Source of the DNA: Candidatus Poribacteria bacterium | GTDB lineage: Bacteria > Poribacteria > WGA-4E > JAJDTR01 | Length of the DNA: 64,000 nucleotides | Direction of reading: 5' to 3' | NCBI GenBank assembly: GCA_965220415.1 | Contig: OZ244829.1 | Span: 2,217,209 to 2,281,208 of the forward strand | Shown: one piece after another, positions 1-64,000 of the stretch | How the letters are laid out: each line of letters opens with the position of its first letter | Position numbering within the stretch: position 1 is the first letter of the stretch | Position numbers and translations under genes: made by a program | Notes under the pieces: generated by a model | What the model was told of the DNA's origin: nothing | The model's database searches: none | What the model saw: only the letters and a program-made list of their open reading frames with translations

Positions 1-375
1 GAGATTGGGCGTAGAAGATGGATATGCCAGACTCCAAAAACCGTTCAAATCACCAGTGCCCCAATAAACGTCGCCTGCGTCAACCCTATCTGATAAGAAA
101 GCCTCACCGCCTTCTGAACAAAAGCGAAGCGGTGAGGGTTGTTTGTAAAGGAATCCGGGACCCTCTTGGGCAAGCTCGTAAAGATTAGTTCGCGACGTTA
201 GAGCATTCCAATAATCAGTGACAGAGGTGCGGTATCTCTGTATTCGTTCCGGATGTTCTCGGAGATGCACGACTGCATTGGTCAGCATCAATGCAAGCAG
301 CAGAAGGGTCGCAAGGGCAAAACGAAGGCTATTCAGGTTATCGTAGAGTTCGCGTTTTGCAATGTGCCAGATCAT
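1..375 (-). CDS. ABC-2 family transporter permease, N-terminal part (gene runs off window start); paralog of the 515..2038 gene
   Basis: Minus-strand translation from ATG (rc of 373-375) gives MIWHIAKRELYDNLNSLRFALATLLLLALMLTNAVVHLREH..., which parallels the N-terminus (MLITLIRRELLDNLMTFRFAAAMF...) of the neighbouring permease. The frame stays open to position 1. Confidence 0.5.
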   Translation of the reverse strand, partial: MIWHIAKRELYDNLNSLRFALATLLLLALMLTNAVVHLREHPERIQRYRTSVTDYWNALTSRTNLYELAQEGPGFLYKQPSPLRFCSEGGEAFLSDRVDAGDVYWGTGDLNGFWSLAYPSSTPNL

Positions 376-514
376 AGTGTCTTGGTTCCAAATCGCAAGT
401 CCATAGAATTAACGGGTTTCCGAGATAAAGAATGTGGAAGGAAGATTGGAAGACTAGATGTGTTTATTCCACCGTTCTTTCTCGGCAATCTTGTCTGTCT
501 GCACATTCTATTGA

Positions 515-2038
515 CTACACTTCACTCTTTTGGAAAATCAGAAATATCGCCATGAACAGCGCTAGATTGGTCATCAGTAATAGGTATACATCAGGAAGTG
601 CTCGTTTTGCATTTGCTACGACATCGACTCTTTGAAAGGAAAACTGTGGCAGTGTGCGCCAATCTACTGGTTTTTTGTCTGCAGTAAACCATTGTCGAAC
701 TTCGAACGCTTTGTTATCAATGAAATAGTCAATCACCGTCTGTCGGTACTGCCGCGCGGCGTCGAAAAAATCTTGAACCCCCGGGAGATCTGTGCCAGCC
801 CATGCCTGTGTTGCCGCATCGTATAGCCCCGTTGGAGAAAGTTTCAGCAAGAGTCTATCCACGGTTGCCGGCTGAATAAAGCGGTCTTCCAGTGCTGGCT
901 TGCGGACGATCCATGTGCGCCCTGCTGTGTTGATGGTTCGTGGGCAGAGGAAGCGGAAATAATCCTGAACGTACGACACGTTTGGTTCGGATTCTTTTTC
1001 GAATGATTCCATGTACACTTTAATTTCGTAATAATACAGGAATGTTGACGCGTTTTCTTTAGAAATGACCTCGTCTTCTCCTGTCGTCGTCCATTCTATA
1101 TTATTAAAGATTAAAGAATGGAGATCCTCCCCAGAAACTGGGTCATTGGCGAGAAAGTGTTTCCGTTCTCTATGAAATTCGTCCCACATCTGTTTCATTT
1201 GATTGAGTGCGGATTCCGCACGCGGTTTAAGGTGCTCTGAAGAATGAGTCATGGCAAGGATCATGTTGGGATACACCAATACCAAGAATCCCCAGACAAA
1301 CATGGAGATCATGAGCGCGGTACCGGTTCTTTGTGTTGCTGCCGAAATCAGTAGCCCGATGAGGTAGAACACGGAAAGATAAGCAAGTGATGAAATAACC
1401 AGTCCGCTAATGCGCAGAAAATCGGGGGTACCGAGCGAGAAGGAGGTAGTGGTTGTTAGCAGAATCAATGAGAGCAGTAAACTAAGCATTAGTGGTATGA
1501 GCAGGCAGAGCATTGCGCCGATGTACTTTGCAAGAAGGATATGTCCGCGATTGAGGGGATGTGTCAATACTAGACGCAACGTACCACGCTCGCGTTCCCC
1601 TGCCAGTGCGTCATAGGCAAATATGAGCGCCATCAAGCTGAGCACTACCTCGAAGATGAAGACGATGTCAATCGAGTTGAAGATGTTGAGAAACGGATTG
1701 TCCGAGCCACTCATCTCGGCATCCCAGAGTGTTGGCACAAAGGCGTAGGATACCTCAACTTGGTTTCCCAGCCGTTTGTCCAATCCAACGTTGAAAATGC
1801 TCAGTGGGTTGGGCGGTCTGTCAACAACGATCTCGCCGGCGGAATAGGTTTTGGTCTCTCGTAATTGATACCGGTGCATTTTGACCGCGGTGTTATAGCT
1901 TGCCAATCGCCGCTCGTAATCCTTGATGAGGACAGCGGTATTGGCGACCACGAGCAACAACATAATGAACATTGCCGCAGCGAAGCGGAATGTCATCAGA
2001 TTGTCAAGGAGTTCTCGACGTATGAGTGTAATTAGCAT
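515..2038 (-). CDS. ABC-2 type transporter permease with large extracytoplasmic loop (GldF/NosY-like family)
   Basis: 542-aa ORF. The likely true start is the internal Met (MLITLIRRELLDNL...) at 2038, preceded by a GGGGG RBS. It has an N-terminal TM helix, a long hydrophilic loop and a C-terminal cluster of about 5 TM helices, as in ABC-2 permeases. Confidence 0.6.
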   Translation of the reverse strand: MLITLIRRELLDNLMTFRFAAAMFIMLLLVVANTAVLIKDYERRLASYNTAVKMHRYQLRETKTYSAGEIVVDRPPNPLSIFNVGLDKRLGNQVEVSYAFVPTLWDAEMSGSDNPFLNIFNSIDIVFIFEVVLSLMALIFAYDALAGERERGTLRLVLTHPLNRGHILLAKYIGAMLCLLIPLMLSLLLSLILLTTTTSFSLGTPDFLRISGLVISSLAYLSVFYLIGLLISAATQRTGTALMISMFVWGFLVLVYPNMILAMTHSSEHLKPRAESALNQMKQMWDEFHRERKHFLANDPVSGEDLHSLIFNNIEWTTTGEDEVISKENASTFLYYYEIKVYMESFEKESEPNVSYVQDYFRFLCPRTINTAGRTWIVRKPALEDRFIQPATVDRLLLKLSPTGLYDAATQAWAGTDLPGVQDFFDAARQYRQTVIDYFIDNKAFEVRQWFTADKKPVDWRTLPQFSFQRVDVVANAKRALPDVYLLLMTNLALFMAIFLIFQKSEV

Positions 2039-2269
2039 TGAGTTACCCCCGCGCACCAACGCCCTAAAACCATACGAGCATTGCGGGCATTGGTTCGACA
2101 TATATGATAAATGTATGATAACATAATCACATGACTGAGTCACCTAAACCCGGAATAACTAACGCCTGTCAACCTTTGGTCTTGCACACCGCCTAGGGTT
2201 TCTGTTGACATCTCAGCGGAGTCAAGCTTCGGTGTCAGAGAGTCCTATGCGAATAAAATCTCTCACCAG

Positions 2270-2440
2270 ATACTTGGTGCGTTGGTTAAGGTGCTTTCGA
2301 TGAAAAATCGCGAGCATTCATTGGGGATAAATCTGCAAACCATCGTATTTGATGCGAACGAGCAACCCATTGAACGTTCAACAAAAGGACAGCGTGTCTA
2401 CTACAGCGGTAAAAAACGGCACACCAGAAGAGTGTAATTG
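2270..2440 (+). pseudogene. Relic of a DDE transposase (IS5/IS4-like); internal fragment only
   Basis: Plus-frame translation ...TIVFDANEQPIERSTKGQRVYYSGKKRHTRRV* resembles the first catalytic-D region (xxDxTExPIxRP) and the YSGKKKRHT motif of IS5-family DDE transposases. It is flanked by stops with no start and lies in a 1-kb non-coding gap. Confidence 0.4.
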
Positions 2441-3214
2441 ATTACATATTCTTATCTTCCGCATTATCGATCGCCTAAAAGTTAAATTTCTCAATTGGCC
2501 GTATCCCGCATCATAATTGAAAGCATGCCATTATCCCTGACGGAAGAATTCTTTCAGCAAGCAACACTTACTAGTCAGAGTCCCTTTCCTCGATCCAGAG
2601 GATCGAAATGTCAATAGAACGCGACATGTCCAGAGTCCCGCGCTCCAGAGGAGCGCCATGTGGTGTGTTACTTCGTAAAAATGAAGTTGATGATGAAAGG
2701 GCAAAACAGGTCAATCAATCGGACTCAGGGTAGTACCTTGGTGATTTTTTCTCGTTTGTAAATATATACCCCAAGGTCTGCTATGTGACAATTCGAGATT
2801 ACACAAGTCTATTATGCGGAAGATGAGATATTTGGCGCCTTTAGCAATATTGTCGTTTATCTGCCGTAAAGGTAGCGCTAATGATTACAGTAATTTAGAG
2901 GAAAACCATCTGGCAAGGGAACTCTTCGAGACTTCGAAATTGGCCGACAGGAGTCATCAAGGCATAGCCAAACTGTTTGCCAACAGTTCGCCGCCCATCA
3001 AGAGATGCCGGGGCCAGCCATTGACTCAGGACGCGGAGCAATTCAACCAACAGTTGACGCCACACAGGGCTGCCATTGAAGGTGCAAAGTTTTTTTGGAT
3101 CGCCAATGACGGCTATTAAAGCAAGCAACATGATTATTATAATTGCCAAGATTTCTGTACCTACACAGGTCTATATCGGAAAATTATCTAATTCCGTACC
3201 AAGGAGGATACCCA

Positions 3215-3946
3215 ATGTTAGAAACTAGAGACCTAACCAAAGTCTATGACAACACAATTCGAGCTGTCAACGAATTGAACTTGAAGATCGAACGGGGAGA
3301 AATCTACGTCATACTCGGTGCGAATGGTGCTGGGAAAAGCACCACCATCTCCATGCTCCTGAATTTCATTGACCCAACCAGTGGCACGGCGTTAGTCAAT
3401 GATATTGAGATTCCAAAGTTTCCACTCGAAGCGAAGAAGCATCTCGCTTACGTATCGGAAAACGTGGAGTTGTATCGAAACTTTACCGCACGACAGAACC
3501 TTGAGTTTTTCACCAAGCTGGGAGGCAAAAAGAAAGTGACTCGCGATGAACTGGATGCGACACTTGCTCGTGTCGGGTTGCCGGAAGAATCATTTAAACG
3601 TCGGGTGAAAACCTTTTCCAAAGGGATGCGACAGCGATTGGGAATCGCGGTAGCCATCATGAAGGGCGCCGATGCGATACTGCTTGATGAACCCACCTCT
3701 GGACTAGACCCAAAGGGTGGGGCGGACTTCCTGAACCTTTTGCGCGAACTGAGGAGTGAAGGCAAAGCCATCTTCATGTCTACCCACGACATATTTCGTG
3801 CCAAGGAAATCGCTGATCGGCTTGGGATTCTTGTGAGTGGAAATCTGGTTCGCGAGCTATCCCGTCAAGAGATTGAAACCGAAGATCTGGAAGCCCTATA
3901 CCTGCGTTATGTGGCGGGGTACGAATCGGAAGAGGAAGTAGCATAA
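3215..3946 (+). CDS. ABC transporter ATP-binding protein (ABC-2 type, no fused permease)
   Basis: Walker A GANGAGKST, signature/Q-loop region, Walker B ILLDEPTSGLD and an H-loop are present. AGGAGG RBS lies 8 nt before the ATG at 3215 (the ORF track start at 3143 is an upstream extension). Confidence 0.85.
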   Translation: MLETRDLTKVYDNTIRAVNELNLKIERGEIYVILGANGAGKSTTISMLLNFIDPTSGTALVNDIEIPKFPLEAKKHLAYVSENVELYRNFTARQNLEFFTKLGGKKKVTRDELDATLARVGLPEESFKRRVKTFSKGMRQRLGIAVAIMKGADAILLDEPTSGLDPKGGADFLNLLRELRSEGKAIFMSTHDIFRAKEIADRLGILVSGNLVRELSRQEIETEDLEALYLRYVAGYESEEEVA

Positions 3947-4052
3947 ACGGCAATATCGCCTCCTACTCTTTCTCCACTTCCCCCTTTGCGTTCTGTCGCA
4001 ATATAGCAAGACAGTTGGTAGGATAACCCTGTCATTTATCTGTTCTTGCCCG

Positions 4053-6392
4053 ATGTTGTTAAAGGAGAAACTCTACGTGCGAAGTATATACCTCTTATTG
4101 ATACTCAGTTTGATGTTTCTATCGGGTCATGAGCCGCTCCGGTCACAAGTGGTGGACTCGCGAGATGCGTCGCAATCTGAAAAGGCGCGCACCAAAGATG
4201 AACAGTTGCGCCAGATTCAAATCGACAAAGCCAAACTGGACATGGAACTGGCGAAAAAACTGATGGAGAAAAAAGAGGATGAGCTTAAGAACCTAAAGAA
4301 TATGCTCCAAGAAGCGAATAACATCGTGACAGTTCTAGAGGTGAACCGTGCGGAGGAGGAATACGAGCTCGCAAAGGCAAACTATGAGAACGCGAAACTC
4401 GACTTGCAAAACACCGAACTTGATTCGCTGAAGGCGGCTTGGCACATCACCATCTTGGGGACCCGGCGATATGAAGCACGAGATGGCAGGGAGATGTTCT
4501 CTATCACGTTAAAAAACAGCTCGCTGCCGGTCAAATTGGAGGAGAGCTCTCGGGTTCTTGAAAGGGATGTTATCATCAGCGCGCAGATTGACGACATCTA
4601 TGTCTCAATTAAAGACCAAGGAGACTTCGGACGGCAAGGTGCTATCGTAGCCACTCCTTACGAGGTACGTATTCCATCGCTGAAGGAGGGTGAGGAGAAA
4701 ACACTGGAGTTTGAACTGGTCAAGGATGAAGTGCAGGACGTGGTCGTTAGCCTAAAATATCTTGATCTTGAGGAGGACCGCAATATCCATCTCAAGCAGG
4801 AGGAACCCTACATCTCGGTGCTGTCTGCGCGGCGGTACAAGGAGGGAGATCGAAGGAGGCTTGAGATTGTCCTCAAATACGGAGCGATTCTGGATCGTTC
4901 CGTGCCCCCATCCAAGCGGGACATTGACGATCTGCCTGCCGCTCCGGATGAAAGGGCGACATACGGTGCCGCACAAGAGATCAACAATGTCTACGTCTCA
5001 ATTAAGGATGAAAAGGATGCGATTATCGGCGTACCGTATGAGATTCGAATTCCGAACCTCAAGGATCAACAGTCGAAAACCCTCGATTTTGAACTCCGCC
5101 GCAACGTGGACAGCATTATCGTGAGCTTGAGGTATCTGGAACAGTCCTATCCCTACAAGATTCATCTTGAGGAGGACACCCGCCACATCTCAATCACCAG
5201 CGCCAAGAAGTATCGTGAGAACAATCAGATAATGGTCACTATCCGCTTGAAGAACACCTCGACGACTGAGTCCATGCCCGTTGACGCAACCGTGGAAGAA
5301 ATCGCCGCCGCCAACGAGATTCGTTCTATTTTTGTTTCCCTCAAAGACATTGACCCAACTAGTGGGACTCAATCGACGAATATTGCCCAACCTTATGAGC
5401 AGAAGATACCGCTGCTTGGCTACAATGACGAAGTCGACCTGACGTTCCAACTCCAGAAGGATGTGGACTCAATCATGATCGCATTGAAATACCCCGATCT
5501 TGTTGAGACGGACAATCGTTTGGTTTATTTACAGAAGGAGTCGGAGGAGGATGTGGTCAATGTCAGTTCGCTGCAGTTCTCCCAAGAGGGCAATCTCGGA
5601 AGTTCCGTTACCTATGATATGACACTGGATCGGTTAGCGGAGACGGAGAATACTTTCCAGTTGCGGATTATCAATCTTCTCAATAGCTTGACTTTTGAAT
5701 TTCAGGATACCGAGAGCCAATCGCGCGTGTCACAGGTGAAATTCACACAGGCGCAATCCAAACGAGATCTATCACTTTTCGTCCACGTGACCGAAGAGCT
5801 CGATGCCTCCTATCTTGACAGGACGCTGGAATTTTACGTTGCCGTCATTGATGCAAATGAGGCGCAACAACTCGGCGGCGTGAACAATCGTCTAGAGCTA
5901 TCCCCGGAGCAGATTAGCCAGATTAAGGGCGGTGTCGAGCGGTTTGAGCTTATCCCCAAAGGCGTGCCGGAGATTGAGCTATTTATCCCTAGTTCTTACC
6001 ATACCATCAAAATCGGGGAGCAGATAGACATGACATTGAAGTTACGAAATAGCGGCACGCGAGATTTAGCCGATATTCGGATGGGGGTCGATGTCTACAC
6101 CGGCTGGGACTATGTTGTTGAACCGGAAGTCGTCGCAAAGCTGGTACGGAATGAAGAGACCGAAGTACATCTGACGCTCATCCCATCTCCGGACGTGGGC
6201 GTCGGAGAGTACGAAGCGAAGGTCAATGCGGAGCTCACAGTTGATAATCGGCCCGTCGAGGCACGAGAAAAGACGGTCAGAGTTCACATCCAATCACAGC
6301 CTAGGCTCTCGGTAACAACGATTTTGTTTGGGGTGCTCGTTCTATTGGTCATTGGCATAGCGGTTGTCACCGTGCGGCTCAGTCGCCGATAG
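4053..6392 (+). CDS. Membrane-anchored coiled-coil protein with four ~115-aa internal repeats and C-terminal TM anchor; possible atypical membrane-fusion/adaptor protein
   Basis: N-terminal TM helix (SIYLLLILSLMFLSG), a long heptad-like coiled coil (residues ~40-130) as in HlyD-type adaptors, four repeats each containing [IV][FY]VS[IL]KD...PYE.[RK]IP.L..........[FL][EQ]L..(D/N)V(D/Q)S[IV].[IV][AS]L[KR]Y, a NEW3/CARDB-like beta region, and a C-terminal TM helix (TILFGVLVLLVIGIAVVTV). A GTG at 4077 with AAGGAG 7 nt upstream is an alternative start. Confidence 0.6.
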   Translation: MLLKEKLYVRSIYLLLILSLMFLSGHEPLRSQVVDSRDASQSEKARTKDEQLRQIQIDKAKLDMELAKKLMEKKEDELKNLKNMLQEANNIVTVLEVNRAEEEYELAKANYENAKLDLQNTELDSLKAAWHITILGTRRYEARDGREMFSITLKNSSLPVKLEESSRVLERDVIISAQIDDIYVSIKDQGDFGRQGAIVATPYEVRIPSLKEGEEKTLEFELVKDEVQDVVVSLKYLDLEEDRNIHLKQEEPYISVLSARRYKEGDRRRLEIVLKYGAILDRSVPPSKRDIDDLPAAPDERATYGAAQEINNVYVSIKDEKDAIIGVPYEIRIPNLKDQQSKTLDFELRRNVDSIIVSLRYLEQSYPYKIHLEEDTRHISITSAKKYRENNQIMVTIRLKNTSTTESMPVDATVEEIAAANEIRSIFVSLKDIDPTSGTQSTNIAQPYEQKIPLLGYNDEVDLTFQLQKDVDSIMIALKYPDLVETDNRLVYLQKESEEDVVNVSSLQFSQEGNLGSSVTYDMTLDRLAETENTFQLRIINLLNSLTFEFQDTESQSRVSQVKFTQAQSKRDLSLFVHVTEELDASYLDRTLEFYVAVIDANEAQQLGGVNNRLELSPEQISQIKGGVERFELIPKGVPEIELFIPSSYHTIKIGEQIDMTLKLRNSGTRDLADIRMGVDVYTGWDYVVEPEVVAKLVRNEETEVHLTLIPSPDVGVGEYEAKVNAELTVDNRPVEAREKTVRVHIQSQPRLSVTTILFGVLVLLVIGIAVVTVRLSRR

Positions 6393-6427
6393 CTCATTGC
6401 GTAAGCGAACGGTGGAAGGAAAACGGG

Positions 6428-7837
6428 ATGGGGGAAAAGTATCGTACATCGTGTATCGCGCGATACGCGCTGTGCCTCATGTACGGCGCATTCTGCGCGT
6501 GGATTTTGAATAGCGCCGAGCCGACTTTGGCGCAAGGCGAGGTAACACTGACGTTGGAGAAAGCGTCTCGACTCACGTTGAAGAACAATGAGAAAGTGCT
6601 TAAAGCGGAGAAAGTCCTGGAACGCGCACAGGCGAACCTGCAAACCGTCCGTTCTGTTTACCTTCCTCAAATAGGACTCACCGGATTTTATGAACGGCGG
6701 AAAAGTGACGACCATGACTTGGACGACAGGGATTACCTTTCCAGTTTTTCCCTCAGCCAAGTAATTGCGCGGTTTGGCGAAGTTCCACAAGACCTGGATC
6801 AGGCGCAAGAAGATGTGCGCAAGTCGGGCATTGAACTGAAAAGCGCCAAACAGGAGGTCATCTTCACTCTGAGAAGACTTTGGCACAACATAACATTGAC
6901 GGAAGAGGAGATTCAACAACGAAGTGTTATTGAGACTACATTGCAGGAAAAGCTCATAGTTGCCAAAAGGAAGCACACCGAAAAAAGAATACCCATCCTG
7001 AGTGTGTTGAACACGGAGTTGGAGTTGGCAGAGCAGCAGTTGGCGCTCAACGAATTGAGACGACGGCTGGATATTGACAAAGCGGAACTGGTTCGATTGA
7101 CAGGGCTGAACGCATTGGCGACCGTTCGTCTGTCCGGTGCCATACCGGATGATGACCTGTCGCTTGAACGCGCGGTAGAATTGGCGTTAACGAACCGAAC
7201 GGAACTTGAAGATTTCACTGGCGCGATAACTCGTCAGGAGAGACTGGTCAAGGAAACGTTTTGGGATCGAATCCCGGAACTTGACGCCGCTCTCCGCTAC
7301 CGCGATGCCCATCTGTTTTTGAGCCAGCAGGAACGGACATGGGATACGACTGCGGCATACGATTACCCTTTTCTCGAACGGAAAACAGATAATACCATCC
7401 CGATTGAAGGAATTCGCGACAATCGCGATGGCTGGGAGGTTCGCCTAAACTTCAATCTTTCCCTTTTCGACGGCGGGGCGACAGACGGGCGTCAGAAGGC
7501 AGAGCGCGCCGAATTGTCACGTCTCCAACTGGAACTCATCGATTTACAGAAGGGGATTAGAGTCGAGGTGCGCCGCGCCTATCGGGAAGTGGCGAATGCC
7601 AGAGAACGTATGGAGATTGAAGAAAAGCGCGTGCAAATCTTCGAGCAGCGGCTGCGGACGATTGAACGAGTTCTTGATGAAGGGCTGGACCTACCGAGCT
7701 ATCGCGGTTTGACGTTTGATGACGCTTTCCAAGCCCAAGCCGAGTTTACCGAAGCGCAGCGGGTGTTCTATCGCACACGCCGGGATTATGCGGCGGCAAA
7801 GGAGCAACTGCGTGAAGTGTTGGGATGGACAAATTGA
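6428..7837 (+). CDS. TolC-family outer-membrane efflux protein
   Basis: 469 aa with a signal-like N-terminus and two long alpha-helical repeat halves (LxxAxxNLxxV..., ELxxAExxL...) typical of the OEP/TolC family. It starts 35 bp after the preceding gene. Confidence 0.75.
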   Translation: MGEKYRTSCIARYALCLMYGAFCAWILNSAEPTLAQGEVTLTLEKASRLTLKNNEKVLKAEKVLERAQANLQTVRSVYLPQIGLTGFYERRKSDDHDLDDRDYLSSFSLSQVIARFGEVPQDLDQAQEDVRKSGIELKSAKQEVIFTLRRLWHNITLTEEEIQQRSVIETTLQEKLIVAKRKHTEKRIPILSVLNTELELAEQQLALNELRRRLDIDKAELVRLTGLNALATVRLSGAIPDDDLSLERAVELALTNRTELEDFTGAITRQERLVKETFWDRIPELDAALRYRDAHLFLSQQERTWDTTAAYDYPFLERKTDNTIPIEGIRDNRDGWEVRLNFNLSLFDGGATDGRQKAERAELSRLQLELIDLQKGIRVEVRRAYREVANARERMEIEEKRVQIFEQRLRTIERVLDEGLDLPSYRGLTFDDAFQAQAEFTEAQRVFYRTRRDYAAAKEQLREVLGWTN

Positions 7838-8028
7838 ACGTTGTCCGTGAAGTTTGAAAACGAGAGTTTACGCACGTTGTACTCCGAGCCAAAGCGTTCC
7901 TCTTCTCGCTCGTTCTGGATTAACAAATCCAGTCTCTCCTGCACGAATTCACCTACTCACCGAGAGGAACAGCCAGCCTTTAGCACCCTGATGTAATTGC
8001 CGGATTTATAGAGATTTTCGATTTCAGC

Positions 8029-8200
8029 GATGTAGGTTGGGTTGAGCAGTCGACAGCCAAGTTTTATTCAGCTTGCAAGCACAGATAATCTTTTCGATGA
8101 CCCGTTGGGGTAAACAGATATAGCGAAACCCAACTATTGGAAGAAAAAATCGCTTCTGCATGTGATTTCTCTCGGTTTTCCGTTCAACCCAACCTACGCA
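8029..8200. repeat. MITE-like element, family 2 (19-bp TIR GATGTAGGTTGGGTTGAGC ... CGTTCAACCCAACCTACGCA)
   Basis: Terminal inverted repeats at 8029-8047 and 8181-8200. An internal GCGAAACCCAAC motif is shared with copies at 42889-43000 and 62188-62462. Confidence 0.55.
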
Positions 8201-8370
8201 CTGCTATCATAAATCGTAGATGGAGCTACAGGTATAACTCCTTGTAGGAGCAATCTCCCGACTGCGTTTCGTCTCGTCTTTCATTGTCACTCCCGGGCTA
8301 TATCGAAGCTGATGATGCTCCCACCGCCGTGAATTACATGCGATTGCCCTGTACCTCCCGATATTTTGAG

Positions 8371-8399
8371 TTGACTGAATTTTCGAGGAAATGTATCAT
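8371..8399 (+). promoter_or_regulatory. Putative sigma70-type promoter of gnd (-35 TTGACT, 17-nt spacer, -10 TATCAT)
   Basis: TTGACT 8371-8376 and TATCAT 8394-8399 with an exact 17-nt spacer; about 38 bp upstream of the gnd start, with AGGAGG RBS at 8423-8428. Confidence 0.35.
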
Positions 8400-8436
8400 G
8401 TGAAAAGGAACTACATCTTTTAGGAGGGTTAAGGAG

Positions 8437-9903
8437 TTGGAGAAAGCTGATATTGGACTCATCGGGTTGGCAGTGATGGGTGAAAATCTTGCCTTAAACA
8501 TCGAAAGCAAGGGCTATCGGGTCGCAGTCTTCAACCGCACGGTTTCAAAGGTGGAGAATTTCATTAACAGCCGAGCGCGGGGGAAGCATGTGGTTGGAAC
8601 GTACTCTATTGAGGAACTGATCAACGTGCTTTCCACACCGCGCAAGATTATCCTGATGGTCAAAGCCGGCGAACCGGTCGATCAATTCATTGAAATGTTG
8701 AGACCTCTGCTCTCCGATGGAGATCTCATCATTGATGGTGGCAACGCGAATTTCCCCGACACCATACGCCGACACGAGGCGCTTGCGGCGAGCGGTTTGC
8801 TCTTTATCGGGACAGGTATTTCCGGAGGCGAGGAAGGTGCACTGAAGGGACCTGCGATGATGCCGGGCGGGTCAAAGAAAGCATATACCTTGGTGGAACC
8901 AATTTTCACGAAAATCGCCGCCCAAATTGACGGAGTACCGTGTTGTTCATACATTGGTCCCAACGGCGCCGGGCACTACGTCAAAATGGTACATAACGGC
9001 ATCGAATACGGCGATATGCAACTCATCGGTGAAGCTTACGCGCTCATGAAACAGGCACTGGGGTTGAGCGCCGATGACATGCACCAGCTATTCAACGAAT
9101 GGAACCAAGGCGATCTGAACTCCTATCTCATCGAAATTACGGCAGACATCTTTACACAGTCAGATGCGTCCGGCGTACCGCTTGTGGACACTATCCTTGA
9201 TCAAGCGGGTCAGAAAGGCACGGGAAAATGGACAAGCACGTCGGCGCTAGACCTCGGCGTCTCGGCGGGAACAATCGCCGAAGCCGTTTTTGCACGATAC
9301 ATCTCCGCGATTAAGAACGAACGGGTTGAGGCGGCACAAGTTATCCAAGGTCCGAAAGGAAAATTCGAGGGGGACCCATTAACCTTCCTAGAAGCAATTC
9401 ATGATGCGCTTTACGCCGCCAAAATCTGCTCCTATGCACAAGGCTTTGCGTTAATGCACGAAGCAAGCCGCGAGTACGAATGGAATCTCAATCTCGGGAA
9501 GATAAGCTTAGGGTGGCGCGGGGGTTGTATTATCCGCGCTCGCTTTCTCCATCGAATCGCCGATGCCTACGAAAACAACCCGAATCTACCGAACCTGCTG
9601 CTGGATCCCTACTTCCGAGAAGTGATTGAATCAACGCAGGAGAACTGGCGCAACGTTGTATCGACCGCAACACAACTTGGAATTCCGATACCTGCTTTTA
9701 GCTCGGCGCTCGCCTACTTTGATAGCTATCGCAGTGCTCGGCTTCCGGCGAATCTTATCCAAGCGATGCGCGACTACTTCGGTGCGCACACCTATCACAA
9801 AATTGACCTGAACGGAAATCCGATTGTCGGGAACGATGGTGCGCCAACAGTTTTTCACACCGAATGGATGGTAGATGGAAGACCCGAGATCGTGGTTGAA
9901 TGA
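8437..9903 (+). CDS. gnd: 6-phosphogluconate dehydrogenase, decarboxylating
   Basis: N-terminal Rossmann motif [17 protein letters not shown], conserved GDLIIDGGN, and the C-terminal 6PGD domain. TTG start at 8437 with AGGAGG RBS upstream; 488 aa, typical length. Confidence 0.95.
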
Positions 9904-9910
9904 ACGCGGG

Positions 9911-10176
9911 TTATACTCGACGCTGCTGAGAATTGCTTATTTTGTAGGAGCGATCTCCGAATCGCGACCTATTTAAATCTTGGTAGCCCCAGAGGAGATC
10001 AAGCGAATGAATAATGAGCGAACAGCGAAGGCGATAGAGATCCCATAGGAATCCCACAGATGGAAACTGCGGACGTTACCCTATTCAATATTCGTTCGCT
10101 TGGTACTGTCTCTACAATCGGCGAAGCAAGCCTTAAATCTTGAAAAGCGCAATTTCTGACAGCGCACAGTATAAAA
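9911..10176. repeat. MITE/REP-like element, family 1 copy A (modules 1+2) with ~26-bp imperfect TIRs
   Basis: Left end TTATACTCGACGCTGCTGAGAATTGC; right end GCGCAATTTCTGACAGCGCACAGTATAAAA is its imperfect reverse complement. Contains GTAG-led TGTAGGAGCGATCTCC and a GATCAAGCGA...GCGATAGAGATCCC module. Confidence 0.6.
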
Positions 10177-10313
10177 CCTAGTGTGGCAGTAACATCTTCC
10201 ATTTCTTTGAGTTTATCAGGTGAAGGAATCTCATTCTATCATGCCGGCGGTTTCAGAAGTGAGTGTCCCAAGAATCGGTTACATTCGAGAGGATTTTGGC
10301 ATACGGAGGCGGC

Positions 10314-11507
10314 ATGGCTCCTAGTGCGCTAAACGGTGTGAAAGTTCTGGATCTATCACGGCATTTGGCGGGTCCCTACTGCGCCATGATGCTTGGAGAT
10401 TTGGGTGCCGAAGTCATCAAGGTCGAGCGCCCAGGCACAGGTGACGAAACACGTCAGTGGCAACCGCCGTTTGCCGGCAGCGAGTCAGCGTATTACCTTT
10501 GCTGTAATCGTAACAAGAAAAGCCTCACACTCAATCTCAAACACGAGCGCGGTGTCGAAATCGCGCGAACGCTTGCCGAGAAGAGCGATGTGTTAATTGA
10601 GAACTTTCGTATTGGCGGGGCTAAGGAACTTGGTCTCGGCTATGACGAACTCAAGCAGGTAAATCCACGCTTAATCTACTGCTCAATCAGCGGTTTTGGT
10701 CACACGGGGCCTGATCGGGAATTGCCGGGCTACGACCTCATGATTCAAGCCAGAGGCGGTATCATGTCCATCACCGGCGAGCGGAATGGCACGCCCACGA
10801 AAATTGGCGTTGCCATCGCCGATGTCGCCACGGCGTTGTTTGCCTGTAACGCTATTCTCGCGGCGTTGTTCGTACGCGAACGTACGGGGGAAGGACAGCA
10901 TCTTGATACCGCACTACTTGACTCCCAGATTGCGCTGCTGGCGAACGTTGGCAGCAACTACCTCTGCTCGGGTGAAGTGCCTCAACGTTGGGGAAACGCG
11001 CACTCCGGAATTGTACCCTACCAAGCCTTCAAGGCGGCTGATGATTACCTCGTGCTGGCTATCGGAAATGATCGTCAGTGGCAACGGTTTTGTAAAGCAG
11101 CCGGTGCTGAACGTTTAGGGAATGATGAACGATTTGCTACAAACTCAAAACGAGTCGCAAACCGTGACGCTTTAATCCCGTCACTAGAGAATCTATTTCA
11201 GGGCCGAACTGTCGCCGACTGGCTGCAAATCTGCGGAGATGCCGATGTGCCTGCGGGGCCCGTGAACACACTTGATGCGGTCTTTGCAGATCCACAGGCA
11301 CTGGCACGAGGTATGTTGGTAGAGATGCCCCATCCGACAGCCCACACAATGCGGTTGGCGGGATCGCCGCTCAACCTCTCGGCAACGCCGGTGCAAATGC
11401 GTCTCCCGCCACCACTGCTCGGAGAACACACAGACGAGATTCTCGCAAGTGCACTGGGATTCGATGAATCCACCATCGCCAATCTCCGACAGGTTGGCGC
11501 CGTCTGA
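10314..11507 (+). CDS. CoA-transferase family III (CaiB/BaiF-type) protein
   Basis: GVKVLDLSRHLAGPYCAMMLGDLGAEVIKVERPG N-terminal signature and the conserved Asp region (GYDLMIQARGGIMSITG). ATG at 10314 follows GGAGGCGG (the track start at 10263 is an upstream extension). Confidence 0.85.
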   Translation: MAPSALNGVKVLDLSRHLAGPYCAMMLGDLGAEVIKVERPGTGDETRQWQPPFAGSESAYYLCCNRNKKSLTLNLKHERGVEIARTLAEKSDVLIENFRIGGAKELGLGYDELKQVNPRLIYCSISGFGHTGPDRELPGYDLMIQARGGIMSITGERNGTPTKIGVAIADVATALFACNAILAALFVRERTGEGQHLDTALLDSQIALLANVGSNYLCSGEVPQRWGNAHSGIVPYQAFKAADDYLVLAIGNDRQWQRFCKAAGAERLGNDERFATNSKRVANRDALIPSLENLFQGRTVADWLQICGDADVPAGPVNTLDAVFADPQALARGMLVEMPHPTAHTMRLAGSPLNLSATPVQMRLPPPLLGEHTDEILASALGFDESTIANLRQVGAV

Positions 11508-13056
11508 GGAGGGAAGGATTAGAGCATTGTACGAGGCGAAATCTCACATCACATGTTGCACCTGCGGTGCTTTTCCTCCGGTATCACCCCTTCTACTTTT
11601 CTGCTTTCTCCTCTTAAGCAGTTGCGCAAAACCCGTCACGATTGATGTTTCTGAATCACGAGGACAGAGCGACCCATTCCAGCGGTTGCAACAAGAAATC
11701 GAAACGAATCTGTATGATCCGCTGCTTGCTCCTTCGAATGTCGGCATAAAGGTCGTTTCGGTAACAACGGGTGAAGTTCTCTATGAAGCCGGCGCCGACA
11801 AGTTATATCATCCCGCCTCCACTATGAAACTGCTTACCTCGGCGACGGCACTTGTGAAGCTAAAACCAAACTATCGCTTCCACACAACGCTCTATGCCGA
11901 AGACATTGAAGGGGTTCGCGTCCGAGGGAATCTCTACCTCAAGGGGAGAGGAGACCCTCTACTTGCCGTTGAAGATTTGGTAGAGATGGTTGAAACGCTT
12001 TTTCATTCCGGGGTCAAAGAGATTGACGGTGATATTGTCGTCGATGACACCCATTTTGATGACGTCCCCAAGGGTAAGGGCTGGATGTGGGACGACGGTC
12101 CGATTGGCGGGTATTATTCACATCAGAGCGCGTTGACAATTAATCACAACGGCGTCACGGTTACCTTAGCGCCCGGCACTGAGGTGGGAGAACCGGTCCG
12201 CGTAACGCTTAATCCGCCGACGGAATACCTGAAAGTTGTCAACAATGCGACAACCGTCGCTGCTTCAGAGAACACAACCTTACACATCGAACGCCAATCA
12301 AAACCCGTTCCAGCCAATGTGTTGACAATTCGTGGCTCTATGCCAGTCAGCCAAGAGAAGGTGCGCCGACAAGTGGACATCATCAATCCCGCTCTGTTTT
12401 GCGGAACACTGTTAAAGGAGGCGCTTGACCGGAGGGGCATCCCGGTGCAAGGGGTAATCCGGCAAGGGGTGGTTGCGGATGACGTGACCGAAATTGGAGT
12501 CCATACCTCGTTGCCGCTCTCTCTCATCGTCCGGAGGATGAATAAACGGAGCGATAATCTGATTGCCGAGTTGCTGTTGAAGACGATTGGTGCAGAAATG
12601 ATTGGACCACCCGGTACGTCACAGAAAGGATTGCGAGTAATTAGCGAGTTTCTGGGTGAAGGCGGGATGGCTAATGCTCAGTCTACGCTGGCGGATGGGT
12701 CGGGCGTCTCGCGCTACAATCTTTTATCTGCTTCAATGCTCACGAACTTACTGGTGTACGTGTTCCAAGATTTTTCGGTGATGCCGGAGTATCTCACGTC
12801 GCTTCCGGTTGCCGGTGTCGATGGAACGCTTTCATGGCGGATGAAGGAATCGGAAGCCGAAGGGGTTCTGCGTGCCAAAACCGGTACAATGCGGGGGATA
12901 ACAACGCTTGCCGGGTACGCAATGACGGCGGACGGTGAAATCCTCGCGTTTGCTATGTTGATGAGCAACTATGTAGGTTCGTCCAATCCTCGCCGCGCGT
13001 TACAGGACAAAATCGGGAACGCCCTTACACGATTCAGCCGTATGCGCAGGGAATAA
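11449..13056 (+). CDS. dacB: D-alanyl-D-alanine carboxypeptidase/endopeptidase, PBP4 family (peptidase S13), lipoprotein
   Basis: SxxK (ASTMK), SxN (KRSDN) and KTG (AKTGTMRG) motifs, and a lipobox LLLSSC. The start is uncertain: the ATG at 11449 overlaps the upstream gene by 59 bp, and an in-frame TTG at ~11527 just before the signal peptide is plausible. Confidence 0.85.
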   Translation: MHWDSMNPPSPISDRLAPSEEGRIRALYEAKSHITCCTCGAFPPVSPLLLFCFLLLSSCAKPVTIDVSESRGQSDPFQRLQQEIETNLYDPLLAPSNVGIKVVSVTTGEVLYEAGADKLYHPASTMKLLTSATALVKLKPNYRFHTTLYAEDIEGVRVRGNLYLKGRGDPLLAVEDLVEMVETLFHSGVKEIDGDIVVDDTHFDDVPKGKGWMWDDGPIGGYYSHQSALTINHNGVTVTLAPGTEVGEPVRVTLNPPTEYLKVVNNATTVAASENTTLHIERQSKPVPANVLTIRGSMPVSQEKVRRQVDIINPALFCGTLLKEALDRRGIPVQGVIRQGVVADDVTEIGVHTSLPLSLIVRRMNKRSDNLIAELLLKTIGAEMIGPPGTSQKGLRVISEFLGEGGMANAQSTLADGSGVSRYNLLSASMLTNLLVYVFQDFSVMPEYLTSLPVAGVDGTLSWRMKESEAEGVLRAKTGTMRGITTLAGYAMTADGEILAFAMLMSNYVGSSNPRRALQDKIGNALTRFSRMRRE

Positions 13057-13062
13057 CGATTT

Positions 13063-13644
13063 TTATTCTTTGCACCTCTCTATTTGCGTTGTTCGGTTAA
13101 CCGGGTTTTCCTCGTCCAACGCCCAGTTCCGCGGGTTGTTTTTGATATAGGTACGGATATCGTCCAATGATTCATCGTCACGGATGACATGGTCGTAAAA
13201 GGAGCGCTGCCACAATTTTGCATTAAATGGTTTCCAACCCTTTGTTTTGACGCCTTCGATATACAACCTGGTTGTCAACGATTTGAATCGGTGTACAACC
13301 TCAGACAAGGAAAATGTAGGGACAACCCCCCGTGGTTGTCCGTTTGGGTTGAAACGCGCTTCGTTTGGGACGGCACGGGGGCCGTCCCCTACAATGATAA
13401 TTATTCCGTGCAAATGATTAGGCATTATCTGGAATTGGTCTGTCCGTATACCGTGATAAAATATCGATAATTCATGCCAGGTTTTTGCCACCATTTTTCC
13501 TGCGGCATTTGGAATCATCTGACCATCAACGATTTTACCAAATAATTCCTTTCGATTTTGCGTGCAGATTGTCACAAAATAATATCCCGGCTGAGAATAA
13601 TCGTAATGCTGTAGCCGATTCGGTTTTCGGATTTGGTTATTCAT
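13063..13644 (-). CDS. IS200/IS605-like Y1 (HuH) transposase of the REP-associated (RAYT) type
   Basis: YYFVTICT N-terminal strand, HuH motif MPNHLHGII, and C-terminal WQRSFYDHVIRD...YIKNNP. Annotated from the internal ATG (MNNQIRKPNRLQHYDY...); a TTG at 13668 extends it by 8 aa. A REP-like hairpin module is translated in-frame between the HuH motif and the C-terminal half. Confidence 0.8.
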   Translation of the reverse strand: MNNQIRKPNRLQHYDYSQPGYYFVTICTQNRKELFGKIVDGQMIPNAAGKMVAKTWHELSIFYHGIRTDQFQIMPNHLHGIIIIVGDGPRAVPNEARFNPNGQPRGVVPTFSLSEVVHRFKSLTTRLYIEGVKTKGWKPFNAKLWQRSFYDHVIRDDESLDDIRTYIKNNPRNWALDEENPVNRTTQIERCKE

Positions 13645-14128
13645 AATCCGTGCGGATTGTAGGGACAACCCCCCTGTGGTTGTCCGTTGGGGTTAATACG
13701 TGCTTCATTCGGGACAGCACGGGGACCGTCCCCTACAATGACAATTATTCCGTGCAAATGGTCACAAAATAATATCCTGCATGGGGATAATCGTAATACT
13801 GTAACCGATTCGGTTTTCGGGTTGGTTATTCATAATCCGTGCGGATTGTAGGGACAACCCCCTGTGGTTGTCCGTTGGGGGTTGATACGTGCTTCATTCG
13901 GGACGGCACGGGGACCGTCCCCTACAATGACAACTATTCCGTGCAAATGATCACAAAATAGTATCCCGCATGGGGACAATCGTAACACTGTAGCCGATTC
14001 GGTTTTCCGGTTTGGTTATTCATAATTCGTGCGGATTGTAGGGACAACCCCCCGTGGTTGTCCGTTGGGGTTGATACGTACTTCATTCGGGACGGCACGG
14101 GGACCGTCCCCTACATTTCCTAAACCCC
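13315..14128. repeat. Tandem array (~3 units of ~190 bp plus a half unit) of RAYT 5'-end + GTAG-led paired GC-rich hairpins (REP-like)
   Basis: Units start at 13580, 13771 and 13961 and end at ~14125. Each carries TGTAGGGACAACCCCC(C)GTGGTTGTCCG (GTAG + GGACAACC/GGTTGTCC hairpin) and GGGACGGCACGGGGACCGTCCCC (second hairpin), followed by a copy of the first ~100 nt of the transposase ORF. Extra-genic copies carry a 1-bp deletion that frameshifts the N-terminal peptide. An additional hairpin module sits at 13315-13417 inside the gene. Confidence 0.8.
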
Positions 14129-15235
14129 TCATATCAATCGGTCATAAACTGCTTGTACCTGCTCCACGTGCTTGGTGATGCTGAAATGGCGCTCGGCGTG
14201 CGCTCGCGCCGCTCGTCCCATCTGCCTACAAAGCGATGGATTCCGTATCATTTGCACGATTTTAGCTGTGATGCCTTCAATAGGAAATTGTGGAATCACC
14301 CACCCTGTATTACCATCGTCAATCATGTCTATCGCGCTTCCAACCGGCGTGCCAATGACCGGTTTGCCAGCCGCCATGGCTTCCGGGATGACACTTCCCG
14401 CCGAGAGAGTTACGAGAAGATCCAGCCCGTGCATCACTGCTGGCATGTCCTCGCGATGACCTGTGCAGGTAACATATTCCGTAAGATTCAATTCAGAGAT
14501 TAACCGGCGCAGTTCCCGCTCGTACGCAAGGTGCTCGGAGTTAGATTGCGTTCCGCCAATAATCAGAAAACTGACATCTTTGCACGCTTTAAGGACATGC
14601 GATGCTATCTTGACAAATTCCTTCTGACGCTTAAATGGTTCAATCCGTCCCACTATGCCTATCACGAATCGCCGCAGTGTAAATTCTTGCCGGAGGGTAT
14701 TCGGTTTAACTCCTATTGATTCAAACGCGTCCAAATCCACACAGTTCACAATGACTTCAATCTTGTTGGGCGAAATACCAGCCTCAAGAAATGGAGGCGT
14801 GTATCGCTTCGAAATTGAGATAATAGCGGACATGTTGTGGAAGCCGTACTTTGTCACCTGATCGAGGCGAATAGGAGCCTTAACATGAGAGATGATCGGA
14901 ATCCTACACTGACGGGCTACGCGAAGTGCGTAGGGATTGTGCCACGAATCGGAAGCATGAATCAGTCGAATCTCCTGTTCTGTAGCAAGTTGAACGAACC
15001 GAGATGCCGCAGCATAGCGGTGAAGTATGTTTTTCCACTTTCGCCACCCGGGTAGTGTATGGATAACGGTATCGATTCCTGCCTCACGCAGTTGCTTCGG
15101 GAATACGCCATCATCGGGACAGACTACAATTGGCTGATAGCGGCTCCAATCCAGATTGGTAACGAGATAGAACAGTTGGCGTTCAGCGCCGCCGAAGATT
15201 GAACCGCTCAGGTATAAGATGCGTGTCATAATCAC
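14129..15235 (-). CDS. Glycosyltransferase family 4 (GT-B, group 1)
   Basis: 368 aa; N-terminal acceptor domain and a C-terminal EX7E-like region typical of GT4. No signal peptide. Confidence 0.8.
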   Translation of the reverse strand: MIMTRILYLSGSIFGGAERQLFYLVTNLDWSRYQPIVVCPDDGVFPKQLREAGIDTVIHTLPGWRKWKNILHRYAAASRFVQLATEQEIRLIHASDSWHNPYALRVARQCRIPIISHVKAPIRLDQVTKYGFHNMSAIISISKRYTPPFLEAGISPNKIEVIVNCVDLDAFESIGVKPNTLRQEFTLRRFVIGIVGRIEPFKRQKEFVKIASHVLKACKDVSFLIIGGTQSNSEHLAYERELRRLISELNLTEYVTCTGHREDMPAVMHGLDLLVTLSAGSVIPEAMAAGKPVIGTPVGSAIDMIDDGNTGWVIPQFPIEGITAKIVQMIRNPSLCRQMGRAARAHAERHFSITKHVEQVQAVYDRLI

Positions 15236-15475
15236 GTTTGGAGTTGGATTGATGAGGTAAATGGAATTTGCGTATCTTGGTACAAATCCGATTAGCTGTC
15301 AAGAGTAATCCCTCTACTTCCATGCGTCGCTTTAAGTATTTGAAACTAATTCGCAATCAGTAAGTGACAAGTGTGGAGATTGGAGGTAATATTCAGGTTC
15401 AGACTTGGAACCAATTGTGAGATTGGCGACCTGTTTATGCGCAATCTCGTACGACGTACGTCATTGCCTAAAATT

Positions 15476-16735
15476 ATGAAACTCAACCTAGTCGACCGTA
15501 AACCGCGTGTTCTTTTGTTGCTGCCGATGCGAACGTATCGCGCGCGCGATTTCTTGTCCGCCGCACGGCAACTCGACGTGGAAGTTGTCATCGCGTCAGA
15601 CCATCCGCAAACACTCTCCAAACTGTCGCCGCTGAAGTCGCTTTCGCTAGATTTTCATTGTCCGGAACCGGCCATGCAAAAAATCGCCGCATTTGCAAAA
15701 AACCACCCGATTGATGCTGTTATCGGCGTGGACGACGACACCACCATCCTTGGCACTATGGCAGCAAGAAAATTGTCGCTTCCACACAACACGATTGAAT
15801 CTGCCTATGCGACGCGGGACAAACATCAACTGCGAAAAATGCTTGTCAAGGCGGGCCTCCGTGCTCCGTGGTTCAAACTACGGTCTGTTAATGAAAACCC
15901 GGAGAAGATTGCGAATCAGATTGATTACCCTTGTGTCCTAAAGCCTCTTTCCCTTTCGGCGAGCCGAGGTGTTGTTCGCGCAAACGACCCAGCGAAATTC
16001 ACGGAGGCCTTTCATAGGGTGGTTGCCATCCTCCAATCATCAAACGAGGAAAACGAGCATCAGATTAATACGGAACATCTGCTAATAGAAGGCTTCATCC
16101 CTGGAACCGAGGTTGCGCTTGAAGGCATATTGGTTAGAGGAAAACTGAAGGTGCTTGCCATTTTCGACAAGCCGGATCCGTTAGATGGTCCTTTTTTCGA
16201 GGAAACACTCTACATAACACCGTCTCGACTTTCACCCGATGTTCAGCAGGAGATTTCTTCTTGCACAGCAGATGCGGCGAAGGCGCTGGGTTTGAGGGAG
16301 GGACCGGTACATGCCGAGCTTCGGATAAAGGACGGCTGTGCTTGGATGCTTGAAATCGCGCCTCGATCAATCGGGGGGTTATGCGCTCGCATCCTTCGCT
16401 TCGGCACCGGAATGTCATTAGAAGAATTGATTATCCGTCATGCCATTGGTCAGGACGTTGCTTCACTTGAACGCGAAGGAGCAGCCGCCGGCGTGATGAT
16501 GATTCCCATTCCGCACGCCGGAATCCTGCGAGAAGTGAGCGGTCAGGAACGAGCGGCGGCGGTAGAGAGGATTGAGGAGGTCGCAATTACGATTCCCATC
16601 GGTCAGGAAGTTGTGCCGCTGCCGGAGGGAAAACGCTACCTCGGATTCATCTTTGCGCGCGGCGACACTCCCGTTCATGTTGAAACTGCTCTGCGGGAAG
16701 CGCATCATCAACTAGAGTTTGCCATCAAACCATAG
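15476..16735 (+). CDS. ATP-grasp domain protein (carboxylate-amine/thiol ligase family)
   Basis: ATP-grasp core (KHQLRKMLVKAGLRAPWF...YPCVLKPLSLSASRGVVRAND, EGFIPGTEVALEGILVRGK). Probable start is the internal Met (MKLNLVDRKPRV...) at 15476. Transcribed divergently from the GT4 gene. Confidence 0.7.
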   Translation: MKLNLVDRKPRVLLLLPMRTYRARDFLSAARQLDVEVVIASDHPQTLSKLSPLKSLSLDFHCPEPAMQKIAAFAKNHPIDAVIGVDDDTTILGTMAARKLSLPHNTIESAYATRDKHQLRKMLVKAGLRAPWFKLRSVNENPEKIANQIDYPCVLKPLSLSASRGVVRANDPAKFTEAFHRVVAILQSSNEENEHQINTEHLLIEGFIPGTEVALEGILVRGKLKVLAIFDKPDPLDGPFFEETLYITPSRLSPDVQQEISSCTADAAKALGLREGPVHAELRIKDGCAWMLEIAPRSIGGLCARILRFGTGMSLEELIIRHAIGQDVASLEREGAAAGVMMIPIPHAGILREVSGQERAAAVERIEEVAITIPIGQEVVPLPEGKRYLGFIFARGDTPVHVETALREAHHQLEFAIKP

Positions 16736-16826
16736 ATGCAGTTACGCCCCACTGCCGCATACAAGACAGGAGCATCTGTTGCGCCGACGATAGCGCCCAC
16801 CCGGTAAATTCTGGATGACAAAACGA

Positions 16827-16855
16827 TTGCAAATCCCTAGGAAATCCATTATAAT
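16827..16855 (+). promoter_or_regulatory. Putative sigma70-type promoter for tatA-tatC (-35 TTGCAA, 17-nt spacer, -10 TATAAT)
   Basis: TTGCAA 16827-16832 and TATAAT 16850-16855 with an exact 17-nt spacer; about 80 bp upstream of tatA, whose RBS is AAGGAGG. Confidence 0.4.
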
Positions 16856-16936
16856 TACATAATCTCCTGTACACGATTGTCAACCTCTAGACGTGAAATT
16901 ACGCTGATAAATAAGGCTTAAGGAGGAGTTGGAACG

Positions 16937-17179
16937 ATGGGTGCACCGGGCGTATGGGAAGTGATTATTATCCTCGTGGTTGTCCTTGTGATATTTGGAC
17001 CTAAACGTCTACCGGAAATGGGACGATCACTTGGAAAGGCAATTCGAGAATTTAAAAGCGCCGGCAAGGAGGTTCAAAGAGAATTTACGGAATCGATAGA
17101 CCCCGACGCGGATTCGACAAAGCCTGCACCCCGAGACACTAAGGCAGGTTCAACCAAGCCGGAGAACAAAGGGACGTAG
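16937..17179 (+). CDS. tatA: Twin-arginine translocase subunit TatA/E
   Basis: N-terminal TM helix then amphipathic helix ([32 protein letters not shown]), 80 aa, strong RBS. Confidence 0.85.
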
Positions 17180-17194
17180 TCGACGAACGGCACC

Positions 17195-18025
17195 ATGTCA
17201 AATCCCGAAGATGCGTCAATGACTTTTTGGGAACATCTTGAAGAATTGAGACGGCGGCTTATTGTGATAGCAATCGCAATCTGCGCCTTCACTTTTCTAA
17301 GTCTAGGCTTTAGCCGGCCAATCGAGAATGTCCTGCGATTCCCGATGGAGACCTCCATCAACACCATACTGGCAGGCATCATTGACCGTACAGTTGGCGT
17401 AGAGGGGTCAATGATGGGTTTCCTCTCTGTTTCCCTGAAAGCAGGCGCATCAATTGTTGAAGCCGAACTGCTAAAAATTGGGCCGGTCGAAGGGATTATG
17501 GCATACCTAAAGATTAGCATAGCTTGCGGCTTGCTACTCGCTTCTCCGATTGTGCTCTATCAAATCTGGGCATTCATTTTTCCAGCTTTGACACAAAAAG
17601 AAAAAAAGTTTGCTCTACCGCTTTTCCTCGTTATTGTCGCCTTTTTTGTGGTCGGCGTCATATTTGCTTACCTAATTGTCACTCCGACCGTCCTTCACTT
17701 TTCCGCCAACCTTTTTCCCAACATGGCGAACCGTTGGGACATCGAAAAATACGTGAACTTCATCACCCGACTACTATTAGGGTTTGGTATCGCGTTTGAA
17801 CTTCCGATTGTCATGGCGTTTCTGTCTTGGATCGGAGTGGTCAACTCACGCGGATTTCGAGAGAAACAGAGTTTTGCCGTCGTGGGAATCTTTGTCATGT
17901 CGGCGCTGCTGACTCCGGCAGACCCGCTCTCCATGTTCCTGATGGCAGTTCCGCTAATCGTACTATACCAGTTGGGGATCTTTTTTGCCTTTCTCCTTGA
18001 ACGGGAATCCGAAAGCTATGCCTAA
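17195..18025 (+). CDS. tatC: Twin-arginine translocase subunit TatC
   Basis: Six predicted TM helices and the conserved TFWEHLEELRRRL N-terminal motif; lies 15 bp after tatA. Confidence 0.9.
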   Translation: MSNPEDASMTFWEHLEELRRRLIVIAIAICAFTFLSLGFSRPIENVLRFPMETSINTILAGIIDRTVGVEGSMMGFLSVSLKAGASIVEAELLKIGPVEGIMAYLKISIACGLLLASPIVLYQIWAFIFPALTQKEKKFALPLFLVIVAFFVVGVIFAYLIVTPTVLHFSANLFPNMANRWDIEKYVNFITRLLLGFGIAFELPIVMAFLSWIGVVNSRGFREKQSFAVVGIFVMSALLTPADPLSMFLMAVPLIVLYQLGIFFAFLLERESESYA

Positions 18026-18770
18026 TTCCAATCTACAAGAGCAACTTGGCTTGCTTCACCAACTTCAACAACTTGAACTGACCATCTTGTCATTGCATCA
18101 ACAACGCCAAGCCATACCGCTAAAGATTGCAAAGCTGGAAGAAGGTTTTCAGGTACATCAGGGGGCATTGGACGCAAAGAAAGAAGCGCTCGCGGAGGCG
18201 GAACGAGAATTGCGTTCAAAAAATGCGGAACTTACGGATCAACAGGAGCAACGTGGAAAATACGAAACTCAACTGCGTGAAGTGAAAACCAACAAGGAAT
18301 ACCAAGCACTGGATAACGAAATCAGATTTTCACAGGAAAAGGAAGCAGAAATTGAAGATGCTATCCTCGGATTCATGTTGGATATCGATCGATTTCAAGA
18401 GGAGCTTCGGCAGGCGCAGGCTTCCTTTAACGCAGAGAAAGAGAAAGTCAGTAGCCGGAAAGCCACATACGAACAGGAGGGGAGAGATTTAGAAGCGGCG
18501 GTCACGGCGCAGCAGCAGAAACGCACACGTTTTTCGCCTGACATAGATAAGGAGTTGATGACCGGTTATCAAGCGTGGGGTAGGCGCAACAAATCAGCGT
18601 TTGTGTCGATAGTAAAAAATAATGCATGCGGCGGTTGCCGAATCGCAATCCCACCCCAGACACTCAAGGAAGCCCGCAAATTCGAAAAGGTTGTCCAGTG
18701 CTCCAGCTGCAAACGTATCATTTACCCCCTGCCTCAAGAAGAAAAAGAAGCCGATCAAGCGAGTGGATAA
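18018..18770 (+). CDS. Zinc-ribbon domain protein (COG1579 family) with long coiled coil
   Basis: Coiled-coil body followed by a C-terminal CGGC...C(x2)C zinc ribbon (ACGGCRIAIPPQ...VQCSSCKRI). Its ATG at 18018 overlaps the tatC stop by 8 bp. Confidence 0.7.
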   Translation: MPNSNLQEQLGLLHQLQQLELTILSLHQQRQAIPLKIAKLEEGFQVHQGALDAKKEALAEAERELRSKNAELTDQQEQRGKYETQLREVKTNKEYQALDNEIRFSQEKEAEIEDAILGFMLDIDRFQEELRQAQASFNAEKEKVSSRKATYEQEGRDLEAAVTAQQQKRTRFSPDIDKELMTGYQAWGRRNKSAFVSIVKNNACGGCRIAIPPQTLKEARKFEKVVQCSSCKRIIYPLPQEEKEADQASG

Positions 18771-18960
18771 CGAGCGCGATAGAAATACTTTCAAGCGAAC
18801 GCATAGTGCGCAAGATTTCCATTCGCCTTGGGATCTCTATCGCGGTGGCTGTTTGCTCCGTTGATCCTATTCGGTCAGTTGATCGAAAGAGACCCTTTCA
18901 AGCGAGTGGATAACAAGCAGGATTTACTATTGCAGTCACTGTCCATGTCCATTGATCGAT
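18760..18960. repeat. Two copies of dispersed-repeat module 2 (CAAGCGAGTGGATAAC[GA]AG...GATAGAAAT)
   Basis: CAAGCGAGTGGATAACGAGCGCGATAGAAAT at 18762 and CAAGCGAGTGGATAACAAGCAGGAT at 18898. The module is shared with 9995-10040, 42735-42790, 52142-52240, 58060-58150 and 59498-59600. Confidence 0.4.
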
Positions 18961-19068
18961 AGAAATCCTACCAGCCTTGTTGGAATCGGAATTTGGCGCC
19001 AGTGCAAATTTTTTTTGAGGTTGATTATCCTACCGCTCCGAGTCATCAAGGTAAAACAAGGCATGAAA

Positions 19069-19090
19069 GCGCGGGACGTTGTGCCCGCGC
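19069..19090 (-). terminator. Possible intrinsic terminator of the 1310-aa surface-protein gene
   Basis: GCGCGGG-ACGTTGTG-CCCGCGC hairpin lies 30 nt downstream of the minus-strand stop (19119-19121) and is followed on that strand by TTTCAT. Confidence 0.35.
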
Positions 19091-19118
19091 TATTGAGAAA
19101 AGGAAGAATCCATCCCTC

Positions 19119-22100
19119 CTACTTACCGATCAACATCTTGCGAGTTGCAGCGAAATCATCGGCGGTTAGGGTGTAAAAGTATACGCCACTGACAACACGC
19201 TCACCGACACTGTTGCGGCCATCCCAATACGCCGCAAGACTTCGTTCGGTGTAATAACTAGCTACCTGATACCCTAGATTCAAATGACGCACTAACGTAC
19301 CGTTGATGTCGTAAATCGAGATTTGTACCTCGGCATCATTGGCTAACCCGTACGGAATCCACGTCTCCGGGTTAAACGGATTTGGGTAGTTGGGAAAAAG
19401 CACAGTCTCTGCCGGGGTTAGAGTTGCCAGAAGATGCTCTAGGAAAAGAACGCCAAGCTGCAATGTGGCGTCCTTCAGATCAAGTTCTCTCGCTTGTGCC
19501 AACCACTCTCCCACGTCCGCTCTTGTAGGAGGGATCTCCAGGTTGCGACTCCAGGCTGAAGGCGCGGCGGCTGCGTTCCCAAGCGCACTCACCACCAACA
19601 CCAAATCAAGGATGTTCACTATTCCATCCCCGTTGACATCCGCGGGCAAATCTGCATCTTCGGTCCCGAGACCTGACGCCACCGAGACCAAATCCAAAAA
19701 ATTCACAACATCGTCCCTGTTTACATCCTCCAGGATAGGCGGCAATTCGGCGGTTGTTGTGGCGGTCTGGCTCTGCTGAATCCCTGTAACAGCCACTTCG
19801 ACGGTGTTCGTTCCTGGATTTGGGCCCAATGTGAGGGTACTCTCCGCCCGACCATCACTATCCGTCGTGGCACTGGTTACACTGAGTGTCCCACCGCCAC
19901 CGGTAACCGTGAAGGTGACCTGCACACCCGGTAAGGGTTCGCCGGATCGATCTGCCACGTATACGACAATCGGTCTGGGAAGCGCTTCACCGATGAACCC
20001 CTTTTGGTCGAATCCGGAGATTATCCAGAACGCCAAAGGCGTTCGGATGCCTCGGGCAGTAAACGTCTCTGTTCGCGTAATCCCCGCTACAGTCACGTCA
20101 ACGCTGTTCGTTCCCGGATCTGGTCCCAACGTTAGGATACTCTCCGCCCGACCATCGCTCTCCGTCATGACGCTTGTGGCGCTCAGCGTCCCACCGCCAG
20201 CGGTAACCGAGAACGTTACTTCGGCGCCCGGCATAGGTTCGTCAAACTGGTCTCGCACTTCCACGATAAACGGGTTTTCAAGCGCCTCACCGTACGGCCC
20301 CTCTTGGTCGTCTCCCGAGATTATCCCCAATGTCGTGGGAATCCTGATGCCTTGGGCAGTAAACGTCTGGTTCTCCTGAATCCCCGAAATGGACACGGTC
20401 ACTGTATTCGCTCCCGGATTGGATCCCAACGTGAGGGTACTCTCGGCTCTTCCGTTCGCATCAGTCGTAACGCTTGTGGCGCTCAGCGTCCCGCCGCCAC
20501 TGCTGACCGAGAACGTGACTTGAACACCAGCGAGGGGTTTATCCGACTGATCTCGCACCTCCACCACAAACGGGTTCGCAAGCGCCGAACCGGGCAGTCC
20601 CTGTTGGCCGCCGCCCGAGATTATCTCCAATGTCTTGGGAATTCTGATGCCTTGGGCAGTAAGCGTCTGCTTCTCCTGAAGTCCAGTAACGGACACAGTA
20701 ACTGTATTTGCTCCCGGATTGACTCCCAACGTCAAGGTACTCTCGGCTCGTCCGTTGGCGTCGGTGATTGCGGTGGTGGCACTCAGCGATCCACTGCCCG
20801 CGAGGACAGTAAAGCCCACAGTAATCCCTTCCATCGGAGCATCGTACTGATCGCGGACTTCAACCACAAACGGGTTCGCCAAAGCTTCACCTGTCAAACC
20901 GTTCTGATTATCTCCCGAGAAGATTGACAGAGCCGTTGGAATCGGTGGTGGGAGAACCGCTTCAGCACTAAAGACCGCTGTTTGGGAAAGACCTTCGACA
21001 CTCGCCTCGACGGTGTTCGTGCCGGGACTGCCTCCAAGCGTCAGCGTACTCTCGGCTCGTCCGTTGGCGTCGGTAATTGCGGTGGTGGCACTCAGCGATC
21101 CACTGCCCGCGAGGACAGTGAACCTCACAGTAATCCCTTCCATCGGGGCATCGTACTGATCGCGGACTTCAACCACAAACGGGTTCGCCAACGCTTCACC
21201 TGTCAAACCGTTCTGATTATCGCCGGATATACTCTTTTGGCTTGTCGGTTCTAACACAGGTGGTGTCGTCACTGGCGGATCGATTGTCGTTGGAGGTTGT
21301 GTTGTAATTTGTGGTTGCTGCAGTGACTCTTGTTGCTGCTGTTGTGACGATGGCGATGATTCTTGCTGCTGTTGTGACGATGGCGATGATTCTTGTCGCT
21401 GTTGTGACGGTGGCGATGGTTCTTGCTGTTGCTGTGACGATGGCGGTGGGGTACCAACTGTCGCGGTTCCGCTGGTAGATTTGGAGCCGACCGTCGCTGT
21501 GACCGTGTATGAACCGGAGGCGCTGTTCCCAAGTGTTAGTGTTGTGGAGGCCTGGCCGTTGCTGCCGGTTGTCGCACTTGTGGAATTCAACGACGCATTC
21601 CCATCGCCTGATGTGATACTAAACGTCACGGTTTTCCCTGACGCGGCACTCCCATCCTCCTGAACTTCAACAGTAAACGTCAATGCATCACCAGGGGCAC
21701 CAGATCCGGGACCACTTACCACACTTATCGATGATTCTGGCGGCGACTGCGGGGATGGGGTGCCAACTGTCGCGGTTCCGCTGGTAGATTCGGAGCCGAC
21801 CGCCGCTGTGACCGTGTATGAACCAGAGGCACCGCCCCGAAGTATCAGTAGCGTCTTTGCTCGTCCATTGCTATTAGTTGCTACATTTGTAGGATTTAGC
21901 AACACAGTCCCATCGTCTGGACTCAGGCTGAACGTCACGGTTTTCCCTGACGCGGGACTCCCATCCTCCTGAACCTCAACAGTAAACATTAGGCCCTGAC
22001 CGGGATTGCCAGATCCGGGACCACTTACCACACTTATCGATAATTGTGGTGTGTCAACCGTCGCTGTCCCGCTCGTAGATGTGCTGCCAACTGTCGCTGT

Positions 22101-23051
22101 GAGCGTGTATGAGCCGGCGGCGCTGTTCCCAAGTGTTAGCGTTGTGGATGCCTGGCCGTTGGTACCGGTTGTCGCACTTGTGGGATTCAGCGACGCATTT
22201 CCATCGCCTGATGTGATACTAAACGTCACGGTCTTCCCTGACGCTGCACTGTCATCCTCCTGGACCTCAACAGTAAAGGTCAATGCAGCACCGGGGGCAC
22301 CAGACCCGGGACCACTTACCACACTTATCGATAATTCTGGCTGCGTCGGCGGCGATGGGGTCTCAACTGTCGCAGTCCCGCTGGTAAATTTAGTGCCGAC
22401 TGTCGCTTTGACCGTGTATGAGCCGGCGGCGCTGTTCCCAAGTGTTAGTGTTGTGGATGCTCGCCCGTTGGTACCGGTTGTCGCACTTGTGGGATTCAGC
22501 GACGCATTCCCATCGCCTGATGTGATACTAAACGTCACGGTCTTCCCTGACGCTGCACTGTCATCCTCCTGGACCTCAACAGTAAAGGTCAATGCAGCAC
22601 CGGGGGCACCAGACCCGGGACCACTTACCACACTTATCGATAATTCTGGAGGCGGTGGTGGGGCCTTAATTGTCGCAGATCCGCTCGCAGATGCGTCGCC
22701 GACCGTCGCTGTGACCGTGTATACGCCGGAGGATCCGCTCCCGGTAGACAGTGTGGTCGTCACCGACTGGTTGCTAACGGACGTCGCGCTTGTGGGACTC
22801 AGAGACACGGTCCCATCATCTGGGCTCACACTAAACGTCACCGTTTGACCTCCCGCGGGGTTTGAATCCTCTCCGACATAGACATATGCACTAAACCTAA
22901 ACGAACTTCCGGGGCTGCGGGCAAAAGGAGTATAAGTCATTATAATGGAGACTTCTTCCGTTTCCTCCTCTTCCGTTGCCTCCAATGGCATCAACACACA
23001 TACCATAAATAGTGCGATGAAACAAATCAGTGATTTTTTCATAAGTTTCAA
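19119..23051 (-). CDS. Giant secreted surface protein: tandem Ig-like (Big) domains, Q/S/P-rich linker, dockerin-like repeats, C-terminal T9SS (Por) sorting domain
   Basis: Signal peptide. Repeated ~95-aa units (SISVVSGPGSG...TFTVEVQEDDSAASGKTVTFS and GDNQNGLTGEALANPFVVEVRDQYD...) resemble Big_2/invasin-like folds. DVNRDDVVNFLDLV...DVNGDGIVNILDLVLVV are dockerin type I repeats. The C-terminus NYPNPFNPETWIPY...GVYFYTL matches the Por_Secre_tail signature. Confidence 0.85.
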   Translation of the reverse strand: MKLMKKSLICFIALFMVCVLMPLEATEEEETEEVSIIMTYTPFARSPGSSFRFSAYVYVGEDSNPAGGQTVTFSVSPDDGTVSLSPTSATSVSNQSVTTTLSTGSGSSGVYTVTATVGDASASGSATIKAPPPPPELSISVVSGPGSGAPGAALTFTVEVQEDDSAASGKTVTFSITSGDGNASLNPTSATTGTNGRASTTLTLGNSAAGSYTVKATVGTKFTSGTATVETPSPPTQPELSISVVSGPGSGAPGAALTFTVEVQEDDSAASGKTVTFSITSGDGNASLNPTSATTGTNGQASTTLTLGNSAAGSYTLTATVGSTSTSGTATVDTPQLSISVVSGPGSGNPGQGLMFTVEVQEDGSPASGKTVTFSLSPDDGTVLLNPTNVATNSNGRAKTLLILRGGASGSYTVTAAVGSESTSGTATVGTPSPQSPPESSISVVSGPGSGAPGDALTFTVEVQEDGSAASGKTVTFSITSGDGNASLNSTSATTGSNGQASTTLTLGNSASGSYTVTATVGSKSTSGTATVGTPPPSSQQQQEPSPPSQQRQESSPSSQQQQESSPSSQQQQQESLQQPQITTQPPTTIDPPVTTPPVLEPTSQKSISGDNQNGLTGEALANPFVVEVRDQYDAPMEGITVRFTVLAGSGSLSATTAITDANGRAESTLTLGGSPGTNTVEASVEGLSQTAVFSAEAVLPPPIPTALSIFSGDNQNGLTGEALANPFVVEVRDQYDAPMEGITVGFTVLAGSGSLSATTAITDANGRAESTLTLGVNPGANTVTVSVTGLQEKQTLTAQGIRIPKTLEIISGGGQQGLPGSALANPFVVEVRDQSDKPLAGVQVTFSVSSGGGTLSATSVTTDANGRAESTLTLGSNPGANTVTVSISGIQENQTFTAQGIRIPTTLGIISGDDQEGPYGEALENPFIVEVRDQFDEPMPGAEVTFSVTAGGGTLSATSVMTESDGRAESILTLGPDPGTNSVDVTVAGITRTETFTARGIRTPLAFWIISGFDQKGFIGEALPRPIVVYVADRSGEPLPGVQVTFTVTGGGGTLSVTSATTDSDGRAESTLTLGPNPGTNTVEVAVTGIQQSQTATTTAELPPILEDVNRDDVVNFLDLVSVASGLGTEDADLPADVNGDGIVNILDLVLVVSALGNAAAAPSAWSRNLEIPPTRADVGEWLAQARELDLKDATLQLGVLFLEHLLATLTPAETVLFPNYPNPFNPETWIPYGLANDAEVQISIYDINGTLVRHLNLGYQVASYYTERSLAAYWDGRNSVGERVVSGVYFYTLTADDFAATRKMLIGK
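21341..21460. repeat. 39-bp tandem repeat (~3 copies) inside the surface-protein CDS encoding the SSPSSQQQQE linker
   Basis: TCTTGCTGCTGTTGTGACGATGGCGATGAT-type units repeat at 21341, 21380 and 21419. In-frame, translated as SSQQQQESSPSSQQQQ... Confidence 0.6.
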
Positions 23052-23433
23052 GTCCTTTCATTTCGTATCATGGTAAATCAAAAATTAGTGGTTTATGGTT
23101 GACACGTGATGGCATAGTATTGCCGGGACAAGATATCCGATTCACACGTGCCTGAAACCTGCGATATAACAACATTTTTGCCCTGAAAATGATCCCATAT
23201 ATATTCGATGATGTCAAGGAAAAATGAACTTTTTTACCACTTCCGTAAAATTTTTTCTGCGGTCTGAAATATGTTTAGGCTAATTGCATACTACCCCAGA
23301 CACTGATGTCGCAGCGCTTGAAAATATGATGGTTTGGGTGATATATTCATTATGCAACTAAAACATCATCGAAATTGCCATTGTGGGGAAATCAGCAGAT
23401 CGAGTTGATTAATCTCATCAAAGCGACTGTGTT

Positions 23434-23462
23434 TTGACAATCCTCTAAGCGTATGATACAAT
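23434..23462 (+). promoter_or_regulatory. Near-consensus sigma70 promoter (-35 TTGACA, 17-nt spacer, -10 TACAAT)
   Basis: TTGACA 23434-23439 and TACAAT 23457-23462 with an exact 17-nt spacer. It drives a small ORF whose AGGAGG RBS is at 23475-23480. Confidence 0.45.
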
Positions 23463-23488
23463 GCATAGAGTAAGAGGAGGTGAGAACC

Positions 23489-23686
23489 ATGGCATCCCGC
23501 AATACCTACAAGTATCATTTGAAACGAGGCGATAAAATCATTATTGCATCGCCAGGAAATCACTATACATTTGAGATTCAGATGTCTCGGTTGTTGCTGA
23601 GTTTCTCAAGAGTATTGCGTTTGATATTGGCGGCGGGGTTGAATCAAATTCCTGCCGCCTTTTTGCATTGTTACCGAGTAGTTTAA
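23489..23686 (+). CDS. Small hypothetical protein (65 aa) in a compact promoter-RBS-ORF-terminator unit
   Basis: ATG lies 8 nt after AGGAGG (MASRNTYKYHLKRGDKIIIASPGNHYTFEIQ...). An intrinsic terminator hairpin lies inside the annotated 3' end, so the true product may be shorter or this may be a leader/sRNA. Confidence 0.35.
   Translation: MASRNTYKYHLKRGDKIIIASPGNHYTFEIQMSRLLLSFSRVLRLILAAGLNQIPAAFLHCYRVV
23629..23665 (+). terminator. Rho-independent terminator hairpin (GGCGGCGGGG...CCTGCCGCC + TTTTTG)
   Basis: GC stem of 6-9 bp with a 12-nt loop, followed by a T5 run on the plus strand. Confidence 0.5.
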
Positions 23687-23865
23687 TCCTGATTTGTTAC
23701 GCTTGCTTAGAGCAATCACGTCAATGCGCGCCGTGCTAGAAAGGATCATAACAGGGAGGCAGAAAAGAACCGGAACGTGTCGCGACCCATTGCAATTGTG
23801 GATTAGCAAGTTGGTACTTGTGAACACGGGGAAAAGCCAAATCAAACCTGCCGAGGGATTGCGCG

Positions 23866-24279
23866 ATGAATACTACAAAAGAGGCGGAATTTGATTATCA
23901 AACTTATTTTAAAGAAAACAGGCCAGATCCAGCACGGATTAATCGCGGACCAAAGGCACGTCAAAAACGACGTGAGGCCGTGGTATGTAACATTCGCGGA
24001 CTTTCTCACTATGAAGACGGTCTGTATGACTGTGCTATTGAAGATTATACGAAAGCGATAGATGCCAATGCCGATTTCGCCGAAGGTTATAACAATCGCG
24101 CTGTTGCTTGGATACATTTGAGCGAATGGGACAAAGCCCGAGAAGATTTGAAGACCGCTAAAGAAAAGGGTGTAGACATCATCGTCGCATTTCATAACGA
24201 CTACGAAAAAGTCTCGGATTTCCAGCAGAAAACAGGAATACAGTTGCCGGAAGACATCGCCGCAATGCTGACAAACTAA
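23866..24279 (+). CDS. TPR-repeat protein (137 aa)
   Basis: Two to three TPR-like motifs (DYTKAIDANADFAEGYNNRAVAWIHLSEWDKAREDL). Lies immediately upstream of the SIR2-like gene on the same strand. Confidence 0.65.
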   Translation: MNTTKEAEFDYQTYFKENRPDPARINRGPKARQKRREAVVCNIRGLSHYEDGLYDCAIEDYTKAIDANADFAEGYNNRAVAWIHLSEWDKAREDLKTAKEKGVDIIVAFHNDYEKVSDFQQKTGIQLPEDIAAMLTN

Positions 24280-24483
24280 TCAATCGGTAAGTAGATTTCC
24301 TATTGTGGAGACACTGTCTGAGTCACGAATTAAGGGATTTCTACCGCACTCACTATCCGTTCGGACGGTCGGATTACGCGGATGACAGGGACAAGAGGCG
24401 ATTCTCACTGTACGCGGATTTGATCTTTGGCAATCGAAGATTCAGACGGTCATCAAAAAATTCAACATCATTAAAGCAAAAAC

Positions 24484-27400
24484 ATGAAAATTAAGAATAT
24501 TGACTTCCCCAAACCCCTGTTAGATGCCTTGCATGCAAATAAACTGGTGGTGTTCGCCGGGGCAGGAGTTTCAATGGGTGACCCTGCCCATCTACCAAAT
24601 TTCAAATCGTTAACCGATATGATCGCCCAACGTACTGGCAAAAACTTGCGCAAGGATGAAAAGTTCGAAGAATTCCTCGGAAGATTGCACGATGACGAAG
24701 TAAAGGTTCACGAAATTGCAGCCGGTGTACTTTCCCAAGAAAGTTTGCAAGCAACCAAACTACATAAGAATCTTTTACAGCTTTATCCCAACATCGGGCC
24801 AGTTCGCCTAGTGACCACCAATTTCGATCTCCTGTTTGAGCAGGCCGCAGAGGGAATGTTCGACAGTCTACCAGAGGTGTTTCGGGCACCTGCGTTACCC
24901 TTGGGGCGCCAGTTCAACGGCATTATTCATGTTCACGGTTCCGTCTCAAAACCCGGCCAGATGGTGCTTACAGATAAGGATTTCGGTCTCGCCTATCTGA
25001 CCGATGGATGGGCTCGACACTTCCTTGTTGAACTGTTCAGTAATTTTACAATCCTCTTTGTTGGCTATAGTCATGACGACACGATTATGAATTATCTGGC
25101 GCGTGCGCTTCCGGCCGGTTCAGAGGATCGGCGCTTCGTTTTAACCGGTTCAGAAGACAGTAAAAAGCCAGGCGATTGGCGTTTGCTCGGAATTCATCCC
25201 ATTACCTACCCACAGACTCACAAGGAAGACCATAGCAAACTTGAGACGGGTGTCCGCGGCCTCGCCAATCATGTCCGACGCAGTGTCGTTGATTGGCATC
25301 GCGAGATCACTGCAATTGCTGAAAACCCGCCTCCTCTAGCTGATGACGAGAAAATAGTGGGAACTATTGAGGAGGCGCTTGGAGATAAGACAAAGACTCA
25401 ATTCTTCACAAAAGCAGCGTCAAACCCAGATTGGATTGATTGGCTCGACGAGCACGGGTGCTTAAAGGCGCTGTTTGGTAGCGATTCGTTAAGAGACCAG
25501 GATATGGCTCTGTCTTGGTGGGTGGCAGATCGGTTTTTATACGACCATGCAAACAGAATTTTCCTTCTAATTAGCAAATACGATACGCGATTACATCCAA
25601 AGTTTTGGCACGATTTAGCTCGGAAGATTGGTAGGGATATGGAGGCTTCCCGAGATAAGGTAGTTCTATCTCGCTGGATTTCATTGCTGCTATCAACGGC
25701 GCCAAGCGACGGGGACAGCACCAATGGGGTGTACGTAGATACCGGCAATCTTCTTGATCAGATAGGCAAACGCTGTATTGCACACGGGATGTTAGAAGAT
25801 TTGTTGAGAATCTTCGATACCATGATGCAGAGTCGTTTATTAATAAGGGGTGGTTATCCGCTGCTCAGTGACGATGGAGAAGAGGAGAATCTCTTATTTG
25901 ACGCGAAATTGTCGCTAATCGGTAAATATGGCGGACTGAATAAGTTATGGGAAGGGGGACTGAGACCGAATTTATTTCAAGTAGCCGAGCCATTACTAGA
26001 ATCGGCTGTCAGACGGTTGGAAGAATGGTATCTTACATTACACACTTGGGGAAAGGCAAATCGCGAGTTGGAACCTGCTAGCATCCGGCGTTCCGCCATT
26101 GAACCTCACGAACAGGACAGGCATCCTCAACCGGTTGACGCGATAATAGATGTTGTTCGAGACTGCCTTGAGTCACTGGCATTGAACCAGCAAGACTCGG
26201 CGGCGCGGTGGTGTGATAAGCTCGTGCAGTCGGATGCACCATTGCTGCGCCGGCTGGCGGTACATGGACTATCCATACGCACCGACCTGTCACCGGACGA
26301 CAAAATTCAGTGGTTGCAAGAACATATAGACCTGCACGAATACGCTATTCACCACGAAATATTCCAGGCGGTGTACCAAGCATACCCCAAGATGAGTTCG
26401 GAACACCGAAAAACTCTGATTGAAGCCGTGAGGGCGTACCGTTGGCAGCACGAAGATTGTGAGGATGATAGGAAATTCACGTCACGAGTACATTTCGACT
26501 GGCTTCATTGGCTCCACAAATCAGATCCGACCTGTCAGACGGCTAAACAGGCTTTGAACGAGTTACAAGCGGAATACCCAGATTTCGAGCCAAAGAAATA
26601 TCCTGATCTGACATCTTGGATTGAATCAGGTTGGGGCGACCTACCGAACTCATGGACGTCTGAAGAACTCCTGTCAAGACCGACATCTTATTGGCTAGAC
26701 AAACTACTGTCGACTGAGGACTCAGAAAGAAATCGACCGAGATTCGGAATGCTAATTAATAGCATCACAGAAGCGACGGAACAGGACTTCGCTTGGGGTT
26801 TAAGTTTGGCTGATGAATTGGATGCCTCTGAAAAATGGGATTCAGAACTCTGGTACGCCTTGATTCGCGCTTGGTCGAAAATGGCGTTGAACGAAGATAA
26901 GCGCGCACAAGTGGTTTACTGGCTTGGCAGAACCGAACTGTATGCGAAACATTGTCGTGAAATTGCTGATGCGCTTTGCACGCTAGTGAAGAATGGCGGG
27001 CTGCCCTACTCCTTAAACCTACTCCATCAAGCCAACGAGATTGCTGCCACGTTATGGCGTAATCTTGATCGGACCCAATCGATCGAGGAGAAGGAGAACT
27101 GGCTAGACACTGCCATGAACCACCCAGCAGGGTGCCTTGCATACTTCTGGATGTCCAGTTTCTTCCTTTGGCGAGAGCAACAAGACCCTAAGCCTACAAC
27201 TTTCAGTGATGAGTATCTTAGGGCACTGTCAGACATTATGGTAGACCAGTCACTACCGGGGAGGCTGGCACGAACTGTTCTTGCCAGCCAATTGCACTTC
27301 CTGCTGACAGTAGATGAGGGCTGGACACGAGATAATGTGCTACCGCTATTTGAGCCTGAATGTGAAGATTTTCAAGCAGCATGGGACGGCTTTGCAAGGT

Positions 27401-28044
27401 GGGGAAATCTCAATCCTGCTGTCGCTGAAGCGATGGCAGGCCTATTCCTCAAGGCTGTTACTCGGATTAGCAACGATCTTCCCAATCAATGTGAGCCCTT
27501 CATTCGACATTATACTGATATGCTCGCATATTTTGCTGAAGACCCCCTTTGTGAATGGATTCCTAAGTTGTTTCAACATAGTAACCAAGAAACTAAGGAT
27601 TCCTTTGCATCGGCGGTGGGCAACCGTTTGCAATACTTAGCTGAAGCAGAACAACAGGACGTACTACGAAAATGGTGGATCTCTTGGCTCAAGCCCTTTT
27701 GGATGAATCGCTTACAAGGGATGTTCGCTAAACTGGAGCCTGGCGAGATTTCGCACATACTGGACTGGTTGCCACATTTGACACCCGTATTTCCGGAAGC
27801 TGTTGATTTAGCAATTCAGATGCCAAGGGGCCGGTTGCAACCTTGCTGGGTTTTAGACTACCTAAGAGAAAGTAATTTGTGGCAGAAACACCCCGAGTCA
27901 ATAGCGAAGTTGATTCTGTATCTTTGGGAATGCGAGTTCAGGTTTACTCGGCTTCTAGACCAAGAATTCATTGACTCGCTTCTTCAGGCGGACGTTTCAT
28001 TGGAACTTAAGAAGGAATTAGAGGACATCAAAATCCAACTCTAG
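24484..28044 (+). CDS. SIR2-like (SIR2_2/DHS-like NAD-binding) domain protein with ~900-aa alpha-helical C-terminal domain; DSR1/DSR2-like defence-associated sirtuin candidate
   Basis: N-terminal ~270 aa carry LVVFAGAGVS (Gly-rich NAD loop), TTNFDLLFEQA (conserved Asn, N113) and IIHVHGS (conserved His, H151), arranged as in prokaryotic SIR2_2 domains. The remainder is W/L-rich helical repeats with no other recognisable enzymatic motif. Confidence 0.8.
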   Translation: MKIKNIDFPKPLLDALHANKLVVFAGAGVSMGDPAHLPNFKSLTDMIAQRTGKNLRKDEKFEEFLGRLHDDEVKVHEIAAGVLSQESLQATKLHKNLLQLYPNIGPVRLVTTNFDLLFEQAAEGMFDSLPEVFRAPALPLGRQFNGIIHVHGSVSKPGQMVLTDKDFGLAYLTDGWARHFLVELFSNFTILFVGYSHDDTIMNYLARALPAGSEDRRFVLTGSEDSKKPGDWRLLGIHPITYPQTHKEDHSKLETGVRGLANHVRRSVVDWHREITAIAENPPPLADDEKIVGTIEEALGDKTKTQFFTKAASNPDWIDWLDEHGCLKALFGSDSLRDQDMALSWWVADRFLYDHANRIFLLISKYDTRLHPKFWHDLARKIGRDMEASRDKVVLSRWISLLLSTAPSDGDSTNGVYVDTGNLLDQIGKRCIAHGMLEDLLRIFDTMMQSRLLIRGGYPLLSDDGEEENLLFDAKLSLIGKYGGLNKLWEGGLRPNLFQVAEPLLESAVRRLEEWYLTLHTWGKANRELEPASIRRSAIEPHEQDRHPQPVDAIIDVVRDCLESLALNQQDSAARWCDKLVQSDAPLLRRLAVHGLSIRTDLSPDDKIQWLQEHIDLHEYAIHHEIFQAVYQAYPKMSSEHRKTLIEAVRAYRWQHEDCEDDRKFTSRVHFDWLHWLHKSDPTCQTAKQALNELQAEYPDFEPKKYPDLTSWIESGWGDLPNSWTSEELLSRPTSYWLDKLLSTEDSERNRPRFGMLINSITEATEQDFAWGLSLADELDASEKWDSELWYALIRAWSKMALNEDKRAQVVYWLGRTELYAKHCREIADALCTLVKNGGLPYSLNLLHQANEIAATLWRNLDRTQSIEEKENWLDTAMNHPAGCLAYFWMSSFFLWREQQDPKPTTFSDEYLRALSDIMVDQSLPGRLARTVLASQLHFLLTVDEGWTRDNVLPLFEPECEDFQAAWDGFARWGNLNPAVAEAMAGLFLKAVTRISNDLPNQCEPFIRHYTDMLAYFAEDPLCEWIPKLFQHSNQETKDSFASAVGNRLQYLAEAEQQDVLRKWWISWLKPFWMNRLQGMFAKLEPGEISHILDWLPHLTPVFPEAVDLAIQMPRGRLQPCWVLDYLRESNLWQKHPESIAKLILYLWECEFRFTRLLDQEFIDSLLQADVSLELKKELEDIKIQL

Positions 28045-28331
28045 CCGGAAACCTAAACAATCCCAACTTAACTCGTTCGACTATGAACGGAAAAACGTAG
28101 AGTGGATACCGCACGGCAAGAGAAGAGAACGGGGATGTAAAATTCTAGACACTACCGGATTTCAGTTCTGACAGCAGGCGGGTGATGCCCTCTTGGATCT
28201 TTGCTTCGACGGACGGCTCCGGGATAACCGATGTTTTAGCGACGCCTCATAACCACCGGCAAGTCCAAGGTAATGACCCTTCTTCGTGACGATGCCGCAC
28301 GATTGCGGAAGTCAACTGGGTTAGCACTTGA

Positions 28332-29510
28332 TTAGTAAAACCGTGCCGCGGCTGTTCGTGCCGCGATGAATCCTTCAAGCGCTTCCTGCAACTCTTCACG
28401 TGTGTGGCTTGCTGTCGGTGTTATCCGCAGGCGGCTTGTGCCGCTCGGCACCGTTGGAGGACGAATGCCGGGAGCAAAAACACCTTCGTTTAGCAACGCC
28501 TCCGCAAATTGGGTCGTTATCTTCGCTTCTCCGAGGATTAGCGGAAGGATGTGAGTCTCGTTCGAAAGCAGTTGAAATCCCGCCTCCGATAACCCCGATC
28601 TGAGGGTGTGAACATTTGTAAACAGCTTGTGGCGCTGTTCGAAATTTGACCGGATTAAATCAATTGCAGCAGACGCAGCCGCCAAGGTACCGGGCGGAAG
28701 ACCTGTGGTGAAGATGAACCCACGCGCCCGGTTTATCAGAAAATCAATCAGTGATTGACTCCCCGCCACAAACGCCCCGATGCTCCCCACCGCTTTACTC
28801 AACGCCCCGATTTGGATAATCCCGCGATCTGCCACGCCCAAATAATCTACGATACCGCCGCCAGAATTGCCGAATATCCCGAACCCGTGCACGTCATCCA
28901 CCAGTAACATGGCGTCATAAGCCTCTGCTATGTCCCAGATTTCGGCAAGTGGCGGAAAATCGCCATCCATACTGAAAACGCCGTCGGTCACTATCAGCCG
29001 ACGCTTATAATTTGAGGTTTCGGAAAGCAACTCTTTCAGGTGCTGCGGATCGCAGTGACTATAGATTCGCTTGGTAGCTCTACTGAGACGGCATCCCTCA
29101 ATGAGGCTAATGTGGTTGCGTTCGTCGCTCAGGATGAGATCTCCTTCGCCAACGAGGACAGGAATTGTGCTAATGTTGGCGAGGTAGCCGGAACTAAAAA
29201 CCAACGCGGCTTCCGTGTTCAACATCCCTGCGATTTTCGATTCGAGTATTTCGTATAAGTGGCTATTGCCCGCGATAAGCCGTGACCCGCTTGCCCCCGT
29301 TCCATACTCCAGCGTCGCCTCGCTGCAAGCCTGAACTACCTCGGGATGGGTACTCAAGCCAAGATAATTTGTTGAGGCAAGCGAGATTACCCCACGGCCG
29401 TCAAGGAGAACACGTCCCGTCGGGGCACTCATCGTGGAGCGCAGCGCACGCCAGTGCCCAGCCTGCTCCAGTTCGCGTTTTTCGTCTTCTAGCCAGCAAT
29501 CTATGTCCAT
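28332..29510 (-). CDS. Alpha-oxoamine synthase family PLP enzyme (8-amino-7-oxononanoate synthase/KBL/serine palmitoyltransferase-like)
   Basis: 392 aa; class-II aminotransferase fold with the PLP-lysine motif GALSKAVGSIGA and HGFG; the family includes BioF, Kbl and SPT. Confidence 0.8.
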   Translation of the reverse strand: MDIDCWLEDEKRELEQAGHWRALRSTMSAPTGRVLLDGRGVISLASTNYLGLSTHPEVVQACSEATLEYGTGASGSRLIAGNSHLYEILESKIAGMLNTEAALVFSSGYLANISTIPVLVGEGDLILSDERNHISLIEGCRLSRATKRIYSHCDPQHLKELLSETSNYKRRLIVTDGVFSMDGDFPPLAEIWDIAEAYDAMLLVDDVHGFGIFGNSGGGIVDYLGVADRGIIQIGALSKAVGSIGAFVAGSQSLIDFLINRARGFIFTTGLPPGTLAAASAAIDLIRSNFEQRHKLFTNVHTLRSGLSEAGFQLLSNETHILPLILGEAKITTQFAEALLNEGVFAPGIRPPTVPSGTSRLRITPTASHTREELQEALEGFIAARTAAARFY

Positions 29511-29518
29511 TCCCGCTT

Positions 29519-31918
29519 TTAACCCGACGTTTTCTCGAATCGTACACTGGCATGTACCAACTCGTCTGTCGGACTGAAGGTCAATTCATAAATCGGGTCG
29601 TTCAAGCTGTACTGATAGTTTGCGCCGTAACAGGATGTCCCGGCGGGAACATACCCCTCCGGAACATGGATAAATAGTGTCCCCTTACCATGTCGGGGTG
29701 ATTTGCAAACGGCGAGGAAACTCTGACTTTTTCGATCCCATCCGGCAGAAAGAATTTCCACACCACCCTGAGTAAAGTGAATGTCCGTGGAAACCAGTTG
29801 GGGTGTATCTCGTTCAGCACGTAAACAGAGGAGTCTTGCCGAACGTGACGGCATATCTGACACGGCTACTCGTCCCCGGATGACACCTAAGTACTGTCGA
29901 TTCCAAAAATCGTGTACGAGATAGAATTTAGATGAATCCAAACCGAGTGAGCCCAAGTCTAGATTGACATCATCGACCTGGTCCTTCCAATTGAACACAC
30001 CCAAAATGTTCCAAGAATCAAACGACGCCTGCACCTGCATGTTCCAAATTTGGGGATATCTATTTTGATAAAGATCTACCGGCGTTGCCGATTTTCCCGT
30101 TAGAGGGAACAATTTCGCCAATATTTCCGCACGTGCCGGGGTCAACGATGAAAACTCATCGGCACATGTTATAATCCCACCGCTCAAGGCTGCCGCCGTC
30201 ATTGCCACAATAACTTCGTTGATAGGGCGTGGTTCATTGATTGCTATTGCACCGAACTCATTCGTCCACGCGGTCTTGTGCATTGACATGTACGCGGCGT
30301 GCGCACTAATCATGTGCTTCAACCCGCGCGAATCGTCCCACTGACCGCTGCCAAGATAGCCCCCGTTGCTCGAAAGCGGGGAATTCAGTGAGAAGCCTCC
30401 TATACTTGGCGTCGAGCACGCATTGCGTCCTTCGAGAAGCGCTTCCCTTGGGCTCTCGTTGATAACTTGGTTCAGTAGTTGGATTCCCAGACGGTAGAGT
30501 TCAACAGAGGTGAGCGATTTATCGTACCAAACAAAATCGCCGAATTCTGCCAGTGGTCCAACGGTATAAGACAGCAGATCTGCCTTGACAAGATCGCACC
30601 CCCACTCATCAATAATCTGACGGAGGCGCCCCCGTATATTCGCTCGTGCTTTAGGCTGAGAAGCGTCAAGTAATGCTACCGTCATACCATCTTCCAGTGC
30701 CAATGTGGCAGGTTTGTCATTACGATCTTTCAGGAAATATTCCGGGTGGTCTTTGACTAAATTGGAGCCAACTGCAACACTGTACGGATCGAATCGGATT
30801 CCGGCTCTCAATCCTTTTGCATGGATTTTGTCGACAACAGATTTCATCCCCTCCGGAAAGCGTTGCGGGTGCACCGCGTTGCTCCCGATCGACTGCTGCC
30901 ACTCATCTTCGATCTGGATGTATTCCAAGCTGCCCGGTTGGGAGGGGTAGAACAATCGATTTTGTGAAATCTGGTTGACTTGACCAAGAATATAGGACGC
31001 ATCTCCCCTCTTCTTCTTGCCGATACGTTGGGCGTTCCATCCGGAAAACACACCATCCGATTCTTGCGCATTCATGTGCTTCGCGGCCATTTCAGTGTAG
31101 AGTTGATAGGAGTCTATGGGAAGATCGCAAAAATTGAGATAGGCGAGTTCCGACTTTATTTCCTTCCCCGGCGCACACGGTTGATATTCACACCGATGGC
31201 GCAATGCCCAGCCGTCAAGCCCTTTCTCTTTCTGATCTTTTTGCGTTTGAGAATCGTATCCGACATCAACGGTTGACCACCACTTATGGGCGCTAAGAAA
31301 GCCAAAAACTAGAGAACGCTGGCTGCTCGTATCATAAAGGACGCCGTCGTAACAAGCCTGCGTCGAGATTTTCTTGTTGACGCTGAACCCGTCATAAATC
31401 TTCCTTACCCCTTGGTTAAGAGACGGGTTCACATTTAGAAAAAGATGGTAATCCGAAGGAGTTCCTCCCAAGTATACACCACCACGCGCATCCGGATTGA
31501 GCGTGGATACACCTATTACGGTAATTCGATCTAACCTAATGGCAGCATCACCCAAGTTCTCAACACCGACTGTCAGAATAACGTAAGGCGCCTTGCTATA
31601 GCACTTCATGTACAGGTTAATTCGTATGCCCTTCGCGTCCGATTGGCATGAAAACTTCATCGGCTGATAAACGCCTAATTCATCCTCTTGGGTGGCCTCC
31701 GCGATGAACTCACGGGTTGCATCAGATTCTGACGTGGCAAGTGCTGTCCCATCCTGAAGTAGAATCCTCGTGTAAGCATTTTTGATAATCGTATGTCCTG
31801 TCTGATCTACATAATCCCATGTTCCTTTTGAAAGATCGAACTTTACTCCAAACTGTTTGTTTTGGGCCACGACGGAACGACCTTGCCTCGTGACAGCCAA
31901 ATCACTAACTCTTTGCAT
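29519..31918 (-). CDS. Large glycoside hydrolase-like protein (family unresolved; GH36/alpha-galactosidase-like TIM-barrel suspected)
   Basis: 799 aa, soluble, rich in W/D/G motifs typical of carbohydrate-active enzymes; the catalytic residues are not pinned down. Confidence 0.45.
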   Translation of the reverse strand: MQRVSDLAVTRQGRSVVAQNKQFGVKFDLSKGTWDYVDQTGHTIIKNAYTRILLQDGTALATSESDATREFIAEATQEDELGVYQPMKFSCQSDAKGIRINLYMKCYSKAPYVILTVGVENLGDAAIRLDRITVIGVSTLNPDARGGVYLGGTPSDYHLFLNVNPSLNQGVRKIYDGFSVNKKISTQACYDGVLYDTSSQRSLVFGFLSAHKWWSTVDVGYDSQTQKDQKEKGLDGWALRHRCEYQPCAPGKEIKSELAYLNFCDLPIDSYQLYTEMAAKHMNAQESDGVFSGWNAQRIGKKKRGDASYILGQVNQISQNRLFYPSQPGSLEYIQIEDEWQQSIGSNAVHPQRFPEGMKSVVDKIHAKGLRAGIRFDPYSVAVGSNLVKDHPEYFLKDRNDKPATLALEDGMTVALLDASQPKARANIRGRLRQIIDEWGCDLVKADLLSYTVGPLAEFGDFVWYDKSLTSVELYRLGIQLLNQVINESPREALLEGRNACSTPSIGGFSLNSPLSSNGGYLGSGQWDDSRGLKHMISAHAAYMSMHKTAWTNEFGAIAINEPRPINEVIVAMTAAALSGGIITCADEFSSLTPARAEILAKLFPLTGKSATPVDLYQNRYPQIWNMQVQASFDSWNILGVFNWKDQVDDVNLDLGSLGLDSSKFYLVHDFWNRQYLGVIRGRVAVSDMPSRSARLLCLRAERDTPQLVSTDIHFTQGGVEILSAGWDRKSQSFLAVCKSPRHGKGTLFIHVPEGYVPAGTSCYGANYQYSLNDPIYELTFSPTDELVHASVRFEKTSG

Positions 31919-32074
31919 TATGCGGGTTAAACCTCCATCTGAACAAAAAACTGAAACCAGAGGTACTTAGCGAATCAAGTTCTTTGAGGAAATCGTGCAT
32001 TTGTGGATTTATGTCATAAGTAGGTATGAATCGTTTTTCAGGCATTCGACGGCGTGATTGACCGAGGTCAGTCG

Positions 32075-32100
32075 AAAGAGGAGAAAACTCCTCTTTTTTT
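32075..32100 (+). terminator. Orphan intrinsic terminator (AAAGAGGAG-AAAA-CTCCTCTTT + T-run) between divergent genes
   Basis: Perfect 9-bp stem, 4-nt loop and a T-run of at least 7 on the plus strand. No annotated plus-strand gene lies upstream of it. Confidence 0.45.
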
Positions 32101-32574
32101 CACGTATATTTATTTGACTGCGAGGGTTTCGAAGGGAGTAGCGGAGTGAAGTTCCGTCTATTCTACGCGTTATCTCTTGAACTTCAGACCGTTTGCGTAA
32201 CACCAACGTGAATCTCAAGAACTGATTGTCATGACGAATTTCATAAGTGCCACACACCTCGAACGGTGGATCACCCTCGGCTAATCAAGTAATACAGTAT
32301 AGCTTAGAGCCCCCAACAAAGTCAAAAGCAAAAACCGAATTTGGCGAGGCAGAAATCTTGATTACAAAATCCAGATTGAGTCCATCTGCGATTATCAGGG
32401 CGCCGACATCTCTTCTTCTATCGTTGCGCGCCACTATTGACTAGCGACTGTCCACCACCCACTGCATTTTGTTTTGTGTTCGAATCTCAATTGATGTATA
32501 ATTGCTTTTCACTGGCAGCCACTCAGACCATGGGATTGGGATATTTCTACCATACGCCGGCGTAAGGAGATTTC

Positions 32575-32820
32575 ATGAAAGTTACAGTAAAATACTTTGC
32601 GGTGTGTCACGAAGAGTTGGGGAGAGAGGAAGAGGAGATGGAATTGCCGGAGGGGGCGACATTAAGAGATATTCTCGATCGTCTTGAGGAGGAATGGCCC
32701 GAGATCGCCGAGTTTTATCAGGTTATGCAAATGTCTGTCAACTGGGACTATGCAACAGAAGACACCGAACTCTCAGAAGGGGATGAGGTCGCGCTGATTC
32801 CGCCCGTGACGGGAGGTTAA
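32575..32820 (+). CDS. moaD: Molybdopterin synthase sulfur-carrier subunit MoaD
   Basis: 81 aa with a ubiquitin-like fold signature and C-terminal Gly-Gly (PPVTGG*). Confidence 0.8.
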   Translation: MKVTVKYFAVCHEELGREEEEMELPEGATLRDILDRLEEEWPEIAEFYQVMQMSVNWDYATEDTELSEGDEVALIPPVTGG

Positions 32821-32821
32821 A

Positions 32822-33277
32822 ATGTTCAAGATTACACGTGAGGTTATTGACACCCGGAGTGTTATTCGCGCTGTTGAAGCTGATATTGCGGGGGCAATCG
32901 TGCATTTCTTAGGCACCGTGCGGAACAACACAGGCGGACGCAGAACGTTGTACCTTGAATATGAAGCCTACGCGCCGATGGCGGAAAGGAAGATGGAGGA
33001 GATTGGCCAAGAGATTCAGGAGAAGTGGGGGCTGGAGCGTGTCGCCATGATTCATCGCGTCGGACGGTTGGAAATTGGAGAGGTGAGCGTTGCGGTCGCC
33101 GTGGCGTCGCCACACCGCAGCGACGGATTCGAGGCGTGCAAATACGCCATGGATCGACTCAAGCAAGTTGTACCAATCTGGAAACGCGAAATCTGGGAGG
33201 ATGGCGCAGAGGAGTGGGTAAAGCCGGATCCCGTTTATTTTGATGCCGATCGGGGAGTGCGTAGGTCGGATGGATGA
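32822..33277 (+). CDS. moaE: Molybdopterin synthase catalytic subunit MoaE
   Basis: 151 aa with conserved GAIVHFLGTVRN and HR.G.L.IGE.SV motifs; starts 2 bp after moaD. Confidence 0.85.
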   Translation: MFKITREVIDTRSVIRAVEADIAGAIVHFLGTVRNNTGGRRTLYLEYEAYAPMAERKMEEIGQEIQEKWGLERVAMIHRVGRLEIGEVSVAVAVASPHRSDGFEACKYAMDRLKQVVPIWKREIWEDGAEEWVKPDPVYFDADRGVRRSDG

Positions 33278-33322
33278 CGCTCATTAAATCGCAATTAGTG
33301 GTTACAAGTTTGTACCCCGTAC

Positions 33323-33487
33323 TATACTCCGCGCTGTCAGAAATTGCGTCTTCTGTAGGAGCGATCTCCAGGTCGCGACCCTTGTACGAAGGACTCCGAT
33401 TCCCGACCTGCTGGTGCTACGTAAGTCCTATTAGAAATAATTATCACCGGAAAAGAAAGCGCAATAATACCCAACGCAGAGTGTAGA
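33323..33487. repeat. MITE/REP-like element, family 1 copy D (modules 1+3)
   Basis: TATACTCCGCGCTGTCAGAAATTGCGTCTTCTGTAGGAGCGATCTCCAGGTCGCGACC...CCCAACGCAGAGTGTAG, near-identical to copies at 51787 and 58013. Confidence 0.6.
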
Positions 33488-33540
33488 TTAGCCAGATTCT
33501 GAGATTCCCAATATCTCTCACTACATTGACAATGGTATGA

Positions 33541-34062
33541 TCAGACATTATTCAGCTCCGATAGAATCTCTTGGATTCTTGCCGAGAGCCTCCTAACGGG
33601 GACCATTTCATCAAGCTTTTTTGTTAATTTAAACGTTACCCCTTGTCCTTCCGCCATCCGTACCAATCTGCCTGCTTTGTGTTCAGCAACCATTCCTTTA
33701 CGCCACACGTTGAAAACTATATTATGCGGGCAAATCCCTAAGCAAAGAAGGTAATCATACTCACGATCCAATCGAACATGGTTGAACTGGAATGTTCCAT
33801 TAGCACCCAGCGAAGCTGTCTTGACCTCGAATTGAAGTGTTCCAATTCGTATGTCCGTCTCTGACGTACGGTCTCCGTTTTCGGTCTCGATCCCATTCTG
33901 TAGAAGGTACCTGCGTATGAACTCCTCTCCGATTTCTCCGCGATTCGTGTTGCCAAGCATTCGATACCGGATCAACGGAGAATCTCTCCAAATATCCTCG
34001 GGCGAATGCTCCCGAATGATTGAGACAAGAAGGTCAACTGGATTCACTTGGGAGGCTCCCAT
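33541..34062 (-). CDS. Putative type II restriction endonuclease (PD-(D/E)xK fold)
   Basis: 173 aa; D-x(n)-E-x-K arrangement in ETDIRIGTLQFEVKT. Its start overlaps the 3' end of the upstream methyltransferase gene by 19 bp. Confidence 0.5.
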   Translation of the reverse strand: MGASQVNPVDLLVSIIREHSPEDIWRDSPLIRYRMLGNTNRGEIGEEFIRRYLLQNGIETENGDRTSETDIRIGTLQFEVKTASLGANGTFQFNHVRLDREYDYLLCLGICPHNIVFNVWRKGMVAEHKAGRLVRMAEGQGVTFKLTKKLDEMVPVRRLSARIQEILSELNNV

Positions 34063-34769
34063 GCGCGTTTGTCCGAGCCGCGTTTCCAGAATACTAGAAA
34101 GTACGAGTGATTTTTTCGCGCATGAACCTGTCGCACTGCTCGACTGACACCGGGCTTATTCTGACGCATTACTACGAACAGGTCCTCCGCTACGAACCCT
34201 ATCCGCTCATAGGCTTGCATGATTTCAACATGAGTAAATCTCTGGCGATTGGCGCAGACCTCGTCTTGGCATTTCACGATTAGCACGCCGCGCTCGCGTA
34301 GTACCCTATGTGCTTCCACAGCAGCATCCTCGTAGAGTGATAGGACTGCCTCATGGTATTTCTTTGTAGTTCTGTTCCCGGTGCGGTTGTTCCTGTAGTG
34401 GTGCTCGAACGCTTGGTGAACGGTATGAGCCGTTCCTCCGGGAGAATGCATGTATGGCGGATCGAGCACAACACAGTCGATTTCACCGTCCATGTAAGGA
34501 AGATCCCTGCAATCAATCCCCATCAAGATGTCGGAAGGCCTCAAGCGATAAAGATCTTCAGGTATTCGTCTCCAAAATACGCCCTTTCCGTAAGTGACAT
34601 CGGCGACAATGCTACCCGGAGCAACATACAAGCCAATTACATGACGGAAGACATCGTCATTCCCCTCGGCGTAGGCACTAAATACAAGATCGTTGGTTGG
34701 CTTTCCGTTGCGAACTCGACGACGCTCTCGCGTTGCTTGCGGAACTCCAGTAATAGTCAGTTGGTTCAT
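34044..34769 (-). CDS. DNA methyltransferase, N4-C/N6-A (beta-class, DPPY motif)
   Basis: VLDPPY motif IV and a C-terminal SAM-binding region. Start assigned to the ATG at 34769 (MNQLTITG...), which has AGGAG 9 nt upstream; the track start at 34838 is an extension. Confidence 0.8.
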   Translation of the reverse strand: MNQLTITGVPQATRERRRVRNGKPTNDLVFSAYAEGNDDVFRHVIGLYVAPGSIVADVTYGKGVFWRRIPEDLYRLRPSDILMGIDCRDLPYMDGEIDCVVLDPPYMHSPGGTAHTVHQAFEHHYRNNRTGNRTTKKYHEAVLSLYEDAAVEAHRVLRERGVLIVKCQDEVCANRQRFTHVEIMQAYERIGFVAEDLFVVMRQNKPGVSRAVRQVHARKNHSYFLVFWKRGSDKRAWEPPK

Positions 34770-35040
34770 GTCCGTGCTCCTAAATCCAGTCCCGCATCTT
34801 GCGCTACCTTTTAATGATACTTTCATCCGCAACGGCAACTAATATTTCTTCAACAATTTCTCTTTTGCGATGCCCCTGGATTTCTTCAAACTTGTCGAAA
34901 GTTACACCCGATTTCTCTATTCTCTTTACAACCTCACTATACCAGATTCTTGGAGCAAGTGCAATATGATCTGTTGCAAGATACAACCAGAACCGGAGTT
35001 GTTCGACATACTTGATTGGTCGAATAATTGATAGCCTTCT

Positions 35041-36069
35041 TTATCGTTGCCACCACCTCTTGCTCTGAGATTCATTCCCTGACGCCTCTTGGCCGACAGT
35101 TGATTCCAACGACTTTAGTAAACGCAAAATCTCCTTATCCTTTCTAGATATCGCCAGCGCGTCTTGACACGCCTTAATTGCGCGTTTACCCATCGTTTCA
35201 TCTCCCGCCGATTGATATGCAACCCCGTAGATTTGCGCGACTGCACGACAATAGTCGGCTGAATCCACATCTCCTGTCGGGGCGTCCCCTATTTGCTCAA
35301 GCGCCACTAACCCATCCTCCCATGATTCAGCCTTGGCATCACAGATTACCTTGTGACACAGCAATTCCGAGTTGGAATCGTCCAACCAATGCGCTTGTTC
35401 GTAGCATGCGGCAGCTTCGTCATAGGCTTCATTCAGGACGTGCAATTTCGCCAACTCGGTATAAAATACGTATAGACCGCTTTCGTGGATTGTGTAACGA
35501 TTGGATTGCGTATTTACAAGCCAATCCCGATCCTCCAGAAATTCAATCGCGCTATTTTTCTCCTCGTCGGTTATAATCACGTCGGTAAGTAAGTGTTTCG
35601 CAATGGCGGCGTTCGGGTAGATTTTTGTACGGCTTTTCATTAGGGGGTAGGCTTGCACGCCTTTATCCATCTGAAGCAGTTTCAAGCCGGTCGCAATTCG
35701 GAACAGCGAAACAATCTGATCGCTATTTTTCCGCGCTCTTTCTTCAAATATTAGTTGCTGATTTTGCGCTATGTGCTGATTTAATGCGCTCAACTCATCT
35801 TTGTATTCCGTAACCTCGGGCTTGACTTGGTGTGCCCTTCCGAGAAATCTTTGTGCCGCGAATATTTCATTCCATTCTCGGTAGATCAAACCGAGTTGAA
35901 AATTAGCATTGGCGAGCACCTCGGCTGCCGACGCGGCAAGTAAAACAGAATCGTAGGCTTGGATCGCACACCCCAGTTCTCCCTCAACGGTCAGAGTTTG
36001 CGCGTGACCGATAAGTTCATCCAGTGAAGATTGCCCGCAGTCCTTGTCGAGGAGAAAATTCTTCCGCAT
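35041..36069 (-). CDS. TPR-repeat protein (342 aa)
   Basis: Multiple TPR-like helix pairs (AIQAYDSVLLAA..., AACYEQAHWLDDSNSE...). Confidence 0.65.
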   Translation of the reverse strand: MRKNFLLDKDCGQSSLDELIGHAQTLTVEGELGCAIQAYDSVLLAASAAEVLANANFQLGLIYREWNEIFAAQRFLGRAHQVKPEVTEYKDELSALNQHIAQNQQLIFEERARKNSDQIVSLFRIATGLKLLQMDKGVQAYPLMKSRTKIYPNAAIAKHLLTDVIITDEEKNSAIEFLEDRDWLVNTQSNRYTIHESGLYVFYTELAKLHVLNEAYDEAAACYEQAHWLDDSNSELLCHKVICDAKAESWEDGLVALEQIGDAPTGDVDSADYCRAVAQIYGVAYQSAGDETMGKRAIKACQDALAISRKDKEILRLLKSLESTVGQEASGNESQSKRWWQR

Positions 36070-36598
36070 TTGTCAGTAGTATCTTATGTCTAGGCAGGAT
36101 TGTCAGCCACCCAGTCTTGGGTGTTCTCACTAAATCGTTCCGCCAACTCGTCCGAAATCGTCTGCTTAATCAGTTCAATGAGATCCTGGCGAAATTTTGC
36201 CCAGTCTTTTCCTCTCCGTGTAAATCGATACTCGCTATCAATCTCAACATACATGGTGTCCTTTGGTTCAGAAAGAGATTCAAAGTAGCGCACAACTTTC
36301 ATACCGCCTCCGAATGATTGTAGATTGAAAATTTAATTTCGTCAATTTATGCTATCTTGGAGATTCAATACCTTGTTTGAAAACTCCAAGTCCTACTTTG
36401 TAGGGCACTCATCTGCTAGAGAACCATGCCATCCCAGCGACTAGAATTCCCACATGTCGCAAAACCCATTCAAATCAGTGGGAAAGGTTTCAACCCGTTG
36501 GAAATGGCAGATGATTTTTGCCTATGATCTTCCAAGAAAACTGGCAGCGCGCATCAACAATAGAAAATGGACAATGATATAGCGCACATCTTTTAGTC

Positions 36599-36997
36599 CT
36601 ACAGATTTTTCTTGTACTTGATAAAAGTCGCTTCAATCTGCCTTTCCTCTCGGACAGTCGTGGTAGTAATAGTAGTATTACCGCTTGTGTTTTCGTTAGT
36701 TATTTCTCCCACCGGCACGCGATCGAATTCATGGATAATGACCCCGTCAGCACCTTTTTCGCGCGCCTCTTGCAGAAGCTTCTCTTGCAATCTCTTGGTA
36801 CTGACGCGTGTACCCGCGCGTGCAACGGCGCGTCCCATCACTACATAATCTTCCTCTACATCGAATTCTGAAAAGTAAAGGTCAACATCAGTCGTAGGTG
36901 AATAAGATGTGCCAACATAGTCAACACCACGTTCGGAACAAGCGCCAACGAACAGGACCAATACCATGAGTGGAACAGTGTATCTGAACATGTTCAC
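36599..36997 (-). CDS. Small lipoprotein of unknown function
   Basis: Signal peptide with lipobox LFVGAC; 132 aa. Confidence 0.55.
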   Translation of the reverse strand: MNMFRYTVPLMVLVLFVGACSERGVDYVGTSYSPTTDVDLYFSEFDVEEDYVVMGRAVARAGTRVSTKRLQEKLLQEAREKGADGVIIHEFDRVPVGEITNENTSGNTTITTTTVREERQIEATFIKYKKNL

Positions 36998-37170
36998 CTC
37001 CTATGGAAGTAAACGTGTGGTGCATAACGGCGCCCTATAATCGAGCTATGAGTTACGTGGTTGCTACTCACCGTACTCGAAAATCGATCGTTTAATCTGT
37101 TCGCTCAGTTGAGTCCGTTTGATTGCTATCCCCCACTTTAAACTGCGTAGTATTGACGGTGCCAATCAAC

Positions 37171-37884
37171 TCAAGAACCCCACTCGCAAATCTTCCAACC
37201 CGACTCAGTTGCTATCTGACGGAGCGCTTTGCCCGGATTTACCACAACAGGTGTACCAACACAGCGTAACATAGGCAGATCGGCGCGGCTATCACCGTAA
37301 GCGAAACTCGCGGCGAGATCAATCCCGTGCTCTTGAGCGAAAGCTCTCACCACCCGTGCCTTTTCCTCCTCGCCCAGCGGCGGGGACATCAACTCGCCCG
37401 TGAACCTCCCATCTTGTTCACGGAGAGACATAGACAAAACGTGGTCTGCCCCCAGATGGTCCGCAAGAGGGGCTATGATGAAATCAAGAGATCCGGTGAC
37501 GAACACAATAAGATCTCCTTTAACTATGTGTTCACGAATCCGATCTGCAGCAGCAGGGTAAACCTTCGATCCGAGAAGGACATCGAATGTCTCTACAGCC
37601 ATGCCTTTCAGCCGTTCTACCTCCATGCCTCGGTAGTTTCGGTAGAATACACGGTTAAATTTTGTACGACTCACACGGTCCAGGAGAAGGTAGTAGGGGA
37701 TTTTCAGGAGGAAGCAAACCAGCCAAAACGGACGAATTAAAGGATGAAGCGACAGCAACCTAAACCGCACATAGTAGTGGACAATGGTCGAATTCACAAG
37801 CGTGCCGTCAACATCAAAGAAGGCAGCTACTTGCGGGGTGACATCATTTCCATTTGTGTATTCCGTTGCACCGAGGGGCTCCAT
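37171..37884 (-). CDS. HAD-superfamily (subfamily IB, phosphoserine-phosphatase-like) hydrolase
   Basis: Motif I FFDVDGTL, motif II/III region and motif IV GDSRADLPML. Start assigned to the Met (MEPLGATEY...) 14 nt after the stop of the upstream megaenzyme gene; the longer track ORF would overlap that gene by ~200 bp. Confidence 0.7.
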   Translation of the reverse strand: MEPLGATEYTNGNDVTPQVAAFFDVDGTLVNSTIVHYYVRFRLLSLHPLIRPFWLVCFLLKIPYYLLLDRVSRTKFNRVFYRNYRGMEVERLKGMAVETFDVLLGSKVYPAAADRIREHIVKGDLIVFVTGSLDFIIAPLADHLGADHVLSMSLREQDGRFTGELMSPPLGEEEKARVVRAFAQEHGIDLAASFAYGDSRADLPMLRCVGTPVVVNPGKALRQIATESGWKICEWGS

Positions 37885-37897
37885 AGTCACTTTGGGG

Positions 37898-40800
37898 CTA
37901 TCCACTGCCTGCGTCACGCAATCGTTCGATCCGCCTGCGTACCTCGTCCGCAATATTTCGGTAGTTTTCCCGCTTATTCGCTTTCGTCGCAGATTCTTCG
38001 GGGAAGCCGGGAGCGACCGGCTCCCCGAAAACGACACGAATTCTGCTTTTGCGCGGCAACGACTTGCCTTTGGGCAATGCTTCATAGGTGCCACTTACAT
38101 ACGCGGGCACGATAGGCACATTAGCTTCGTATGCAAGCAAACCGAGACCAGGCTTGAAAGGCTGGAGTTCCCCGTTCAGTGAGCGGGTACCTTCCGGATA
38201 GATGAGCAAGTTTTCGTCTCGAAGAAGCGCTTCCTGTGCAACGCGTAGGCTTTGGAGGGAATTATCCGTTCGATCGAACGGCAAGGCGTTGAGACACTGG
38301 CTAACAAACCACGCTTTCATTCGACTGTTGTAGAAGTAGTCTCTTGCACTAAGCGGACGTAATTTTCTTGATTCTACGCCTAGAGCGGTCATAATCGCCG
38401 GTGTATCGAGGTGGCTGCTGTGATTCGCCGCGATGATGTACGGTACTTCGGATGGGATGTGCTCTAATCCCCCGCACCGAAGCGAGAAGCGGCGCCGGAA
38501 AATCGTCCGAATGCCGAAGCGAATAAGTTTAGCCAAATGGCTCGGAGGCGAGTCGAGTTTCCCATGCTCCGCGGCGATCGAGGAACCAAGGGACGTATCC
38601 TCGGCATCCGGCGTGGCTTGCTGTGAGTCTAACGTGTTGACAACATCAATTACATCTCCGACAGTACGAATCCTTGCAGCGACCTCGTCCGGCACCTGTT
38701 TACCCAGTTTCGATTCAAGCAGCAACAGCAGTTCAACACGGGTCATCGAATCCAATCCGAGATCCGTGTCCAACGCGCTGTCCGCACGGATGCGATCCGG
38801 CGGAACGCGTGACAATCGCGTGAGTTCGCCGACAACCTCAGCTGCCCGGCTGCCCGGTTCCCACTCTCCAACAGCCACATCTGCCGAGGTTTCTTCGGCG
38901 GAAACAACGGGATGAGCCGCGTCTACCACTATCTGCTTGAACAGCAACGTCTTGACACGCGGACGGTCAATCTCGCCGTCAGGCGTTTTGGGCAAGTCCT
39001 CCTCCCAGAAATGTACCTTTTGGAGATTCTGATGCGTGGGGAGACTGCGTGCGCATGTTTGGAGATGTTTCTGAATCGATTCTTGGACTTCCTCCCGAGC
39101 GTCGCGCTCCGAGCAATTCGGCACAATTACTGTGTGTACTTCCTCTCCGAACGAGTCCGGCGTATCTAGTCCGACGACGCAAATCTCGGAAATATGGGGA
39201 CTATGTCGATACAGTTCCTCAAGTTCGACCGGATAGATATTTTTGCCGGTGCTGGCAATAATGACATCTTTTTTGCGCCCCGTAATAAAGAGGTAACCGT
39301 CATCATCAATATAACCGAGATCGCCGGTATAGAGCAAACCATCTCGAAGGACTTGTTGGGTCGCCGCCGGATTCCGATAGTATCCGGCCATGGTGCTCGG
39401 ACTCTTCGTGACAATTTCGCCAATTCCGCTGGCGTCCGGATTTTCAATCTGGAACTCCACCTCATTTACCGGCAGTCCGACGGAACCGGCTTTGCTCTTC
39501 TCCGCAGGATTCACGCTTAACACGGGCGCCGTTTCCGTCATGCCGTAACCTTCAAGGATTGTGAAACCAAAACGCTTGAATCCGTCGTAAACCTGACGAG
39601 GCAAGGCGGCACCGCCGCTTATAAGGACGCGGATCTGTCCTCCTAATGCCTTCTTAACGTGTTCAATCACGGCTGAATCATCCGACTCGTCCGTTTCAAT
39701 CGGGGTTTTCAGCACATACCTCTCAATGGCGTCATAGAGCAATTTGTACAAGCGCGGAACCCCGATAATGGCGGTCGTTTCCGTTTCTCGCATGGATTCC
39801 AAGATCGCGGTTGGTTTGAATGTATTGATATAGGTGACAGTGGCGCCACCGTAGATAGCCATCAGAAAACTGCAGGAGAACCCTAGGGCATGATACAGCG
39901 GAAGAATTGCTAGGACACGATCTGTTTCGGCTGGGGGAAGTACCTGCGCGACAGCGTGGAGATTTGCCAGAAACCCCTTGTGAGACAACATCGCGCCCCT
40001 CGGATCTACGGTGGTACCCATTGTGAAAATGATCGAGGCGGTTGCCTCTGGCTGGATTTCTACGATTGGAAAATCGGCAGGAATTTCATCAGTGGAAGAC
40101 ACAACTCCCTCGGCGCCCGAAGGTGCGCAGAGCTGATTCAGATTCAATACGTCCAGCTTTTCCCTTTCGTCGGAGATAGAGTGCAGTTGTTTAAAAAGGG
40201 ACTCAGACGCGATAACCACTTTTGCCTCCGTAAAGTCGGCAAGCGCCATCACTTCGAATCTAGCGGTCTGCGGATCGATAGGCACTACAATGGCACCGAT
40301 CTGGATGGCGGCTAGGTAGGTGATTCCCCACTCGGGTTGATTCTCGGAAATGAGAATCACCTTATCGTCTTTGCGATAGCCACGTTTCCAAAACGCAAAC
40401 GCGATCTGTCGCGATACATCATAAACTTGACGGTAGGAATACCGTACCCACTCCCCGCCTCGTTCAATCTGCAAGGCTGTATTATCCGAGTGCGCCTCGG
40501 CTTGTCGCTCAACGAGATCCAAAATCGTCTGACAGTCCTGTATTGAGCCCTTTTCCTGCGGGCAAGCATCGTGGCGTACCGCATTTGAACGCTCAACTTC
40601 TATGAGCGTTTTCACCGACGGATCGGCATCCATTTTAAGAATGAACCGCTTGATTCCCGGAATATGGATATTCTGGAGATAGTGTTGCCAGTCGAATTGG
40701 GAGATATTGAGGTCGAAGCGGCGCTGATCGACTGAGGTCAGCGATGCGAACAGTTGTCCAATCTTGGAGGTTTCAAACTCGAAGTTGAGGCGCGTATACG

Positions 40801-42226
40801 GACCATAGATGCGAATGTAGTATTGAAGCCCCTCTAGTGCATTTTGTATCACGGCGATACGACGGTTCCGCTGTCTCGACCATCTCAGTGGAACAAGATT
40901 CAGCAGCCGACTTGCTGCTTTGAGCACACTCAACTTTCGCGATAACTTGTGCTGAAATTCCTCAAGACCGGGGTACCGCCATACGGGTGGAGGAATGGGC
41001 TTTCCACCATCTAGCATTGGATATTTGATAAAGTGGTCGTGAGAGGCGTCCACTATGTTTCGGAAATACAGTGGGTTTTGGGAGCCAGTCGCCACATGGT
41101 AGACCTCAATTCCGCGCCTCTGATAGGTCTGCTTCGCCGCGATTAAAATGGCGTTCACTACAAAGTCCACGGGGACAATATCAAGGATAATATCCGGATC
41201 CGCAGGAAAATCGGGCAGGCGCCCTTTTCCAAAACCAACGATAAGCGGATCCGCCATTCGTAACCCATCGAGCCAACCCGGTCGTGGGTCTTCTAGGCTA
41301 CTTTCAATAATCGAAGGGCGAATGATTGCTACCGGCAAATCACCCCGCGTCTTGGCGACCATCTGTTCGCCCAGCGCTTTCATGTAGGTGTACGTGTCAT
41401 TCCAGCCTCGTGACTGTGCTCGTTTCAGCCCTTCATCGACCAAGCGCTGCTCAATCCATTTCTTGCGAATGGTATCATACTGACCACGATAACCGTCGCT
41501 GTCTTCCCGTTCTTCTCCGACCTGTTCCAAAGCCTCTCGTCGGAATTGGTCGCTTCGAGGGGATTCATCCGCCTCGGCTCTTATCTTTTCCGCAATTTGT
41601 TGGACATCTTCAATTTCTTCCTCAAGCGAGTGAGGGATTCTCTCTCCGGTCTCTTCGGCAATCTTTTGGGCACAAACTTCGTACGGTGGGTGTAATTCCT
41701 CGCTGATTCTCCCCGGCTTCGTTCCGCACACGTAGGCGGTCGAAACGTGAAGAAGTACGGCGTCATTGCATCCTCGAACGAATTCGACGGCCTGTTTTGC
41801 ACCAAGTACATTGCTATGCAATGACATATCCATCGGCGGATCGAAGTTAACCAACCCTCCGCTATTTATGAAGATTTGGACTTCGTCCTGTAGTTCTTTG
41901 TAACGGGCATCAGGCATCCCGAGTCGTTCGTAGGTCAAGTCGCCATCTACGCCATGCACCTTCTCGCGAATCCAGCTATCGAACCGGTCTCCATGAAAAT
42001 GTTTAAGTTTTGCAAAAACGCTTGACGTGAAGAACTCGTCCTCTAGCCGATCAGCGGCAGAATTCACTTTGCCGTTGGGATTGGTTCGACTGCGAACGAG
42101 TAGGTAGATCCGCTTTACACCCGGCAGATCCGTGAGAATTTTGGCGACCACCGGCTTGCCCAAGAAGCCCGTAGCACCCGTAATCAGCACAGTTTTGTTT
42201 TGAAAAAACTCGGATATGGTGTTCAA
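37898..42226 (-). CDS. Four-domain lipid-biosynthesis megaenzyme: fatty acyl reductase (FAR) - fatty acyl-AMP ligase - acyl carrier domain - 1-acyl-glycerol-3-phosphate acyltransferase (PlsC); ElbD-like
   Basis: N-terminal Rossmann TGATGFLG + YxxxK (FAR/male-sterility type) with a FAR_C region; AMP-binding motifs TMGTTVDPRG, GYGMTETA, YTGDLGY.DDDGYLFITGRKKD; phosphopantetheine attachment LGLDSMTRVEL; acyltransferase motifs NHSSHLD (HX4D) and YPEGTRS. Confidence 0.85.
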   Translation of the reverse strand: MNTISEFFQNKTVLITGATGFLGKPVVAKILTDLPGVKRIYLLVRSRTNPNGKVNSAADRLEDEFFTSSVFAKLKHFHGDRFDSWIREKVHGVDGDLTYERLGMPDARYKELQDEVQIFINSGGLVNFDPPMDMSLHSNVLGAKQAVEFVRGCNDAVLLHVSTAYVCGTKPGRISEELHPPYEVCAQKIAEETGERIPHSLEEEIEDVQQIAEKIRAEADESPRSDQFRREALEQVGEEREDSDGYRGQYDTIRKKWIEQRLVDEGLKRAQSRGWNDTYTYMKALGEQMVAKTRGDLPVAIIRPSIIESSLEDPRPGWLDGLRMADPLIVGFGKGRLPDFPADPDIILDIVPVDFVVNAILIAAKQTYQRRGIEVYHVATGSQNPLYFRNIVDASHDHFIKYPMLDGGKPIPPPVWRYPGLEEFQHKLSRKLSVLKAASRLLNLVPLRWSRQRNRRIAVIQNALEGLQYYIRIYGPYTRLNFEFETSKIGQLFASLTSVDQRRFDLNISQFDWQHYLQNIHIPGIKRFILKMDADPSVKTLIEVERSNAVRHDACPQEKGSIQDCQTILDLVERQAEAHSDNTALQIERGGEWVRYSYRQVYDVSRQIAFAFWKRGYRKDDKVILISENQPEWGITYLAAIQIGAIVVPIDPQTARFEVMALADFTEAKVVIASESLFKQLHSISDEREKLDVLNLNQLCAPSGAEGVVSSTDEIPADFPIVEIQPEATASIIFTMGTTVDPRGAMLSHKGFLANLHAVAQVLPPAETDRVLAILPLYHALGFSCSFLMAIYGGATVTYINTFKPTAILESMRETETTAIIGVPRLYKLLYDAIERYVLKTPIETDESDDSAVIEHVKKALGGQIRVLISGGAALPRQVYDGFKRFGFTILEGYGMTETAPVLSVNPAEKSKAGSVGLPVNEVEFQIENPDASGIGEIVTKSPSTMAGYYRNPAATQQVLRDGLLYTGDLGYIDDDGYLFITGRKKDVIIASTGKNIYPVELEELYRHSPHISEICVVGLDTPDSFGEEVHTVIVPNCSERDAREEVQESIQKHLQTCARSLPTHQNLQKVHFWEEDLPKTPDGEIDRPRVKTLLFKQIVVDAAHPVVSAEETSADVAVGEWEPGSRAAEVVGELTRLSRVPPDRIRADSALDTDLGLDSMTRVELLLLLESKLGKQVPDEVAARIRTVGDVIDVVNTLDSQQATPDAEDTSLGSSIAAEHGKLDSPPSHLAKLIRFGIRTIFRRRFSLRCGGLEHIPSEVPYIIAANHSSHLDTPAIMTALGVESRKLRPLSARDYFYNSRMKAWFVSQCLNALPFDRTDNSLQSLRVAQEALLRDENLLIYPEGTRSLNGELQPFKPGLGLLAYEANVPIVPAYVSGTYEALPKGKSLPRKSRIRVVFGEPVAPGFPEESATKANKRENYRNIADEVRRRIERLRDAGSG

Positions 42227-42637
42227 CTTAATTTCCGCCTTTATAACACATCATAGGGCCAAGTAATGCGGTAATCGCCCAGAACGGATTCCATAGTCAA
42301 CTCAACTTTGTCCGATGCCCCATATCTTCCCGAAATCTTGGGCCGTCGCCGAGGATTGCTCTTCGATCGGCATTGATTGCGAACAAGCTCGGAACAGTGA
42401 AAATTTGACAGCGTGTTAGTATAAGGGAATCGCGCGTTTGGTGTCAATGCAAAACCAAATCGTTTTCAGGGCGAGTGCGTCTGATTGTAGGATTAAGTGA
42501 GTGACTAGCGGTCAAGCGAGCGAATAGCGATCGTGATAAGGGGCCCAGGACCAAAATGCTCTCCATTCAGACGTACGTTCCCTACAACGTTTGAGGTCTA
42601 CGGAGCAAAGACCGTCTCATTCAGGTAGGTGGGATAG

Positions 42638-43048
42638 CAGGGGAAACGCATCTATACTCCACGCTGCTGAGAATTGCTTATTTTGTAGGAGCGATCTCCG
42701 AATCGCGACCTCTTTAAATCTTTGGTAGCCCCAGAGGGATCAAACGAGTGGATAACGAGGGCGATAGTAAATCCCGTGCGATAGAGATTTTACAGGTGTA
42801 CAACAATTCACGGCAGAAACATGAAAAACTACTCCTCATATGACAAAAAATGGGATTGGCACCTATTATTCAATCAGGCTCTAAGGATCGTAGGTTGGGT
42901 TGAACGAAATTCGTTAATGATCGTTAATCTTAGAGACGTTTCCGAGTCCCCACTTTGCATGAACATACCGAAAATATGAGTGAAACCCAACATTAATCGT
43001 AAATTCTACCGCCATGAGACATCCTCTAAATTAGATGCGTTTCCCCTG
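42638..43048. mobile_element. Composite non-autonomous element with perfect 16-bp TIRs (CAGGGGAAACGCATCT / AGATGCGTTTCCCCTG) and 10-bp target-site duplication GGTGGGATAG
   Basis: Direct repeat GGTGGGATAG at 42628-42637 and 43049-43058 immediately flanks the inverted repeats at 42638-42653 and 43033-43048. The interior carries a family-1 MITE copy (42654-42790) and a truncated family-2 copy (42889-43000). Confidence 0.6.
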
Positions 43049-43185
43049 GGTGGGATAGTCCTTGAGATTACCTCGGCAGTACGATATAATTGAATCGCTT
43101 GGGCATTAGGCTCAGAGTATTCCACCGTGTGAATGACACTCAAAGATAGGGATTGAATTTCGAAATCGGGAAAACGAATCCGAAA

Positions 43186-43713
43186 ATGTCAGAGTTTCCA
43201 CTCCGAAATCTAGAATTCAAGGCGGCAGCCGAGTCGCTCGAGTCCCTACGCGCGAACCTTAATGCACTTGAAGCGGAATGTTCGGGTAGGCTGTATCAGG
43301 TCGATACCTATTTTCATGTCCCAAAAGGGAGATTGAAACTGCGTGAAGTCGAAGATTACGCGGCGACACTAGTCTACTATGAGCGTCCGGACGCAGCAGA
43401 ATCGCGGTACAGCCACTACCAACTATGTGATATTGCGGACTGCGCGAAGTTTAAACAGATGATGTCTGACGCTCTTGGCGTGAAGGTAATCGTCAAGAAG
43501 AACCGTGAGTTATGGATTTACGGAAACACACGGATTCATCTAGATGAGGTTCTCGACCTCGGCGAGTTCGTTGAACTGGAAACCGTGATGCGAAATCAGA
43601 GCGAAACAGAGGCGCAAGCGGAACACAATCGTCTCAAGGCAACACTTCACATTGCGGCTGCCGACTTGATTCCGGTTTCCTATAGCGATCTGCTGTTAAA
43701 AAGCAACTCGTAA
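43186..43713 (+). CDS. CYTH-domain protein (class IV adenylyl cyclase/CyaB-like triphosphate tunnel metalloenzyme)
   Basis: N-terminal E-x-E-x-K (NLEFKAA), then YQVDTYF, GRLKLRE, YYER and the C-terminal NTRIHLDEV.DLGEFVELE motifs characteristic of CyaB/CYTH. ATG at 43186. Confidence 0.7.
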   Translation: MSEFPLRNLEFKAAAESLESLRANLNALEAECSGRLYQVDTYFHVPKGRLKLREVEDYAATLVYYERPDAAESRYSHYQLCDIADCAKFKQMMSDALGVKVIVKKNRELWIYGNTRIHLDEVLDLGEFVELETVMRNQSETEAQAEHNRLKATLHIAAADLIPVSYSDLLLKSNS

Positions 43714-43853
43714 AACCGGGATTGCGGCTTGACACCTACACTACTCGCACTCCGATTTGGGTCTTGTTGTAGGGACTAACGAGAGGACTCCATAGTAGCT
43801 TTACCGCACGGGGATTTACTATCGCACGCCTTATCCAGTCACTTGATCGCTGT

Positions 43854-44708
43854 TCACTCGTTTAATCGGTAAAAGCGAATCGCGTTTTCACAGAACAGTT
43901 TCTTCATTTCGTCCTCGGAGCACCCATCCACCGCCCACGCCAAGGTCTCAACCCACTGTGGATAGTCGATTGCTTGCGTTGAAACAGGCCAATCACCGCC
44001 ATAGATGACCCGATCAAATCCGAAACACTTGATAACATGATCGATATACGGTTTCAGATCTGTCGGTCTCCATGTTTCAAAATCCGCCGAGGTTGCAACG
44101 CCTGACACTTTGCAGTACACGTTAGGGAATTTTGATAACGATTCGATTTCGCGCGCCCATGGCTGAAAAACCTCATTCTTGATGTCGGGTTTTCCGAGGT
44201 GGTCTAGCATGAATTGGTTGTTCGGACACTGCCTGACGAACTCAATCACGTTGGCAAGCTGCGGCTGGACAATGCAAATATCAAAACTCAGTCCATATTC
44301 CTCCAGCAGTTGAACGCCTTTGATGAAAGCGGGCTGCAAGCAGAAATCCAGGGATTCCGACTGAATGAGGCGGCGAATGCCTTTGACCAATGGGTTCACC
44401 GCCAGCTTCTCAAGTACGGGCCTCACGCCTTCCCCATTTTCCAGAGGCGCCGACGCCACAATCCCCTTAATCCGCGGTTCGTCCTTAACAAGGGATGTCA
44501 CCCACTCAACCTCAGCCAGGCGTTCGTCCGGGTGGACATCACACTCGACAAAAACAAACGACCCGACACTGACAGATCCACTAGCAGCCCTCAAGTCATT
44601 CAACAGATGCGGTTTACTTATAGCAGGAACTTCCCCAAGCCAAGGGTATCGCAGGCGTTCCGGATCCCACAGATGCACATGCGTGTCTACAATTGGAAAG
44701 CTAATCAT
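43854..44708 (-). CDS. Amidohydrolase-2 family metal-dependent hydrolase
   Basis: N-terminal DTHVHLWD metal-binding motif and C-terminal ...GGDWP.. region typical of PF04909 TIM-barrel hydrolases. Confidence 0.75.
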   Translation of the reverse strand: MISFPIVDTHVHLWDPERLRYPWLGEVPAISKPHLLNDLRAASGSVSVGSFVFVECDVHPDERLAEVEWVTSLVKDEPRIKGIVASAPLENGEGVRPVLEKLAVNPLVKGIRRLIQSESLDFCLQPAFIKGVQLLEEYGLSFDICIVQPQLANVIEFVRQCPNNQFMLDHLGKPDIKNEVFQPWAREIESLSKFPNVYCKVSGVATSADFETWRPTDLKPYIDHVIKCFGFDRVIYGGDWPVSTQAIDYPQWVETLAWAVDGCSEDEMKKLFCENAIRFYRLNE

Positions 44709-44994
44709 AAATCCTAATGCCTCCTTCCTGATGCGAGAGCGATTCTATAGTAGGTGCAGGTTGCTGTCAATAGTAAATGCCGATTGTTCAAGGGTAATTG
44801 CATTCGATTGCACATGGTGTAAAAGAAGGGAGGGATGATGGACAGTAAGATTGGGAATCGGTAATTTGATGATTGCTAATCTCATCCTACAACTGACCGC
44901 ACTCAGCGCAACTTGCCAAGTCCCATCCCTACGTGCTATAATACCTCTTGCGTTTAGTTCACGTGTTACTCGCCAAGCGGGGAGCCTTCGGATA

Positions 44995-46524
44995 TTGTCA
45001 ACCACATCTTCCACAAAACTATGGGGCGGACGATTTAGCTCAGAGACAAAGACTGAAACCCAAGATTTCACCCAGTCCGTGGATGTTGATTCGCGTCTGG
45101 TCGCACATGACATTTGGGGGAGCCAAGCACATGCCATTATGCTGGCGCGGGGCAAAATAATCTCCGATGAAGACCTCCGACAAATCTTAATTTGGCTCCG
45201 GAGGACGGAAGAAGATTACGGCAATGGCACCTTTGTACTAAAACCCGAAAAGGAAGATGTCCACATGAATGTGGAATCTTACCTCATTGACGGCGCCGGC
45301 ATTGAGTACGGTGGAAAACTTCACACGGCGCGTTCCCGCAACGATCAGGTCTTGGTTGACGCACATCTCTATATCCGTGAACAGATTCTCAGAACACAAA
45401 TAGGACTGTCTCAACTTTGCCGTGTGTTTCTGAAAATTGCGTCGAACCATGCCGAAACGGTGATGCCGGGCTACACGCACATGCAGCATGCCCAGCCAAT
45501 CAGCCTCGGGTTTTGGGCAACCGCTTATGTCAGTATGTTACTCCGCGACCTGAAGCGGTTGGATTCTGCCTACGCCCTCGCCAATATGAATCCGTTGGGC
45601 GCTTGTGCAATTGCCGGCACGTCTTTCGCTATTGACCGCCATCTAACCACGAAACTTCTTGGATTCGACACCGTTCATGAACATGCCTTGGATGTTATCA
45701 GCAGTCGGGACTTCATCGCGGAAACGCTATTTTGTCTGTCTCTGCTCATGACGAACCTCTCAAGATTGGGAGAGGAGATTGTTTACTGGACAACCCATGA
45801 GTTTGGAACTGCTGTTCTTGACGACGCCTACTCAACCGGCAGTTCGATTATGCCTCAGAAGAAAAATCCGGATATCGCCGAAATGGTACGCGGACGTTGC
45901 GGACGCGTTTATGGTGAACTGCTAGATGTTCTGACAAACCTCAAAGGGCTTCCGCTTGGCTATAATCGAGACCTTCAGGAGGACAAACCTCCACTTTGGA
46001 ACGCTTTTGACATCGCGCAATCCTGTTTGGGCATCCTCCCCGGCTTACTAGAAACGACTCGCTTCAACACAGACCGAATGGCAGAACTCTGCAACGCGAA
46101 CTTTGCGGCAGCAACAGAATTGGCGAACTATCTGGTACGGGAACAGGGTATCGCGTTTCGTGAAAGCCATGAAATTGTTGGAGGCATCATTGGCAATCTG
46201 GTGGAAAAGGGGGCGACCTTCGACGATTTGGAACAGACCCGGAAACTACTACAGTTCAGAGGTGTCAATCTCTCTACGCGGCAGCTTCAAGGCATTCTCG
46301 ATTCCCATCTACTACTCCGCGGCAACCTGAGCTTGGGAGGAACATCCCCTACCGAAGTACGGCGAATGACATCTGAATTTGATGCCGAACTAAGAGATAT
46401 GGATGCGGAAATTTTGTTGCGCCAAGAACAAATTGACGTTGCATATAAACAGACGCACCAGATTATTGAAGAAGTCATTGCAGGAAAGGCTATCTCTGAG
46501 GTCGATTCTCCGTATTGGGCATGA
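44995..46524 (+). CDS. argH: Argininosuccinate lyase
   Basis: KLWGGRF N-terminus, fumarate-lyase signature GSSIMPQKKNPD, and conserved H/S loops. Probable TTG start at 44995 just before KLWGGRF (the track ATG at 44851 adds a non-homologous 48-aa extension). There is a ~50-aa C-terminal extension. Confidence 0.9.
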   Translation: MSTTSSTKLWGGRFSSETKTETQDFTQSVDVDSRLVAHDIWGSQAHAIMLARGKIISDEDLRQILIWLRRTEEDYGNGTFVLKPEKEDVHMNVESYLIDGAGIEYGGKLHTARSRNDQVLVDAHLYIREQILRTQIGLSQLCRVFLKIASNHAETVMPGYTHMQHAQPISLGFWATAYVSMLLRDLKRLDSAYALANMNPLGACAIAGTSFAIDRHLTTKLLGFDTVHEHALDVISSRDFIAETLFCLSLLMTNLSRLGEEIVYWTTHEFGTAVLDDAYSTGSSIMPQKKNPDIAEMVRGRCGRVYGELLDVLTNLKGLPLGYNRDLQEDKPPLWNAFDIAQSCLGILPGLLETTRFNTDRMAELCNANFAAATELANYLVREQGIAFRESHEIVGGIIGNLVEKGATFDDLEQTRKLLQFRGVNLSTRQLQGILDSHLLLRGNLSLGGTSPTEVRRMTSEFDAELRDMDAEILLRQEQIDVAYKQTHQIIEEVIAGKAISEVDSPYWA

Positions 46525-46650
46525 GAATTAAAATCATGCCTCGGCGAGTAGCTTGCACTATTGATTGCTAGTTCGAGGCTAGTGATGTATTTGGCATGGC
46601 TTCCGTTATCGGTTGCAAATTTTGTTAAAAACTGAATATAGGTACTCAAG

Positions 46651-47370
46651 ATGACTGAAAAATTATTAAAACTACACTTTTGGATTGCCATTTGTATACT
46701 GATTTGCGGAAGTGGTATTGCCGCATACGGTTCATCAAGTGAGAAACCTGAAAGAGGACGAGTGAAGTGGCAGAGCAAATCATACCATGGCAAGCGGACA
46801 GCCAGCGGTGAGAGGCACAATCGCAGAGACCTTGTGGCAGCTCATCCCACGTTGCCTTTCGACACTTATCTTCGCGTCGTGAATTCAAAGAACGGGAGAA
46901 TGGCTATTGTTCGGGTCAATGACCGGTGCCCGCCAAGGAGTGACAGAACACTTGTTGTGTCGTGGGGCGCGGCGAGGTTACTCGGCATCCTTGAGCGCGG
47001 CGCCGCGGAGGTACAAATCAGCAAAGCAAAGACGCAGACAGGTTACGCCTCATGGTACGGCAAACAATTTCACGGGAGGAAAACCGCAAATGGCGAGGTG
47101 TATGACATGGACGCTATGACGGCAGCCCACAAAGAGCTCCCCTTCAACACGCGGGTGCGAGTGGTAAACCTGAGAACCGGTAAATCTGTCGTCGTTAGAA
47201 TCAACGACCGGGGACCGTTTATCGAGGGACGGATTATCGATCTCTCCCGTCGCGCGGCGGGCAAACTCGGCATGTTCTTCACCGGCACAATGAAGGTTCG
47301 GGTTGAAATTCTGCCGCCGTACAAGAAGTCCGGCAAGTTAGCTAGGGCGACGAAGGATGTCAAACGATAA
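46651..47370 (+). CDS. rlpA: RlpA-family lipoprotein with two double-psi beta-barrel (DPBB) domains
   Basis: Two copies of W.GKASYHG/ASWYG...TA.GE...M.AAH..LPF.T.[LV]RV.N..NG[RK].[AV]VVR[VI]NDRGP; signal peptide. Confidence 0.8.
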
Positions 47371-48070
47371 GCTGATTGTCGCGCTTGATTTTGACGACCT
47401 CCATTCGGCGAATCAAACCGTCAGCCAACTCGGCAATCTCGTTACATGGTTTAAAATTGGGGGACAGCTCTTCACTACAACCGGGCCCACCTCGGTTGAA
47501 ACCTTCCTTAATTTGGGAAACAAGGTTTTCCTAGACCTCAAATTTCACGACATCCCGAACACGGTTGCCGGGGCCGTCACCGCGGCGGCGCAGACAGGGG
47601 CAAGCATGATAAACATGCACGCCTCCGGCGGATTTGAGATGATGCGCGCCGCTAGCGAAGCCGCTGCCGCACAAGCCTGCGCGCTGGAAATCCCAAGACC
47701 AATGCTGCTCGGCGTGACGGTACTCACGAGCATTGATGAACCGAGTTTTCAACGCGACTTCAACACAGAGCGAAAACTGGGGGATCAGGTCGCCTATCTC
47801 GCGGAATTAACCCAAAAAGCGGGATTGGACGGCGTGGTTGCGTCACCGCTGGAGATTGAGCTTGTCCGCCGCGTCTGCGGCGAGCGGTTCTTGATTGTTA
47901 CCCCCGGCGTTCGACCTCGGTGGGCGGCGGCTGGCGATCAACGTCGAATTAGGACGCCGGCGGAAGCCATAGAAGCGGGAGCGGATTACATCGTTGTCGG
48001 GCGCCCCATCACCGGGGCTGATAATCCGCGCGAAGCGGCGGAAAATGTCCTTCAGGAAATCCAAAACTGA
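47357..48070 (+). CDS. pyrF: Orotidine 5'-phosphate decarboxylase
   Basis: LIVALDFD...FKIG N-terminus, [10 protein letters not shown] (catalytic K), and a C-terminal [11 protein letters not shown] phosphate-binding motif. Overlaps rlpA by 14 bp. Confidence 0.9.
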
Positions 48071-48099
48071 CCTGATTCAGGATTCAAGACGGATAGCCT

Positions 48100-48762
48100 A
48101 TGACGCGAGTAGAAGCCTTGCGAATCTTGGGATTGGCGTCCAACGCAACACGCGCCGATGCGAGGAAGGCGCACCGCCAACTCGTCAAGACAGTACACCC
48201 CGACAAGAACCCGGATCCACATGCCAGACACCTTTTTCATCTCGTTCAGGAAGCGTATGAATTGATAAGCACGACCCAAGAACAGGTGTGGGCAGGTGAA
48301 AGAGAAGCAAGAGCGAGGGCAGAGAGAGAATACAAGGAGAGGGAGGCGAGGGCGCGTGCCGAATGGGAAGCTAAGGAAAGAGCCTATCGAGAAAGACGAG
48401 CAAGAGAGGCTAGGAAGAGACAAGCGCGAGAAGCACAGCGGAAATGGGAACGACGACGCGCCGCGGCCGCAACCGGAATTACGGGTGTCATCGGTTGTTC
48501 CTATAAAGTCCCAATGATTGTGATGGCAGTCATTTGTCCCGGCGTATCTATAGTGTTATGTTACATAATAGCCACGGCGTTTCAGTTTAAGTGGATAATT
48601 TCTTTCGCTCCATTAGTAGGCGTTGGATCGCTCATTTTAGCTTATCATTTATGGGAACTTGCCGATAAGCGAGTCAAAGAACATCAGTTGAGAAAATTTG
48701 ACAAGAACCATCCACCGCCATCTAAAGATGCAAAAGAGGAGATGGGAGACAATGCCCTTTAA
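48100..48762 (+). CDS. J-domain (DnaJ-like) protein with charged ER/K-rich linker and two C-terminal TM helices
   Basis: J-domain with HPD (ALRILGL...KAHRQLVKTVHPDKNPDP), a long REAR/KE repeat linker, then two hydrophobic helices. Confidence 0.7.
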   Translation: MTRVEALRILGLASNATRADARKAHRQLVKTVHPDKNPDPHARHLFHLVQEAYELISTTQEQVWAGEREARARAEREYKEREARARAEWEAKERAYRERRAREARKRQAREAQRKWERRRAAAATGITGVIGCSYKVPMIVMAVICPGVSIVLCYIIATAFQFKWIISFAPLVGVGSLILAYHLWELADKRVKEHQLRKFDKNHPPPSKDAKEEMGDNAL

Positions 48763-49006
48763 GAACTTGTTTGAAAATTCATTTTCGGTAAAGTCATTAC
48801 CCTGAAACCGAGGTTTTTTTCTTGAAAACTCGGTTTCTTCCCGAAATCAAAGTTGATTCAAAGTAACGGTTTAATCGACTCATCGCGGGCAACTAAACTC
48901 TGACAATCAAGGTAATCCAATAATCCTATAAATCACAGTTCAGACCATGTGAACTACCTACACCCAACACTTACCGAGTGTACCACTTAGAGAGAAAGAG
49001 ACACCA

Positions 49007-49606
49007 GTGACACGAGTAGAAGCCCTGCGTATCCTGGGATTGGAGTCCAACGCAACACCGGACGACGTGAAAAAGGCTTACCGTCAGCTCGTGAAGGCCG
49101 TACACCCCGACAAGAACTCAGCCCCGAATGCGCGGCATCTCTTTCAACTAGTTCAAGAGGCGTATGAATTTATCTCTGCGGTTGAGCCACTAGAACAAAC
49201 GTGGGAAAATGAAAATACAGCAAGTGACACAAGGGACAGAGCGGGAGAGACTAGGGCACGAACCGCTAGAGAAAGAGCCAATAGAGAAGCCAAGGAAAAA
49301 GCCGCGAAAGAAGCAAAAACACAGTGGGAACGGAAACGACAACGCGCCTCTGCTCCGACCGGACTTTGGGCATTCGGGGGCAGTTGTGTGCTGGTGTTTG
49401 TAGGTTTGTGTTGTGTATCTGGCATATTGGCAATTGTAATAATCGCCGGTGTAGGTGCCTTTTTCGGCCTTAGGGTCGATGAGATACCTTTCATGGGTTT
49501 AACTTTCCTCCTAGTGCCTATCCTGGCCTCCATTTTGACTAGGCTTGTCCATGTGCGGCTGAAGAAGCATCAAATGAGAAAATCTCACAATAGCCATCCT
49601 CGCTAA
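49007..49606 (+). CDS. J-domain membrane protein, tandem paralog of 48100..48762
   Basis: N-terminal 60 aa are ~80% identical to the upstream gene (MTRVEALRILGLESNATPDDVKKAYRQLVKAVHPDKN). Same architecture: HPD, charged linker, two TM helices. Confidence 0.7.
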   Translation: MTRVEALRILGLESNATPDDVKKAYRQLVKAVHPDKNSAPNARHLFQLVQEAYEFISAVEPLEQTWENENTASDTRDRAGETRARTARERANREAKEKAAKEAKTQWERKRQRASAPTGLWAFGGSCVLVFVGLCCVSGILAIVIIAGVGAFFGLRVDEIPFMGLTFLLVPILASILTRLVHVRLKKHQMRKSHNSHPR

Positions 49607-49823
49607 CAAAAGACACTACAATAATATTAGCAGCAACGCTGCTTCATCCGTTGCATCAAGAATAACAATTTGTGTTGTGATTTACACAATAGCTTGATAC
49701 ATGACGTACTCTCCATACGACTTCTGTAAACTTTATTTACCATATACTCGTGCTTGAAAACGATGATTTGCGAAGAACGGAATTTTCTTCTTACCATTCT
49801 TCATTAGCCACCGACCACTGTCA

Positions 49824-51626
49824 ATGACCGACCAAGAGAGAATTAGAAACTACTGTATTCTGGGCCATATCGATCACGGCAAGAGTACACTGAGTGATCG
49901 TCTGCTCGAATACACCGGCACCCTAACGCAACGCGAGATGCGAGATCAGGTGCTAGATCAGATGGATCTGGAGCGAGAACGCGGTATCACCATCAAAGCT
50001 ACGGTGGTCAAACTCGAATACCGCGCCAAGGACGGGCACATCTACGAACTCAATCTGATCGACACACCGGGGCACGTCGATTTTACCTATGAGGTCTCAC
50101 GAAGCCTCGCGGCGTGCGAAGGAGCCGTTCTCATCGTTGACGCGGCACAGGGGGTGGAGGCGCAAACGCTTGCAAACGCTTATCTGGCGGTGAATCACGA
50201 CCTCGAAATCGTCCCCGTCATCAACAAAATCGACTTGCCGACTGCTCGTCCGGATGAGGTGAAGGAACAAATAGAAGATATTGTCGGTCTTCCTGCGGCG
50301 GATGCACTTCTGGTAAGCGCGAAAGAGGGACTGGGAATTACCGAGATATTGGAAGCCATTGTGACCCGCATCCCGCATCCCGGTGGAAAAAGGGATGAGC
50401 CGCTCAAGGCGCTGGTTATCGACTCGATGTACGATAACTATCGAGGCGTCATTATGTACGTCCGCGTTTTCGACAACACCATAAAACCGGGCGACAAGAT
50501 ACAACTGATGGCAACTGGCAAGATATTTGACGTGGAGGAGGTAGGGGTCTTTTTGCCAACCATGACGCCGGTCGACCAACTCGATACCGGCAGCGTTGGA
50601 TACCTAATCGCCGGCGTCAGAGAGATTGCGACCGCCAAGATTGGCGACACCGTAACGCACGCCAGTCGCCCAACATCCAGCCCGTTGCCGGGATATCGGG
50701 AGATGAAGCCGCTTGTCTTCTGCGGACTCTATCCGGCGGACACAAGCGATTTCATTACGTTACGCGAGGCTTTAGAGAAACTCAAACTCAACGACACCTC
50801 CTTTAACTTTGAGCCGGAGACCTCCGTTGCACTTGGATTTGGGTTCCGCTGCGGTTTCTTGGGACTGTTGCACATGGAGGTAATTCAGGAACGGCTTGAG
50901 CGTGAGTTCGGTTTGTCTCTTATCCGAACCGTTCCAAGTGTCAAATACCACATATACACTACGGACGGGAACCGCCACGAAGTTGACAATCCCGCCCACG
51001 TGCCGCCGCGTGACAAAATCGATTACATTCAGGAACCTCATATCACTGCCGATATTATTGTTCCGAGGGACTACATCGGGAATGTGATGGATATCTGTCA
51101 AAAGCGCCGCGGTGCGTTTATTCGGATGAATCAGCTCGATGAAACACGGGTGCAGGTTATTTACGATCTCCCGCTAAGCGAAATACTGGTAGACTTCTAT
51201 GATAAATTGAAATCGGTGACGCGCGGATACGGTTCGCTCGAATACGAGATTGGCGAGTATAAAACGGCGAATCTCGTCAAATTAGACATTTTGCTCAACG
51301 GCAAGTCGGTGGACGCGCTCTCAAGCATTCTTCACCGAGATATGGCATATTCGCGCGGGAAGACATGTATCGACAAACTACTCGAGTTGATCCCGCGCCA
51401 GATGTTCGAGATTCCGATTCAAGCCGCAATCGGAAACAAAATTATCTCACGCGAGACCGTGCGTCCCTTGCGAAAGAACGTCACCGGCAAGTGTTACGGG
51501 GGTGACATCACAAGAAAGCGAAAACTGCTGGAACAACAAAAGGAAGGCAAGAAACGCATGAAACAGATTGGCAATGTTGAGGTGCCTCAAGAGGCTTTCA
51601 TGGCGGTTTTATCAGTAGACGATTGA
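49824..51626 (+). CDS. lepA: Elongation factor 4 (LepA)
   Basis: GTPase G1 [10 protein letters not shown]3 DTPGHVDF, G4 NKID, and the LepA-specific C-terminal domain; 600 aa. Confidence 0.95.
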
Positions 51627-51786
51627 GCTCTAGATTGGGATACCGATTGCCGACAAGTCTCAAGAATGAACTATACAGATTACGGATGGTGTGGAACGGA
51701 ATCTTTCAACCGTTCACTCTCCCAGCCTTTCAACCCTATTCTCCGGCGTCGCGCCAGAAAACAGATAGTGGAAAGTATTCCTACAT

Positions 51787-51960
51787 AAGTTATATACTCC
51801 GCGCTGCTGAGAATTGCTTATTTTGTAGGAGCGATCTCCAGGTCGCGACTCTTGTACGAGGGAACTCCGATTCCCGACCTGATGGTACTACGTAAGTCCT
51901 ATTAGAAACAACTATCACTGGAAAAGAAAGCGCAATAATACCCAACGCAAGGTATATATC
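51787..51960. repeat. MITE/REP-like element, family 1 copy C (modules 1+3)
   Basis: TATACTCCGCGCTGCTGAGAATTGCTTATTTTGTAGGAGCGATCTCCAGGTCGCGAC...CCCAACGCAAGGTATAT; the ends are imperfect inverted repeats (TATACTCCGCG / CGCAAGGTATA). Confidence 0.6.
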
Positions 51961-52141
51961 TCTGAGATCTCTAGCGGAATCGAGATCTGGAGATCACTCT
52001 CACTCAACCTCGCATTCTGATATGCTTTTTTCGAAACTGTTTAGCCCTTGATTTCTGGAGTCGAGCACTATGGATCTACACGGTCTTTTTTGCCATTTTC
52101 TAGGCGCACCTTGTGTGAATACCCATTTTTCCGGTTTGTAG

Positions 52142-52240
52142 TAGGGATCAAGCGAGTGGACAGCGAGCGATCAACTGACTGATTAAGGAAGGCGATAGAG
52201 ATCCCGTAGAGATCCACTAATCACTAGCCACTAAACACTT
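52142..52240. repeat. Solo copy of dispersed-repeat module 2 (GGGATCAAGCGAGTGGA...GCGATAGAGATCCC)
   Basis: Shares the GATCAAGCGAGTG and GCGATAGAGATCCC blocks with the copies listed for 18760-18960. Confidence 0.4.
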
Positions 52241-52273
52241 CCCTTTTTTCTTAGTATTGGAGGCCATGCATTC

Positions 52274-53074
52274 ATGAACACACCCCAAATTGACGCAGCC
52301 GAGCAGCTAAGCCGCTGGCAAAGATTCCAAAACACTGTTGTATGGGAATACATACAAGTTGCCGTTGTTGCTTTTGTGCTTGTCTTTGGGTTTATCCGCC
52401 CCTTTATAATCGAACCGTTCAAAATCCCATCCGGCTCCATGGAGAATACGCTACTCATCGGGGATCGCATCCTCGTCTGTAAGTTCATCTACGGTATTAA
52501 GATTCCAGGTACCGATATCAAACTCTTCGACTTTCATAAGCCCGCCCGCGGAGATGTGTTCGTATTTATTCCGCCGCATGAAAAGGCGAAGAACTTCATC
52601 AAACGCGCCGTTGCCATTGAAGGAGATACCGTGGAAACGAAGGAGGATACTCTTCGTGTGAATGGTAAAACGATTGATGACAGAAACTATACCAAACATC
52701 TGGCCTTCCCATATCATAGGCGTGATTTCCCGCCCTTCCTCAGACCACAGTATGTTCCTGACGGAGACGCGTTTGCCGATTTCAAGATTTCGCGGGATCG
52801 ATTCTACCGCAAGTTTCCGGACGGCAAGCCGTTCTCGGTTCCCGAAGGTTTCGTTTTTGCGATGGGCGACAATCGAGATCAGAGCAGCGATAGCAGAACA
52901 TGGGGACCCGCCATGCTCGACGACGTCAAGGGACAAGCGTTTATGGTCTATTGGTCGTACGACAGCATCAGCCGGCGTAGTAAACCGTGGGCAATCTGGG
53001 AGATTCCAAAGAGAATCCGATTCAATCGTATCGGCAAGTTAATCCGCTCAGAATTCGATGGAAGTCAAGAGTGA
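52274..53074 (+). CDS. lepB: Signal peptidase I
   Basis: Catalytic Ser motif IPSGSMENTL, Lys region, and GDNRDQSSDSR box E; N-terminal TM anchor; GGAGG RBS. Confidence 0.9.
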   Translation: MNTPQIDAAEQLSRWQRFQNTVVWEYIQVAVVAFVLVFGFIRPFIIEPFKIPSGSMENTLLIGDRILVCKFIYGIKIPGTDIKLFDFHKPARGDVFVFIPPHEKAKNFIKRAVAIEGDTVETKEDTLRVNGKTIDDRNYTKHLAFPYHRRDFPPFLRPQYVPDGDAFADFKISRDRFYRKFPDGKPFSVPEGFVFAMGDNRDQSSDSRTWGPAMLDDVKGQAFMVYWSYDSISRRSKPWAIWEIPKRIRFNRIGKLIRSEFDGSQE

Positions 53075-53095
53075 CGTGCGAAAGGCAGCTCTGAG

Positions 53096-54196
53096 TTGTC
53101 CTTGCAAATTCGTTTAGATCATATTGTCAAAACATTCGATACTACGAAGGCGGTCAATGATGTCTGTCTTGAGATTGCGGAAGGCGAGCTATTTTTCCTT
53201 CTAGGTCCCTCGGGATGCGGCAAGACGACATGTCTGCGGATAATCGCCGGTTTCTATCAGCCCGATGCCGGCCGATTAATGTTCGGCGATCGCGTCATGA
53301 ATGATGTGCCGCCGCATAAACGGAACACGGGAATGGTCTTCCAGAATTATGCGCTGTGGCCGCACATGACCGTGTACGAGAACATTGCATACGGTCTGGT
53401 GCTCCGCAAGGTTGACAAGGAGACGCGAGAAAAGCGCGTAGCGCAGGCGCTTGAGATGGCACAGATGCCGGAGTACGCTGATCGCCCCGTGAACAAGCTA
53501 TCCGGCGGACAGCAACAACGAATCGCGCTGGCACGCGCGTTGGTCATTGAGCCAAGCGTGCTGCTGCTTGACGAACCCTTGAGCAACCTTGACGCTCAGT
53601 TACGCCTCGAAATGCGCCACGAGATTAAACAGATTCACTCGCGCTCCCGAACTACAGCCGTCTATGTCACCCACGATCAAGCCGAGGCACTCTCTCTTGC
53701 GGACCGTATGGCAATCATGAAAGACGGCGAAATCGTGCAGGTGGGTACACCACGCGAAATCTACCGTTTCCCCGCCAACGCATTTGTCGCCAGTTTCGTC
53801 GGCGAGACCAACTTCATCAGTGGCAAGATTCGCTCCCTGTCCAACGGGTCGGCTGAGATTGATACACCGATTGGTACTCTTCACTCCGCGTCCGTCTACC
53901 ATAACTTTGCCGTAGGTGAAGAAGCAAACTGCTCAGTTCGTCCCGAGGCGATAAACTCAGCCGAGAACATCCCGCCGACCACGCCCAATCAGTATCATGC
54001 CAAGGTGCTTGATGCAACCTATCTTGGGCGCGTCGAGGAATACCAACTCTCAATCACCGACCATGTCAGAATCAAAGCCGTGCTTCACAACCCCGGCACC
54101 TCTGGTAAACAGACGGGCGATGCGCTTCAGTTTTGGATTCATCCTGAAGATGTTGTTCCGCTGCCCGCTCGCGACTCGCATCAACAGACAGGGTAA
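53096..54196 (+). CDS. ABC importer ATP-binding subunit with C-terminal TOBE domain (PotA/ModC/FbpC-like)
   Basis: Walker A GPSGCGKTT, signature LSGGQQQRIALARAL, Walker B LLLDEPLSNLD, then a ~120-aa TOBE/MOP-like C-terminus. TTG start. Confidence 0.85.
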   Translation: MSLQIRLDHIVKTFDTTKAVNDVCLEIAEGELFFLLGPSGCGKTTCLRIIAGFYQPDAGRLMFGDRVMNDVPPHKRNTGMVFQNYALWPHMTVYENIAYGLVLRKVDKETREKRVAQALEMAQMPEYADRPVNKLSGGQQQRIALARALVIEPSVLLLDEPLSNLDAQLRLEMRHEIKQIHSRSRTTAVYVTHDQAEALSLADRMAIMKDGEIVQVGTPREIYRFPANAFVASFVGETNFISGKIRSLSNGSAEIDTPIGTLHSASVYHNFAVGEEANCSVRPEAINSAENIPPTTPNQYHAKVLDATYLGRVEEYQLSITDHVRIKAVLHNPGTSGKQTGDALQFWIHPEDVVPLPARDSHQQTG

Positions 54197-54379
54197 AAGT
54201 ATCTGCTTTCAATTCAAATATAACCTTCTCGGAACGTTCCATCCTACGTTCGCGTTAAACCTGTCGTACCCCGCAACAGCATGAGGTGTATACGCCAATC
54301 TATCCATTCAAGCACAAATGACCACGGAGGCAAGCTCATCAGTCCGCGTCATTAAGCCGCACATTGAGGAGAACCGGTC

Positions 54380-57300
54380 GTGCAATACACGCCAAATCAG
54401 AAGAAAGCCCACGACTTGAATCGGCATATCGGTGTAACAGCCGGAGCGGGATCTGGGAAAACCGAGGTGTTGGCAAACCGTTACCTCAAAATTCTGCTGG
54501 AATCCGATGTCTCCGTGCGAGGTGTCGTTGCCATTACCTTCACGGAGAAAGCCGCCGCCGAACTCAAAGTGCGCGTGCTAAAAAAGATCGACGAGAAGAC
54601 TGCCTCAAGCGCCGGGAACGATCGGTTGCTGGCGAAATTGGAAGCCATCCGTGAAGAATTCACCGCAGCACCCATCTCGACTATTCACGAGTTCTGTGCG
54701 CGAATCTTGCGGCAATATCCGGTTAAAGGCATCGGCTCAGGATTCGACATTTTGCAGGGAGTCGACCAATGGCTGGTTCTTCGGGACACGGTCGATTCAA
54801 CGCTGAGATCAATTGCCAATCGTCCACGGGGAGATGAAACGCGGGAAAAGCTTGCCAATCTGCTGCGAATGTTCGGTCGGAGGAAACTTGAGGGGATCCT
54901 CAATAAACTTTTGAACAATCGTGATGCGACCAATAACTTGCTTAAATCCTTGTACCGTGAATCGGACGATCAAATCATGGCAGCGTGGAAGGAATTTCTA
55001 GGTGCGGAATTAGGACGAAGCTTGAGAGAGCAATTTCCGGTTGACCGATGGGTGAAATCTCTAAACGCCGCTCTAGGTATTGCGACAGGGAAAAATGCGT
55101 CCAAAGTCAGAGATTTGACGAAGCAGCTTCAGAACACGGGAAACACGATAGCCTCACTGCCGATTCTTTCCGAGATTTCCCTCTTAATCTTGACCCGGGC
55201 CGGGGATATTGCCAAACAGAATTTCATTGGCAGAAGGATTGATACCACCGCGGTTGAAGCCGACATCAAGTTCCTCACCGAAGCGGCGCAACATTTCCAG
55301 TCTTTTCCCTCCCTCACCGAGGACGATGCTTTTCTCATCCGCGTCACATATCCGCTGTTAGCTATCTATGATCTGATACACGAGCAATACACGAATTACA
55401 AACTGATACAGGGCGCATTAGATTTCGAGGACCTTCAAATCGAGGTCAAGAATCTGTTGGGTGATGACAAAATCCGCAGCCGCCTTGCTCGTCAATATTC
55501 CCATATCATGATAGATGAATATCAGGACACCAACGGTTTGCAGTACGATATAATCAAGCCGTTAGTCTCCGGCTTTGCATCGGGCAATCTGTTCATCGTT
55601 GGCGATCGAAAACAAAGCATTTATGGCTTTCGCGGCGCGGATGTACGAACATTCCGCCAAACCTTGACGGGCATGAGCGCGTACCAGTCCGGAAACACCG
55701 ATGATTTTGTGTGGGAGACGGAAACCCTTCAAGCGGAGAAATCGGAGAAGCAAGGCGATATTCATCTCCCGGAGGCTTTTCGTTTCCTACGGAACCTTGT
55801 CGGTTTTGTCAATTTGGTCTTTGGGAGGATTATGGGGGATGGCAATCTCAATGAGTTTGAAGTGGCGTATGAACCGCTGATTATGGGCAGGAAAAACGAG
55901 GCGCCCGGCGACGTAGAATTAATCATCGGACGAGAGCTAGGGGCACAAGAAAACGAGCTAATTGCCTCACGTATCCGCCACTTGATTCAGTCCAACGAAC
56001 TCGTCCGGGATCGCGATACCGAAGAACCGCGTCCAATGCGATACAGCGACATCGCTATCCTCATCAGGAGCCGCACCCGACTCCCGGATATCGAGTCTGC
56101 ACTAATCAAAGCGAGGATTCCATATTGCGTCACGAGCGGAATTGGGTTTTATCAGCGGCAGGAAATCTATGATATATGGAATTACCTGCAATTTCTCGAA
56201 GATCCAACCAATGATGTAGCGTTGATTGGAATCCTGCGAGGACCGTTTTTCAGTATCTCCGATGTGGAATTATTTGAAATCTCACAACATTCCAATCAGG
56301 ATTCATTTTGGGAAGGGGTCAAGAACTACGCAGCAGAAAGCGGCACATCCGCGACGGATGGCGATAACCACAGCCAAGTACAGGATTCTAGAGGGCAGTT
56401 CGAGGCGAAGGCTTCAGACTTTCTCCTATGCGCCTGTGAGACTTTGGAAAAACATCTGAAAATTTGCGGCCGTTTGCCCATCGCGACATTCATCCGTCGG
56501 ATAATCAATGATACGGGTATGGTTGGAACGCTGTCCGTGGGGCTTTCCGGCGGACAGCGATGGGCAAATTTTGAAAAACTGTTGGCTATGGCGCGCGACT
56601 TTGACAAATCGGAATTTTCCGAACTTTCCGATTTCATAGAACGGTTGAATCTGTTGATTGAAGAGGAGGACCGCGAAGGTCAGGCAAGGATTGAGTCTTC
56701 AGAGGATGTCGTTCAAGTGATGACCAGCCACGCCGCGAAAGGGCTGGAGTTTCCGGTTGTTATCCTCCCTTACCTAAGTAGAAAATTCAAATTTGACCAA
56801 GATCCGTTCATCGACGAGGATATAGGCATCGGTTTCAGTCCGGCAAAGCCCGACAAGAACTACGAGGGCAGTAACCCATCAATTGCCAAAGTCATGAAAA
56901 AGCGCCAGGAACAAAAAACTGTCGCCGAGGAAAAGAGACTCTTTTATGTGGCGGCAACGCGAGCTCGCGACAGACTCATCCTCTCGGGATCCGTCGGTTT
57001 AAGCGGTGAACCACCTAGAAATTGTTGGTTCAATTGGATGCTAAACGCTCTCGAACTGACAGAGGCGCCTAACGAATCTCGGATTGAATTCCCCGTGACG
57101 ATTGAAACCTTTACTGAAAACTCGCGAACGCCAATTTCGTTCAATCTTCCCATCCGACTATTCCATTCCACCGAGGAGATGAATCTCCCAAGCGAAACAC
57201 CGACACTTTCGAAACCTCCAGCCGACTTTCCCGAGATTTACATAGAGCCGCTGGAAAGTACGTCGGCAGGCGAAAATCTGGCTGTCCCGCAACTATTGAG

Positions 57301-58003
57301 CTATATCCACTGTCCCACGAAGTTCTACCTTAAACATCGCCTCGGTCTACCGGACACAAATGTCCTCGTCCCGGAGGAAAACCATTCGAATCTGCAAGAT
57401 TTCGCAATTCGCAGCGTACTTGGTCAAATTAGAACACATGCGGATCGCAATCGCGATCTGGGCAAGTTAATCAACACTGCCGTGAAATCCGTGTCAGACG
57501 AGTTCGCTGAAAATGGTGTGGCTCTCCACGTGAAACACTTCTTGGATTCCGAGTTAGGGAAGTTGGCGTTAGCCGCCAACGAAAGCTGCTGCGAACAAGA
57601 GATTCACGCGCTGTTCGATAATCACGTTATCTATGGTGTAGTAGACCGTCTCTTCAAAGGCTCGGATGGGCTATGGCAAATTATCGACTATGAAACCAAT
57701 CAATTCGACTCGTCAGAGATTGAAACGTGGATAGACTTCTACCGTCCGAAGGTCGAATTGTGCACGCTGCTGGTTCATCGGCTTTACCCGGAACAGCAGG
57801 TGATACCGGCAACAATTTTCTTTACCTCGATCGCCGAAGCTCATTCGATGAACCTGACCCTGGACAACTTAGAACATCTGGAACAGCAGTGGATTGAGAG
57901 AATCGAAGTCATTCAGACGGGGAAATTCGAGAAAAACACGGGGCACTGTCCGCATTGCCCCTACTTCGTAGAAGAGCAGTGCCTGTTCCCGGATCCGGAA
58001 TAG
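54380..58003 (+). CDS. UvrD/Rep-family helicase fused to C-terminal RecB/AddB/Cas4-type PD-(D/E)xK nuclease with 4-Cys Fe-S cluster
   Basis: Walker A GAGSGKTE, helicase motifs (DEYQDTN, VGDRKQSIYGFRGAD, TSHAAKGLEFPVV, YVAATRARDRL). The C-terminal domain has YIHCP...C and terminal GHCPHCPYFVEEQC cysteines plus a D-x(n)-E-x-K core. Confidence 0.85.
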   Translation: MQYTPNQKKAHDLNRHIGVTAGAGSGKTEVLANRYLKILLESDVSVRGVVAITFTEKAAAELKVRVLKKIDEKTASSAGNDRLLAKLEAIREEFTAAPISTIHEFCARILRQYPVKGIGSGFDILQGVDQWLVLRDTVDSTLRSIANRPRGDETREKLANLLRMFGRRKLEGILNKLLNNRDATNNLLKSLYRESDDQIMAAWKEFLGAELGRSLREQFPVDRWVKSLNAALGIATGKNASKVRDLTKQLQNTGNTIASLPILSEISLLILTRAGDIAKQNFIGRRIDTTAVEADIKFLTEAAQHFQSFPSLTEDDAFLIRVTYPLLAIYDLIHEQYTNYKLIQGALDFEDLQIEVKNLLGDDKIRSRLARQYSHIMIDEYQDTNGLQYDIIKPLVSGFASGNLFIVGDRKQSIYGFRGADVRTFRQTLTGMSAYQSGNTDDFVWETETLQAEKSEKQGDIHLPEAFRFLRNLVGFVNLVFGRIMGDGNLNEFEVAYEPLIMGRKNEAPGDVELIIGRELGAQENELIASRIRHLIQSNELVRDRDTEEPRPMRYSDIAILIRSRTRLPDIESALIKARIPYCVTSGIGFYQRQEIYDIWNYLQFLEDPTNDVALIGILRGPFFSISDVELFEISQHSNQDSFWEGVKNYAAESGTSATDGDNHSQVQDSRGQFEAKASDFLLCACETLEKHLKICGRLPIATFIRRIINDTGMVGTLSVGLSGGQRWANFEKLLAMARDFDKSEFSELSDFIERLNLLIEEEDREGQARIESSEDVVQVMTSHAAKGLEFPVVILPYLSRKFKFDQDPFIDEDIGIGFSPAKPDKNYEGSNPSIAKVMKKRQEQKTVAEEKRLFYVAATRARDRLILSGSVGLSGEPPRNCWFNWMLNALELTEAPNESRIEFPVTIETFTENSRTPISFNLPIRLFHSTEEMNLPSETPTLSKPPADFPEIYIEPLESTSAGENLAVPQLLSYIHCPTKFYLKHRLGLPDTNVLVPEENHSNLQDFAIRSVLGQIRTHADRNRDLGKLINTAVKSVSDEFAENGVALHVKHFLDSELGKLALAANESCCEQEIHALFDNHVIYGVVDRLFKGSDGLWQIIDYETNQFDSSEIETWIDFYRPKVELCTLLVHRLYPEQQVIPATIFFTSIAEAHSMNLTLDNLEHLEQQWIERIEVIQTGKFEKNTGHCPHCPYFVEEQCLFPDPE

Positions 58004-58012
58004 TTGGCCGGA

Positions 58013-58283
58013 TTTATACTCCGCACTGTCAGAAATTGCGTCTTCTGTAGGATCGAGCGAGTGAATAGCGATCAAGTGACTGAATATGGAACGATCAACC
58101 GAATGAATAATGAGGGCGATAGAACTCCCATAGTAGATCCCGTGCGATAGAAATCCCGCGATCTCAAGGTCGCGACCCTTGTACGAGGGAACTCCGATTC
58201 CCGACCTAATGGTGCTACGTAAGTCCTATTAGAAACAATTATCACTGGAAAAGAAAGCGCAATAATACCCAACGCAAAGTATA
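58013..58283. repeat. MITE/REP-like element, family 1 copy E (modules 1+2+3; module 2 nested between TGTAGGA and GCGATCTC)
   Basis: Same ends as copies C/D (TATACTCCGCACTGTCAG ... CGCAAAGTATAGG), with a ~115-bp module-2 block inserted exactly where the short form reads TGTAGGAGCGATCTCCAGGTCGCGAC. Confidence 0.6.
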
Positions 58284-58487
58284 GGAATCGGATGTCTCGG
58301 TTCGTAGTCGCCTTGGGAAGAGACGGCTTCCGATTGACTCCTCCCAGTCCAGACTGTATACTTCGGAAGTTGGTAGGGAGCTAACAGTTGGCGAGTATCT
58401 TTGATGCAATGATTGAAGACCCGCTGCGAGCCGCAGCGCGTACATCCCATTAACCATCAAATCAGTACAACTTTACGAGGAGTATAC

Positions 58488-59495
58488 ATGAATCGACCTC
58501 CGGAATCATTTGTGCGAGTGCAGGAAGACCGTTTGCTCGATTTTTCAACGGCTTGTTATGAGAAAGCCGGTTTGACCCACGACCACGCGATGCTGATTAG
58601 CCGGTTGCTTGTGAACTCCGATCTGCGCGGTGTGCGCACTCACGGAACACGGAACACGAATGGCTACTGCAGCGGTTTTGAGAATGGGAGTCACAATCCG
58701 CAGCCTGACATCCAGGTTATCCATGAATCGCCAACCGCCGTGGTTCTTGATGGAAACGGAACACTGGGTTATCTCCCGATGGTTCGTGCGACCGAACACG
58801 CCATTGAGAAGGCGAAAGCGTTGGGCATCGGAATGGGACTTGTGCGCTATATCGGGCATTACGGATCGGCAGGTCACTATGCACGCATGTGTAACGAGTC
58901 AGGTTGTATCGGATTTTCGGTGCAGGGGTATTCCGATCAGGGCAGAGCCGGAGAGCGTGGGGCGCAACTGGGTTACTTCGGCAACCCGCCCATCTGTTTT
59001 GCCATTCCGTCCGATGAGGAGCCGCCGGTTGTGCTTGATGCCGCGACCTGTATCTTGGCGGATTATCAACGCGGTCCCGAATTTGACGAACTCTTGTCAT
59101 TGATTCCGGCGGCGTTTTTCAAGAGCATCGGATACACAGCGATTGCCAGCTTGCTCGGCGGTGGGTTGACCGGATTCACCGAACCTCCGCCCGAAGGCAC
59201 CGCCAAATGGAGTGGCGCTAGATTGGGGGGAATGGTTCTCGCCATCCACGTCGATTCCGTGGTGCCCGAAGCGGTATTCACAGCGGAGGTTGATCGGATG
59301 GTAAAGGATGTGCGTGATACACACGAACCGATGCCGGGATATGATCGCGCGCTGCTGCCGGGCGCACTTGAAGCGGAGTTGACGGAGAAGCACCGCCGGG
59401 AAGGCATTCGTTACGGTGCGGAGGAGCAGCAGTCGGCGCGTGCCGTCAGTCAAAGGCTCGGCGTGCCACTGCCGTGGGATGAGCCGAACGAATAG
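58488..59495 (+). CDS. Ldh_2 family (malate/L-lactate/sulfolactate-type) NAD(P)H-dependent dehydrogenase
   Basis: PF02615-like motifs (GVRTHG, catalytic His region HYGSAGHY). ATG at 58488 with GAGGAG RBS. Confidence 0.7.
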   Translation: MNRPPESFVRVQEDRLLDFSTACYEKAGLTHDHAMLISRLLVNSDLRGVRTHGTRNTNGYCSGFENGSHNPQPDIQVIHESPTAVVLDGNGTLGYLPMVRATEHAIEKAKALGIGMGLVRYIGHYGSAGHYARMCNESGCIGFSVQGYSDQGRAGERGAQLGYFGNPPICFAIPSDEEPPVVLDAATCILADYQRGPEFDELLSLIPAAFFKSIGYTAIASLLGGGLTGFTEPPPEGTAKWSGARLGGMVLAIHVDSVVPEAVFTAEVDRMVKDVRDTHEPMPGYDRALLPGALEAELTEKHRREGIRYGAEEQQSARAVSQRLGVPLPWDEPNE

Positions 59496-59640
59496 GGCGG
59501 GATCAAGCGAGTGATTTACGAGTCTAATTTCCTATCGCCCTTCCTATTTGGTCGGGTGATCGAAAGGAATACCGTAGTGAATCCCGCGCGACATTGACTT
59601 GAGACTTACAACTTGAACGTCCTCCGAGTAACTCAAACTA

Positions 59641-60240
59641 TCATTCTTCCACCTCTTCAGATAACTGCCCATGCTTCTCGCGGCAGCTATCAAACAGTAG
59701 GTAGGCGTCGGCCGTTTGCTGCTGTTTTTCACGTAGCTCTCTTTTGGCGGTCACGAGTTCGGGTATGGGCGATCGGAGCACCGATGAATAGTGCAAGGCA
59801 AACATCATCACGAACAGCGCTCCCACTCGAAGTAGCTTGTGTCTGGCACTGGTTGGCGCCGCGTCAAGAAGAACCATGGCCCAAAGACCACCAACGAAGC
59901 CGGCGACAACACAGGCTAATACACCGGTAATCGCAGGAACCACTTCGCGTTTGGAACCTAAGTTAGTACCGAAGATAGCGCCCCCCGCGATAGCGAGAAT
60001 CAGCATGTTGAAGGCAAGTTCCATTTCCGTTTTCGCAAAATCCTCATCCTGTGTCGCTCGGTTGTAAACGCGTTGTTCCGCCTTGCACACCTCCTCATCT
60101 AAACTTACAGGATTTTGATCGAACAGTTGTATCCTCAACCAACTAAAGAAAAAAAACAATACGAAAATGCCTGCCAAACGAAAAATGAATCTTACCCAAT
60201 AAGGAGATTGATATACTATCACAGACTCGTACCCCCGCAA
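59641..60240 (-). CDS. Hypothetical integral membrane protein (4 predicted TM helices)
   Basis: 199-aa ORF with hydrophobic segments (FIFRLAGIFVLFFFFSWL, ILAIAGGAIFGT, VLACVVAGFVGGLWAMVLL, LFVMMFALHY); no recognisable family. Confidence 0.45.
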   Translation of the reverse strand: MRGYESVIVYQSPYWVRFIFRLAGIFVLFFFFSWLRIQLFDQNPVSLDEEVCKAEQRVYNRATQDEDFAKTEMELAFNMLILAIAGGAIFGTNLGSKREVVPAITGVLACVVAGFVGGLWAMVLLDAAPTSARHKLLRVGALFVMMFALHYSSVLRSPIPELVTAKRELREKQQQTADAYLLFDSCREKHGQLSEEVEE

Positions 60241-60366
60241 AACAGGTGAGTTTCAGAGGTCTGGAGTGGCTAGACGTCTACAATCTGCCGTATGTTGGAA
60301 GAGGCAACTAATACAGTATAACATAGTCGGCGGAGATGTATAGCGATAAATTGACAAAGCGGATAG

Positions 60367-61491
60367 ATGACCGAATATCGTTGTAATGCCTGCCAGAGCA
60401 CATACGCCATCGACACCATTCGCTACAAATGCGACTGCGGCGGCGCCCTGAATCTCAGGACGTCGGAAAATCTCTTACCGCGTGACGAGATTTCGAGGCG
60501 GAGCGGTACGCTTTGGCGTTATCGCGAAGCCATTCCGGTTGATGATGATTCATCGATCGTTTCACTTGGCGAAGGCATGACGCCGCTCCGTCCGTTCCAT
60601 GATACTGCGTCCAAACACTACCTGAAATTGGATTTTATTTCGCCGACCGGATCGTACAAGGATCGTGGCGCCTCCGTGCTAATCTCCAAACTGAAAGAAC
60701 TAGGAATGCGAGAAGTCGTCGAGGACTCGTCGGGGAATGCCGGCGCCGCGATAGCCGCTTATTGCGCGAGAGCCGGAATCGGTTGCACTATCTACTGCCC
60801 CGCGTCCACGTCGAAAGGAAAACTCGCGCAGATCGGCGCCTACGGAGCGAGTCTCAAGCTAATCGAAGGTAACCGCGCGGCGACCACCGAGGCAGTGCTA
60901 GAGGCGGCGGAGACCACCTATTACGCGTCTCACAACTGGAATCCGTTCTTTCTGGAGGGAACAAAAACGGTGGCGTACGAGATTGCCGAGCAACTTGGAT
61001 GGAGAGCGCCCGACCACGTGATTTGCCCTATCGGGTTCGGGAGTGTCTACCTCGGCTTGTACATCGGGTTCAGCGAGCTATATGCGCAGGGAATTGTTAA
61101 CAATTTGCCTCGCCTACTGGGCGTGCAGTCTGCGGCGTGCTCCCCAATCTACAAGGCATATAGCAGAAGCGGGAAGATTAAGCGCACTTCGCAGACGTAT
61201 GAGACACTTGCCGAGGGAATCGCGGCGGAATACCCGATTCGGGGGGAAATGATAATGGATGCCCAACGAGGGACAGATGGGACATTCACCATTGTGAGCG
61301 AGGAGGAAATTACATCCGGAATCAAGATTCTTGCTCGAAGGGGCGTTTATGTTGAACCGACTTCAGCGGTTGTCGTGAAGGCGTTTGACAAGTTTGTGGA
61401 GGAGGGGGTTATCGGCCGGGATGAGGTGGTTGTCTCAATACTCACGGGTTCCGGGTTGAAGGCGACGGACAAGTTGATGAAGGTTTTCTGA
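60367..61491 (+). CDS. thrC: Threonine synthase (short/archaeal-type with N-terminal zinc ribbon)
   Basis: N-terminal CNAC...CDCG zinc ribbon, PLP-lysine motif SPTGSYKDRGA, and a Gly-rich PLP phosphate loop. Confidence 0.85.
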   Translation: MTEYRCNACQSTYAIDTIRYKCDCGGALNLRTSENLLPRDEISRRSGTLWRYREAIPVDDDSSIVSLGEGMTPLRPFHDTASKHYLKLDFISPTGSYKDRGASVLISKLKELGMREVVEDSSGNAGAAIAAYCARAGIGCTIYCPASTSKGKLAQIGAYGASLKLIEGNRAATTEAVLEAAETTYYASHNWNPFFLEGTKTVAYEIAEQLGWRAPDHVICPIGFGSVYLGLYIGFSELYAQGIVNNLPRLLGVQSAACSPIYKAYSRSGKIKRTSQTYETLAEGIAAEYPIRGEMIMDAQRGTDGTFTIVSEEEITSGIKILARRGVYVEPTSAVVVKAFDKFVEEGVIGRDEVVVSILTGSGLKATDKLMKVF

Positions 61492-61905
61492 GATATATCA
61501 AGGACGTGTTCTTATCCCGAGCCTATAGAAACAAACGCTACTGGAAACGGCGTGAATTCCCTCCAGTAAAGCCTATAGGGAGAAACTACACTTGACAGCG
61601 GTGGCAGTCTATGAGAGCATAGCGCTACTATTTTAGCAAACTTCCTTTCTCAATTCAGCCGCGCAAGAAGATGGGAAAATGACACTCCCCGCATAATTTA
61701 GTGTTACTAGAGAGGCGCGGCTATGGGAAGCCAATATGCCAGCCAATCAGCTTTTGCGGGAATGATATTTCGGTTCTTCGGACTCCCATGTGCCCTCTAA
61801 AAGATATACAAGGACGATTGTTATGGCGCAAACAGCAGAAGAGTTCGCCACCGGTTGATTCGAAACCAACTAAATCCAGCACGATTATTAAGGAGGCCCA
61901 AACTG

Positions 61906-62217
61906 ATGCAATCTTCTACGAAGGAATGGATAATTCAAACTATAGCACAACTACCTGAACCGGAGGCAAAACAGTTAAAAGACTACATCGAATTTCTTAC
62001 ATGGAAATCAATGCAAAAACGCAAGCCGGAAAACGGACAGAACCTAATAGCACAGAGCCTTATCAAAGCAATGGAAAATCCGCCACATCTCACCTATGAA
62101 GACGTTGAAGCGCTGCGTCGGTCCATTGAGGAAGGGAAGATGCCCGTAGATTTCGCTTCGCCCTTTGAGCCGGATGAACGTGAGAAGTGCGTAGGTTGGG
62201 TTGAACGGAAACCTTAA
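61906..62217 (+). CDS. Small hypothetical protein, DUF2281-like (LPEPEAKQLKDYIEFLTWK); 3' end reads into a MITE terminal repeat
   Basis: ATG lies 8 nt after AAGGAGG. The last 9 codons (EKCVGWVERKP*) are encoded by the left TIR GCGTAGGTTGGGTTGAACGG of the family-2 MITE. Confidence 0.4.
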   Translation: MQSSTKEWIIQTIAQLPEPEAKQLKDYIEFLTWKSMQKRKPENGQNLIAQSLIKAMENPPHLTYEDVEALRRSIEEGKMPVDFASPFEPDEREKCVGWVERKP

Positions 62218-62462
62218 TCAAATGCGGCGGGAAACTAGAAACCCTAGACTCACATGTTGTTTAATTCGCTAATACGCGAGTGAAACCCAACTTATTGTAA
62301 CATGCGCGTCGGATTGGTTGAAGCGTTGGGTTTCACTTTCTCCACCATAAGACAATGTTAATGTAAGGTGGATTCTATCCTAGTGTTCATGTGGATTCGT
62401 GTATGAGGGGACCTCTATCGCGGCCACTGTCCGTTCTCTTGATCGTTCAACCCAACTTACGC
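62188..62462. repeat. MITE-like element, family 2 (19-bp TIR GCGTAGGTTGGGTTGAACG / CGTTCAACCCAACTTACGC)
   Basis: TIRs at 62188-62206 and 62444-62462 with one mismatch; an internal 12-bp hairpin GTGAAACCCAAC...GTTGGGTTTCAC. Confidence 0.55.
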
Positions 62463-62473
62463 GCTACGAGGGG

Positions 62474-63949
62474 CTACGGATTTAACTCCACAACGAGTTT
62501 GCTCTTCGGGTCGTGGTAGCGGATGAGGCGCCCAACGGAGGAGACCCAGAATATCTGATCATCCACATTCAGGCGGAAACAACTCAACTTCTTACCGTTG
62601 ACGACGATGTCCTCGGCATCTTCGACAATGATTTGCGACGAACGAAGCGTCGCATCCCGCGGATTGAGTAGATTGACTTCCCACTGCAATTCGGTCGAAA
62701 GTTCCTGTTGACGGAAGATTAGGTCCCATCCCCAAAACGAGAGGTCTCCAATGAAATGAGGTGTTTTCTCGACCCACATTTTGAATCTTTTACCATCCAT
62801 CCCGAATCGAAGACGAGCCCCTTCCCGGGTATATTCATAGGACATCTTCTCGCCGTTTACCTCCATCTCCAATTGATAAAACAGCGCTTTACCATTCAGC
62901 GTAAGATAGAGACTTGATTGGGCATCGATTCGACCGAGCACGTCATCATCAAGGGTTAAGGCAGCCTCGATTTCATAACATTGGATGCCGTCATAGGTTA
63001 TAATTCGCTCGACACGATTCGCGCTCACCCCAATAGCTTGTCCGTCACGCGCAAAGGAATATTGGTTTCGCTCGCCGACTTGCAACGGAATCAGATCCTG
63101 CCAAGTAATCATGGCGCTCTGAAAATCGAGTACCTCCATCTTGCCGGGTTTCGTTGCCAAGCGACCATCTCCTCTCCACAAGGCAACGTGCGCCGCGCCA
63201 ACACCTTCGGTCTCCCCAGTGAGTGAATCCATCGCCATCCAATCTTCATTCCCCCCAAGGTTTACCTCTATCCAGTGATGTTGGACAAATACACCGTTAT
63301 TCGTGTACAGCAGTCCCCCGAGAACGTTCGCGGGAACGCCAAGCGAACGAATTAGTTCGACCGCAAGCCGCGATCTTGACAACGCGTTGCCGGATTTGTT
63401 TGAAAGACATTCATCGACAGAAACCATCCTCGGAATGTGAGAGATTTCCCCTGTCACCCAATGGACAACCGCTTTCACCGCATCGTAGCGTGTATCAGTT
63501 CCGGCAGCAATCTCCTTTGCTTTCACTTCAATCTCCCCGGAGGATTCGTCTGCAGGGCTATCTTGAATCGGTCTCGGGTTTGACGCCCGTTCAGGGAGTT
63601 TATACGACTTGACGTTAAGGACGCCGGCAATATGCGCGGTCTCGGTGCTTGGGTGCACCTTACCCTCAAACCACTGATTTGAAACATCGAGGCCCAATTC
63701 ACCTGATACAGAAACCTGGAGGTCAAGGCGCATTTGCAACGCGATAAGGTCCGCTGCAGCACCAAGTTCTCGATTAACGCTGAGGCGAGGCAGATTCGCA
63801 TCTTGACGCAGCGCCGCCAAACGGTTCTCAATTGCATCTTGCCTCGGCAGCACGGAATCGTCCGCAAGTACAATCTCGGTACTTTGTGAAGGGATGTCCC
63901 ATTTCACAATCCGCCGAGTTTGTCGATCATACCAAAAATCCATCGCCAA
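62474..63949 (-). CDS. Transglutaminase-like superfamily protein (possibly catalytically degenerate); the 5' end may extend past the window
   Basis: Core ...LIRSLGVPANVLGGLLY...QHHWIEV...WMAMDS parallels the GIPAR...HAW.EV...D transglutaminase-like core, but the Cys position could not be aligned. The reading frame is still open at 64000. Confidence 0.45.
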   Translation of the reverse strand: MAMDFWYDRQTRRIVKWDIPSQSTEIVLADDSVLPRQDAIENRLAALRQDANLPRLSVNRELGAAADLIALQMRLDLQVSVSGELGLDVSNQWFEGKVHPSTETAHIAGVLNVKSYKLPERASNPRPIQDSPADESSGEIEVKAKEIAAGTDTRYDAVKAVVHWVTGEISHIPRMVSVDECLSNKSGNALSRSRLAVELIRSLGVPANVLGGLLYTNNGVFVQHHWIEVNLGGNEDWMAMDSLTGETEGVGAAHVALWRGDGRLATKPGKMEVLDFQSAMITWQDLIPLQVGERNQYSFARDGQAIGVSANRVERIITYDGIQCYEIEAALTLDDDVLGRIDAQSSLYLTLNGKALFYQLEMEVNGEKMSYEYTREGARLRFGMDGKRFKMWVEKTPHFIGDLSFWGWDLIFRQQELSTELQWEVNLLNPRDATLRSSQIIVEDAEDIVVNGKKLSCFRLNVDDQIFWVSSVGRLIRYHDPKSKLVVELNP

Positions 63950-64000
63950 GCCGCTGTTATACCCCTGAAGCCAGTCGGTTTGGTAGGTTTCTTCCCCAAC

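What the first reader, a model, noticed from the sequence alone, without database searches (positions are those of the whole stretch)
13063..14128. RAYT-type IS200-like transposase embedded in a tandem array of its own 5' end plus GTAG-led hairpins; one hairpin module translated in-frame inside the gene
Directly visible: about 3 tandem units of ~190 bp (13580, 13771, 13961 to ~14125). Each is composed of (a) a copy of the first ~100 nt of the transposase ORF and (b) a module with GTAG followed by a perfect GGACAACC/GGTTGTCC hairpin and a second GGGACGG/CCGTCCC hairpin. The same hairpin module also sits at 13315-13417 inside the ORF, read in-frame as ...IIIVGDGPRAVPNEARFNPNGQPRGVVPTFSL... between the HuH motif (HLHGII) and the WQRSFYDHVIRD block. 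This makes the HuH-to-C-terminal spacing about 20 aa longer than I recall for E. coli-type RAYTs. The upstream copies carry a 1-bp deletion in the N-terminal coding segment, so they are decaying duplicates. A REP-like element that has entered its cognate transposase gene without breaking the frame, together with head-to-tail amplification of the gene 5' end, is not a standard RAYT/REP arrangement. It could bear on how REP arrays are generated.
Basis: partly seen in the sequence, partly recalled or inferred. Interest (0 to 1): 0.75.

Follow-up and report, generated by a model that had tools for sequence, protein, structure and literature searches.

The report
RAYT gene with in-frame REPs, amplified
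This is a domesticated transposase gene of a published type that carries its own palindromic repeat pair in frame; the repeats have caused a local, decaying tandem duplication of the gene's front end, which is real but mechanistically ordinary.

Summary
Window 13561-14115 is a 189-bp tandem repeat (2.9 copies, 92% match). A pair of inverted GTAG-footed hairpins (a REPIN) occurs four times: three in the array and one at 13316-13392, read in frame inside a 193-aa HuH/Tyr gene (13063-13644, minus strand).

An in-frame REP between the HuH and Tyr motifs is the published hallmark of TnpA_REP subclass 2.4, which equals RAYT group 4 (Quentin et al. 2018). This protein fits that signature: NHLH, WQ, YIKNNP, 193 aa, HuH-to-Tyr 87 aa. 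Among 73 relatives from many phyla, 41 have a perfect 7-bp hairpin at the same place, and 44 of 49 are in the same frame. So it is an old family trait, not a recent entry.

Each array unit is an internally deleted mini-copy of the gene's 5' half: leader, 74 nt of coding sequence, 24 nt of HuH codons, and a REPIN. Syntenic Candidatus Poribacteria relatives carry one, two or three (this window) upstream REPINs, or a 5'-deleted gene. The array is therefore real, lineage-specific and decaying.

The best explanation is unequal exchange between the upstream and intragenic REPINs, then a 154-bp deletion, then amplification. Interest is low to moderate.

The parts
13063..13644 (-). RAYT / TnpA_REP gene, subclass 2.4 type, 193 aa, stop codon included. 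Key residues: HuH at H77/H79, W145-Q146, R155, catalytic Y166, N170.
   Evidence: ORF list. Pfam Y1_Tnp 34 bits. Invariant residues in alignment A1. Profile hit to 4ER8. AF2 core confident, pTM 0.75.
13316..13392 (-). Intragenic REPIN. REP-a is GTAGGGGACGGCCCCCGTGCCGTCCC; the inverted REP-b is GGACAACCACGGGGGGTTGTCCCTAC. It is read in frame as residues 84-109.
   Evidence: Folds as two 8-bp hairpins, -20.4 kcal/mol, z -2.8. 100% identical in the sister strain L001. Synonymous sites in the arms are conserved. The encoded loop has pLDDT below 50.
13393..13416 (-). Segment H: codons for HLHGIIII, directly 5' of the intragenic REPIN. This is the source of the 24-nt segment copied into each array unit.
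13417..13570 (-). Segment B: 154 nt of the gene (about codons 26-76), present only in the intact gene and deleted from the array units.
13571..13658 (-). Segment A of the real gene: 14-nt leader AATCCGCACGGATT plus the first 74 nt of the coding sequence.
13659..13760 (-). Array REPIN R3 (13659-13736) with its copy of H (13737-13760). One stem mismatch in REP-a.
13761..13847 (-). Pseudo-copy A2 of the leader plus gene 5' end. It has a 1-bp deletion and is 90% identical to the gene copy.
13848..13949 (-). Array REPIN R2 (13848-13925) with its copy of H (13926-13949).
13950..14037 (-). Pseudo-copy A1 of the leader plus gene 5' end. It is 86% identical to the gene copy and has no indel.
14038..14114 (-). 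Outermost REPIN R1, 14 nt after the glycosyltransferase stop codon. It has no H flank and corresponds in position to the single upstream REPIN of relative L207.
14129..15235 (-). Upstream neighbour on the same strand: a glycosyltransferase gene. It serves as the synteny anchor.
11449..13056 (+). Convergent neighbour: a Peptidase_S13 (DacB-like) gene ending 6 nt from the RAYT stop codon. There is no downstream REP here.

Best explanation
The locus is a vertically inherited RAYT (TnpA_REP subclass 2.4 / group 4) gene of a Candidatus Poribacteria-like bacterium. As is typical for that subclass, an inverted pair of GTAG-footed REP hairpins (a REPIN) lies in frame between the HuH strand and helix alpha-C, where it encodes a disordered surface loop.

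The ancestral locus had one further REPIN just upstream of the start codon, in the same orientation. These steps are inferred, not shown:
1. Unequal exchange (homologous recombination or replication slippage) between the upstream and intragenic REPINs duplicated the interval between them: leader, 5' coding half and HuH codons.
2. The non-functional copy then lost 154 nt.
3. The resulting 189-bp unit, now flanked by direct REPIN repeats, was amplified further.

The upstream units are non-coding, fast-decaying remnants. The intragenic REPIN and the gene stay under constraint.
For: Family membership. NHLH / WQ / YIKNNP, 193 aa and a HuH-to-Tyr distance of 87 aa match the published signature for subclass 2.4: NH[IFV]H / WQ / YIxNNP, median 194 aa, median 88 aa. 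There is a profile hit to 4ER8, with the extra residues lying between the HuH strand and Trp.

In-frame REP as a family trait.
- 63 of 76 relatives have a GTAG hairpin between HuH and WQR.
- 41 of 53 with 'VG' after HuH have a perfect 7-bp stem, against 0 of 365 control windows. These use 20 different stem sequences.
- 44 of 49 are in the same frame.
- In 28 of 42 loci the intragenic REP matches the flanking REPs within 2 of 22 nt.

The loop is tolerated. pLDDT is below 50 for most of the REPIN-encoded loop (residues 88-108; the 10-residue blocks 91-110 average 45-46), inside a confident core.

The array is real and variable. An independent assembly, L001 (97% aa identity, same synteny), has 1.9 units. 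Units differ from each other by 4-14%.

Series of states at the same glycosyltransferase-RAYT-DacB locus.
- L207: one upstream REPIN.
- L201 and L202: one decayed upstream REPIN.
- L001: two.
- Window: three.
- L076: 5' half deleted at the REPIN.

Decay versus constraint. Between the window and L001 the intragenic REPIN is 100% identical and the true 5' end 99%, while the upstream REPINs are 87-94%. Synonymous sites in the REP arms are identical at 16/16, 17/17 and 16/17 codons, against 62-65% elsewhere in the gene (Fisher p 0.0006-0.008).

Age. The H copies in the array keep the ancestral GTC codon, where the gene now has ATC.

Other REP-associated partial duplications in the family: L202, L040 and L031.

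Precedent. REPs are reported as join points of tandem duplications (Shyamala et al. 1990). I know this from memory; the title appears in the text of 7 held papers, but I did not read the paper.
Against: - The predicted first intermediate, a duplicated unit that still contains the 154-nt segment B, was not found in any locus.
- The 154-nt deletion joint (GTGAC|CATTTGCACGG) has only imperfect microhomology (AATC...TGCACG) and does not fit a simple slippage product exactly.
- Whether the array REPIN bodies derive from the upstream or the intragenic copy cannot be resolved: they are 88-92% identical to both. The crossover point is therefore unknown.
- Nothing here separates host recombination from RAYT-catalysed cleavage and rejoining.
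- The NCBIfam REP_Tyr_transpos score is 59 bits, below its cut-off of 80.
Confidence: 0.7

Rival explanations
1. The RAYT itself made the array. The HuH/Tyr enzyme cuts single-stranded DNA at its REPs during replication and joins the cut at the intragenic REPIN to the cut at the upstream REPIN. The array and the HuH-codon flank on each unit are then footprints of enzyme-driven REPIN multiplication.
For: - Each unit keeps a fixed 24-nt flank 5' of GTAG, taken from inside the gene.
- Extragenic REPINs next to related genes also carry 12-13 nt of that flank, in L203 and L208.
- In L031 the upstream REP cluster is an 86% copy of the intragenic cluster.
- Papers in the library report that E. coli TnpA_REP recognises and cleaves single-stranded REP DNA (abstract of PMC8266576; text quoted from PMC3733652). 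That it also rejoins the DNA is from memory.
- Catalytic residues are intact.
Against: - The A|H joint created by the 154-nt deletion is not at a REP.
- Dispersed REPINs of this type in other organisms have variable 5' flanks, so a 24-nt flank is not part of the mobile unit in general.
- Sharing of the flank between intragenic and flanking REPs is rare across the family: only 2 of 42 loci share at least 6 of 8 nt.
- The same product is expected from ordinary recombination between 77-nt direct repeats.
- There are no dispersed copies in the other 63 kb of the window.
Confidence: 0.2
2. One reading: a REP-like element recently inserted into its cognate transposase gene without breaking the frame, giving an unusual, non-standard arrangement.
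For: - The intragenic module is 88-91% identical to the extragenic modules.
- The encoded segment is an unstructured loop absent from E. coli TnpA_REP.
Against: - The same segment sits at the same site and in the same frame in relatives at 40-97% identity from Poribacteria, Latescibacterota, Chloroflexota, Nitrospirota, Cyanobacteria and others.
- It is present in all syntenic orthologues.
- It is published as the defining feature of subclass 2.4.
Confidence: 0.04
3. The array is an assembly artefact: a collapsed or expanded repeat in a metagenome assembly.
For: Short-read assemblers can misjudge the copy number of 189-bp repeats. The window and L001 differ by exactly one unit.
Against: - The units are 4-14% diverged from one another, each with its own substitutions and indels.
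- An independent assembly from another sample shows the same architecture and the same junctions.
Confidence: 0.04
4. The array is functional. For example, it could be a set of decoy or regulatory binding sites for the RAYT, a terminator or insulator between the glycosyltransferase and the RAYT, or repeated promoter-like elements driving the gene.
For: - Each REP-b end plus its flank forms CGGACA-18-TACAAT, 11 nt before an ATG.
- The REPINs lie between two co-oriented genes.
Against: - The upstream copies evolve much faster than the gene and lose stem pairs.
- Syntenic relatives do without the array or have only a decayed REPIN.
- Promoter-like matches are only weakly above the shuffle level: 6 found against 2.4 +/- 1.6 expected.
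Confidence: 0.05

Closest known systems
TnpA_REP subclass 2.4 (Quentin, Siguier, Chandler, Fichant 2018, BMC Genomics 19:475), equal to RAYT group 4 of Bertels et al. 2017
   Same: - HuH/W/Y signature, length and HuH-to-Tyr distance.
- A variable insertion between beta3 and alpha-C made of in-frame REPs.
- Canonical GTAG REPs with a GGG/CCC stem base flanking the gene.
- Scattered distribution over many phyla.
   Different: - The tandem amplification of a REPIN-bounded, internally deleted copy of the gene's 5' half is not mentioned in that paper; a text search for 'tandem', 'array' and 'duplicat' found nothing relevant.
[quoted passage not shown] Here the two outer REP arms are conserved at both protein and nucleotide level within the clade.
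E. coli TnpA_REP (YafM, PDB 4ER8) with REP/BIME
   Same: - Y1 HuH fold.
- The W-Q...R residues reported to recognise GTAG.
- A GTAG tetranucleotide at the hairpin foot.
- A single-copy, domesticated gene flanked by REPs.
   Different: - E. coli belongs to subclass 2.2: DHLH, YIHYNP, bulged long REPs and a C-terminal tail.
- It has no REP inside the gene.
- There are about 33 fewer residues between the HuH strand and Trp.
REPIN/RAYT systems of Pseudomonas (Bertels and Rainey 2011)
   Same: - Two inverted REPs separated by a short spacer form the repeat unit.
- The RAYT is single-copy, vertically inherited and flanked by its REPINs.
   Different: - Those RAYTs are group 3 (subclass 2.5), with hundreds of dispersed extragenic REPINs and none inside the gene.
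- Here no dispersed copy was seen in the 64 kb available.
REP-mediated tandem chromosomal duplications (Shyamala, Schneider, Ames 1990, recalled from memory; title found in the text of held papers)
   Same: Direct-repeat REPs serve as join points of tandem duplications that can then amplify.
   Different: Those were kilobase-scale duplications selected in the laboratory. Here it is a 189-bp natural array whose join partner lies inside the RAYT coding sequence.
Intragenic REPs and Rickettsia palindromic elements (Di Nocera et al. 2013, PMC3733652)
   Same: Palindromic repeats are translated in frame as 20-30 extra residues in tolerated loops.
   Different: Those are scattered insertions in unrelated genes. 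Here the host gene is the REP's presumed own enzyme, and the site is conserved across the family.
IS200/IS605 TnpA insertion sequences
   Same: Same Pfam domain and the same use of subterminal hairpins.
   Different: - The Tyr motif is YIKNNP, not Y...Q.
- NF033573 scores 26 bits, below its cut-off of 55.
- It is single-copy at a syntenic site, with no tnpB.

Membership tests
TnpA_REP subclass 2.4 / RAYT group 4 | HuH motif NH[IFV]H | tested here: met
   The window has NHLH (N76-H77-L78-H79). Leu is not in the published consensus set, but it is the hydrophobic 'u'. Close relatives have NHVH, NHIH or NHLH.
TnpA_REP subclass 2.4 / RAYT group 4 | W motif WQ and Tyr motif YIxNNP | tested here: met
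   W145-Q146 and Y166-I-K-N-N-P171. W145, Q146, Y166, I167 and N170 are invariant in A1.
TnpA_REP subclass 2.4 / RAYT group 4 | Median length about 194 aa, HuH-to-Tyr distance about 88 aa, no C-terminal tail domain | tested here: met
   193 aa; H79 to Y166 is 87 aa; the protein ends 22 residues after NNP.
TnpA_REP subclass 2.4 / RAYT group 4 | Variable insertion between beta3 (HuH) and alpha-C, made of REP sequences that keep the reading frame | tested here: met
   The REPIN at 13316-13392 encodes residues 84-109. It lies between strand 77-84 and helix 113-135 of the model. The same is seen in 63 of 76 relatives.
TnpA_REP subclass 2.4 / RAYT group 4 | Canonical GT[AG]G-footed REPs within 1 kb of the gene | tested here: met
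   Three REPINs lie within 470 nt upstream.
TnpA_REP subclass 2.4 / RAYT group 4 | 8-aa insertion at the end of alpha-B | not tested
   I made no structural alignment to the published model.
RAYT (functional definition) | Curated NCBIfam model REP_Tyr_transpos NF047646 at its cut-off | tested here: not met
   59.1 bits against a cut-off of 80, split into two stretches by the insertion. I take this as a divergent subclass relative to that model, not as evidence against RAYT identity.
RAYT (functional definition) | Binds and cleaves its REP as single-stranded DNA at or near GTAG | not testable with these tools
   This needs biochemistry. The catalytic residues and the residues reported to read GTAG are present.
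RAYT (functional definition) | Associated with a dispersed, multi-copy REP/REPIN population in the same genome | tested here: inconclusive
   No copy lies outside the locus in the 64-kb window. The same REP-b type occurs in 118 metagenome stretches; of the 80 fetched and inspected, many are intergenic REPINs in other organisms. The whole source genome was not available.
RAYT (functional definition) | Single-copy and vertically inherited (domesticated), not an IS | tested here: met
   There is one gene in the window. The same glycosyltransferase-RAYT-DacB synteny is seen in L001, L201, L202, L207 and L076.
REPIN (Bertels and Rainey) | Two REPs in inverted orientation separated by a short spacer, able to fold as a unit | tested here: met
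   REP-a and inverted REP-b, 77-78 nt in all, with GTAGGG...CCCTAC ends.
IS200/IS605 TnpA | Y...Q Tyr motif, NF033573 at its cut-off, multi-copy element with subterminal hairpins at both ends | tested here: not met
   YIKNNP; 26.3 bits against a cut-off of 55; no downstream hairpin, with only a 6-nt gap to the convergent gene; single-copy and syntenic.

The most novel reading that the evidence does not exclude
The intragenic REPIN may be the selectively protected 'master copy' of the REPIN lineage. Being in frame inside the RAYT gene shields it from decay and ties repeat and enzyme together in inheritance. Extragenic REPINs and REPIN arrays next to these genes would then be seeded from it. The HuH-codon flank on the array units here (and in L203, L208) and the upstream copy of the intragenic cluster in L031 would be fossils of that copying. 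On this reading the window's array is a snapshot of how a tandem REPIN cluster is born, possibly with the RAYT itself doing the cutting and joining.
Probability: 0.15. Interest if true: 0.6.

Novelty: new member of a known kind. Interest (0 to 1): 0.3.

Why it matters
The most striking part, a transposase gene that carries its own target repeat in frame, was described in 2018 as the hallmark of one RAYT subclass. It is not a discovery here.

The locus does add a clean natural series at one syntenic site in Candidatus Poribacteria-like genomes: one upstream REPIN, then two, then three (this window), or a deletion. The series shows REPINs acting as recombination handles that duplicate and delete pieces of the RAYT gene itself.

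It also shows that the intragenic REPIN is conserved at synonymous sites while the extragenic copies a few hundred bases away decay. That contrast bears modestly on an open question: how REPINs and RAYTs stay associated over long periods, and how tandem REP clusters arise.

Tried and rejected
- Exact-sequence look-up of the window protein in the assembly collection: not on record.
- Single-sequence PDB search: it missed 4ER8 and gave only spurious weak hits, ArtA (4z9c) at E 0.037 on the REPIN-encoded stretch. The profile search worked.
- Rfam scan of 12500-14700: only a sub-threshold miRNA hairpin hit (24 bits against 102), which I dismissed.
- Locating the crossover inside the REPIN by diagnostic sites. 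I first thought the array REPIN bodies were 'upstream-type'. After adding L207 they turned out to be 88-92% identical to both the upstream and the intragenic ancestors, so I dropped the claim.
- Sharing of the 8-nt 5' flank between intragenic and flanking REPs across 42 family loci: not general, with only L031 and L062 sharing at least 6 of 8 nt. A fixed 5' flank is therefore not a family-wide property.
- Search for the predicted intermediate, a duplicated unit still holding segment B, in 80 GTDB loci and 9 close-relative loci: not found.
- Promoter and terminator scan: matches are only weakly above shuffles, so I did not use them as evidence.
- Literature search for a description of RAYT 5'-end arrays: nothing found.
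- Genome-wide REP census of the source organism: not possible.
Full report
**1. What is in the sequence**

The minus strand of 13063-13644 encodes a 193-aa protein (ATG at 13644).
- It hits Pfam Y1_Tnp (PF01797) at 34 bits, above the cut-off of 23, but only over its C-terminal half.
- It hits the NCBIfam model REP_Tyr_transpos at 59 bits, below the cut-off of 80, in two stretches.

Tandem Repeats Finder reports one array, 13561-14115, with period 189, 2.9 copies and 92% matches.

Two related GTAG-footed hairpins each occur only at this locus in the 64-kb window:
- GTAGGGGACGG-YCCCCGTG-CCGTCCC ('REP-a')
- GTAGGGACAACC-N6-GGTTGTCC ('REP-b')

They always occur as an inverted pair of 77-78 nt with GTAGGG...CCCTAC ends. 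The four pairs lie at 13316-13392, 13659-13736, 13848-13925 and 14038-14114, and none appeared in 100 shuffles. A generic scan for GT[AG]G plus a stem of at least 7 bp finds nothing else above the shuffle level; one hit with a mismatch at 57940 lies within the range seen in shuffles. The module is therefore an inverted REP pair, that is, a REPIN.

The copy at 13316-13392 is read in frame as V84-T109 (VGDGPRAVPNEARFNPNGQPRGVVPT). As single-stranded DNA it folds into two 8-bp hairpins, at -20.4 kcal/mol and z -2.8.

**2. Anatomy of the array**

In coding orientation the region reads as follows:
- glycosyltransferase stop codon, then 14 nt
- R1
- [leader 14 nt + A1 (first 74 nt of the coding sequence) + H2 (24 nt, the HLHGIIVI codons) + R2]
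- [leader + A2 + H3 + R3]
- leader + A3 (the real start) + B (154 nt, 13417-13570) + Hi + Ri + the rest of the gene

Each 189-bp unit is therefore a copy of the gene's 5' half from which segment B has been deleted. It is not a 5' end joined to an independent hairpin module.
- The deletion shifts the frame.
- A2 also has a 1-bp deletion; A1 does not.
- The deletion joint (GTGAC|CATTTGCACGG) lies next to an imperfect direct repeat (AATCTGCACG / AATCATTTGCACG).

**3. What the gene is**

A 38-sequence alignment of relatives at 51-97% identity (listed order) shows invariant H77, H79, W145, Q146, R147, R155, Y166, I167 and N170.

A profile of that alignment hits E. coli TnpA_REP (PDB 4ER8) at E 8.6e-5. 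The HuH strands and the WQ...IR..NP block align, with about 33 extra residues in between.

An AlphaFold model (pTM 0.75) has a confident core. Between strand 77-84 and helix 113-135 the chain has no secondary structure, and most of it has pLDDT below 50 (residues 88-108; blocks 91-110 average 45-46). This is the REPIN-encoded stretch.

**4. The in-frame REP is already known**

Quentin, Siguier, Chandler and Fichant (2018; PMC6006769) divide the TnpA_Y1 superfamily into subclasses. They state that 'a unique feature of subclass 2.4 is that ... [quoted passage not shown]

| Feature | Subclass 2.4, their Table 1 and text | Window protein |
|---|---|---|
| HuH motif | NH[IFV]H | NHLH |
| W motif | WQ | WQ |
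| Tyr motif | YIxNNP | YIKNNP |
| Length | median 194 aa | 193 aa |
| HuH-to-Tyr distance | median 88 aa | 87 aa |
| Insertion beta3:alpha-C | variable | REPIN, residues 84-109 |

Subclass 2.4 equals RAYT group 4 of Bertels et al. 2017. The window gene is a typical member.

**5. Independent confirmation on new data**

I collected 80 family loci from GTDB species genomes spanning many phyla.
- Of 76 loci with a recognisable gene (73 from the GTDB set, plus L001, L002 and the window), 63 carry at least one GTAG hairpin between HuH and WQR.
- In a test that does not pre-select hairpins, 53 of 73 have 'VG' within 25 residues after HuH. Of these, 41 have a perfect 7-bp stem straight after the GTAG and 6 more have 6 of 7 pairs. 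In 365 control windows from the same genes, none reached 7 of 7 and 11 reached 6 of 7.
- The 41 perfect stems use 20 different arm sequences and encode 38 different nonapeptides.
- The first GTAG is in frame (GTA GGG = Val-Gly) in 44 of 49 loci, most often 6 codons after the second His of the HuH motif.
- In 28 of 42 loci that also have flanking REPs, the intragenic REP matches a flanking one within 2 of 22 nt.

The hairpin is thus kept at one site and in one frame across the family, while its sequence tracks each genome's own REP type. That is not what a recent, accidental entry would look like.

**6. The array is real, young and decaying**

Several loci share the glycosyltransferase-RAYT-DacB synteny (L207 keeps the three core genes but has an ISL3 transposase fragment upstream of the glycosyltransferase). 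A member of the P0004 (L201) protein cluster is annotated as Candidatus Poribacteria in NCBI, and the L076 record is titled Candidatus Poribacteria.

| Locus | State of the locus |
|---|---|
| L207 | One upstream REPIN; no array; RAYT has a premature stop |
| L201, L202 | One decayed upstream REPIN; intragenic REPIN still intact or nearly so |
| L001 (97% aa identity, independent assembly) | 1.9 units |
| Window | 2.9 units |
| L076 | 5' half of the gene deleted, leaving a REP-a remnant fused to ...VHRFK |

Further points:
- Between the window and L001, the intragenic REPIN is 100% identical and the true 5' end 99%. The upstream REPINs are only 87-94% identical, and some have lost stem pairs.
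- The H copies in the array keep GTC where the gene in both strains now has ATC. The array therefore predates the split of the two strains.
- The units differ from each other by 4-14%, which rules out a simple assembly artefact.

**7. Constraint on the intragenic REPIN**

I compared the window gene codon by codon with the syntenic L201 and L202 and with L203.
- Codons in the two REP arms that encode the same amino acid are identical in 16/16, 17/17 and 16/17 cases.
- Elsewhere in the gene the figure is 62-65% (Fisher p 0.0017, 0.0006 and 0.008).
- The spacer between the arms is at or below the gene-average nucleotide identity in all three comparisons (58-79% against 76-80%).
- More distant relatives (L002, L204) do not show the effect, and in L002 the stems have begun to decay.

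Within the close clade, the hairpin arms are therefore held at the nucleotide level, either by selection on the DNA or RNA structure or by gene conversion from other REPs. These data cannot separate the two.

**8. Mechanism (inferred)**

The simplest history has four steps:
- The ancestor had an upstream REPIN, the leader, segments A, B and H, the intragenic REPIN, and the rest of the gene. L207 still looks like this.
- Unequal exchange between the two co-oriented REPINs (about 330 bp apart and about 90% identical) duplicated the interval.
- The upstream, unselected copy lost the 154-nt segment B.
- The 189-bp unit, now bounded by direct REPIN repeats, changed copy number by further unequal exchange, giving two versus three upstream REPINs in sister strains.

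The 5'-deleted gene in L076 is the kind of product the reciprocal event would give.

REP-associated partial duplications recur elsewhere in the family:
- L202: 216 nt of the gene 3' end plus a double-foot REP, 84% identical.
- L040: 108 nt of the gene 3' end in tandem, 95% identical.
- L031: a 158-nt upstream copy of the intragenic REP cluster, 86% identical.

REPs as join points of tandem duplications are an old observation (Shyamala et al. 1990). I recall this from memory and found the title in the text of seven held papers, but did not read the paper itself.

What is not shown:
- The B-containing intermediate was not found.
- The crossover point cannot be placed.
- Nothing here distinguishes host recombination from cutting and rejoining by the RAYT itself.

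The enzyme-driven rival keeps some weight, for two reasons. Extragenic REPINs in L203 and L208 also carry 12-13 nt of the HuH-codon flank, and the catalytic residues are intact. Against it, flank sharing is not general in the family, and dispersed REPINs of this type in other organisms have unrelated flanks.

**9. Is there a dispersed REP population?**

There is none in the other 63 kb of this window. The REP-b pattern occurs in 118 metagenome stretches; of the 80 fetched and inspected, many show intergenic REPINs with a GGACAGGC...GCCTGTCCCTAC partner. The REP type is therefore a genuine dispersed family elsewhere. The source genome itself could not be surveyed.

**10. Verdict**

The headline interpretation, a REP that has entered its own transposase gene in a non-standard arrangement, describes a real feature. 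However, that feature is the published hallmark of RAYT subclass 2.4 and is ancient in the family.

The tandem amplification of the gene's 5' half is real, was not described in the papers I read, and is specific to this strain lineage. It is best explained by ordinary recombination between REPINs, and its products are decaying.

The most useful residue is twofold: the natural series of rearrangement states at one syntenic locus, and the contrast between a nucleotide-conserved intragenic REPIN and rapidly decaying extragenic copies.

- Novelty: a new member of a known kind.
- Interest: 0.3.

Noticed in passing
L207:2480-3140: A syntenic orthologue (glycosyltransferase-RAYT-DacB) with a single upstream REPIN and no array. 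Its RAYT has an in-frame TAA just before WQR, so it is a pseudogene. An ISL3-family DDE transposase fragment lies upstream of the glycosyltransferase.
   Followed up: partly
L076:2915-3250: A Candidatus Poribacteria genome with the same synteny. The 5' half of the RAYT gene is missing, and a REP-a remnant (CCCGTGCCATCCCAATGAAGCGCATACCAACC) is joined directly to the ...VHRFKTLTT... C-terminal half.
   Followed up: partly
L202:3475-3998: 216 nt comprising the RAYT 3' end plus a 'double-foot' REP (GTAGGGGACGCAGATCTGCGTCCCCTAC) is repeated about 309 nt downstream at 84% identity. The part of the second copy before WQR resembles a different RAYT type.
   Followed up: partly
L040:3490-3709: A Dehalococcoidia relative with a direct tandem duplication of the last 108 nt of the RAYT gene (95% identity) next to a REP.
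   Followed up: no
L031:12-169 versus 537-704: In a Gammaproteobacteria MAG, the REP cluster just upstream of the RAYT start is an 86% copy (169 aligned columns) of the four-REP cluster inside the gene, spacers included.
   Followed up: partly
L003:2496-2975 and 3253-3345; L204:2171-2961: Latescibacterota-type relatives have single-REP tandem arrays (37-bp period, 4-6 copies) and 89-bp REPIN arrays (about 6 copies) upstream. L003 also has an in-gene tandem expansion of half a REP, read as KGPCAVP x3.
   Followed up: no
P0023, P0024, P0028 (protein sequences): In-frame expansions of short REP-derived repeats inside the insertion (VGTGP x2-3, and VPAT/GPAT runs), giving proteins of 213-242 aa.
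   Followed up: no
L203:2940-3062; L208:2150-2310 and 2895-3015: Extragenic REPINs beside related RAYT genes carry 12-13 nt of the HuH-codon flank (for example ATCATCGTCTTT|GTAGGGG) that precedes the intragenic REPIN. In L208 the same flanked module is found both upstream and downstream of the gene.
   Followed up: partly
window 14035-14064, 13845-13874 (minus strand): The end of REP-b plus its flank forms a sigma-70-like CGGACA-18-TACAAT, 11 nt before each ATG copy. If used, it would give a nearly leaderless transcript. The scan as a whole is only weakly above the shuffle level.
   Followed up: no
window 57940-57964 (minus strand): An isolated GTAG-footed hairpin with one mismatch (GTAGGGGCAATGCGGACAGTGCCCC). 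It is unrelated in sequence to the REPIN here and lies within the range seen in shuffled sequence.
   Followed up: partly
L002:4933-5060 versus 5325-5400: In a 74%-identical relative at a different genomic site, the flanking REPs are of another type (GGACAGCC/GGCTGTCC). The intragenic REPIN has lost stem pairs (VGDGPRTIP...GQPQGILPT). The intragenic hairpins can therefore decay while the loop is retained.
   Followed up: partly

What the first reader, a model, noticed from the sequence alone, without database searches (positions are those of the whole stretch)
19119..23051. T9SS-cargo giant adhesin with dockerin repeats and recombination-prone internal repeats
The Por/T9SS C-terminal sorting signature (NYPNPFNPETW...GVYFYTL) is diagnostic of type IX secretion, which constrains the organism's lineage. 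The same protein also carries two dockerin-type Ca-binding repeats (DVNRDD..., DVNGDG...), an unusual pairing. The body is built of near-identical ~285-bp DNA repeats encoding Big-like domains, plus a 39-bp VNTR encoding SSPSSQQQQE. These repeats also generate the long spurious plus-strand ORFs in the track. Copy number is likely phase-variable between strains.
Basis: partly seen in the sequence, partly recalled or inferred. Interest (0 to 1): 0.5.

Follow-up and report, generated by a model that had tools for sequence, protein, structure and literature searches.

The report
Strain-variable poribacterial surface Ig-repeat protein
This is a real 1307-residue secreted surface protein of a Candidatus Poribacteria bacterium: ten Ig-like domains followed by a C-terminal 'dockerin + helical hairpin + T9SS-like sorting domain' module that hundreds of poribacterial proteins share, in a phylum where the matching secretion machinery has never been found.

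Summary
The C-terminal domain passes TIGR04183 (28.5 vs 23) and PF18962 (33.2 vs 27). Dockerin_1 passes (25.5 vs 22.9) with both Ca loops intact, and ten Big_1 domains are found. The long repeats have periods of 291–309 bp and are at most 89–91% identical (longest exact repeat 140 nt). The short repeat has a 30-bp period, not 39.

LepA and the cassette place the window in Candidatus Poribacteria. There the dockerin–helical-hairpin–CTD unit is a standard cassette on very different passengers (WD40, LRR, cohesin, peptidases). Outside the phylum only the CTD matches.

A 99.6%-identical strain differs in this gene by one exact 30-bp unit (in frame) and has the same number of Ig units. Five other strains lack the whole 4.7-kb gene segment. 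So the gene varies in size and in presence or absence, not by phase variation.

No T9SS core gene is in the window. Kamke et al. 2014 found none in poribacterial genomes. I could not scan whole genomes, so "T9SS cargo" remains an inference.

The parts
19119..23042 (-). Coding sequence of the surface protein (1307 aa + stop).
   Evidence: ORF list. The sequence shows AAAGGA about 10 nt before the ATG at 23042. A near-identical copy exists in an independent assembly, L087.
22977..23042 (-). Sec-type signal peptide MKKSLICFIALFMVCVLMPLEA|TEEE (aa 1-22)
   Evidence: By inspection of the translation: a basic n-region, a 17-residue hydrophobic core and a PLEA motif. The paralogue P0121 has the same layout, MKKQLIRFVVLFLICIWMPLGA. 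No predictor was run.
21447..22955 (-). Five A-type Ig-like units (A0 degenerate; A1-A4 of 103/97/103/97 aa; DNA period 309/291 bp)
   Evidence: the repeat finder D1/D4, TRF period 309, pairwise identities 59-89% and a 140-nt exact repeat between A1 and A2. Matched by Big_1, Big_3_5, PKD and MG2.
21240..21446 (-). Ser/Pro/Gln-rich hinge (aa 533-601). It contains the 30-bp tandem repeat at 21333-21445 (3.8 copies, encoding ~SSPSSQQQQE).
   Evidence: TRF and translation. One exact unit (21333-21362) is missing in strain L087.
19752..21239 (-). Five B-type Big_1 domains (B1-B5, 100 aa each, DNA period 300 bp)
   Evidence: Pfam Big_1/Invasin_D3, TRF period 300, pairwise identities 53-76% (91% over 218 nt for B1/B2).
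19575..19730 (-). Dockerin (aa 1105-1156), two EF-hand-like Ca loops each followed by a helix
   Evidence: PF00404 25.5 bits vs GA 22.9. D/N at loop positions 1, 3, 5, 9 and 12 in both loops; these columns are invariant in 30 homologues. Model helices at cassette residues 18-26 and 47-59.
19398..19574 (-). Conserved helical hairpin between dockerin and CTD (aa 1157-1215). No Pfam or NCBIfam model covers it.
   Evidence: No family hit on this stretch. Conserved motif W-L...G...LE-LL..L-PKET-LL. Model helices 77-89 and 95-110. Searched alone it finds 342 representative clusters and always ends ~92 aa from the C-terminus.
19122..19397 (-). C-terminal beta-sandwich sorting domain (T9SS type A-like / FlgD_ig-like), aa 1216-1307
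   Evidence: TIGR04183 28.5/23. PF18962 33.2/27; FlgD_ig 23.5/27; CHU_C 18/27. Model pLDDT 85-96. Foldseek hits to PorU 6za2, PorZ 5m11 and substrate CTDs in SprA complexes 8glk_D, 8gl8_D, 8gl6_D.
19068..19091 (-). GC-rich hairpin followed by UUUCAU, ~30 nt after the stop: a terminator candidate
   Evidence: RNA fold of 19040-19125(-): -25.7 kcal/mol, z = -2.27. It was not picked up by the strict terminator scan.
23189..23217 (-). Sigma-70-like promoter candidate (TTGACA-17-TGnGATCAT), ~150 nt upstream of the ATG
   Evidence: Consensus scan, 10/12 matches. The number of such sites in the region is not above the shuffled expectation, so this is only a candidate.
18756..23422 (.). Strain-specific 4.67-kb segment carrying the whole gene with its flanking signals. 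Present in the window and L087; absent from five strains whose flanks are 96-98% identical.
   Evidence: megablast/blastn of the window against L084-L087, L093 and L094.
19804..22848 (+). Antisense ORFs inside the gene (19804-20379, 20304-20927, 22006-22848): non-coding by-products
   Evidence: They lie wholly within the minus-strand CDS. No Pfam match for the two tested.

Best explanation
The gene encodes a cell-surface, fibril-like Ig-repeat protein of a Candidatus Poribacteria bacterium.

Shown:
- A Sec-type N-terminal signal.
- Ten Big_1-type Ig domains in two blocks, joined by a Ser/Pro/Gln hinge.
- A C-terminal cassette of dockerin, helical hairpin and a ~92-aa beta-sandwich that is homologous in sequence and fold to T9SS type A C-terminal domains.
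- The cassette is a phylum-wide module on many unrelated passengers.

Inferred:
- After Sec export, the CTD directs the protein across or onto the outer membrane by a T9SS-like route whose machinery is still unidentified in this phylum.
- The Ca-binding dockerin then docks to cohesin modules carried by sister cassette proteins, tying surface proteins into a network.
- The C-terminus would be cell-proximal, so the Ig array projects outward as a spacer or adhesin.

Shown for evolution: the gene changes by in-frame gain or loss of 30-bp hinge units, by duplication of ~300-bp Ig units among paralogues, and by presence or absence of the whole 4.7-kb segment among strains. This is consistent with a variable surface antigen or adhesin. 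It is not an on/off phase-variable locus.
For: - Domains pass curated cutoffs: Big_1 287 bits x10, Por_Secre_tail 33.2/27, Dockerin_1 25.5/22.9; TIGR04183 28.5/23.
- Cassette model: CTD pLDDT 85-96. Its fold matches PorU and PorZ CTDs and substrate CTDs bound to the SprA translocon (TM-target 0.60-0.66).
- Outside Poribacteria, the CTD part alone matches at ~40-50% identity in Bacteroidota, Ignavibacteria, Chlorobiaceae, Cloacimonadota, Zixibacteria, Marinimicrobia, Calditrichia, Latescibacterota and Gemmatimonadota.
- Lineage: LepA 93-96% to unnamed assemblies, and all named hits are Ca. Poribacteria. Full-length cassette matches are found essentially only in Ca. Poribacteria MAGs.
- The cassette is a module: 6558 hits, the top 120 at 57-75% identity on Big_1, WD40, cohesin, LDL-receptor-B and EF-hand bodies. 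CARDB, VWA, M36 peptidase and FG-GAP bodies also carry it. The hairpin alone finds 342 clusters at a fixed distance from the C-terminus. The Ca-loop and NYPNPFNPETWI-Y columns are invariant.
- Cohesin is above GA in cassette proteins (34-59 bits vs 24.1).
- Strain variation: L087 differs by exactly one 30-bp unit, and five strains lack 18756-23422.
- Paralogue P0121 has 11 A-type unit cores against 5 in the window, and its units are up to 99% identical to each other.
Against: - No T9SS core component is in the 64-kb window, in four annotated homologue loci, or among the candidates picked from 733 kb of poribacterial loci. These are weak negatives.
- Kamke et al. 2014 report no Por structural genes in poribacterial single-cell genomes.
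- The CTD scores are only 5-6 bits above cutoff. Paralogous CTDs pass FlgD_ig but not Por_Secre_tail.
- There is no distinct ligand-binding head domain, so 'adhesin' is inferred from architecture only.
- No cohesin gene is in the window.
- The signal peptide was judged by eye.
- The 30-bp difference rests on two short-read-type assemblies.
Confidence: 0.6

Rival explanations
1. Canonical T9SS cargo. Poribacteria possess a (perhaps divergent) SprA/PorV/PorU/PorKLMN system. The CTD is recognised by PorV/SprA, cleaved by a PorU sortase and replaced by an anionic-LPS anchor. The dockerin then sits next to the membrane anchor.
For: - The CTD passes TIGR04183 and PF18962.
- Its fold matches solved T9SS CTDs.
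- It is 40-50% identical to CTDs of T9SS-bearing phyla.
- The cargo repertoire resembles that of Bacteroidota, e.g. an M36 peptidase with a CTD.
- So many strictly conserved CTDs imply a dedicated recognition machinery.
Against: - Kamke et al. 2014 found no structural Por genes in Poribacteria.
- No paper in the library reports T9SS machinery in the phylum.
- None was seen in the window or in the sampled loci.
- NCBI taxonomy places Poribacteria outside the FCB group, under 'Bacteria candidate phyla'.
Confidence: 0.4
2. The C-terminal beta-sandwich is not a secretion signal here. It is an FlgD-Ig-like structural or anchoring domain, and the protein leaves the periplasm by another route (type II secretion, vesicles or an undescribed system). 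The cassette as a whole would be a Poribacteria-specific sorting and tethering device.
For: - Most poribacterial cassette CTDs pass FlgD_ig (PF13860) and fail Por_Secre_tail.
- The best sequence hit in the PDB is FlgD, and the top fold hit is the FlgD hook cap.
- No T9SS genes are reported in the phylum.
- The invariant helical hairpin has no counterpart in known T9SS cargo.
Against: - The window's own CTD passes both T9SS models.
- Strict C-terminal placement and the YD-x-x-G, G-x-Y and terminal basic motifs are those of type A CTDs (own knowledge).
- FlgD_ig-type C-terminal domains in FCB phyla are generally regarded as T9SS CTDs (own knowledge).
Confidence: 0.25
3. A component of a cellulosome-like degradative complex rather than an adhesin. 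The dockerin plugs the protein into a cohesin scaffoldin together with glycoside hydrolases or peptidases, as proposed for Cloacimonadota.
For: - The dockerin is present, and cohesins exist in the lineage.
- There is a precedent in Ca. Stygibacter: a cohesin scaffoldin with a T9SS CTD plus dockerin-bearing enzymes (PMC8542988).
- Peptidase passengers carry the same cassette.
Against: - This protein has no catalytic or carbohydrate-binding domain.
- Here the dockerin and the anchor domain are on the same chain.
- Most cassette passengers are WD40, LRR or Ig repeats, not enzymes.
- No multi-cohesin scaffoldin was seen.
Confidence: 0.1
4. Assembly artefact or pseudogene: a repeat-collapsed or chimeric ORF.
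For: - The repeats cause assembly trouble elsewhere: L087 has a 10-N scaffold gap inside the B block.
- Long-read assemblies split homologues by frameshifts.
Against: - The reading frame is uninterrupted for 3.9 kb with a coherent domain order.
- An independent assembly reproduces it, with 2 substitutions and one 30-bp indel.
- Repeat units are at most 89-91% identical, which is divergent enough to assemble.
Confidence: 0.03

Closest known systems
T9SS type A cargo proteins of Bacteroidota/FCB phyla (TIGR04183 / PF18962 CTD; e.g. gingipain RgpB, F. johnsoniae RemA, NucA)
   Same: N-terminal Sec signal. A ~90-aa C-terminal beta-sandwich at the extreme C-terminus that passes both HMMs. Fold match to solved CTDs. 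Ig-repeat passengers are common among such cargo.
   Different: The host phylum is Poribacteria, where no T9SS machinery has been reported. The CTD is always preceded by a dockerin and a conserved helical hairpin. Most paralogous CTDs score as FlgD_ig rather than Por_Secre_tail.
Cohesin-dockerin surface assemblies anchored by a T9SS CTD in Cloacimonadota (Ca. Stygibacter; PMC8542988)
   Same: Type I-like dockerins, cohesins and a T9SS-type CTD occur together in a Gram-negative, non-clostridial lineage.
   Different: There the CTD is on the cohesin scaffoldin and the dockerins are on separate enzymes. Here the dockerin and CTD are fused on every cargo, some cargo carry one cohesin as well, and most passengers are non-enzymatic repeat proteins.
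Intimin/invasin-type Big_1 adhesins (inverse autotransporters)
   Same: Tandem Big_1 (Invasin_D3-like) Ig domains forming a stalk.
   Different: No N-terminal beta-barrel or LysM, and no C-terminal lectin-like head. The intimin equivalog scores 96.8 bits vs a cutoff of 1400. Anchoring would be C-terminal, the opposite polarity.
Poribacterial 'eukaryote-like' repeat proteins carrying TIGR04183 (Kamke et al. 2014, PMC3909097)
   Same: Same phylum and same C-terminal domain. That paper noted TIGR04183 on WD40 and other repeat proteins and the missing secretion genes.
   Different: That paper does not mention a dockerin ('dockerin' occurs 0 times in its text) or the conserved hairpin, i.e. the tripartite cassette. 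The present gene is an Ig-repeat member with documented strain-level variation.

Membership tests
T9SS type A C-terminal sorting domain (TIGR04183 / PF18962) | HMM score at or above the curated cutoff | tested here: met
   TIGR04183 28.5 vs 23; PF18962 33.2 vs 27. The margin is small. Paralogues score 21-26 bits, below GA, and pass FlgD_ig instead.
T9SS type A C-terminal sorting domain (TIGR04183 / PF18962) | Domain at the extreme C-terminus of a protein that has an N-terminal Sec signal | tested here: met
   The match covers residues 1222-1308 of 1310. The signal peptide MKKSLICFIALFMVCVLMPLEA was judged by inspection only.
T9SS type A C-terminal sorting domain (TIGR04183 / PF18962) | Beta-sandwich fold like solved CTDs | tested here: met
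   Model pLDDT 85-96 in the CTD. Foldseek hits: PorU 6za2, PorZ 5m11, 8glk_D, 8gl8_D, 8gl6_D. The FlgD Ig domain scores equally well.
T9SS cargo (functional membership) | Genome encodes the T9SS core (SprA/Sov, PorV, PorU, PorK/L/M/N or GldK/L/M/N) | not testable with these tools
   None in the window or in the sampled loci. Whole genomes could not be scanned. Kamke et al. 2014 found none in single-cell genomes.
T9SS cargo (functional membership) | CTD cleaved by the PorU sortase and the protein attached to anionic LPS | not testable with these tools
   Needs proteomics or biochemistry.
T9SS type B CTD (CHU_C / TIGR04131) | HMM score above cutoff | tested here: not met
   PF13585 CHU_C 18 bits vs 27. 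TIGR04131 is not among the NCBIfam hits.
Dockerin type I (PF00404) | HMM above GA, and two 12-residue Ca-binding loops (D/N at positions 1, 3, 5, 9, 12) each followed by a helix | tested here: met
   25.5 vs 22.9. DVNRDDVVNFLD and DVNGDGIVNILD. These columns are invariant in 30 homologues. Helices appear in the model.
Dockerin type I (PF00404) | A cognate cohesin in the same organism, with Ca-dependent binding | tested here: inconclusive
   Cohesin domains above GA exist in poribacterial cassette proteins but none is in this window. Binding was not tested.
Intimin/invasin inverse autotransporters | Equivalog HMM; N-terminal beta-barrel and C-terminal lectin-like domain | tested here: not met
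   NF033627 96.8 bits vs cutoff 1400. Only the Ig repeats match.
Phase-variable (contingency) locus | A repeat tract whose unit changes shift the reading frame or promoter spacing, or an invertible element | tested here: not met
   Periods are 30, 291, 300 and 309 bp, all multiples of 3. The observed strain difference is an in-frame 30-bp unit.
Cellulosome-type complex | A multi-cohesin scaffoldin plus dockerin-bearing catalytic subunits | tested here: not met
   This protein has no catalytic or CBM domain. Only single cohesins were seen on cassette proteins. No genome-wide search was possible.

The most novel reading that the evidence does not exclude
Poribacteria lack a recognisable T9SS. 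The invariant tripartite cassette (dockerin, helical hairpin, CTD-like beta-sandwich) would then be the address tag of an undescribed outer-membrane export and tethering pathway. That pathway would display the phylum's many 'eukaryote-like' repeat proteins (WD40, LRR, LDL-receptor-B, Ig) on the cell surface and link them through cohesin-dockerin contacts. This would answer how sponge-symbiont effector-like proteins reach the host interface.
Probability: 0.25. Interest if true: 0.75.

Novelty: new variant of a known kind. Interest (0 to 1): 0.42.

Why it matters
The single gene is an ordinary member of a large poribacterial family. The C-terminal module it carries matters more, because it bears on an open question. 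Kamke et al. 2014 noted Por-type sorting domains on poribacterial eukaryote-like proteins without any Por machinery. Robbins et al. 2021 state that the export route of sponge-symbiont eukaryote-like proteins is unknown.

This analysis shows three things:
- The sorting domain always comes with a dockerin and a conserved helical hairpin.
- Cohesins occur on sister proteins.
- The complete unit is essentially confined to Poribacteria.

That turns a vague annotation into testable hypotheses: a machinery screen on the now-available complete chromosomes, cohesin-dockerin binding assays, and reporter export. The strain comparison also gives direct evidence that such surface proteins sit in a hypervariable genomic spot next to defence genes, and that they change length by hinge-repeat slippage.

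Tried and rejected
1. Exact-protein look-ups of the adhesin (both possible starts) and of LepA found nothing on record. An exact 70-nt DNA scan of the genome collection also found nothing. The window's own genome is therefore not in these collections.
2. I looked for orthologues among the best full-length homologues. P0121 and P0123 lie in unrelated genomic contexts, so they are paralogues and not usable for allele comparison.
3. Many 'short' cassette proteins turned out to be fragments of frameshifted or truncated gene calls, not free-standing cassettes.
4. I searched for T9SS machinery in several ways. All window ORFs of 150 aa or more were scanned. A gldKLMN size-pattern search in 41 poribacterial loci (733 kb) gave one candidate, which proved to be haem/cytochrome genes, and looser candidates that proved to be ordinary metabolism. 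Nine CTD-bearing ORFs of 900-1350 aa contained no C25/PorU-like domain. These negatives have low power.
5. The metagenome scan for further alleles found only paralogues at 61% identity or less.
6. The sequence search against the PDB gave only a marginal FlgD hit.
7. Rfam and tRNA scans of the window found nothing.
8. I considered an integrase or transposon origin for the 4.7-kb segment. There is no mobile-element gene and no obvious target duplication at the junctions. The nearest such gene is a RAYT-like one 5 kb away, and it is conserved in all strains.

Full report
**Observation**

The ORF reported at 19119..23051 (minus strand) exists and is intact. The sequence upstream shows an ATG at 23042 preceded by AAAGGA. 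The N-terminus, MKKSLICFIALFMVCVLMPLEA|TEEE, has the layout of a Sec signal peptide. This was judged by inspection, and the paralogue P0121 has the same layout.

**Domains**

- Pfam finds Big_1 (287 bits, ten stretches).
- Por_Secre_tail scores 33.2 bits (GA 27) over the last ~90 residues.
- Dockerin_1 scores 25.5 bits (GA 22.9).
- FlgD_ig (23.5) and the type B domain CHU_C (18) stay below their cutoffs of 27.
- In NCBIfam, TIGR04183 scores 28.5 against a cutoff of 23. The intimin equivalog scores 96.8 against 1400, so only the Ig repeats resemble intimin.
- Both dockerin Ca loops (DVNRDDVVNFLD, DVNGDGIVNILD) have D/N at positions 1, 3, 5, 9 and 12.

**Repeats**

TRF and the repeat finder, together with my own pairwise comparison, show two repeat families.
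- There are five A-type units: A0 is degenerate, and A1-A4 alternate between 309 and 291 bp.
- There are five B-type units of 300 bp.
- The best pairs are 89% identical (A1/A2, A2/A4), or 91% over 218 nt (B1/B2). Most pairs are 53-76% identical.
- The longest exact direct repeat is 140 nt (A1 vs A2).
- The short repeat has a 30-bp period (3.8 copies, 21333-21445) and encodes ~SSPSSQQQQE within a Ser/Pro/Gln hinge between the two Ig blocks.

'~285 bp', '39 bp' and 'near-identical' are thus inaccurate. The plus-strand ORFs inside the gene are antisense by-products, and the two that were scanned match no family.

**Whose gene is it?**

LepA from the same window is 93-96% identical to proteins on unnamed 6.2-6.5 Mb ENA contigs. 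Every named hit is Candidatus Poribacteria, at 74-78%. NCBI taxonomy places this phylum among the 'Bacteria candidate phyla', not in the FCB group.

**The C-terminal cassette**

The last 210 residues find 6558 proteins. The best 120 are 57-75% identical, mostly over the entire query, and sit on very different bodies: Big_1, WD40, cohesin, LDL-receptor class B, EF-hand. The only names given are 'T9SS type A sorting domain-containing protein [Candidatus Poribacteria bacterium]'.

An alignment of 30 of these proteins shows invariant columns in three places: the Ca loops, a helical stretch (W-L...G...LE-LL..L-PKET-LL), and NYPNPFNPETWI-Y.

A scan of one genome per species with this alignment gave two kinds of match.
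- Matches covering the whole cassette were found essentially only in Ca. Poribacteria MAGs. The exceptions were two 'uncultured bacterium' records, one weak 28% match in an Ignavibacteriaceae MAG, and a partial 36% match in a Gemmatimonadota MAG.
- Matches to the CTD alone (~40-50% identity) came from Bacteroidota, Ignavibacteria, Chlorobiaceae, Cloacimonadota, Zixibacteria, Marinimicrobia, Calditrichia, Latescibacterota and Gemmatimonadota.

The 59-residue stretch between the dockerin and the CTD has no Pfam or NCBIfam model. Searched alone against 1.84 billion representatives, it finds 342 clusters, and in full-length hits it always ends ~92 residues before the C-terminus.

An AlphaFold model of the cassette (pLDDT 78) shows the two dockerin helices, a disordered spacer, a helical hairpin and a confident seven-strand beta-sandwich. 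The sandwich matches the CTDs of PorU (6za2) and PorZ (5m11), the substrate CTDs bound to the SprA translocon (8glk_D, 8gl8_D, 8gl6_D; TM-target 0.60-0.66), and the FlgD Ig-like domain.

**Partners and passengers**

Cohesin domains above GA (34-59 bits vs 24.1) occur directly upstream of the dockerin in several cassette proteins. Complete poribacterial ORFs with the same tail carry CARDB, WD40, VWA plus LDL-receptor-B, an M36 peptidase, cohesin plus BNR, or FG-GAP repeats. In these paralogues the CTD passes FlgD_ig and fails Por_Secre_tail, the reverse of the window's protein. The poribacterial CTD therefore lies on the border between the two models.

**Is there a T9SS?**

- No T9SS core component is encoded in the window.
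- None is in four annotated homologue loci.
- None was among the candidates I could pick from 733 kb of poribacterial loci. These negatives have low power.
- Kamke et al. 2014 (PMC3909097) noted TIGR04183 on poribacterial eukaryote-like proteins. [quoted passage not shown]
- No paper in the library reports T9SS machinery or dockerins in Poribacteria.
- Robbins et al. 2021 (PMC8163846) say that the export route of sponge-symbiont eukaryote-like proteins is unknown.

'T9SS cargo' is a homology-based inference, not an established fact for this organism.

**Strain comparison**

TatA and TatC of the window are identical in several public contigs.
- L087 is collinear with window 15259-27210 at 99.58% identity.
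- Within the adhesin, L087 differs by an exact 30-bp deletion (21333-21362, identical to the TRF consensus unit, in frame), by two substitutions, and by a 10-N scaffold gap with a 1-bp loss. The gap explains why the gene is called as two ORFs there.
- The number of ~300-bp Ig units is the same in both strains.
- Five other strains with 96-98% identical flanks (L084, L085, L086, L093, L094) lack window 18756-23422 altogether. Four of them carry a BrnT-toxin gene and a 280-aa gene nearby. They also lack 24099-28156, which holds the SIR2_2/DUF4020 gene.
- The left junction lies in the last codons of the Zn-ribbon gene. No mobile-element gene or obvious target duplication marks the junctions.

Among paralogues the unit number varies widely. 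P0121 has 11 A-type unit cores against 5 in the window, with units up to 99% identical to each other. P0361, a metallopeptidase-LRR protein, shares a last Big_1 domain 83% identical to B5 in addition to the cassette, which suggests exchange of 3' modules.

The gene thus varies by hinge-repeat slippage, by unit amplification over longer time scales, and by presence or absence. Since every period is a multiple of three, this is not phase variation.

**Expression signals**

A -35/-10-like site lies ~150 nt upstream, but such sites are not enriched over shuffled sequence. A GC-rich hairpin followed by U-rich sequence lies ~30 nt after the stop (z = -2.3). Both are inside the strain-specific segment, so the gene looks like a self-contained unit.

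**Mechanism**

The shown parts are the Sec-type signal, the Ig array, the hinge, the dockerin, the hairpin and the T9SS-like CTD.

The inferred parts are as follows. After Sec export, the CTD takes the protein to or across the outer membrane by a T9SS-like route whose machinery is unidentified. The dockerin binds cohesins of sister proteins in a Ca-dependent way. The Ig array then projects from the surface as a spacer or adhesin.

The closest described arrangement is the cohesin scaffoldin with a T9SS CTD plus dockerin-bearing enzymes proposed for Cloacimonadota (PMC8542988). There the anchor and the dockerin are on different proteins.

**Verdict**

The individual gene is an ordinary member of a large poribacterial family. 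The tripartite cassette and the unresolved secretion route give it moderate interest.

Noticed in passing
window 24099-28156 (gene 24484-28044, +; small TPR gene 23866-24279, +): A 1186-aa SIR2_2 + DUF4020 protein (defence-like) lies in a second strain-specific insertion right next to the adhesin. It is present in the window and L087 and absent from five related strains.
   Followed up: partly
L084 13009-14107, L086 8389-9487, L094 12548-13646 (the site equivalent to window ~23.5-28.2 kb): Strains lacking the adhesin and SIR2 segments carry a BrnT-toxin gene (94 aa) plus a 280-aa gene instead, and L085 carries neither. The interval between the Zn-ribbon and aminotransferase genes is a hotspot for accessory genes.
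   Followed up: partly
window 37898-42226 (-), with a HAD hydrolase at 37171-38094 (-): A 1442-aa fusion protein: fatty-acyl reductase (NAD_binding_4/Sterile) + AMP-binding adenylation domain + PP-binding carrier + acyltransferase. This is an unusual single-chain lipid-building enzyme.
   Followed up: no
window 13063-13668 (-): A REP-associated tyrosine transposase (RAYT / Y1_Tnp)-like gene, below the curated cutoff (58.9 vs 80). It is conserved at the same place in all related strains.
   Followed up: no
window 515-7837: A cluster of an ABC-2 permease (515-2143, -), an ABC ATPase whose GldA match is far below cutoff (3143-3946; 144.6 vs 402.6 bits), a 779-aa NPCBM_assoc/CARDB protein (4053-6392) and a TolC-like outer-membrane protein (6428-7837). 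It is not a gliding or T9SS system by the thresholds.
   Followed up: partly
window 54380-58003 (+): A 1207-aa UvrD-type helicase fused to a PD-(D/E)XK nuclease (AddA/RecB-like).
   Followed up: no
window 33541-36069 (-): An N6/N4 DNA methylase (34044-34838) flanked by two ORFs with no family match (33541-34062, 35041-36069). This may be a restriction-modification or other defence module.
   Followed up: no
L002 7243-10585; L087 4990-5000: Public assemblies often break these repeat-rich genes. Frameshifts split one metallopeptidase-LRR-Big_1-cassette gene into three calls in a long-read contig. A 10-N scaffold gap splits the adhesin in L087. Many database 'proteins' of 190-370 aa with this cassette are such fragments.
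   Followed up: yes
L001 8281-11017; L003 16.7-24 kb; L002 1-365: Paralogous cassette genes in other poribacterial genomes also sit next to integrases and defence genes (SMODS, SduA_C, ThsB_TIR, SLATT). These surface-protein genes seem to reside in variable genomic islands generally.
   Followed up: no
window 22954-22983: A 15-bp tandem duplication (2 copies) encodes the acidic EEETEE stretch right after the predicted signal-peptide cleavage site.
   Followed up: no

What the first reader, a model, noticed from the sequence alone, without database searches (positions are those of the whole stretch)
37171..42226. ElbD-like four-domain megaenzyme (FAR-acyl-AMP ligase-ACP-PlsC) followed by a HAD phosphatase: candidate ether/alkyl-glycerolipid module with permuted domain order
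One 1442-aa polypeptide contains a fatty-acyl reductase (TGATGFLG, YxxxK), an adenylating ligase (TMGTTVDPRG, YGMTETA), a carrier domain (LGLDSM) and a lysophosphatidate-type acyltransferase (NHSSHLD, PEGTRS). The same four activities are combined in Myxococcus ElbD, which is required for alkylglycerol ether lipids. As I recall, ElbD has the ligase first; here the reductase is N-terminal, i.e. a permuted architecture. A HAD-IB phosphatase (FFDVDGTL, GDSRADLP) starts 14 nt after the stop, consistent with co-transcription. Together they could activate a fatty acid, reduce it to aldehyde/alcohol, acylate a glycerol-phosphate backbone and dephosphorylate the product. The product lipid is unknown; the T9SS cargo gene in this window suggests an FCB-like lineage, where ether lipids are little studied.
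Basis: partly seen in the sequence, partly recalled or inferred. Interest (0 to 1): 0.7.

Follow-up and report, generated by a model that had tools for sequence, protein, structure and literature searches.

The report
Ordinary ElbD/ElbB ether-lipid gene pair
This is a standard copy of the bacterial ether-lipid genes elbD and elbB from an uncultured Poribacteria bacterium, with the same domain order as the Myxococcus enzyme, and this gene pair has already been described in that phylum.

Summary
The sequence facts hold. ORF 37898..42226 (-) encodes a 1442-aa protein with a fatty-acyl reductase (NAD_binding_4 + Sterile), an AMP-binding ligase, a carrier domain and a PlsC-type acyltransferase, in that order. 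A 237-aa HAD-IB hydrolase gene follows after a 13-nt spacer.

The claim that made it interesting, a permuted domain order, is wrong. Published descriptions put the reductase at the N-terminus of Myxococcus ElbD. I confirmed this directly. The window protein aligns end to end (31% identity, residues 4-1439 vs 9-1441) with the ElbD of a Myxococcus stipitatus elbABCDE operon, and the Pfam domain boundaries nearly coincide. The HAD protein is 35% identical to that operon's ElbB.

The window comes from Candidatus Poribacteria, not an FCB lineage. Poribacterial elbD homologues were reported in 2014. Gene clusters with only elbD and elbB were described in Poribacteria in 2022 and 2026.

Alkyl glycerol ether lipid synthesis is the likely function. 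It is inferred from Myxococcus genetics only.

One modest new observation: the clade containing this protein has a changed ATP-binding loop and usually lacks the conserved catalytic lysine of adenylating enzymes, which the Myxococcus-type clade keeps.

Verdict: already known, low interest.

The parts
37898..42226 (-). elbD homologue, 1442 aa (TTG start, TAG stop)
   Evidence: Aligns end to end with Myxococcus stipitatus ElbD. More than 1000 homologues.
40634..42217 (-). N-terminal fatty-acyl reductase module (aa 4-531): Rossmann part (NAD_binding_4, aa 15-360) plus FAR C-terminal part (Sterile, aa 467-531)
   Evidence: The whole module aligns to the FAR structure 7eoz_A, E 1.9e-76. G17, G20, S162, Y279 and K283 are each kept in at least 360 of 365 family members.
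38942..40510 (-). ANL (AMP-binding) ligase domain, aa 573-1095. Includes the atypical P-loop FTMGTTVDPRG (39995..40027) and PKTPDGEIDR (38963..38992), where Glu1085 (38972..38974) replaces the usual A10 lysine
38642..38833 (-). Acyl carrier (PP-binding) domain, aa 1132-1195, with Ser1160 in LGLDSM
   Evidence: S1160 is conserved in 361 of 365 sequences.
38096..38482 (-). PlsC-type acyltransferase domain, aa 1249-1377 (NHSSHLD, FDR, PEGTRS, VPIVP blocks)
   Evidence: H1269, D1274, E1345, G1346 and R1348 are each kept in at least 361 of 365 sequences.
37171..37884 (-). elbB homologue, HAD-IB hydrolase, 237 aa. The ATG lies 13 nt after the elbD stop. Alternative in-frame GTG starts at 37890 and 37917
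   Evidence: It is 35% identical over 218 aa to M. stipitatus ElbB, E 5e-46. A HAD homologue lies directly downstream of elbD in 52 of 74 evaluable loci.
42418..42447 (-). Best sigma-70-like promoter match (TTGACA-18-TATACT, 11 of 12), about 190 nt upstream of the elbD start. Tentative.
   Evidence: The total count of promoter-like sites is not above the shuffled expectation, so this is a consensus match only.
36090..36302 (-). Conserved 70-aa ORF of unknown function. Belongs to a Poribacteria-specific block downstream of elbB. A functional link is not shown.
   Evidence: tblastn finds it in 32 Poribacteria loci at 60-96% identity, always between the HAD gene and the TPR gene. It was called as a 72-aa gene in L080.
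35041..36069 (-). Conserved 342-aa TPR-like protein. Belongs to the same Poribacteria-specific block. A functional link is not shown.
   Evidence: AlphaFold2 model with pLDDT 88 matches only generic TPR solenoids.

Best explanation
The two genes are the Poribacteria versions of elbD and elbB, the core of the bacterial oxygen-tolerant 'elb' ether-lipid pathway first defined in Myxococcus xanthus.

Proposed mechanism:
1. The ligase domain activates a fatty acid and loads it as a thioester on the phosphopantetheine arm of the in-cis carrier domain.
2. The N-terminal reductase reduces part of this pool with NAD(P)H to a fatty aldehyde or alcohol.
3. The C-terminal PlsC-type domain transfers an acyl chain to a glycerol-phosphate-type acceptor.
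4. An ether bond is formed by a step that is still unknown.
5. The ElbB HAD-IB hydrolase removes a phosphate from a lipid or glycerol phosphate intermediate.

The expected product is a 1-O-alkyl glycerol lipid.

Shown here: homology, domain order, intact catalytic motifs and conserved gene linkage.
Taken from the literature: Myxococcus needs elbD for alkyl and vinyl ether lipids, and the ligase and carrier activities work in vitro.
Inferred only: the reductase and acyltransferase activities, the phosphatase substrate, the ether-forming step and the product in Poribacteria.
For: Domains and order:
- Four domains in the order FAR, ligase, ACP, AT.
- Collinear alignment with the Myxococcus stipitatus protein P0469: 31% identity, 50% positives, residues 4-1439 vs 9-1441.
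- P0469 sits in an operon of Epimerase, HAD, Lar_N, ElbD, Epimerase. This matches elbABCDE as described for M. xanthus.
- Pfam domain boundaries of the two proteins nearly coincide.

ElbB and gene linkage:
- The window HAD protein is 35% identical to M. stipitatus ElbB over its full length.
- A HAD homologue lies within 1.5 kb downstream of elbD, on the same strand, in Poribacteria 31/34, Gemmatimonadota 9/9, Acidobacteriota 9/25 and Planctomycetota 1/2 loci.
- ElbC-like Lar_N proteins are also linked to elbD in 14 related loci.

Catalytic residues:
- Residues checked in the reductase, carrier and acyltransferase domains, and the A5, A7 and A8 ligase motifs, are each kept in at least 95% of 365 family members, except the last A8 residue, which is Asp in 293 and Glu in 55.

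Literature:
- elbD disruption strongly lowers ether lipids in M. xanthus, and the ACS and ACP activities were confirmed in vitro (PMC9131029).
- elbD-like clusters occur in Poribacteria MAGs, and bacterial-type C14-C18 monoalkyl glycerol ethers occur in host sponges.
Against: - No lipid data exist for Poribacteria, which are uncultured.
- The FAR and AGPAT activities of ElbD were never demonstrated, and the ether-forming step is unknown.
- Pontiella strains carry elbD homologues, but no ether lipids were detected in them (PMC11868695).
- The window lacks elbA, elbC and elbE homologues, and also AGPS and PlsA/Ger genes. elbE appeared to matter in Myxococcus.
- The ligase domain differs from the Myxococcus type at two ATP-site positions (Val740 for Gly, Glu1085 for the A10 Lys). 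Fatty-acid adenylation therefore cannot simply be assumed.
Confidence: 0.65

Rival explanations
1. The pair does not make ether lipids. Instead it recycles or remodels lipids. One version resembles Aas: free fatty acids are captured on the carrier domain and used to re-acylate lysophospholipids. In another version the reductase side makes fatty alcohols for wax-type neutral lipids.
For: - The AMP-binding and acyltransferase parts give partial hits to the Aas model NF006386.
- FAR and AT activities of ElbD are unproven.
- elbD-positive Pontiella show no ether lipids.
- There are no other ether-lipid genes in the 64-kb window.
Against: - The Aas model score of 210.9 bits is far below its 1221-bit cutoff, and the domain order and content differ: Aas has no FAR or ACP domain (my knowledge of Aas; for the score).
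- The full four-domain collinearity and the ElbB link tie the protein to the Myxococcus enzyme, whose loss removes ether lipids.
- A fused reductase that is strictly conserved (Y279 in 365/365, K283 in 364/365) is not needed for simple re-acylation.
Confidence: 0.2
2. The ligase domain of this clade no longer adenylates free fatty acids. The carrier domain is loaded another way, for example from acyl-CoA or acyl-ACP, so the module works differently from Myxococcus ElbD even if the end product is similar.
For: - Glu1085 aligns with the A10 lysine of FadD13, FadD8 and oxalate-CoA ligase.
- Among 220 window-type sequences only 19 have Lys there and 2 have Gly at P-loop position 740. The figures are 143 of 145 and 143 of 145 in the Myxococcus type.
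Against: - The other ligase motifs (YGxTE, TGD, GRxKD, R1088) are nearly invariant in the same sequences, which argues for a working ANL enzyme.
- One solved ANL-family protein also lacks the lysine: 3ivr has PKDAKGAIDR.
- Lys reappears sporadically inside the clade, for example in P0017 at 79% identity. This looks like relaxed constraint at one site rather than a new mechanism.
Confidence: 0.12
3. One reading: a new, permuted ElbD-like architecture in an FCB-lineage bacterium.
For: None found. The reductase-first order does differ from A-T-R enzymes such as carboxylic acid reductases, which may explain the recollection (weak hits to those models).
Against: - The domain order is identical to Myxococcus ElbD.
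- Nearly every full-length relative listed, and dozens of the representatives, match the query collinearly.
- The lineage is Poribacteria.
Confidence: 0.01

Closest known systems
ElbD of the Myxococcus elbABCDE operon (M. xanthus MXAN_1528; tested here against the M. stipitatus orthologue P0469)
   Same: Same four domains in the same order with nearly the same boundaries. Collinear homology over the whole length (31% identity). Conserved catalytic residues in the reductase, carrier and acyltransferase domains. Linked to an ElbB-type HAD gene.
   Different: - The HAD gene lies downstream instead of upstream.
- There are no elbA, elbC or elbE neighbours.
- The P-loop is TMGTTVDPRG instead of TSGTTGTPKG.
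- The A10 position is Glu instead of Lys.
- Function has been tested only in Myxococcus.
elb-like gene clusters of sponge-associated Poribacteria and Acidobacteriota (Loureiro et al. 2022, PMC9426513; bioRxiv 10.64898/2026.06.23.733905, GCFs 5-10 with only elbD and elbB)
   Same: Same phylum, same core gene with reductase, ligase, thiolation and acyltransferase domains, and the same minimal elbD plus elbB content. This is the category the window belongs to.
   Different: I could not map the window to a specific published cluster family. The conserved 70-aa and TPR genes downstream, and the ligase-site changes, do not appear in the parts of those papers that I read.
Eukaryotic peroxisomal ether-lipid enzymes FAR1, GNPAT and AGPS, and FAR-GNPAT fusions (Tetrahymena FARAT, M. 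xanthus MXAN_1675; PMC13012113)
   Same: A fatty-acyl reductase is combined with a glycerol(one)-phosphate acyltransferase to supply the two substrates of ether-lipid synthesis.
   Different: ElbD has its own ligase and carrier domain between the two. No AGPS gene is present in the window. In Myxococcus the ElbD route works largely without AGPS.
Aas (acyl-ACP synthetase / 2-acyl-GPE acyltransferase, NF006386)
   Same: A PlsC-type acyltransferase is fused to an ANL ligase for lipid acylation.
   Different: Aas has the opposite order (acyltransferase first) and no reductase or fused carrier domain (my knowledge). The score is far below the family cutoff.
Carboxylic acid reductases and NRPS terminal reductases (A-T-R)
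   Same: An ANL domain, a carrier domain and an SDR-type thioester reductase sit on one chain.
   Different: In those enzymes the reductase is C-terminal and of the thioester-reductase type. Here it is N-terminal and a complete FAR with a Sterile domain.

Membership tests
ElbD (bacterial ether lipid biosynthesis multidomain enzyme) | Four domains on one chain in the order FAR-like reductase, acyl-CoA-synthetase-like ligase, ACP, AGPAT-like acyltransferase | tested here: met
   Window Pfam boundaries are 15-360, 467-531, 573-950, 1132-1195 and 1249-1377. M. stipitatus ElbD boundaries are 22-357, 484-544, 567-958, 1129-1191 and 1251-1379. The order is stated in PMC9131029 and PMC9426513.
ElbD (bacterial ether lipid biosynthesis multidomain enzyme) | End-to-end sequence homology to the ElbD encoded in a Myxococcus elbABCDE operon | tested here: met
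   BLASTP against P0469 gives 660 bits, 31% identity, residues 4-1439 vs 9-1441. P0469 lies in an Epimerase-HAD-Lar_N-ElbD-Epimerase operon. M. xanthus DK1622 ElbD itself could not be retrieved.
ElbD (bacterial ether lipid biosynthesis multidomain enzyme) | Genomic linkage to elbB (HAD-like phosphohydrolase) | tested here: met
   The HAD gene lies 13 nt downstream. It is 35% identical to M. stipitatus ElbB. The linkage is kept in 52 of 74 evaluable loci.
ElbD (bacterial ether lipid biosynthesis multidomain enzyme) | Linkage to elbC (Lar_N protein) and to elbA/elbE (NAD-dependent epimerase/dehydratase family) | tested here: not met
   tblastn with M. stipitatus ElbA, ElbC and ElbE finds nothing in the 64-kb window at E <= 0.01. 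The published Poribacteria clusters with only elbD and elbB show the same, so this feature defines the full operon and not the enzyme.
ElbD (bacterial ether lipid biosynthesis multidomain enzyme) | Required for alkyl or vinyl ether glycerolipid formation | not testable with these tools
   Genetic evidence exists only for M. xanthus. Poribacteria are uncultured.
ANL adenylate-forming enzymes (canonical adenylation chemistry) | Core motifs A5 YGxTE, A7 TGD and A8 GRxKD | tested here: met
   YGMTETA, YTGDLG and GRKKDV are present. These motifs are nearly invariant in 365 relatives.
ANL adenylate-forming enzymes (canonical adenylation chemistry) | Glycine-rich A3 loop (T/S)SG(T/S)TGxPKG and the catalytic A10 lysine (PKTxSGK) | tested here: not met
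   The window has FTMGTTVDPRG and PKTPDGEIDR. Glu1085 aligns with the Lys of FadD13, FadD8 and oxalate-CoA ligase. This is a clade-wide pattern. The consequence for activity is unknown.
ElbB / HAD-IB hydrolases (TIGR01490) | HAD motifs DxDxT and GDxxxD, and a score above the TIGR01490 cutoff | tested here: met
   FFDVDGTL and GDSRADLP are present. TIGR01490 scores 148 bits against a cutoff of 98.3.
ElbB / HAD-IB hydrolases (TIGR01490) | Phosphatase activity on a lipid or glycerol phosphate intermediate | not testable with these tools
   The nearest solved relatives are an uncharacterized protein (3fvv) and phosphoserine phosphatases. The substrate of ElbB is unknown, also in Myxococcus.
Fatty acyl-CoA/ACP reductases (FAR, 'male sterility' family) | Rossmann GxxGxxG, catalytic S...YxxxK, and a FAR C-terminal (Sterile) domain | tested here: met
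   NAD_binding_4 at 6e-64 and Sterile at 43.6 bits against a cutoff of 35.4. Residues 4-531 align to the full-length FAR 7eoz_A. The Epimerase family hit is only 20.2 bits, below its 20.9 cutoff.
PlsC/LPLAT acyltransferases | HX4D and EGTR blocks | tested here: met
   NHSSHLD and PEGTRS are present. PF01553 scores 80.4 bits. PlsC 5kym aligns at 5.8e-18.
Carboxylic acid reductase / NRPS-like A-T-R enzymes | Reductase C-terminal to the carrier domain | tested here: not met
   The reductase is at residues 4-531, N-terminal to the ligase. NF041592 scores 43 bits against a cutoff of 1300.

The most novel reading that the evidence does not exclude
This reading is about the clade that holds the window protein (Poribacteria, Acidobacteriota, Gemmatimonadota and others). 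Its ElbD proteins may have a remodelled nucleotide site in the ligase domain: P-loop Gly to Val, P-loop Lys mostly to Arg, and an A10 lysine that is not conserved. If so, they would activate or load the acyl chain differently from the Myxococcus enzyme. In Poribacteria, elbD and elbB would also work with two lineage-specific partners, a 70-aa protein and a TPR protein, that sit in a conserved four-gene block.
Probability: 0.15. Interest if true: 0.45.

Novelty: already known. Interest (0 to 1): 0.15.

Why it matters
As found, it matters little. It is one more copy of a gene pair already catalogued in Poribacteria, and the feature that raised its score does not exist.

The ElbD pathway itself still holds an open question: how bacteria form the ether bond aerobically without AGPS. 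This window adds no new leverage on that question.

The clade-level change in the ligase active site could be useful to anyone planning biochemistry. Results from Myxococcus ElbD may not transfer directly to the Poribacteria and Acidobacteriota enzymes that are invoked as sources of sponge ether lipids and, in the literature, of brGDGT precursors.

Tried and rejected
- M. xanthus DK1622 ElbD could not be retrieved. The genome scan used Poribacteria-derived peptide patterns and returned no Myxococcota. I reached cultured Myxococcaceae indirectly, through the representative search and a third homology search seeded with P0291. I then used the M. stipitatus orthologue, verified by its operon.
- The primary paper, Lorenzen et al. 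2014, is not held. Its content is cited through PMC9131029, PMC9426513 and the 2026 preprint.
- The exact window protein is not on record in the contig index. A 98% identical one is, but its sample name did not tell me the habitat.
- NCBIfam has no ElbD-specific model. All hits are below their cutoffs.
- The promoter and terminator scan gave counts no higher than shuffled sequence. Operon boundaries are therefore inferred from spacing and synteny only.
- The TPR protein was modelled with confidence (pLDDT 88), but fold search gave only generic TPR solenoids. No function could be proposed.
- I suspected that the C-terminal extension of the 1540-1640-aa Myxococcota-type homologues (motif YYFSLG...KWT...ADCVLKT...KTN) is an SCP2-like lipid-binding domain. 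Pfam gave no hit for it in P0299 at E <= 0.001, so I make no claim.
- Two look-ups of cluster names yielded only three named clusters of use, among them a Binataceae and a Myxococcota MAG protein.
Full report
**Observation**

The window carries a 1442-codon ORF on the minus strand, 37898..42226, with a TTG start.

Pfam hits:

| Domain | Residues | E-value |
|---|---|---|
| NAD_binding_4 | 15-360 | 6e-64 |
| Sterile | 467-531 | 3e-11 |
| AMP-binding | 573-950 | 1e-70 |
| AMP-binding_C | 1001-1084 | 8.9e-7 |
| PP-binding | 1132-1195 | 6e-9 |
| Acyltransferase | 1249-1377 | 1e-22 |

Residues 4-531 align to the whole solved fatty acyl-CoA reductase 7eoz_A (E 1.9e-76). The sugar-epimerase family scores below its own cutoff. 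The C-terminal domain aligns to Thermotoga PlsC 5kym (E 5.8e-18).

The next gene, 37171..37884 (-), is a HAD-IB hydrolase. It hits PF12710 at 1e-38 and TIGR01490 at 148 bits against a cutoff of 98.3. Its ATG lies 13 nt after the elbD stop. In-frame GTG starts at 37890 and 37917 are also possible. The 37917 start corresponds to the gene called in a contig that carries a 98% identical ElbD, where the two genes overlap by 20 nt.

**Domain order**

Three sources contradict this.

- A review of myxobacterial plasmalogen synthesis states that ElbD has "an N-terminal domain similar to FAR1", followed by ACS, ACP and AGPAT-like domains. [quoted passage not shown]
- A sponge metagenome study lists the elbD homologue's domains as reductase, acyl-CoA synthetase, thiolation, acyltransferase (PMC9426513).

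I then tested the order directly. A search of 1.84 billion representative proteins gave 11,552 relatives at E <= 1e-30 (many match only part of the query). Dozens of them are full-length and collinear at 31-57% identity. One of these, P0291, was used to seed a further search that reached cultured Myxococcaceae.

The Myxococcus stipitatus protein P0469 (1474 aa) lies in a five-gene operon: Epimerase-family, HAD, Lar_N protein, the multidomain protein, Epimerase-family. This is the elbABCDE layout described for M. xanthus.

The window protein aligns with P0469 from residue 4 to 1439 (9 to 1441 in P0469), at 31% identity and 50% positives. Pfam places the P0469 domains at 22-357, 484-544, 567-958, 1009-1091, 1129-1191 and 1251-1379, almost the same as in the window. 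The architecture is canonical, not permuted.

The window HAD protein is 35% identical to the ElbB of that operon over 218 residues without a gap (E 5e-46).

**Lineage and distribution**

A scan of one genome per prokaryotic species returned 79 loci with a relative, and all but one (a contig-truncated Nitrospinota locus) match essentially the whole query.

- The closest are Candidatus Poribacteria MAGs, with up to 90% amino-acid identity.
- Those loci share the neighbouring CYTH, amidohydrolase and argininosuccinate lyase genes with the window.
- The window is therefore poribacterial, not from an FCB lineage.
- More distant full-length relatives occur in Acidobacteriota, Gemmatimonadota, Planctomycetota and Armatimonadota, with a truncated one in Nitrospinota.

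A HAD homologue follows elbD on the same strand, within 1.5 kb, in these fractions of loci:

| Phylum | Loci with HAD downstream |
|---|---|
| Poribacteria | 31 of 34 |
| Gemmatimonadota | 9 of 9 |
| Acidobacteriota | 9 of 25 |
| Planctomycetota | 1 of 2 |

Other neighbours differ by lineage:

- In Acidobacteriota and Gemmatimonadota the usual neighbours are a YegS/DAG-kinase-type lipid kinase upstream, and a zinc alcohol dehydrogenase plus a Lar_N protein downstream.
- The Lar_N protein is the ElbC homologue, 38-50% identical to M. stipitatus ElbC.
- In the window, no ElbA, ElbC or ElbE homologue exists anywhere in the 64 kb.
- No AGPS, PlsA/Ger or head-group gene turned up in Pfam scans of the other large ORFs.

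**What is already published**

Both sponge studies cite a poribacterial elbD homologue as reported by Lorenzen et al. 2014. Loureiro et al. 2022 found nine conserved cluster families with an elbD homologue, specific to Acidobacteriota and Poribacteria MAGs. The 2026 preprint groups 92 clusters into 10 families. It states that families 5-10 hold only elbD and elbB homologues, and that 78% of the clusters lie in Poribacteria or Acidobacteriota MAGs. It also reports bacterial-type C14-C18 and iso/anteiso monoalkyl glycerol ethers in the host sponges. The window is an instance of that described category.

**Mechanism**

Shown here:
- Homology, domain order and gene linkage.
- Conservation of the reductase residues G17, G20, S162, Y279 and K283.
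- Conservation of the carrier serine and of the acyltransferase HX4D and EGTR residues.
- Conservation of ligase motifs A5, A7 and A8.
- Each of these residues is kept in at least 95% of 365 full-length family members, except the last A8 residue, which is Asp in 293 and Glu in 55.

From the literature:
- Loss of elbD strongly reduces alkyl and vinyl ether lipids in M. xanthus.
- The ligase and carrier activities work in vitro.
- An iso-C15 aldehyde is absent from elbD mutants.
- Reductase and acyltransferase activities were not demonstrated, and the ether-forming step is unknown.

Inferred sequence of events:
1. A fatty acid is loaded on the carrier domain.
2. Part of the pool is reduced to an aldehyde or alcohol.
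3. Part is transferred to a glycerol-phosphate-type acceptor.
4. The ether bond is made by an unknown step.
5. ElbB removes a phosphate.

A caution comes from Pontiella, which has elbD homologues but no detectable ether lipids.

**A difference from the Myxococcus enzyme**

The ligase domain has FTMGTTVDPRG where adenylating enzymes have (T/S)SGTTGxPKG. It has PKTPDGEIDR where they have PKTxSGKIxR. Glu1085 aligns with the catalytic A10 lysine of FadD13, FadD8 and oxalate-CoA ligase.

In an alignment of 365 full-length relatives:

| Feature | Window-type (220) | Myxococcus-type (145) |
|---|---|---|
| Lys at the A10 position | 19 | 143 |
| Gly at P-loop position 740 | 2 | 143 |
| P-loop position 743 | mostly Arg | Lys in 143 |

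Among the 74 window-type sequences taken from the species-level genome loci and the window itself, 6 have the lysine.

Lysine does reappear inside the clade, for example in a 79% identical homologue. One solved ANL-family protein (3ivr) also lacks it. I therefore read this as relaxed constraint on that site rather than proof of new chemistry. It does mean that the in vitro ligase result from Myxococcus cannot simply be carried over to this clade.

**Neighbours**

In every Poribacteria locus that has the HAD gene, the same two genes follow:
- a 70-aa ORF (window 36090..36302);
- a 342-aa TPR-like protein (window 35041..36069).

The genes further upstream and downstream differ between Poribacteria clades.

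The TPR protein has 393 homologues, and all named ones are poribacterial. Its confident model matches only generic TPR solenoids. A promoter-like site sits just upstream of the 70-aa ORF, so these two genes may form a separate transcript.

The window also has a 132-aa lipoprotein gene (36599..36997) inserted between elbB and this pair. Only three of the related genome loci share the insertion, as does the contig with the 98% identical ElbD.

A functional link between these genes and elbD-elbB is possible but not shown.

**Verdict**

The ElbD-like identification is right. The permutation and lineage claims are wrong, and this gene pair is already described in this phylum. Interest is low.

Noticed in passing
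window 38963..38992 and 39995..40027 (-); family alignment of 365 sequences: The ligase domain has Glu in place of the A10 catalytic lysine and Val in place of the last P-loop glycine. This is clade-wide: Lys in 19 of 220 window-type sequences versus 143 of 145 Myxococcus-type sequences. All other catalytic motifs stay conserved.
   Followed up: partly
window 35041..36302 (-); loci L001-L029, L049, L050, L062, L071, L076: A 70-aa ORF and a 342-aa TPR-like protein follow elbD-elbB in 32 Poribacteria loci, although the wider context differs. The TPR protein appears restricted to Poribacteria (393 homologues). Its model (pLDDT 88) is a generic TPR solenoid.
   Followed up: partly
L081:5382-6992 (Myxococcus stipitatus) and cluster c10 in 14 loci (e.g. 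L014, L021, L031, L045): ElbC, called 'unknown function' in the literature I read, carries a lactate-racemase N-terminal (Lar_N) domain (E 8e-37). Homologues at 38-50% identity are linked to elbD in Acidobacteriota, Gemmatimonadota and a second Poribacteria clade. None is in this window.
   Followed up: partly
loci L031-L079 (Acidobacteriota, Gemmatimonadota): A YegS/diacylglycerol-kinase-type lipid kinase (DAGK_cat + YegS_C) sits directly upstream of elbD on the same strand in 31 loci. A zinc alcohol dehydrogenase often follows the HAD gene.
   Followed up: partly
proteins P0275, P0281, P0284, P0286, P0290, P0293, P0294, P0296, P0299-P0302 and others: Many Myxococcota-type ElbD homologues of 1540-1640 aa have a conserved C-terminal extension of roughly 110-150 aa (YYFSLG...KWT...ADCVLKT...KTN). 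Pfam gave no hit for it in P0299 at E <= 0.001.
   Followed up: partly
window 36599..36997 (-): A 132-aa predicted lipoprotein (signal peptide ending in the lipobox-like FVGAC) is inserted between elbB and the 70-aa ORF. Only three of the related genome loci share it (L002, L006, L028), plus the contig L080.
   Followed up: partly
window 19119..23051 (-): The 'T9SS cargo' gene is a 1310-aa protein with nine Big_1 (invasin-like Ig) repeats, a dockerin-like segment and a Por_Secre_tail C-terminal sorting domain. Its presence in a poribacterial genome shows that this tail is not a safe marker for an FCB lineage.
   Followed up: no
window 24484..28044 (+): A 1186-aa protein whose only Pfam hit is an N-terminal SIR2_2 domain (E 2.5e-22). 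The rest is unassigned. It may be a defence-type protein.
   Followed up: no
window 13063..13668 (-) and 34044..34838 (-): An IS200-like (Y1_Tnp) transposase remnant, and an N6/N4 DNA methylase next to two small ORFs with no family hit.
   Followed up: no
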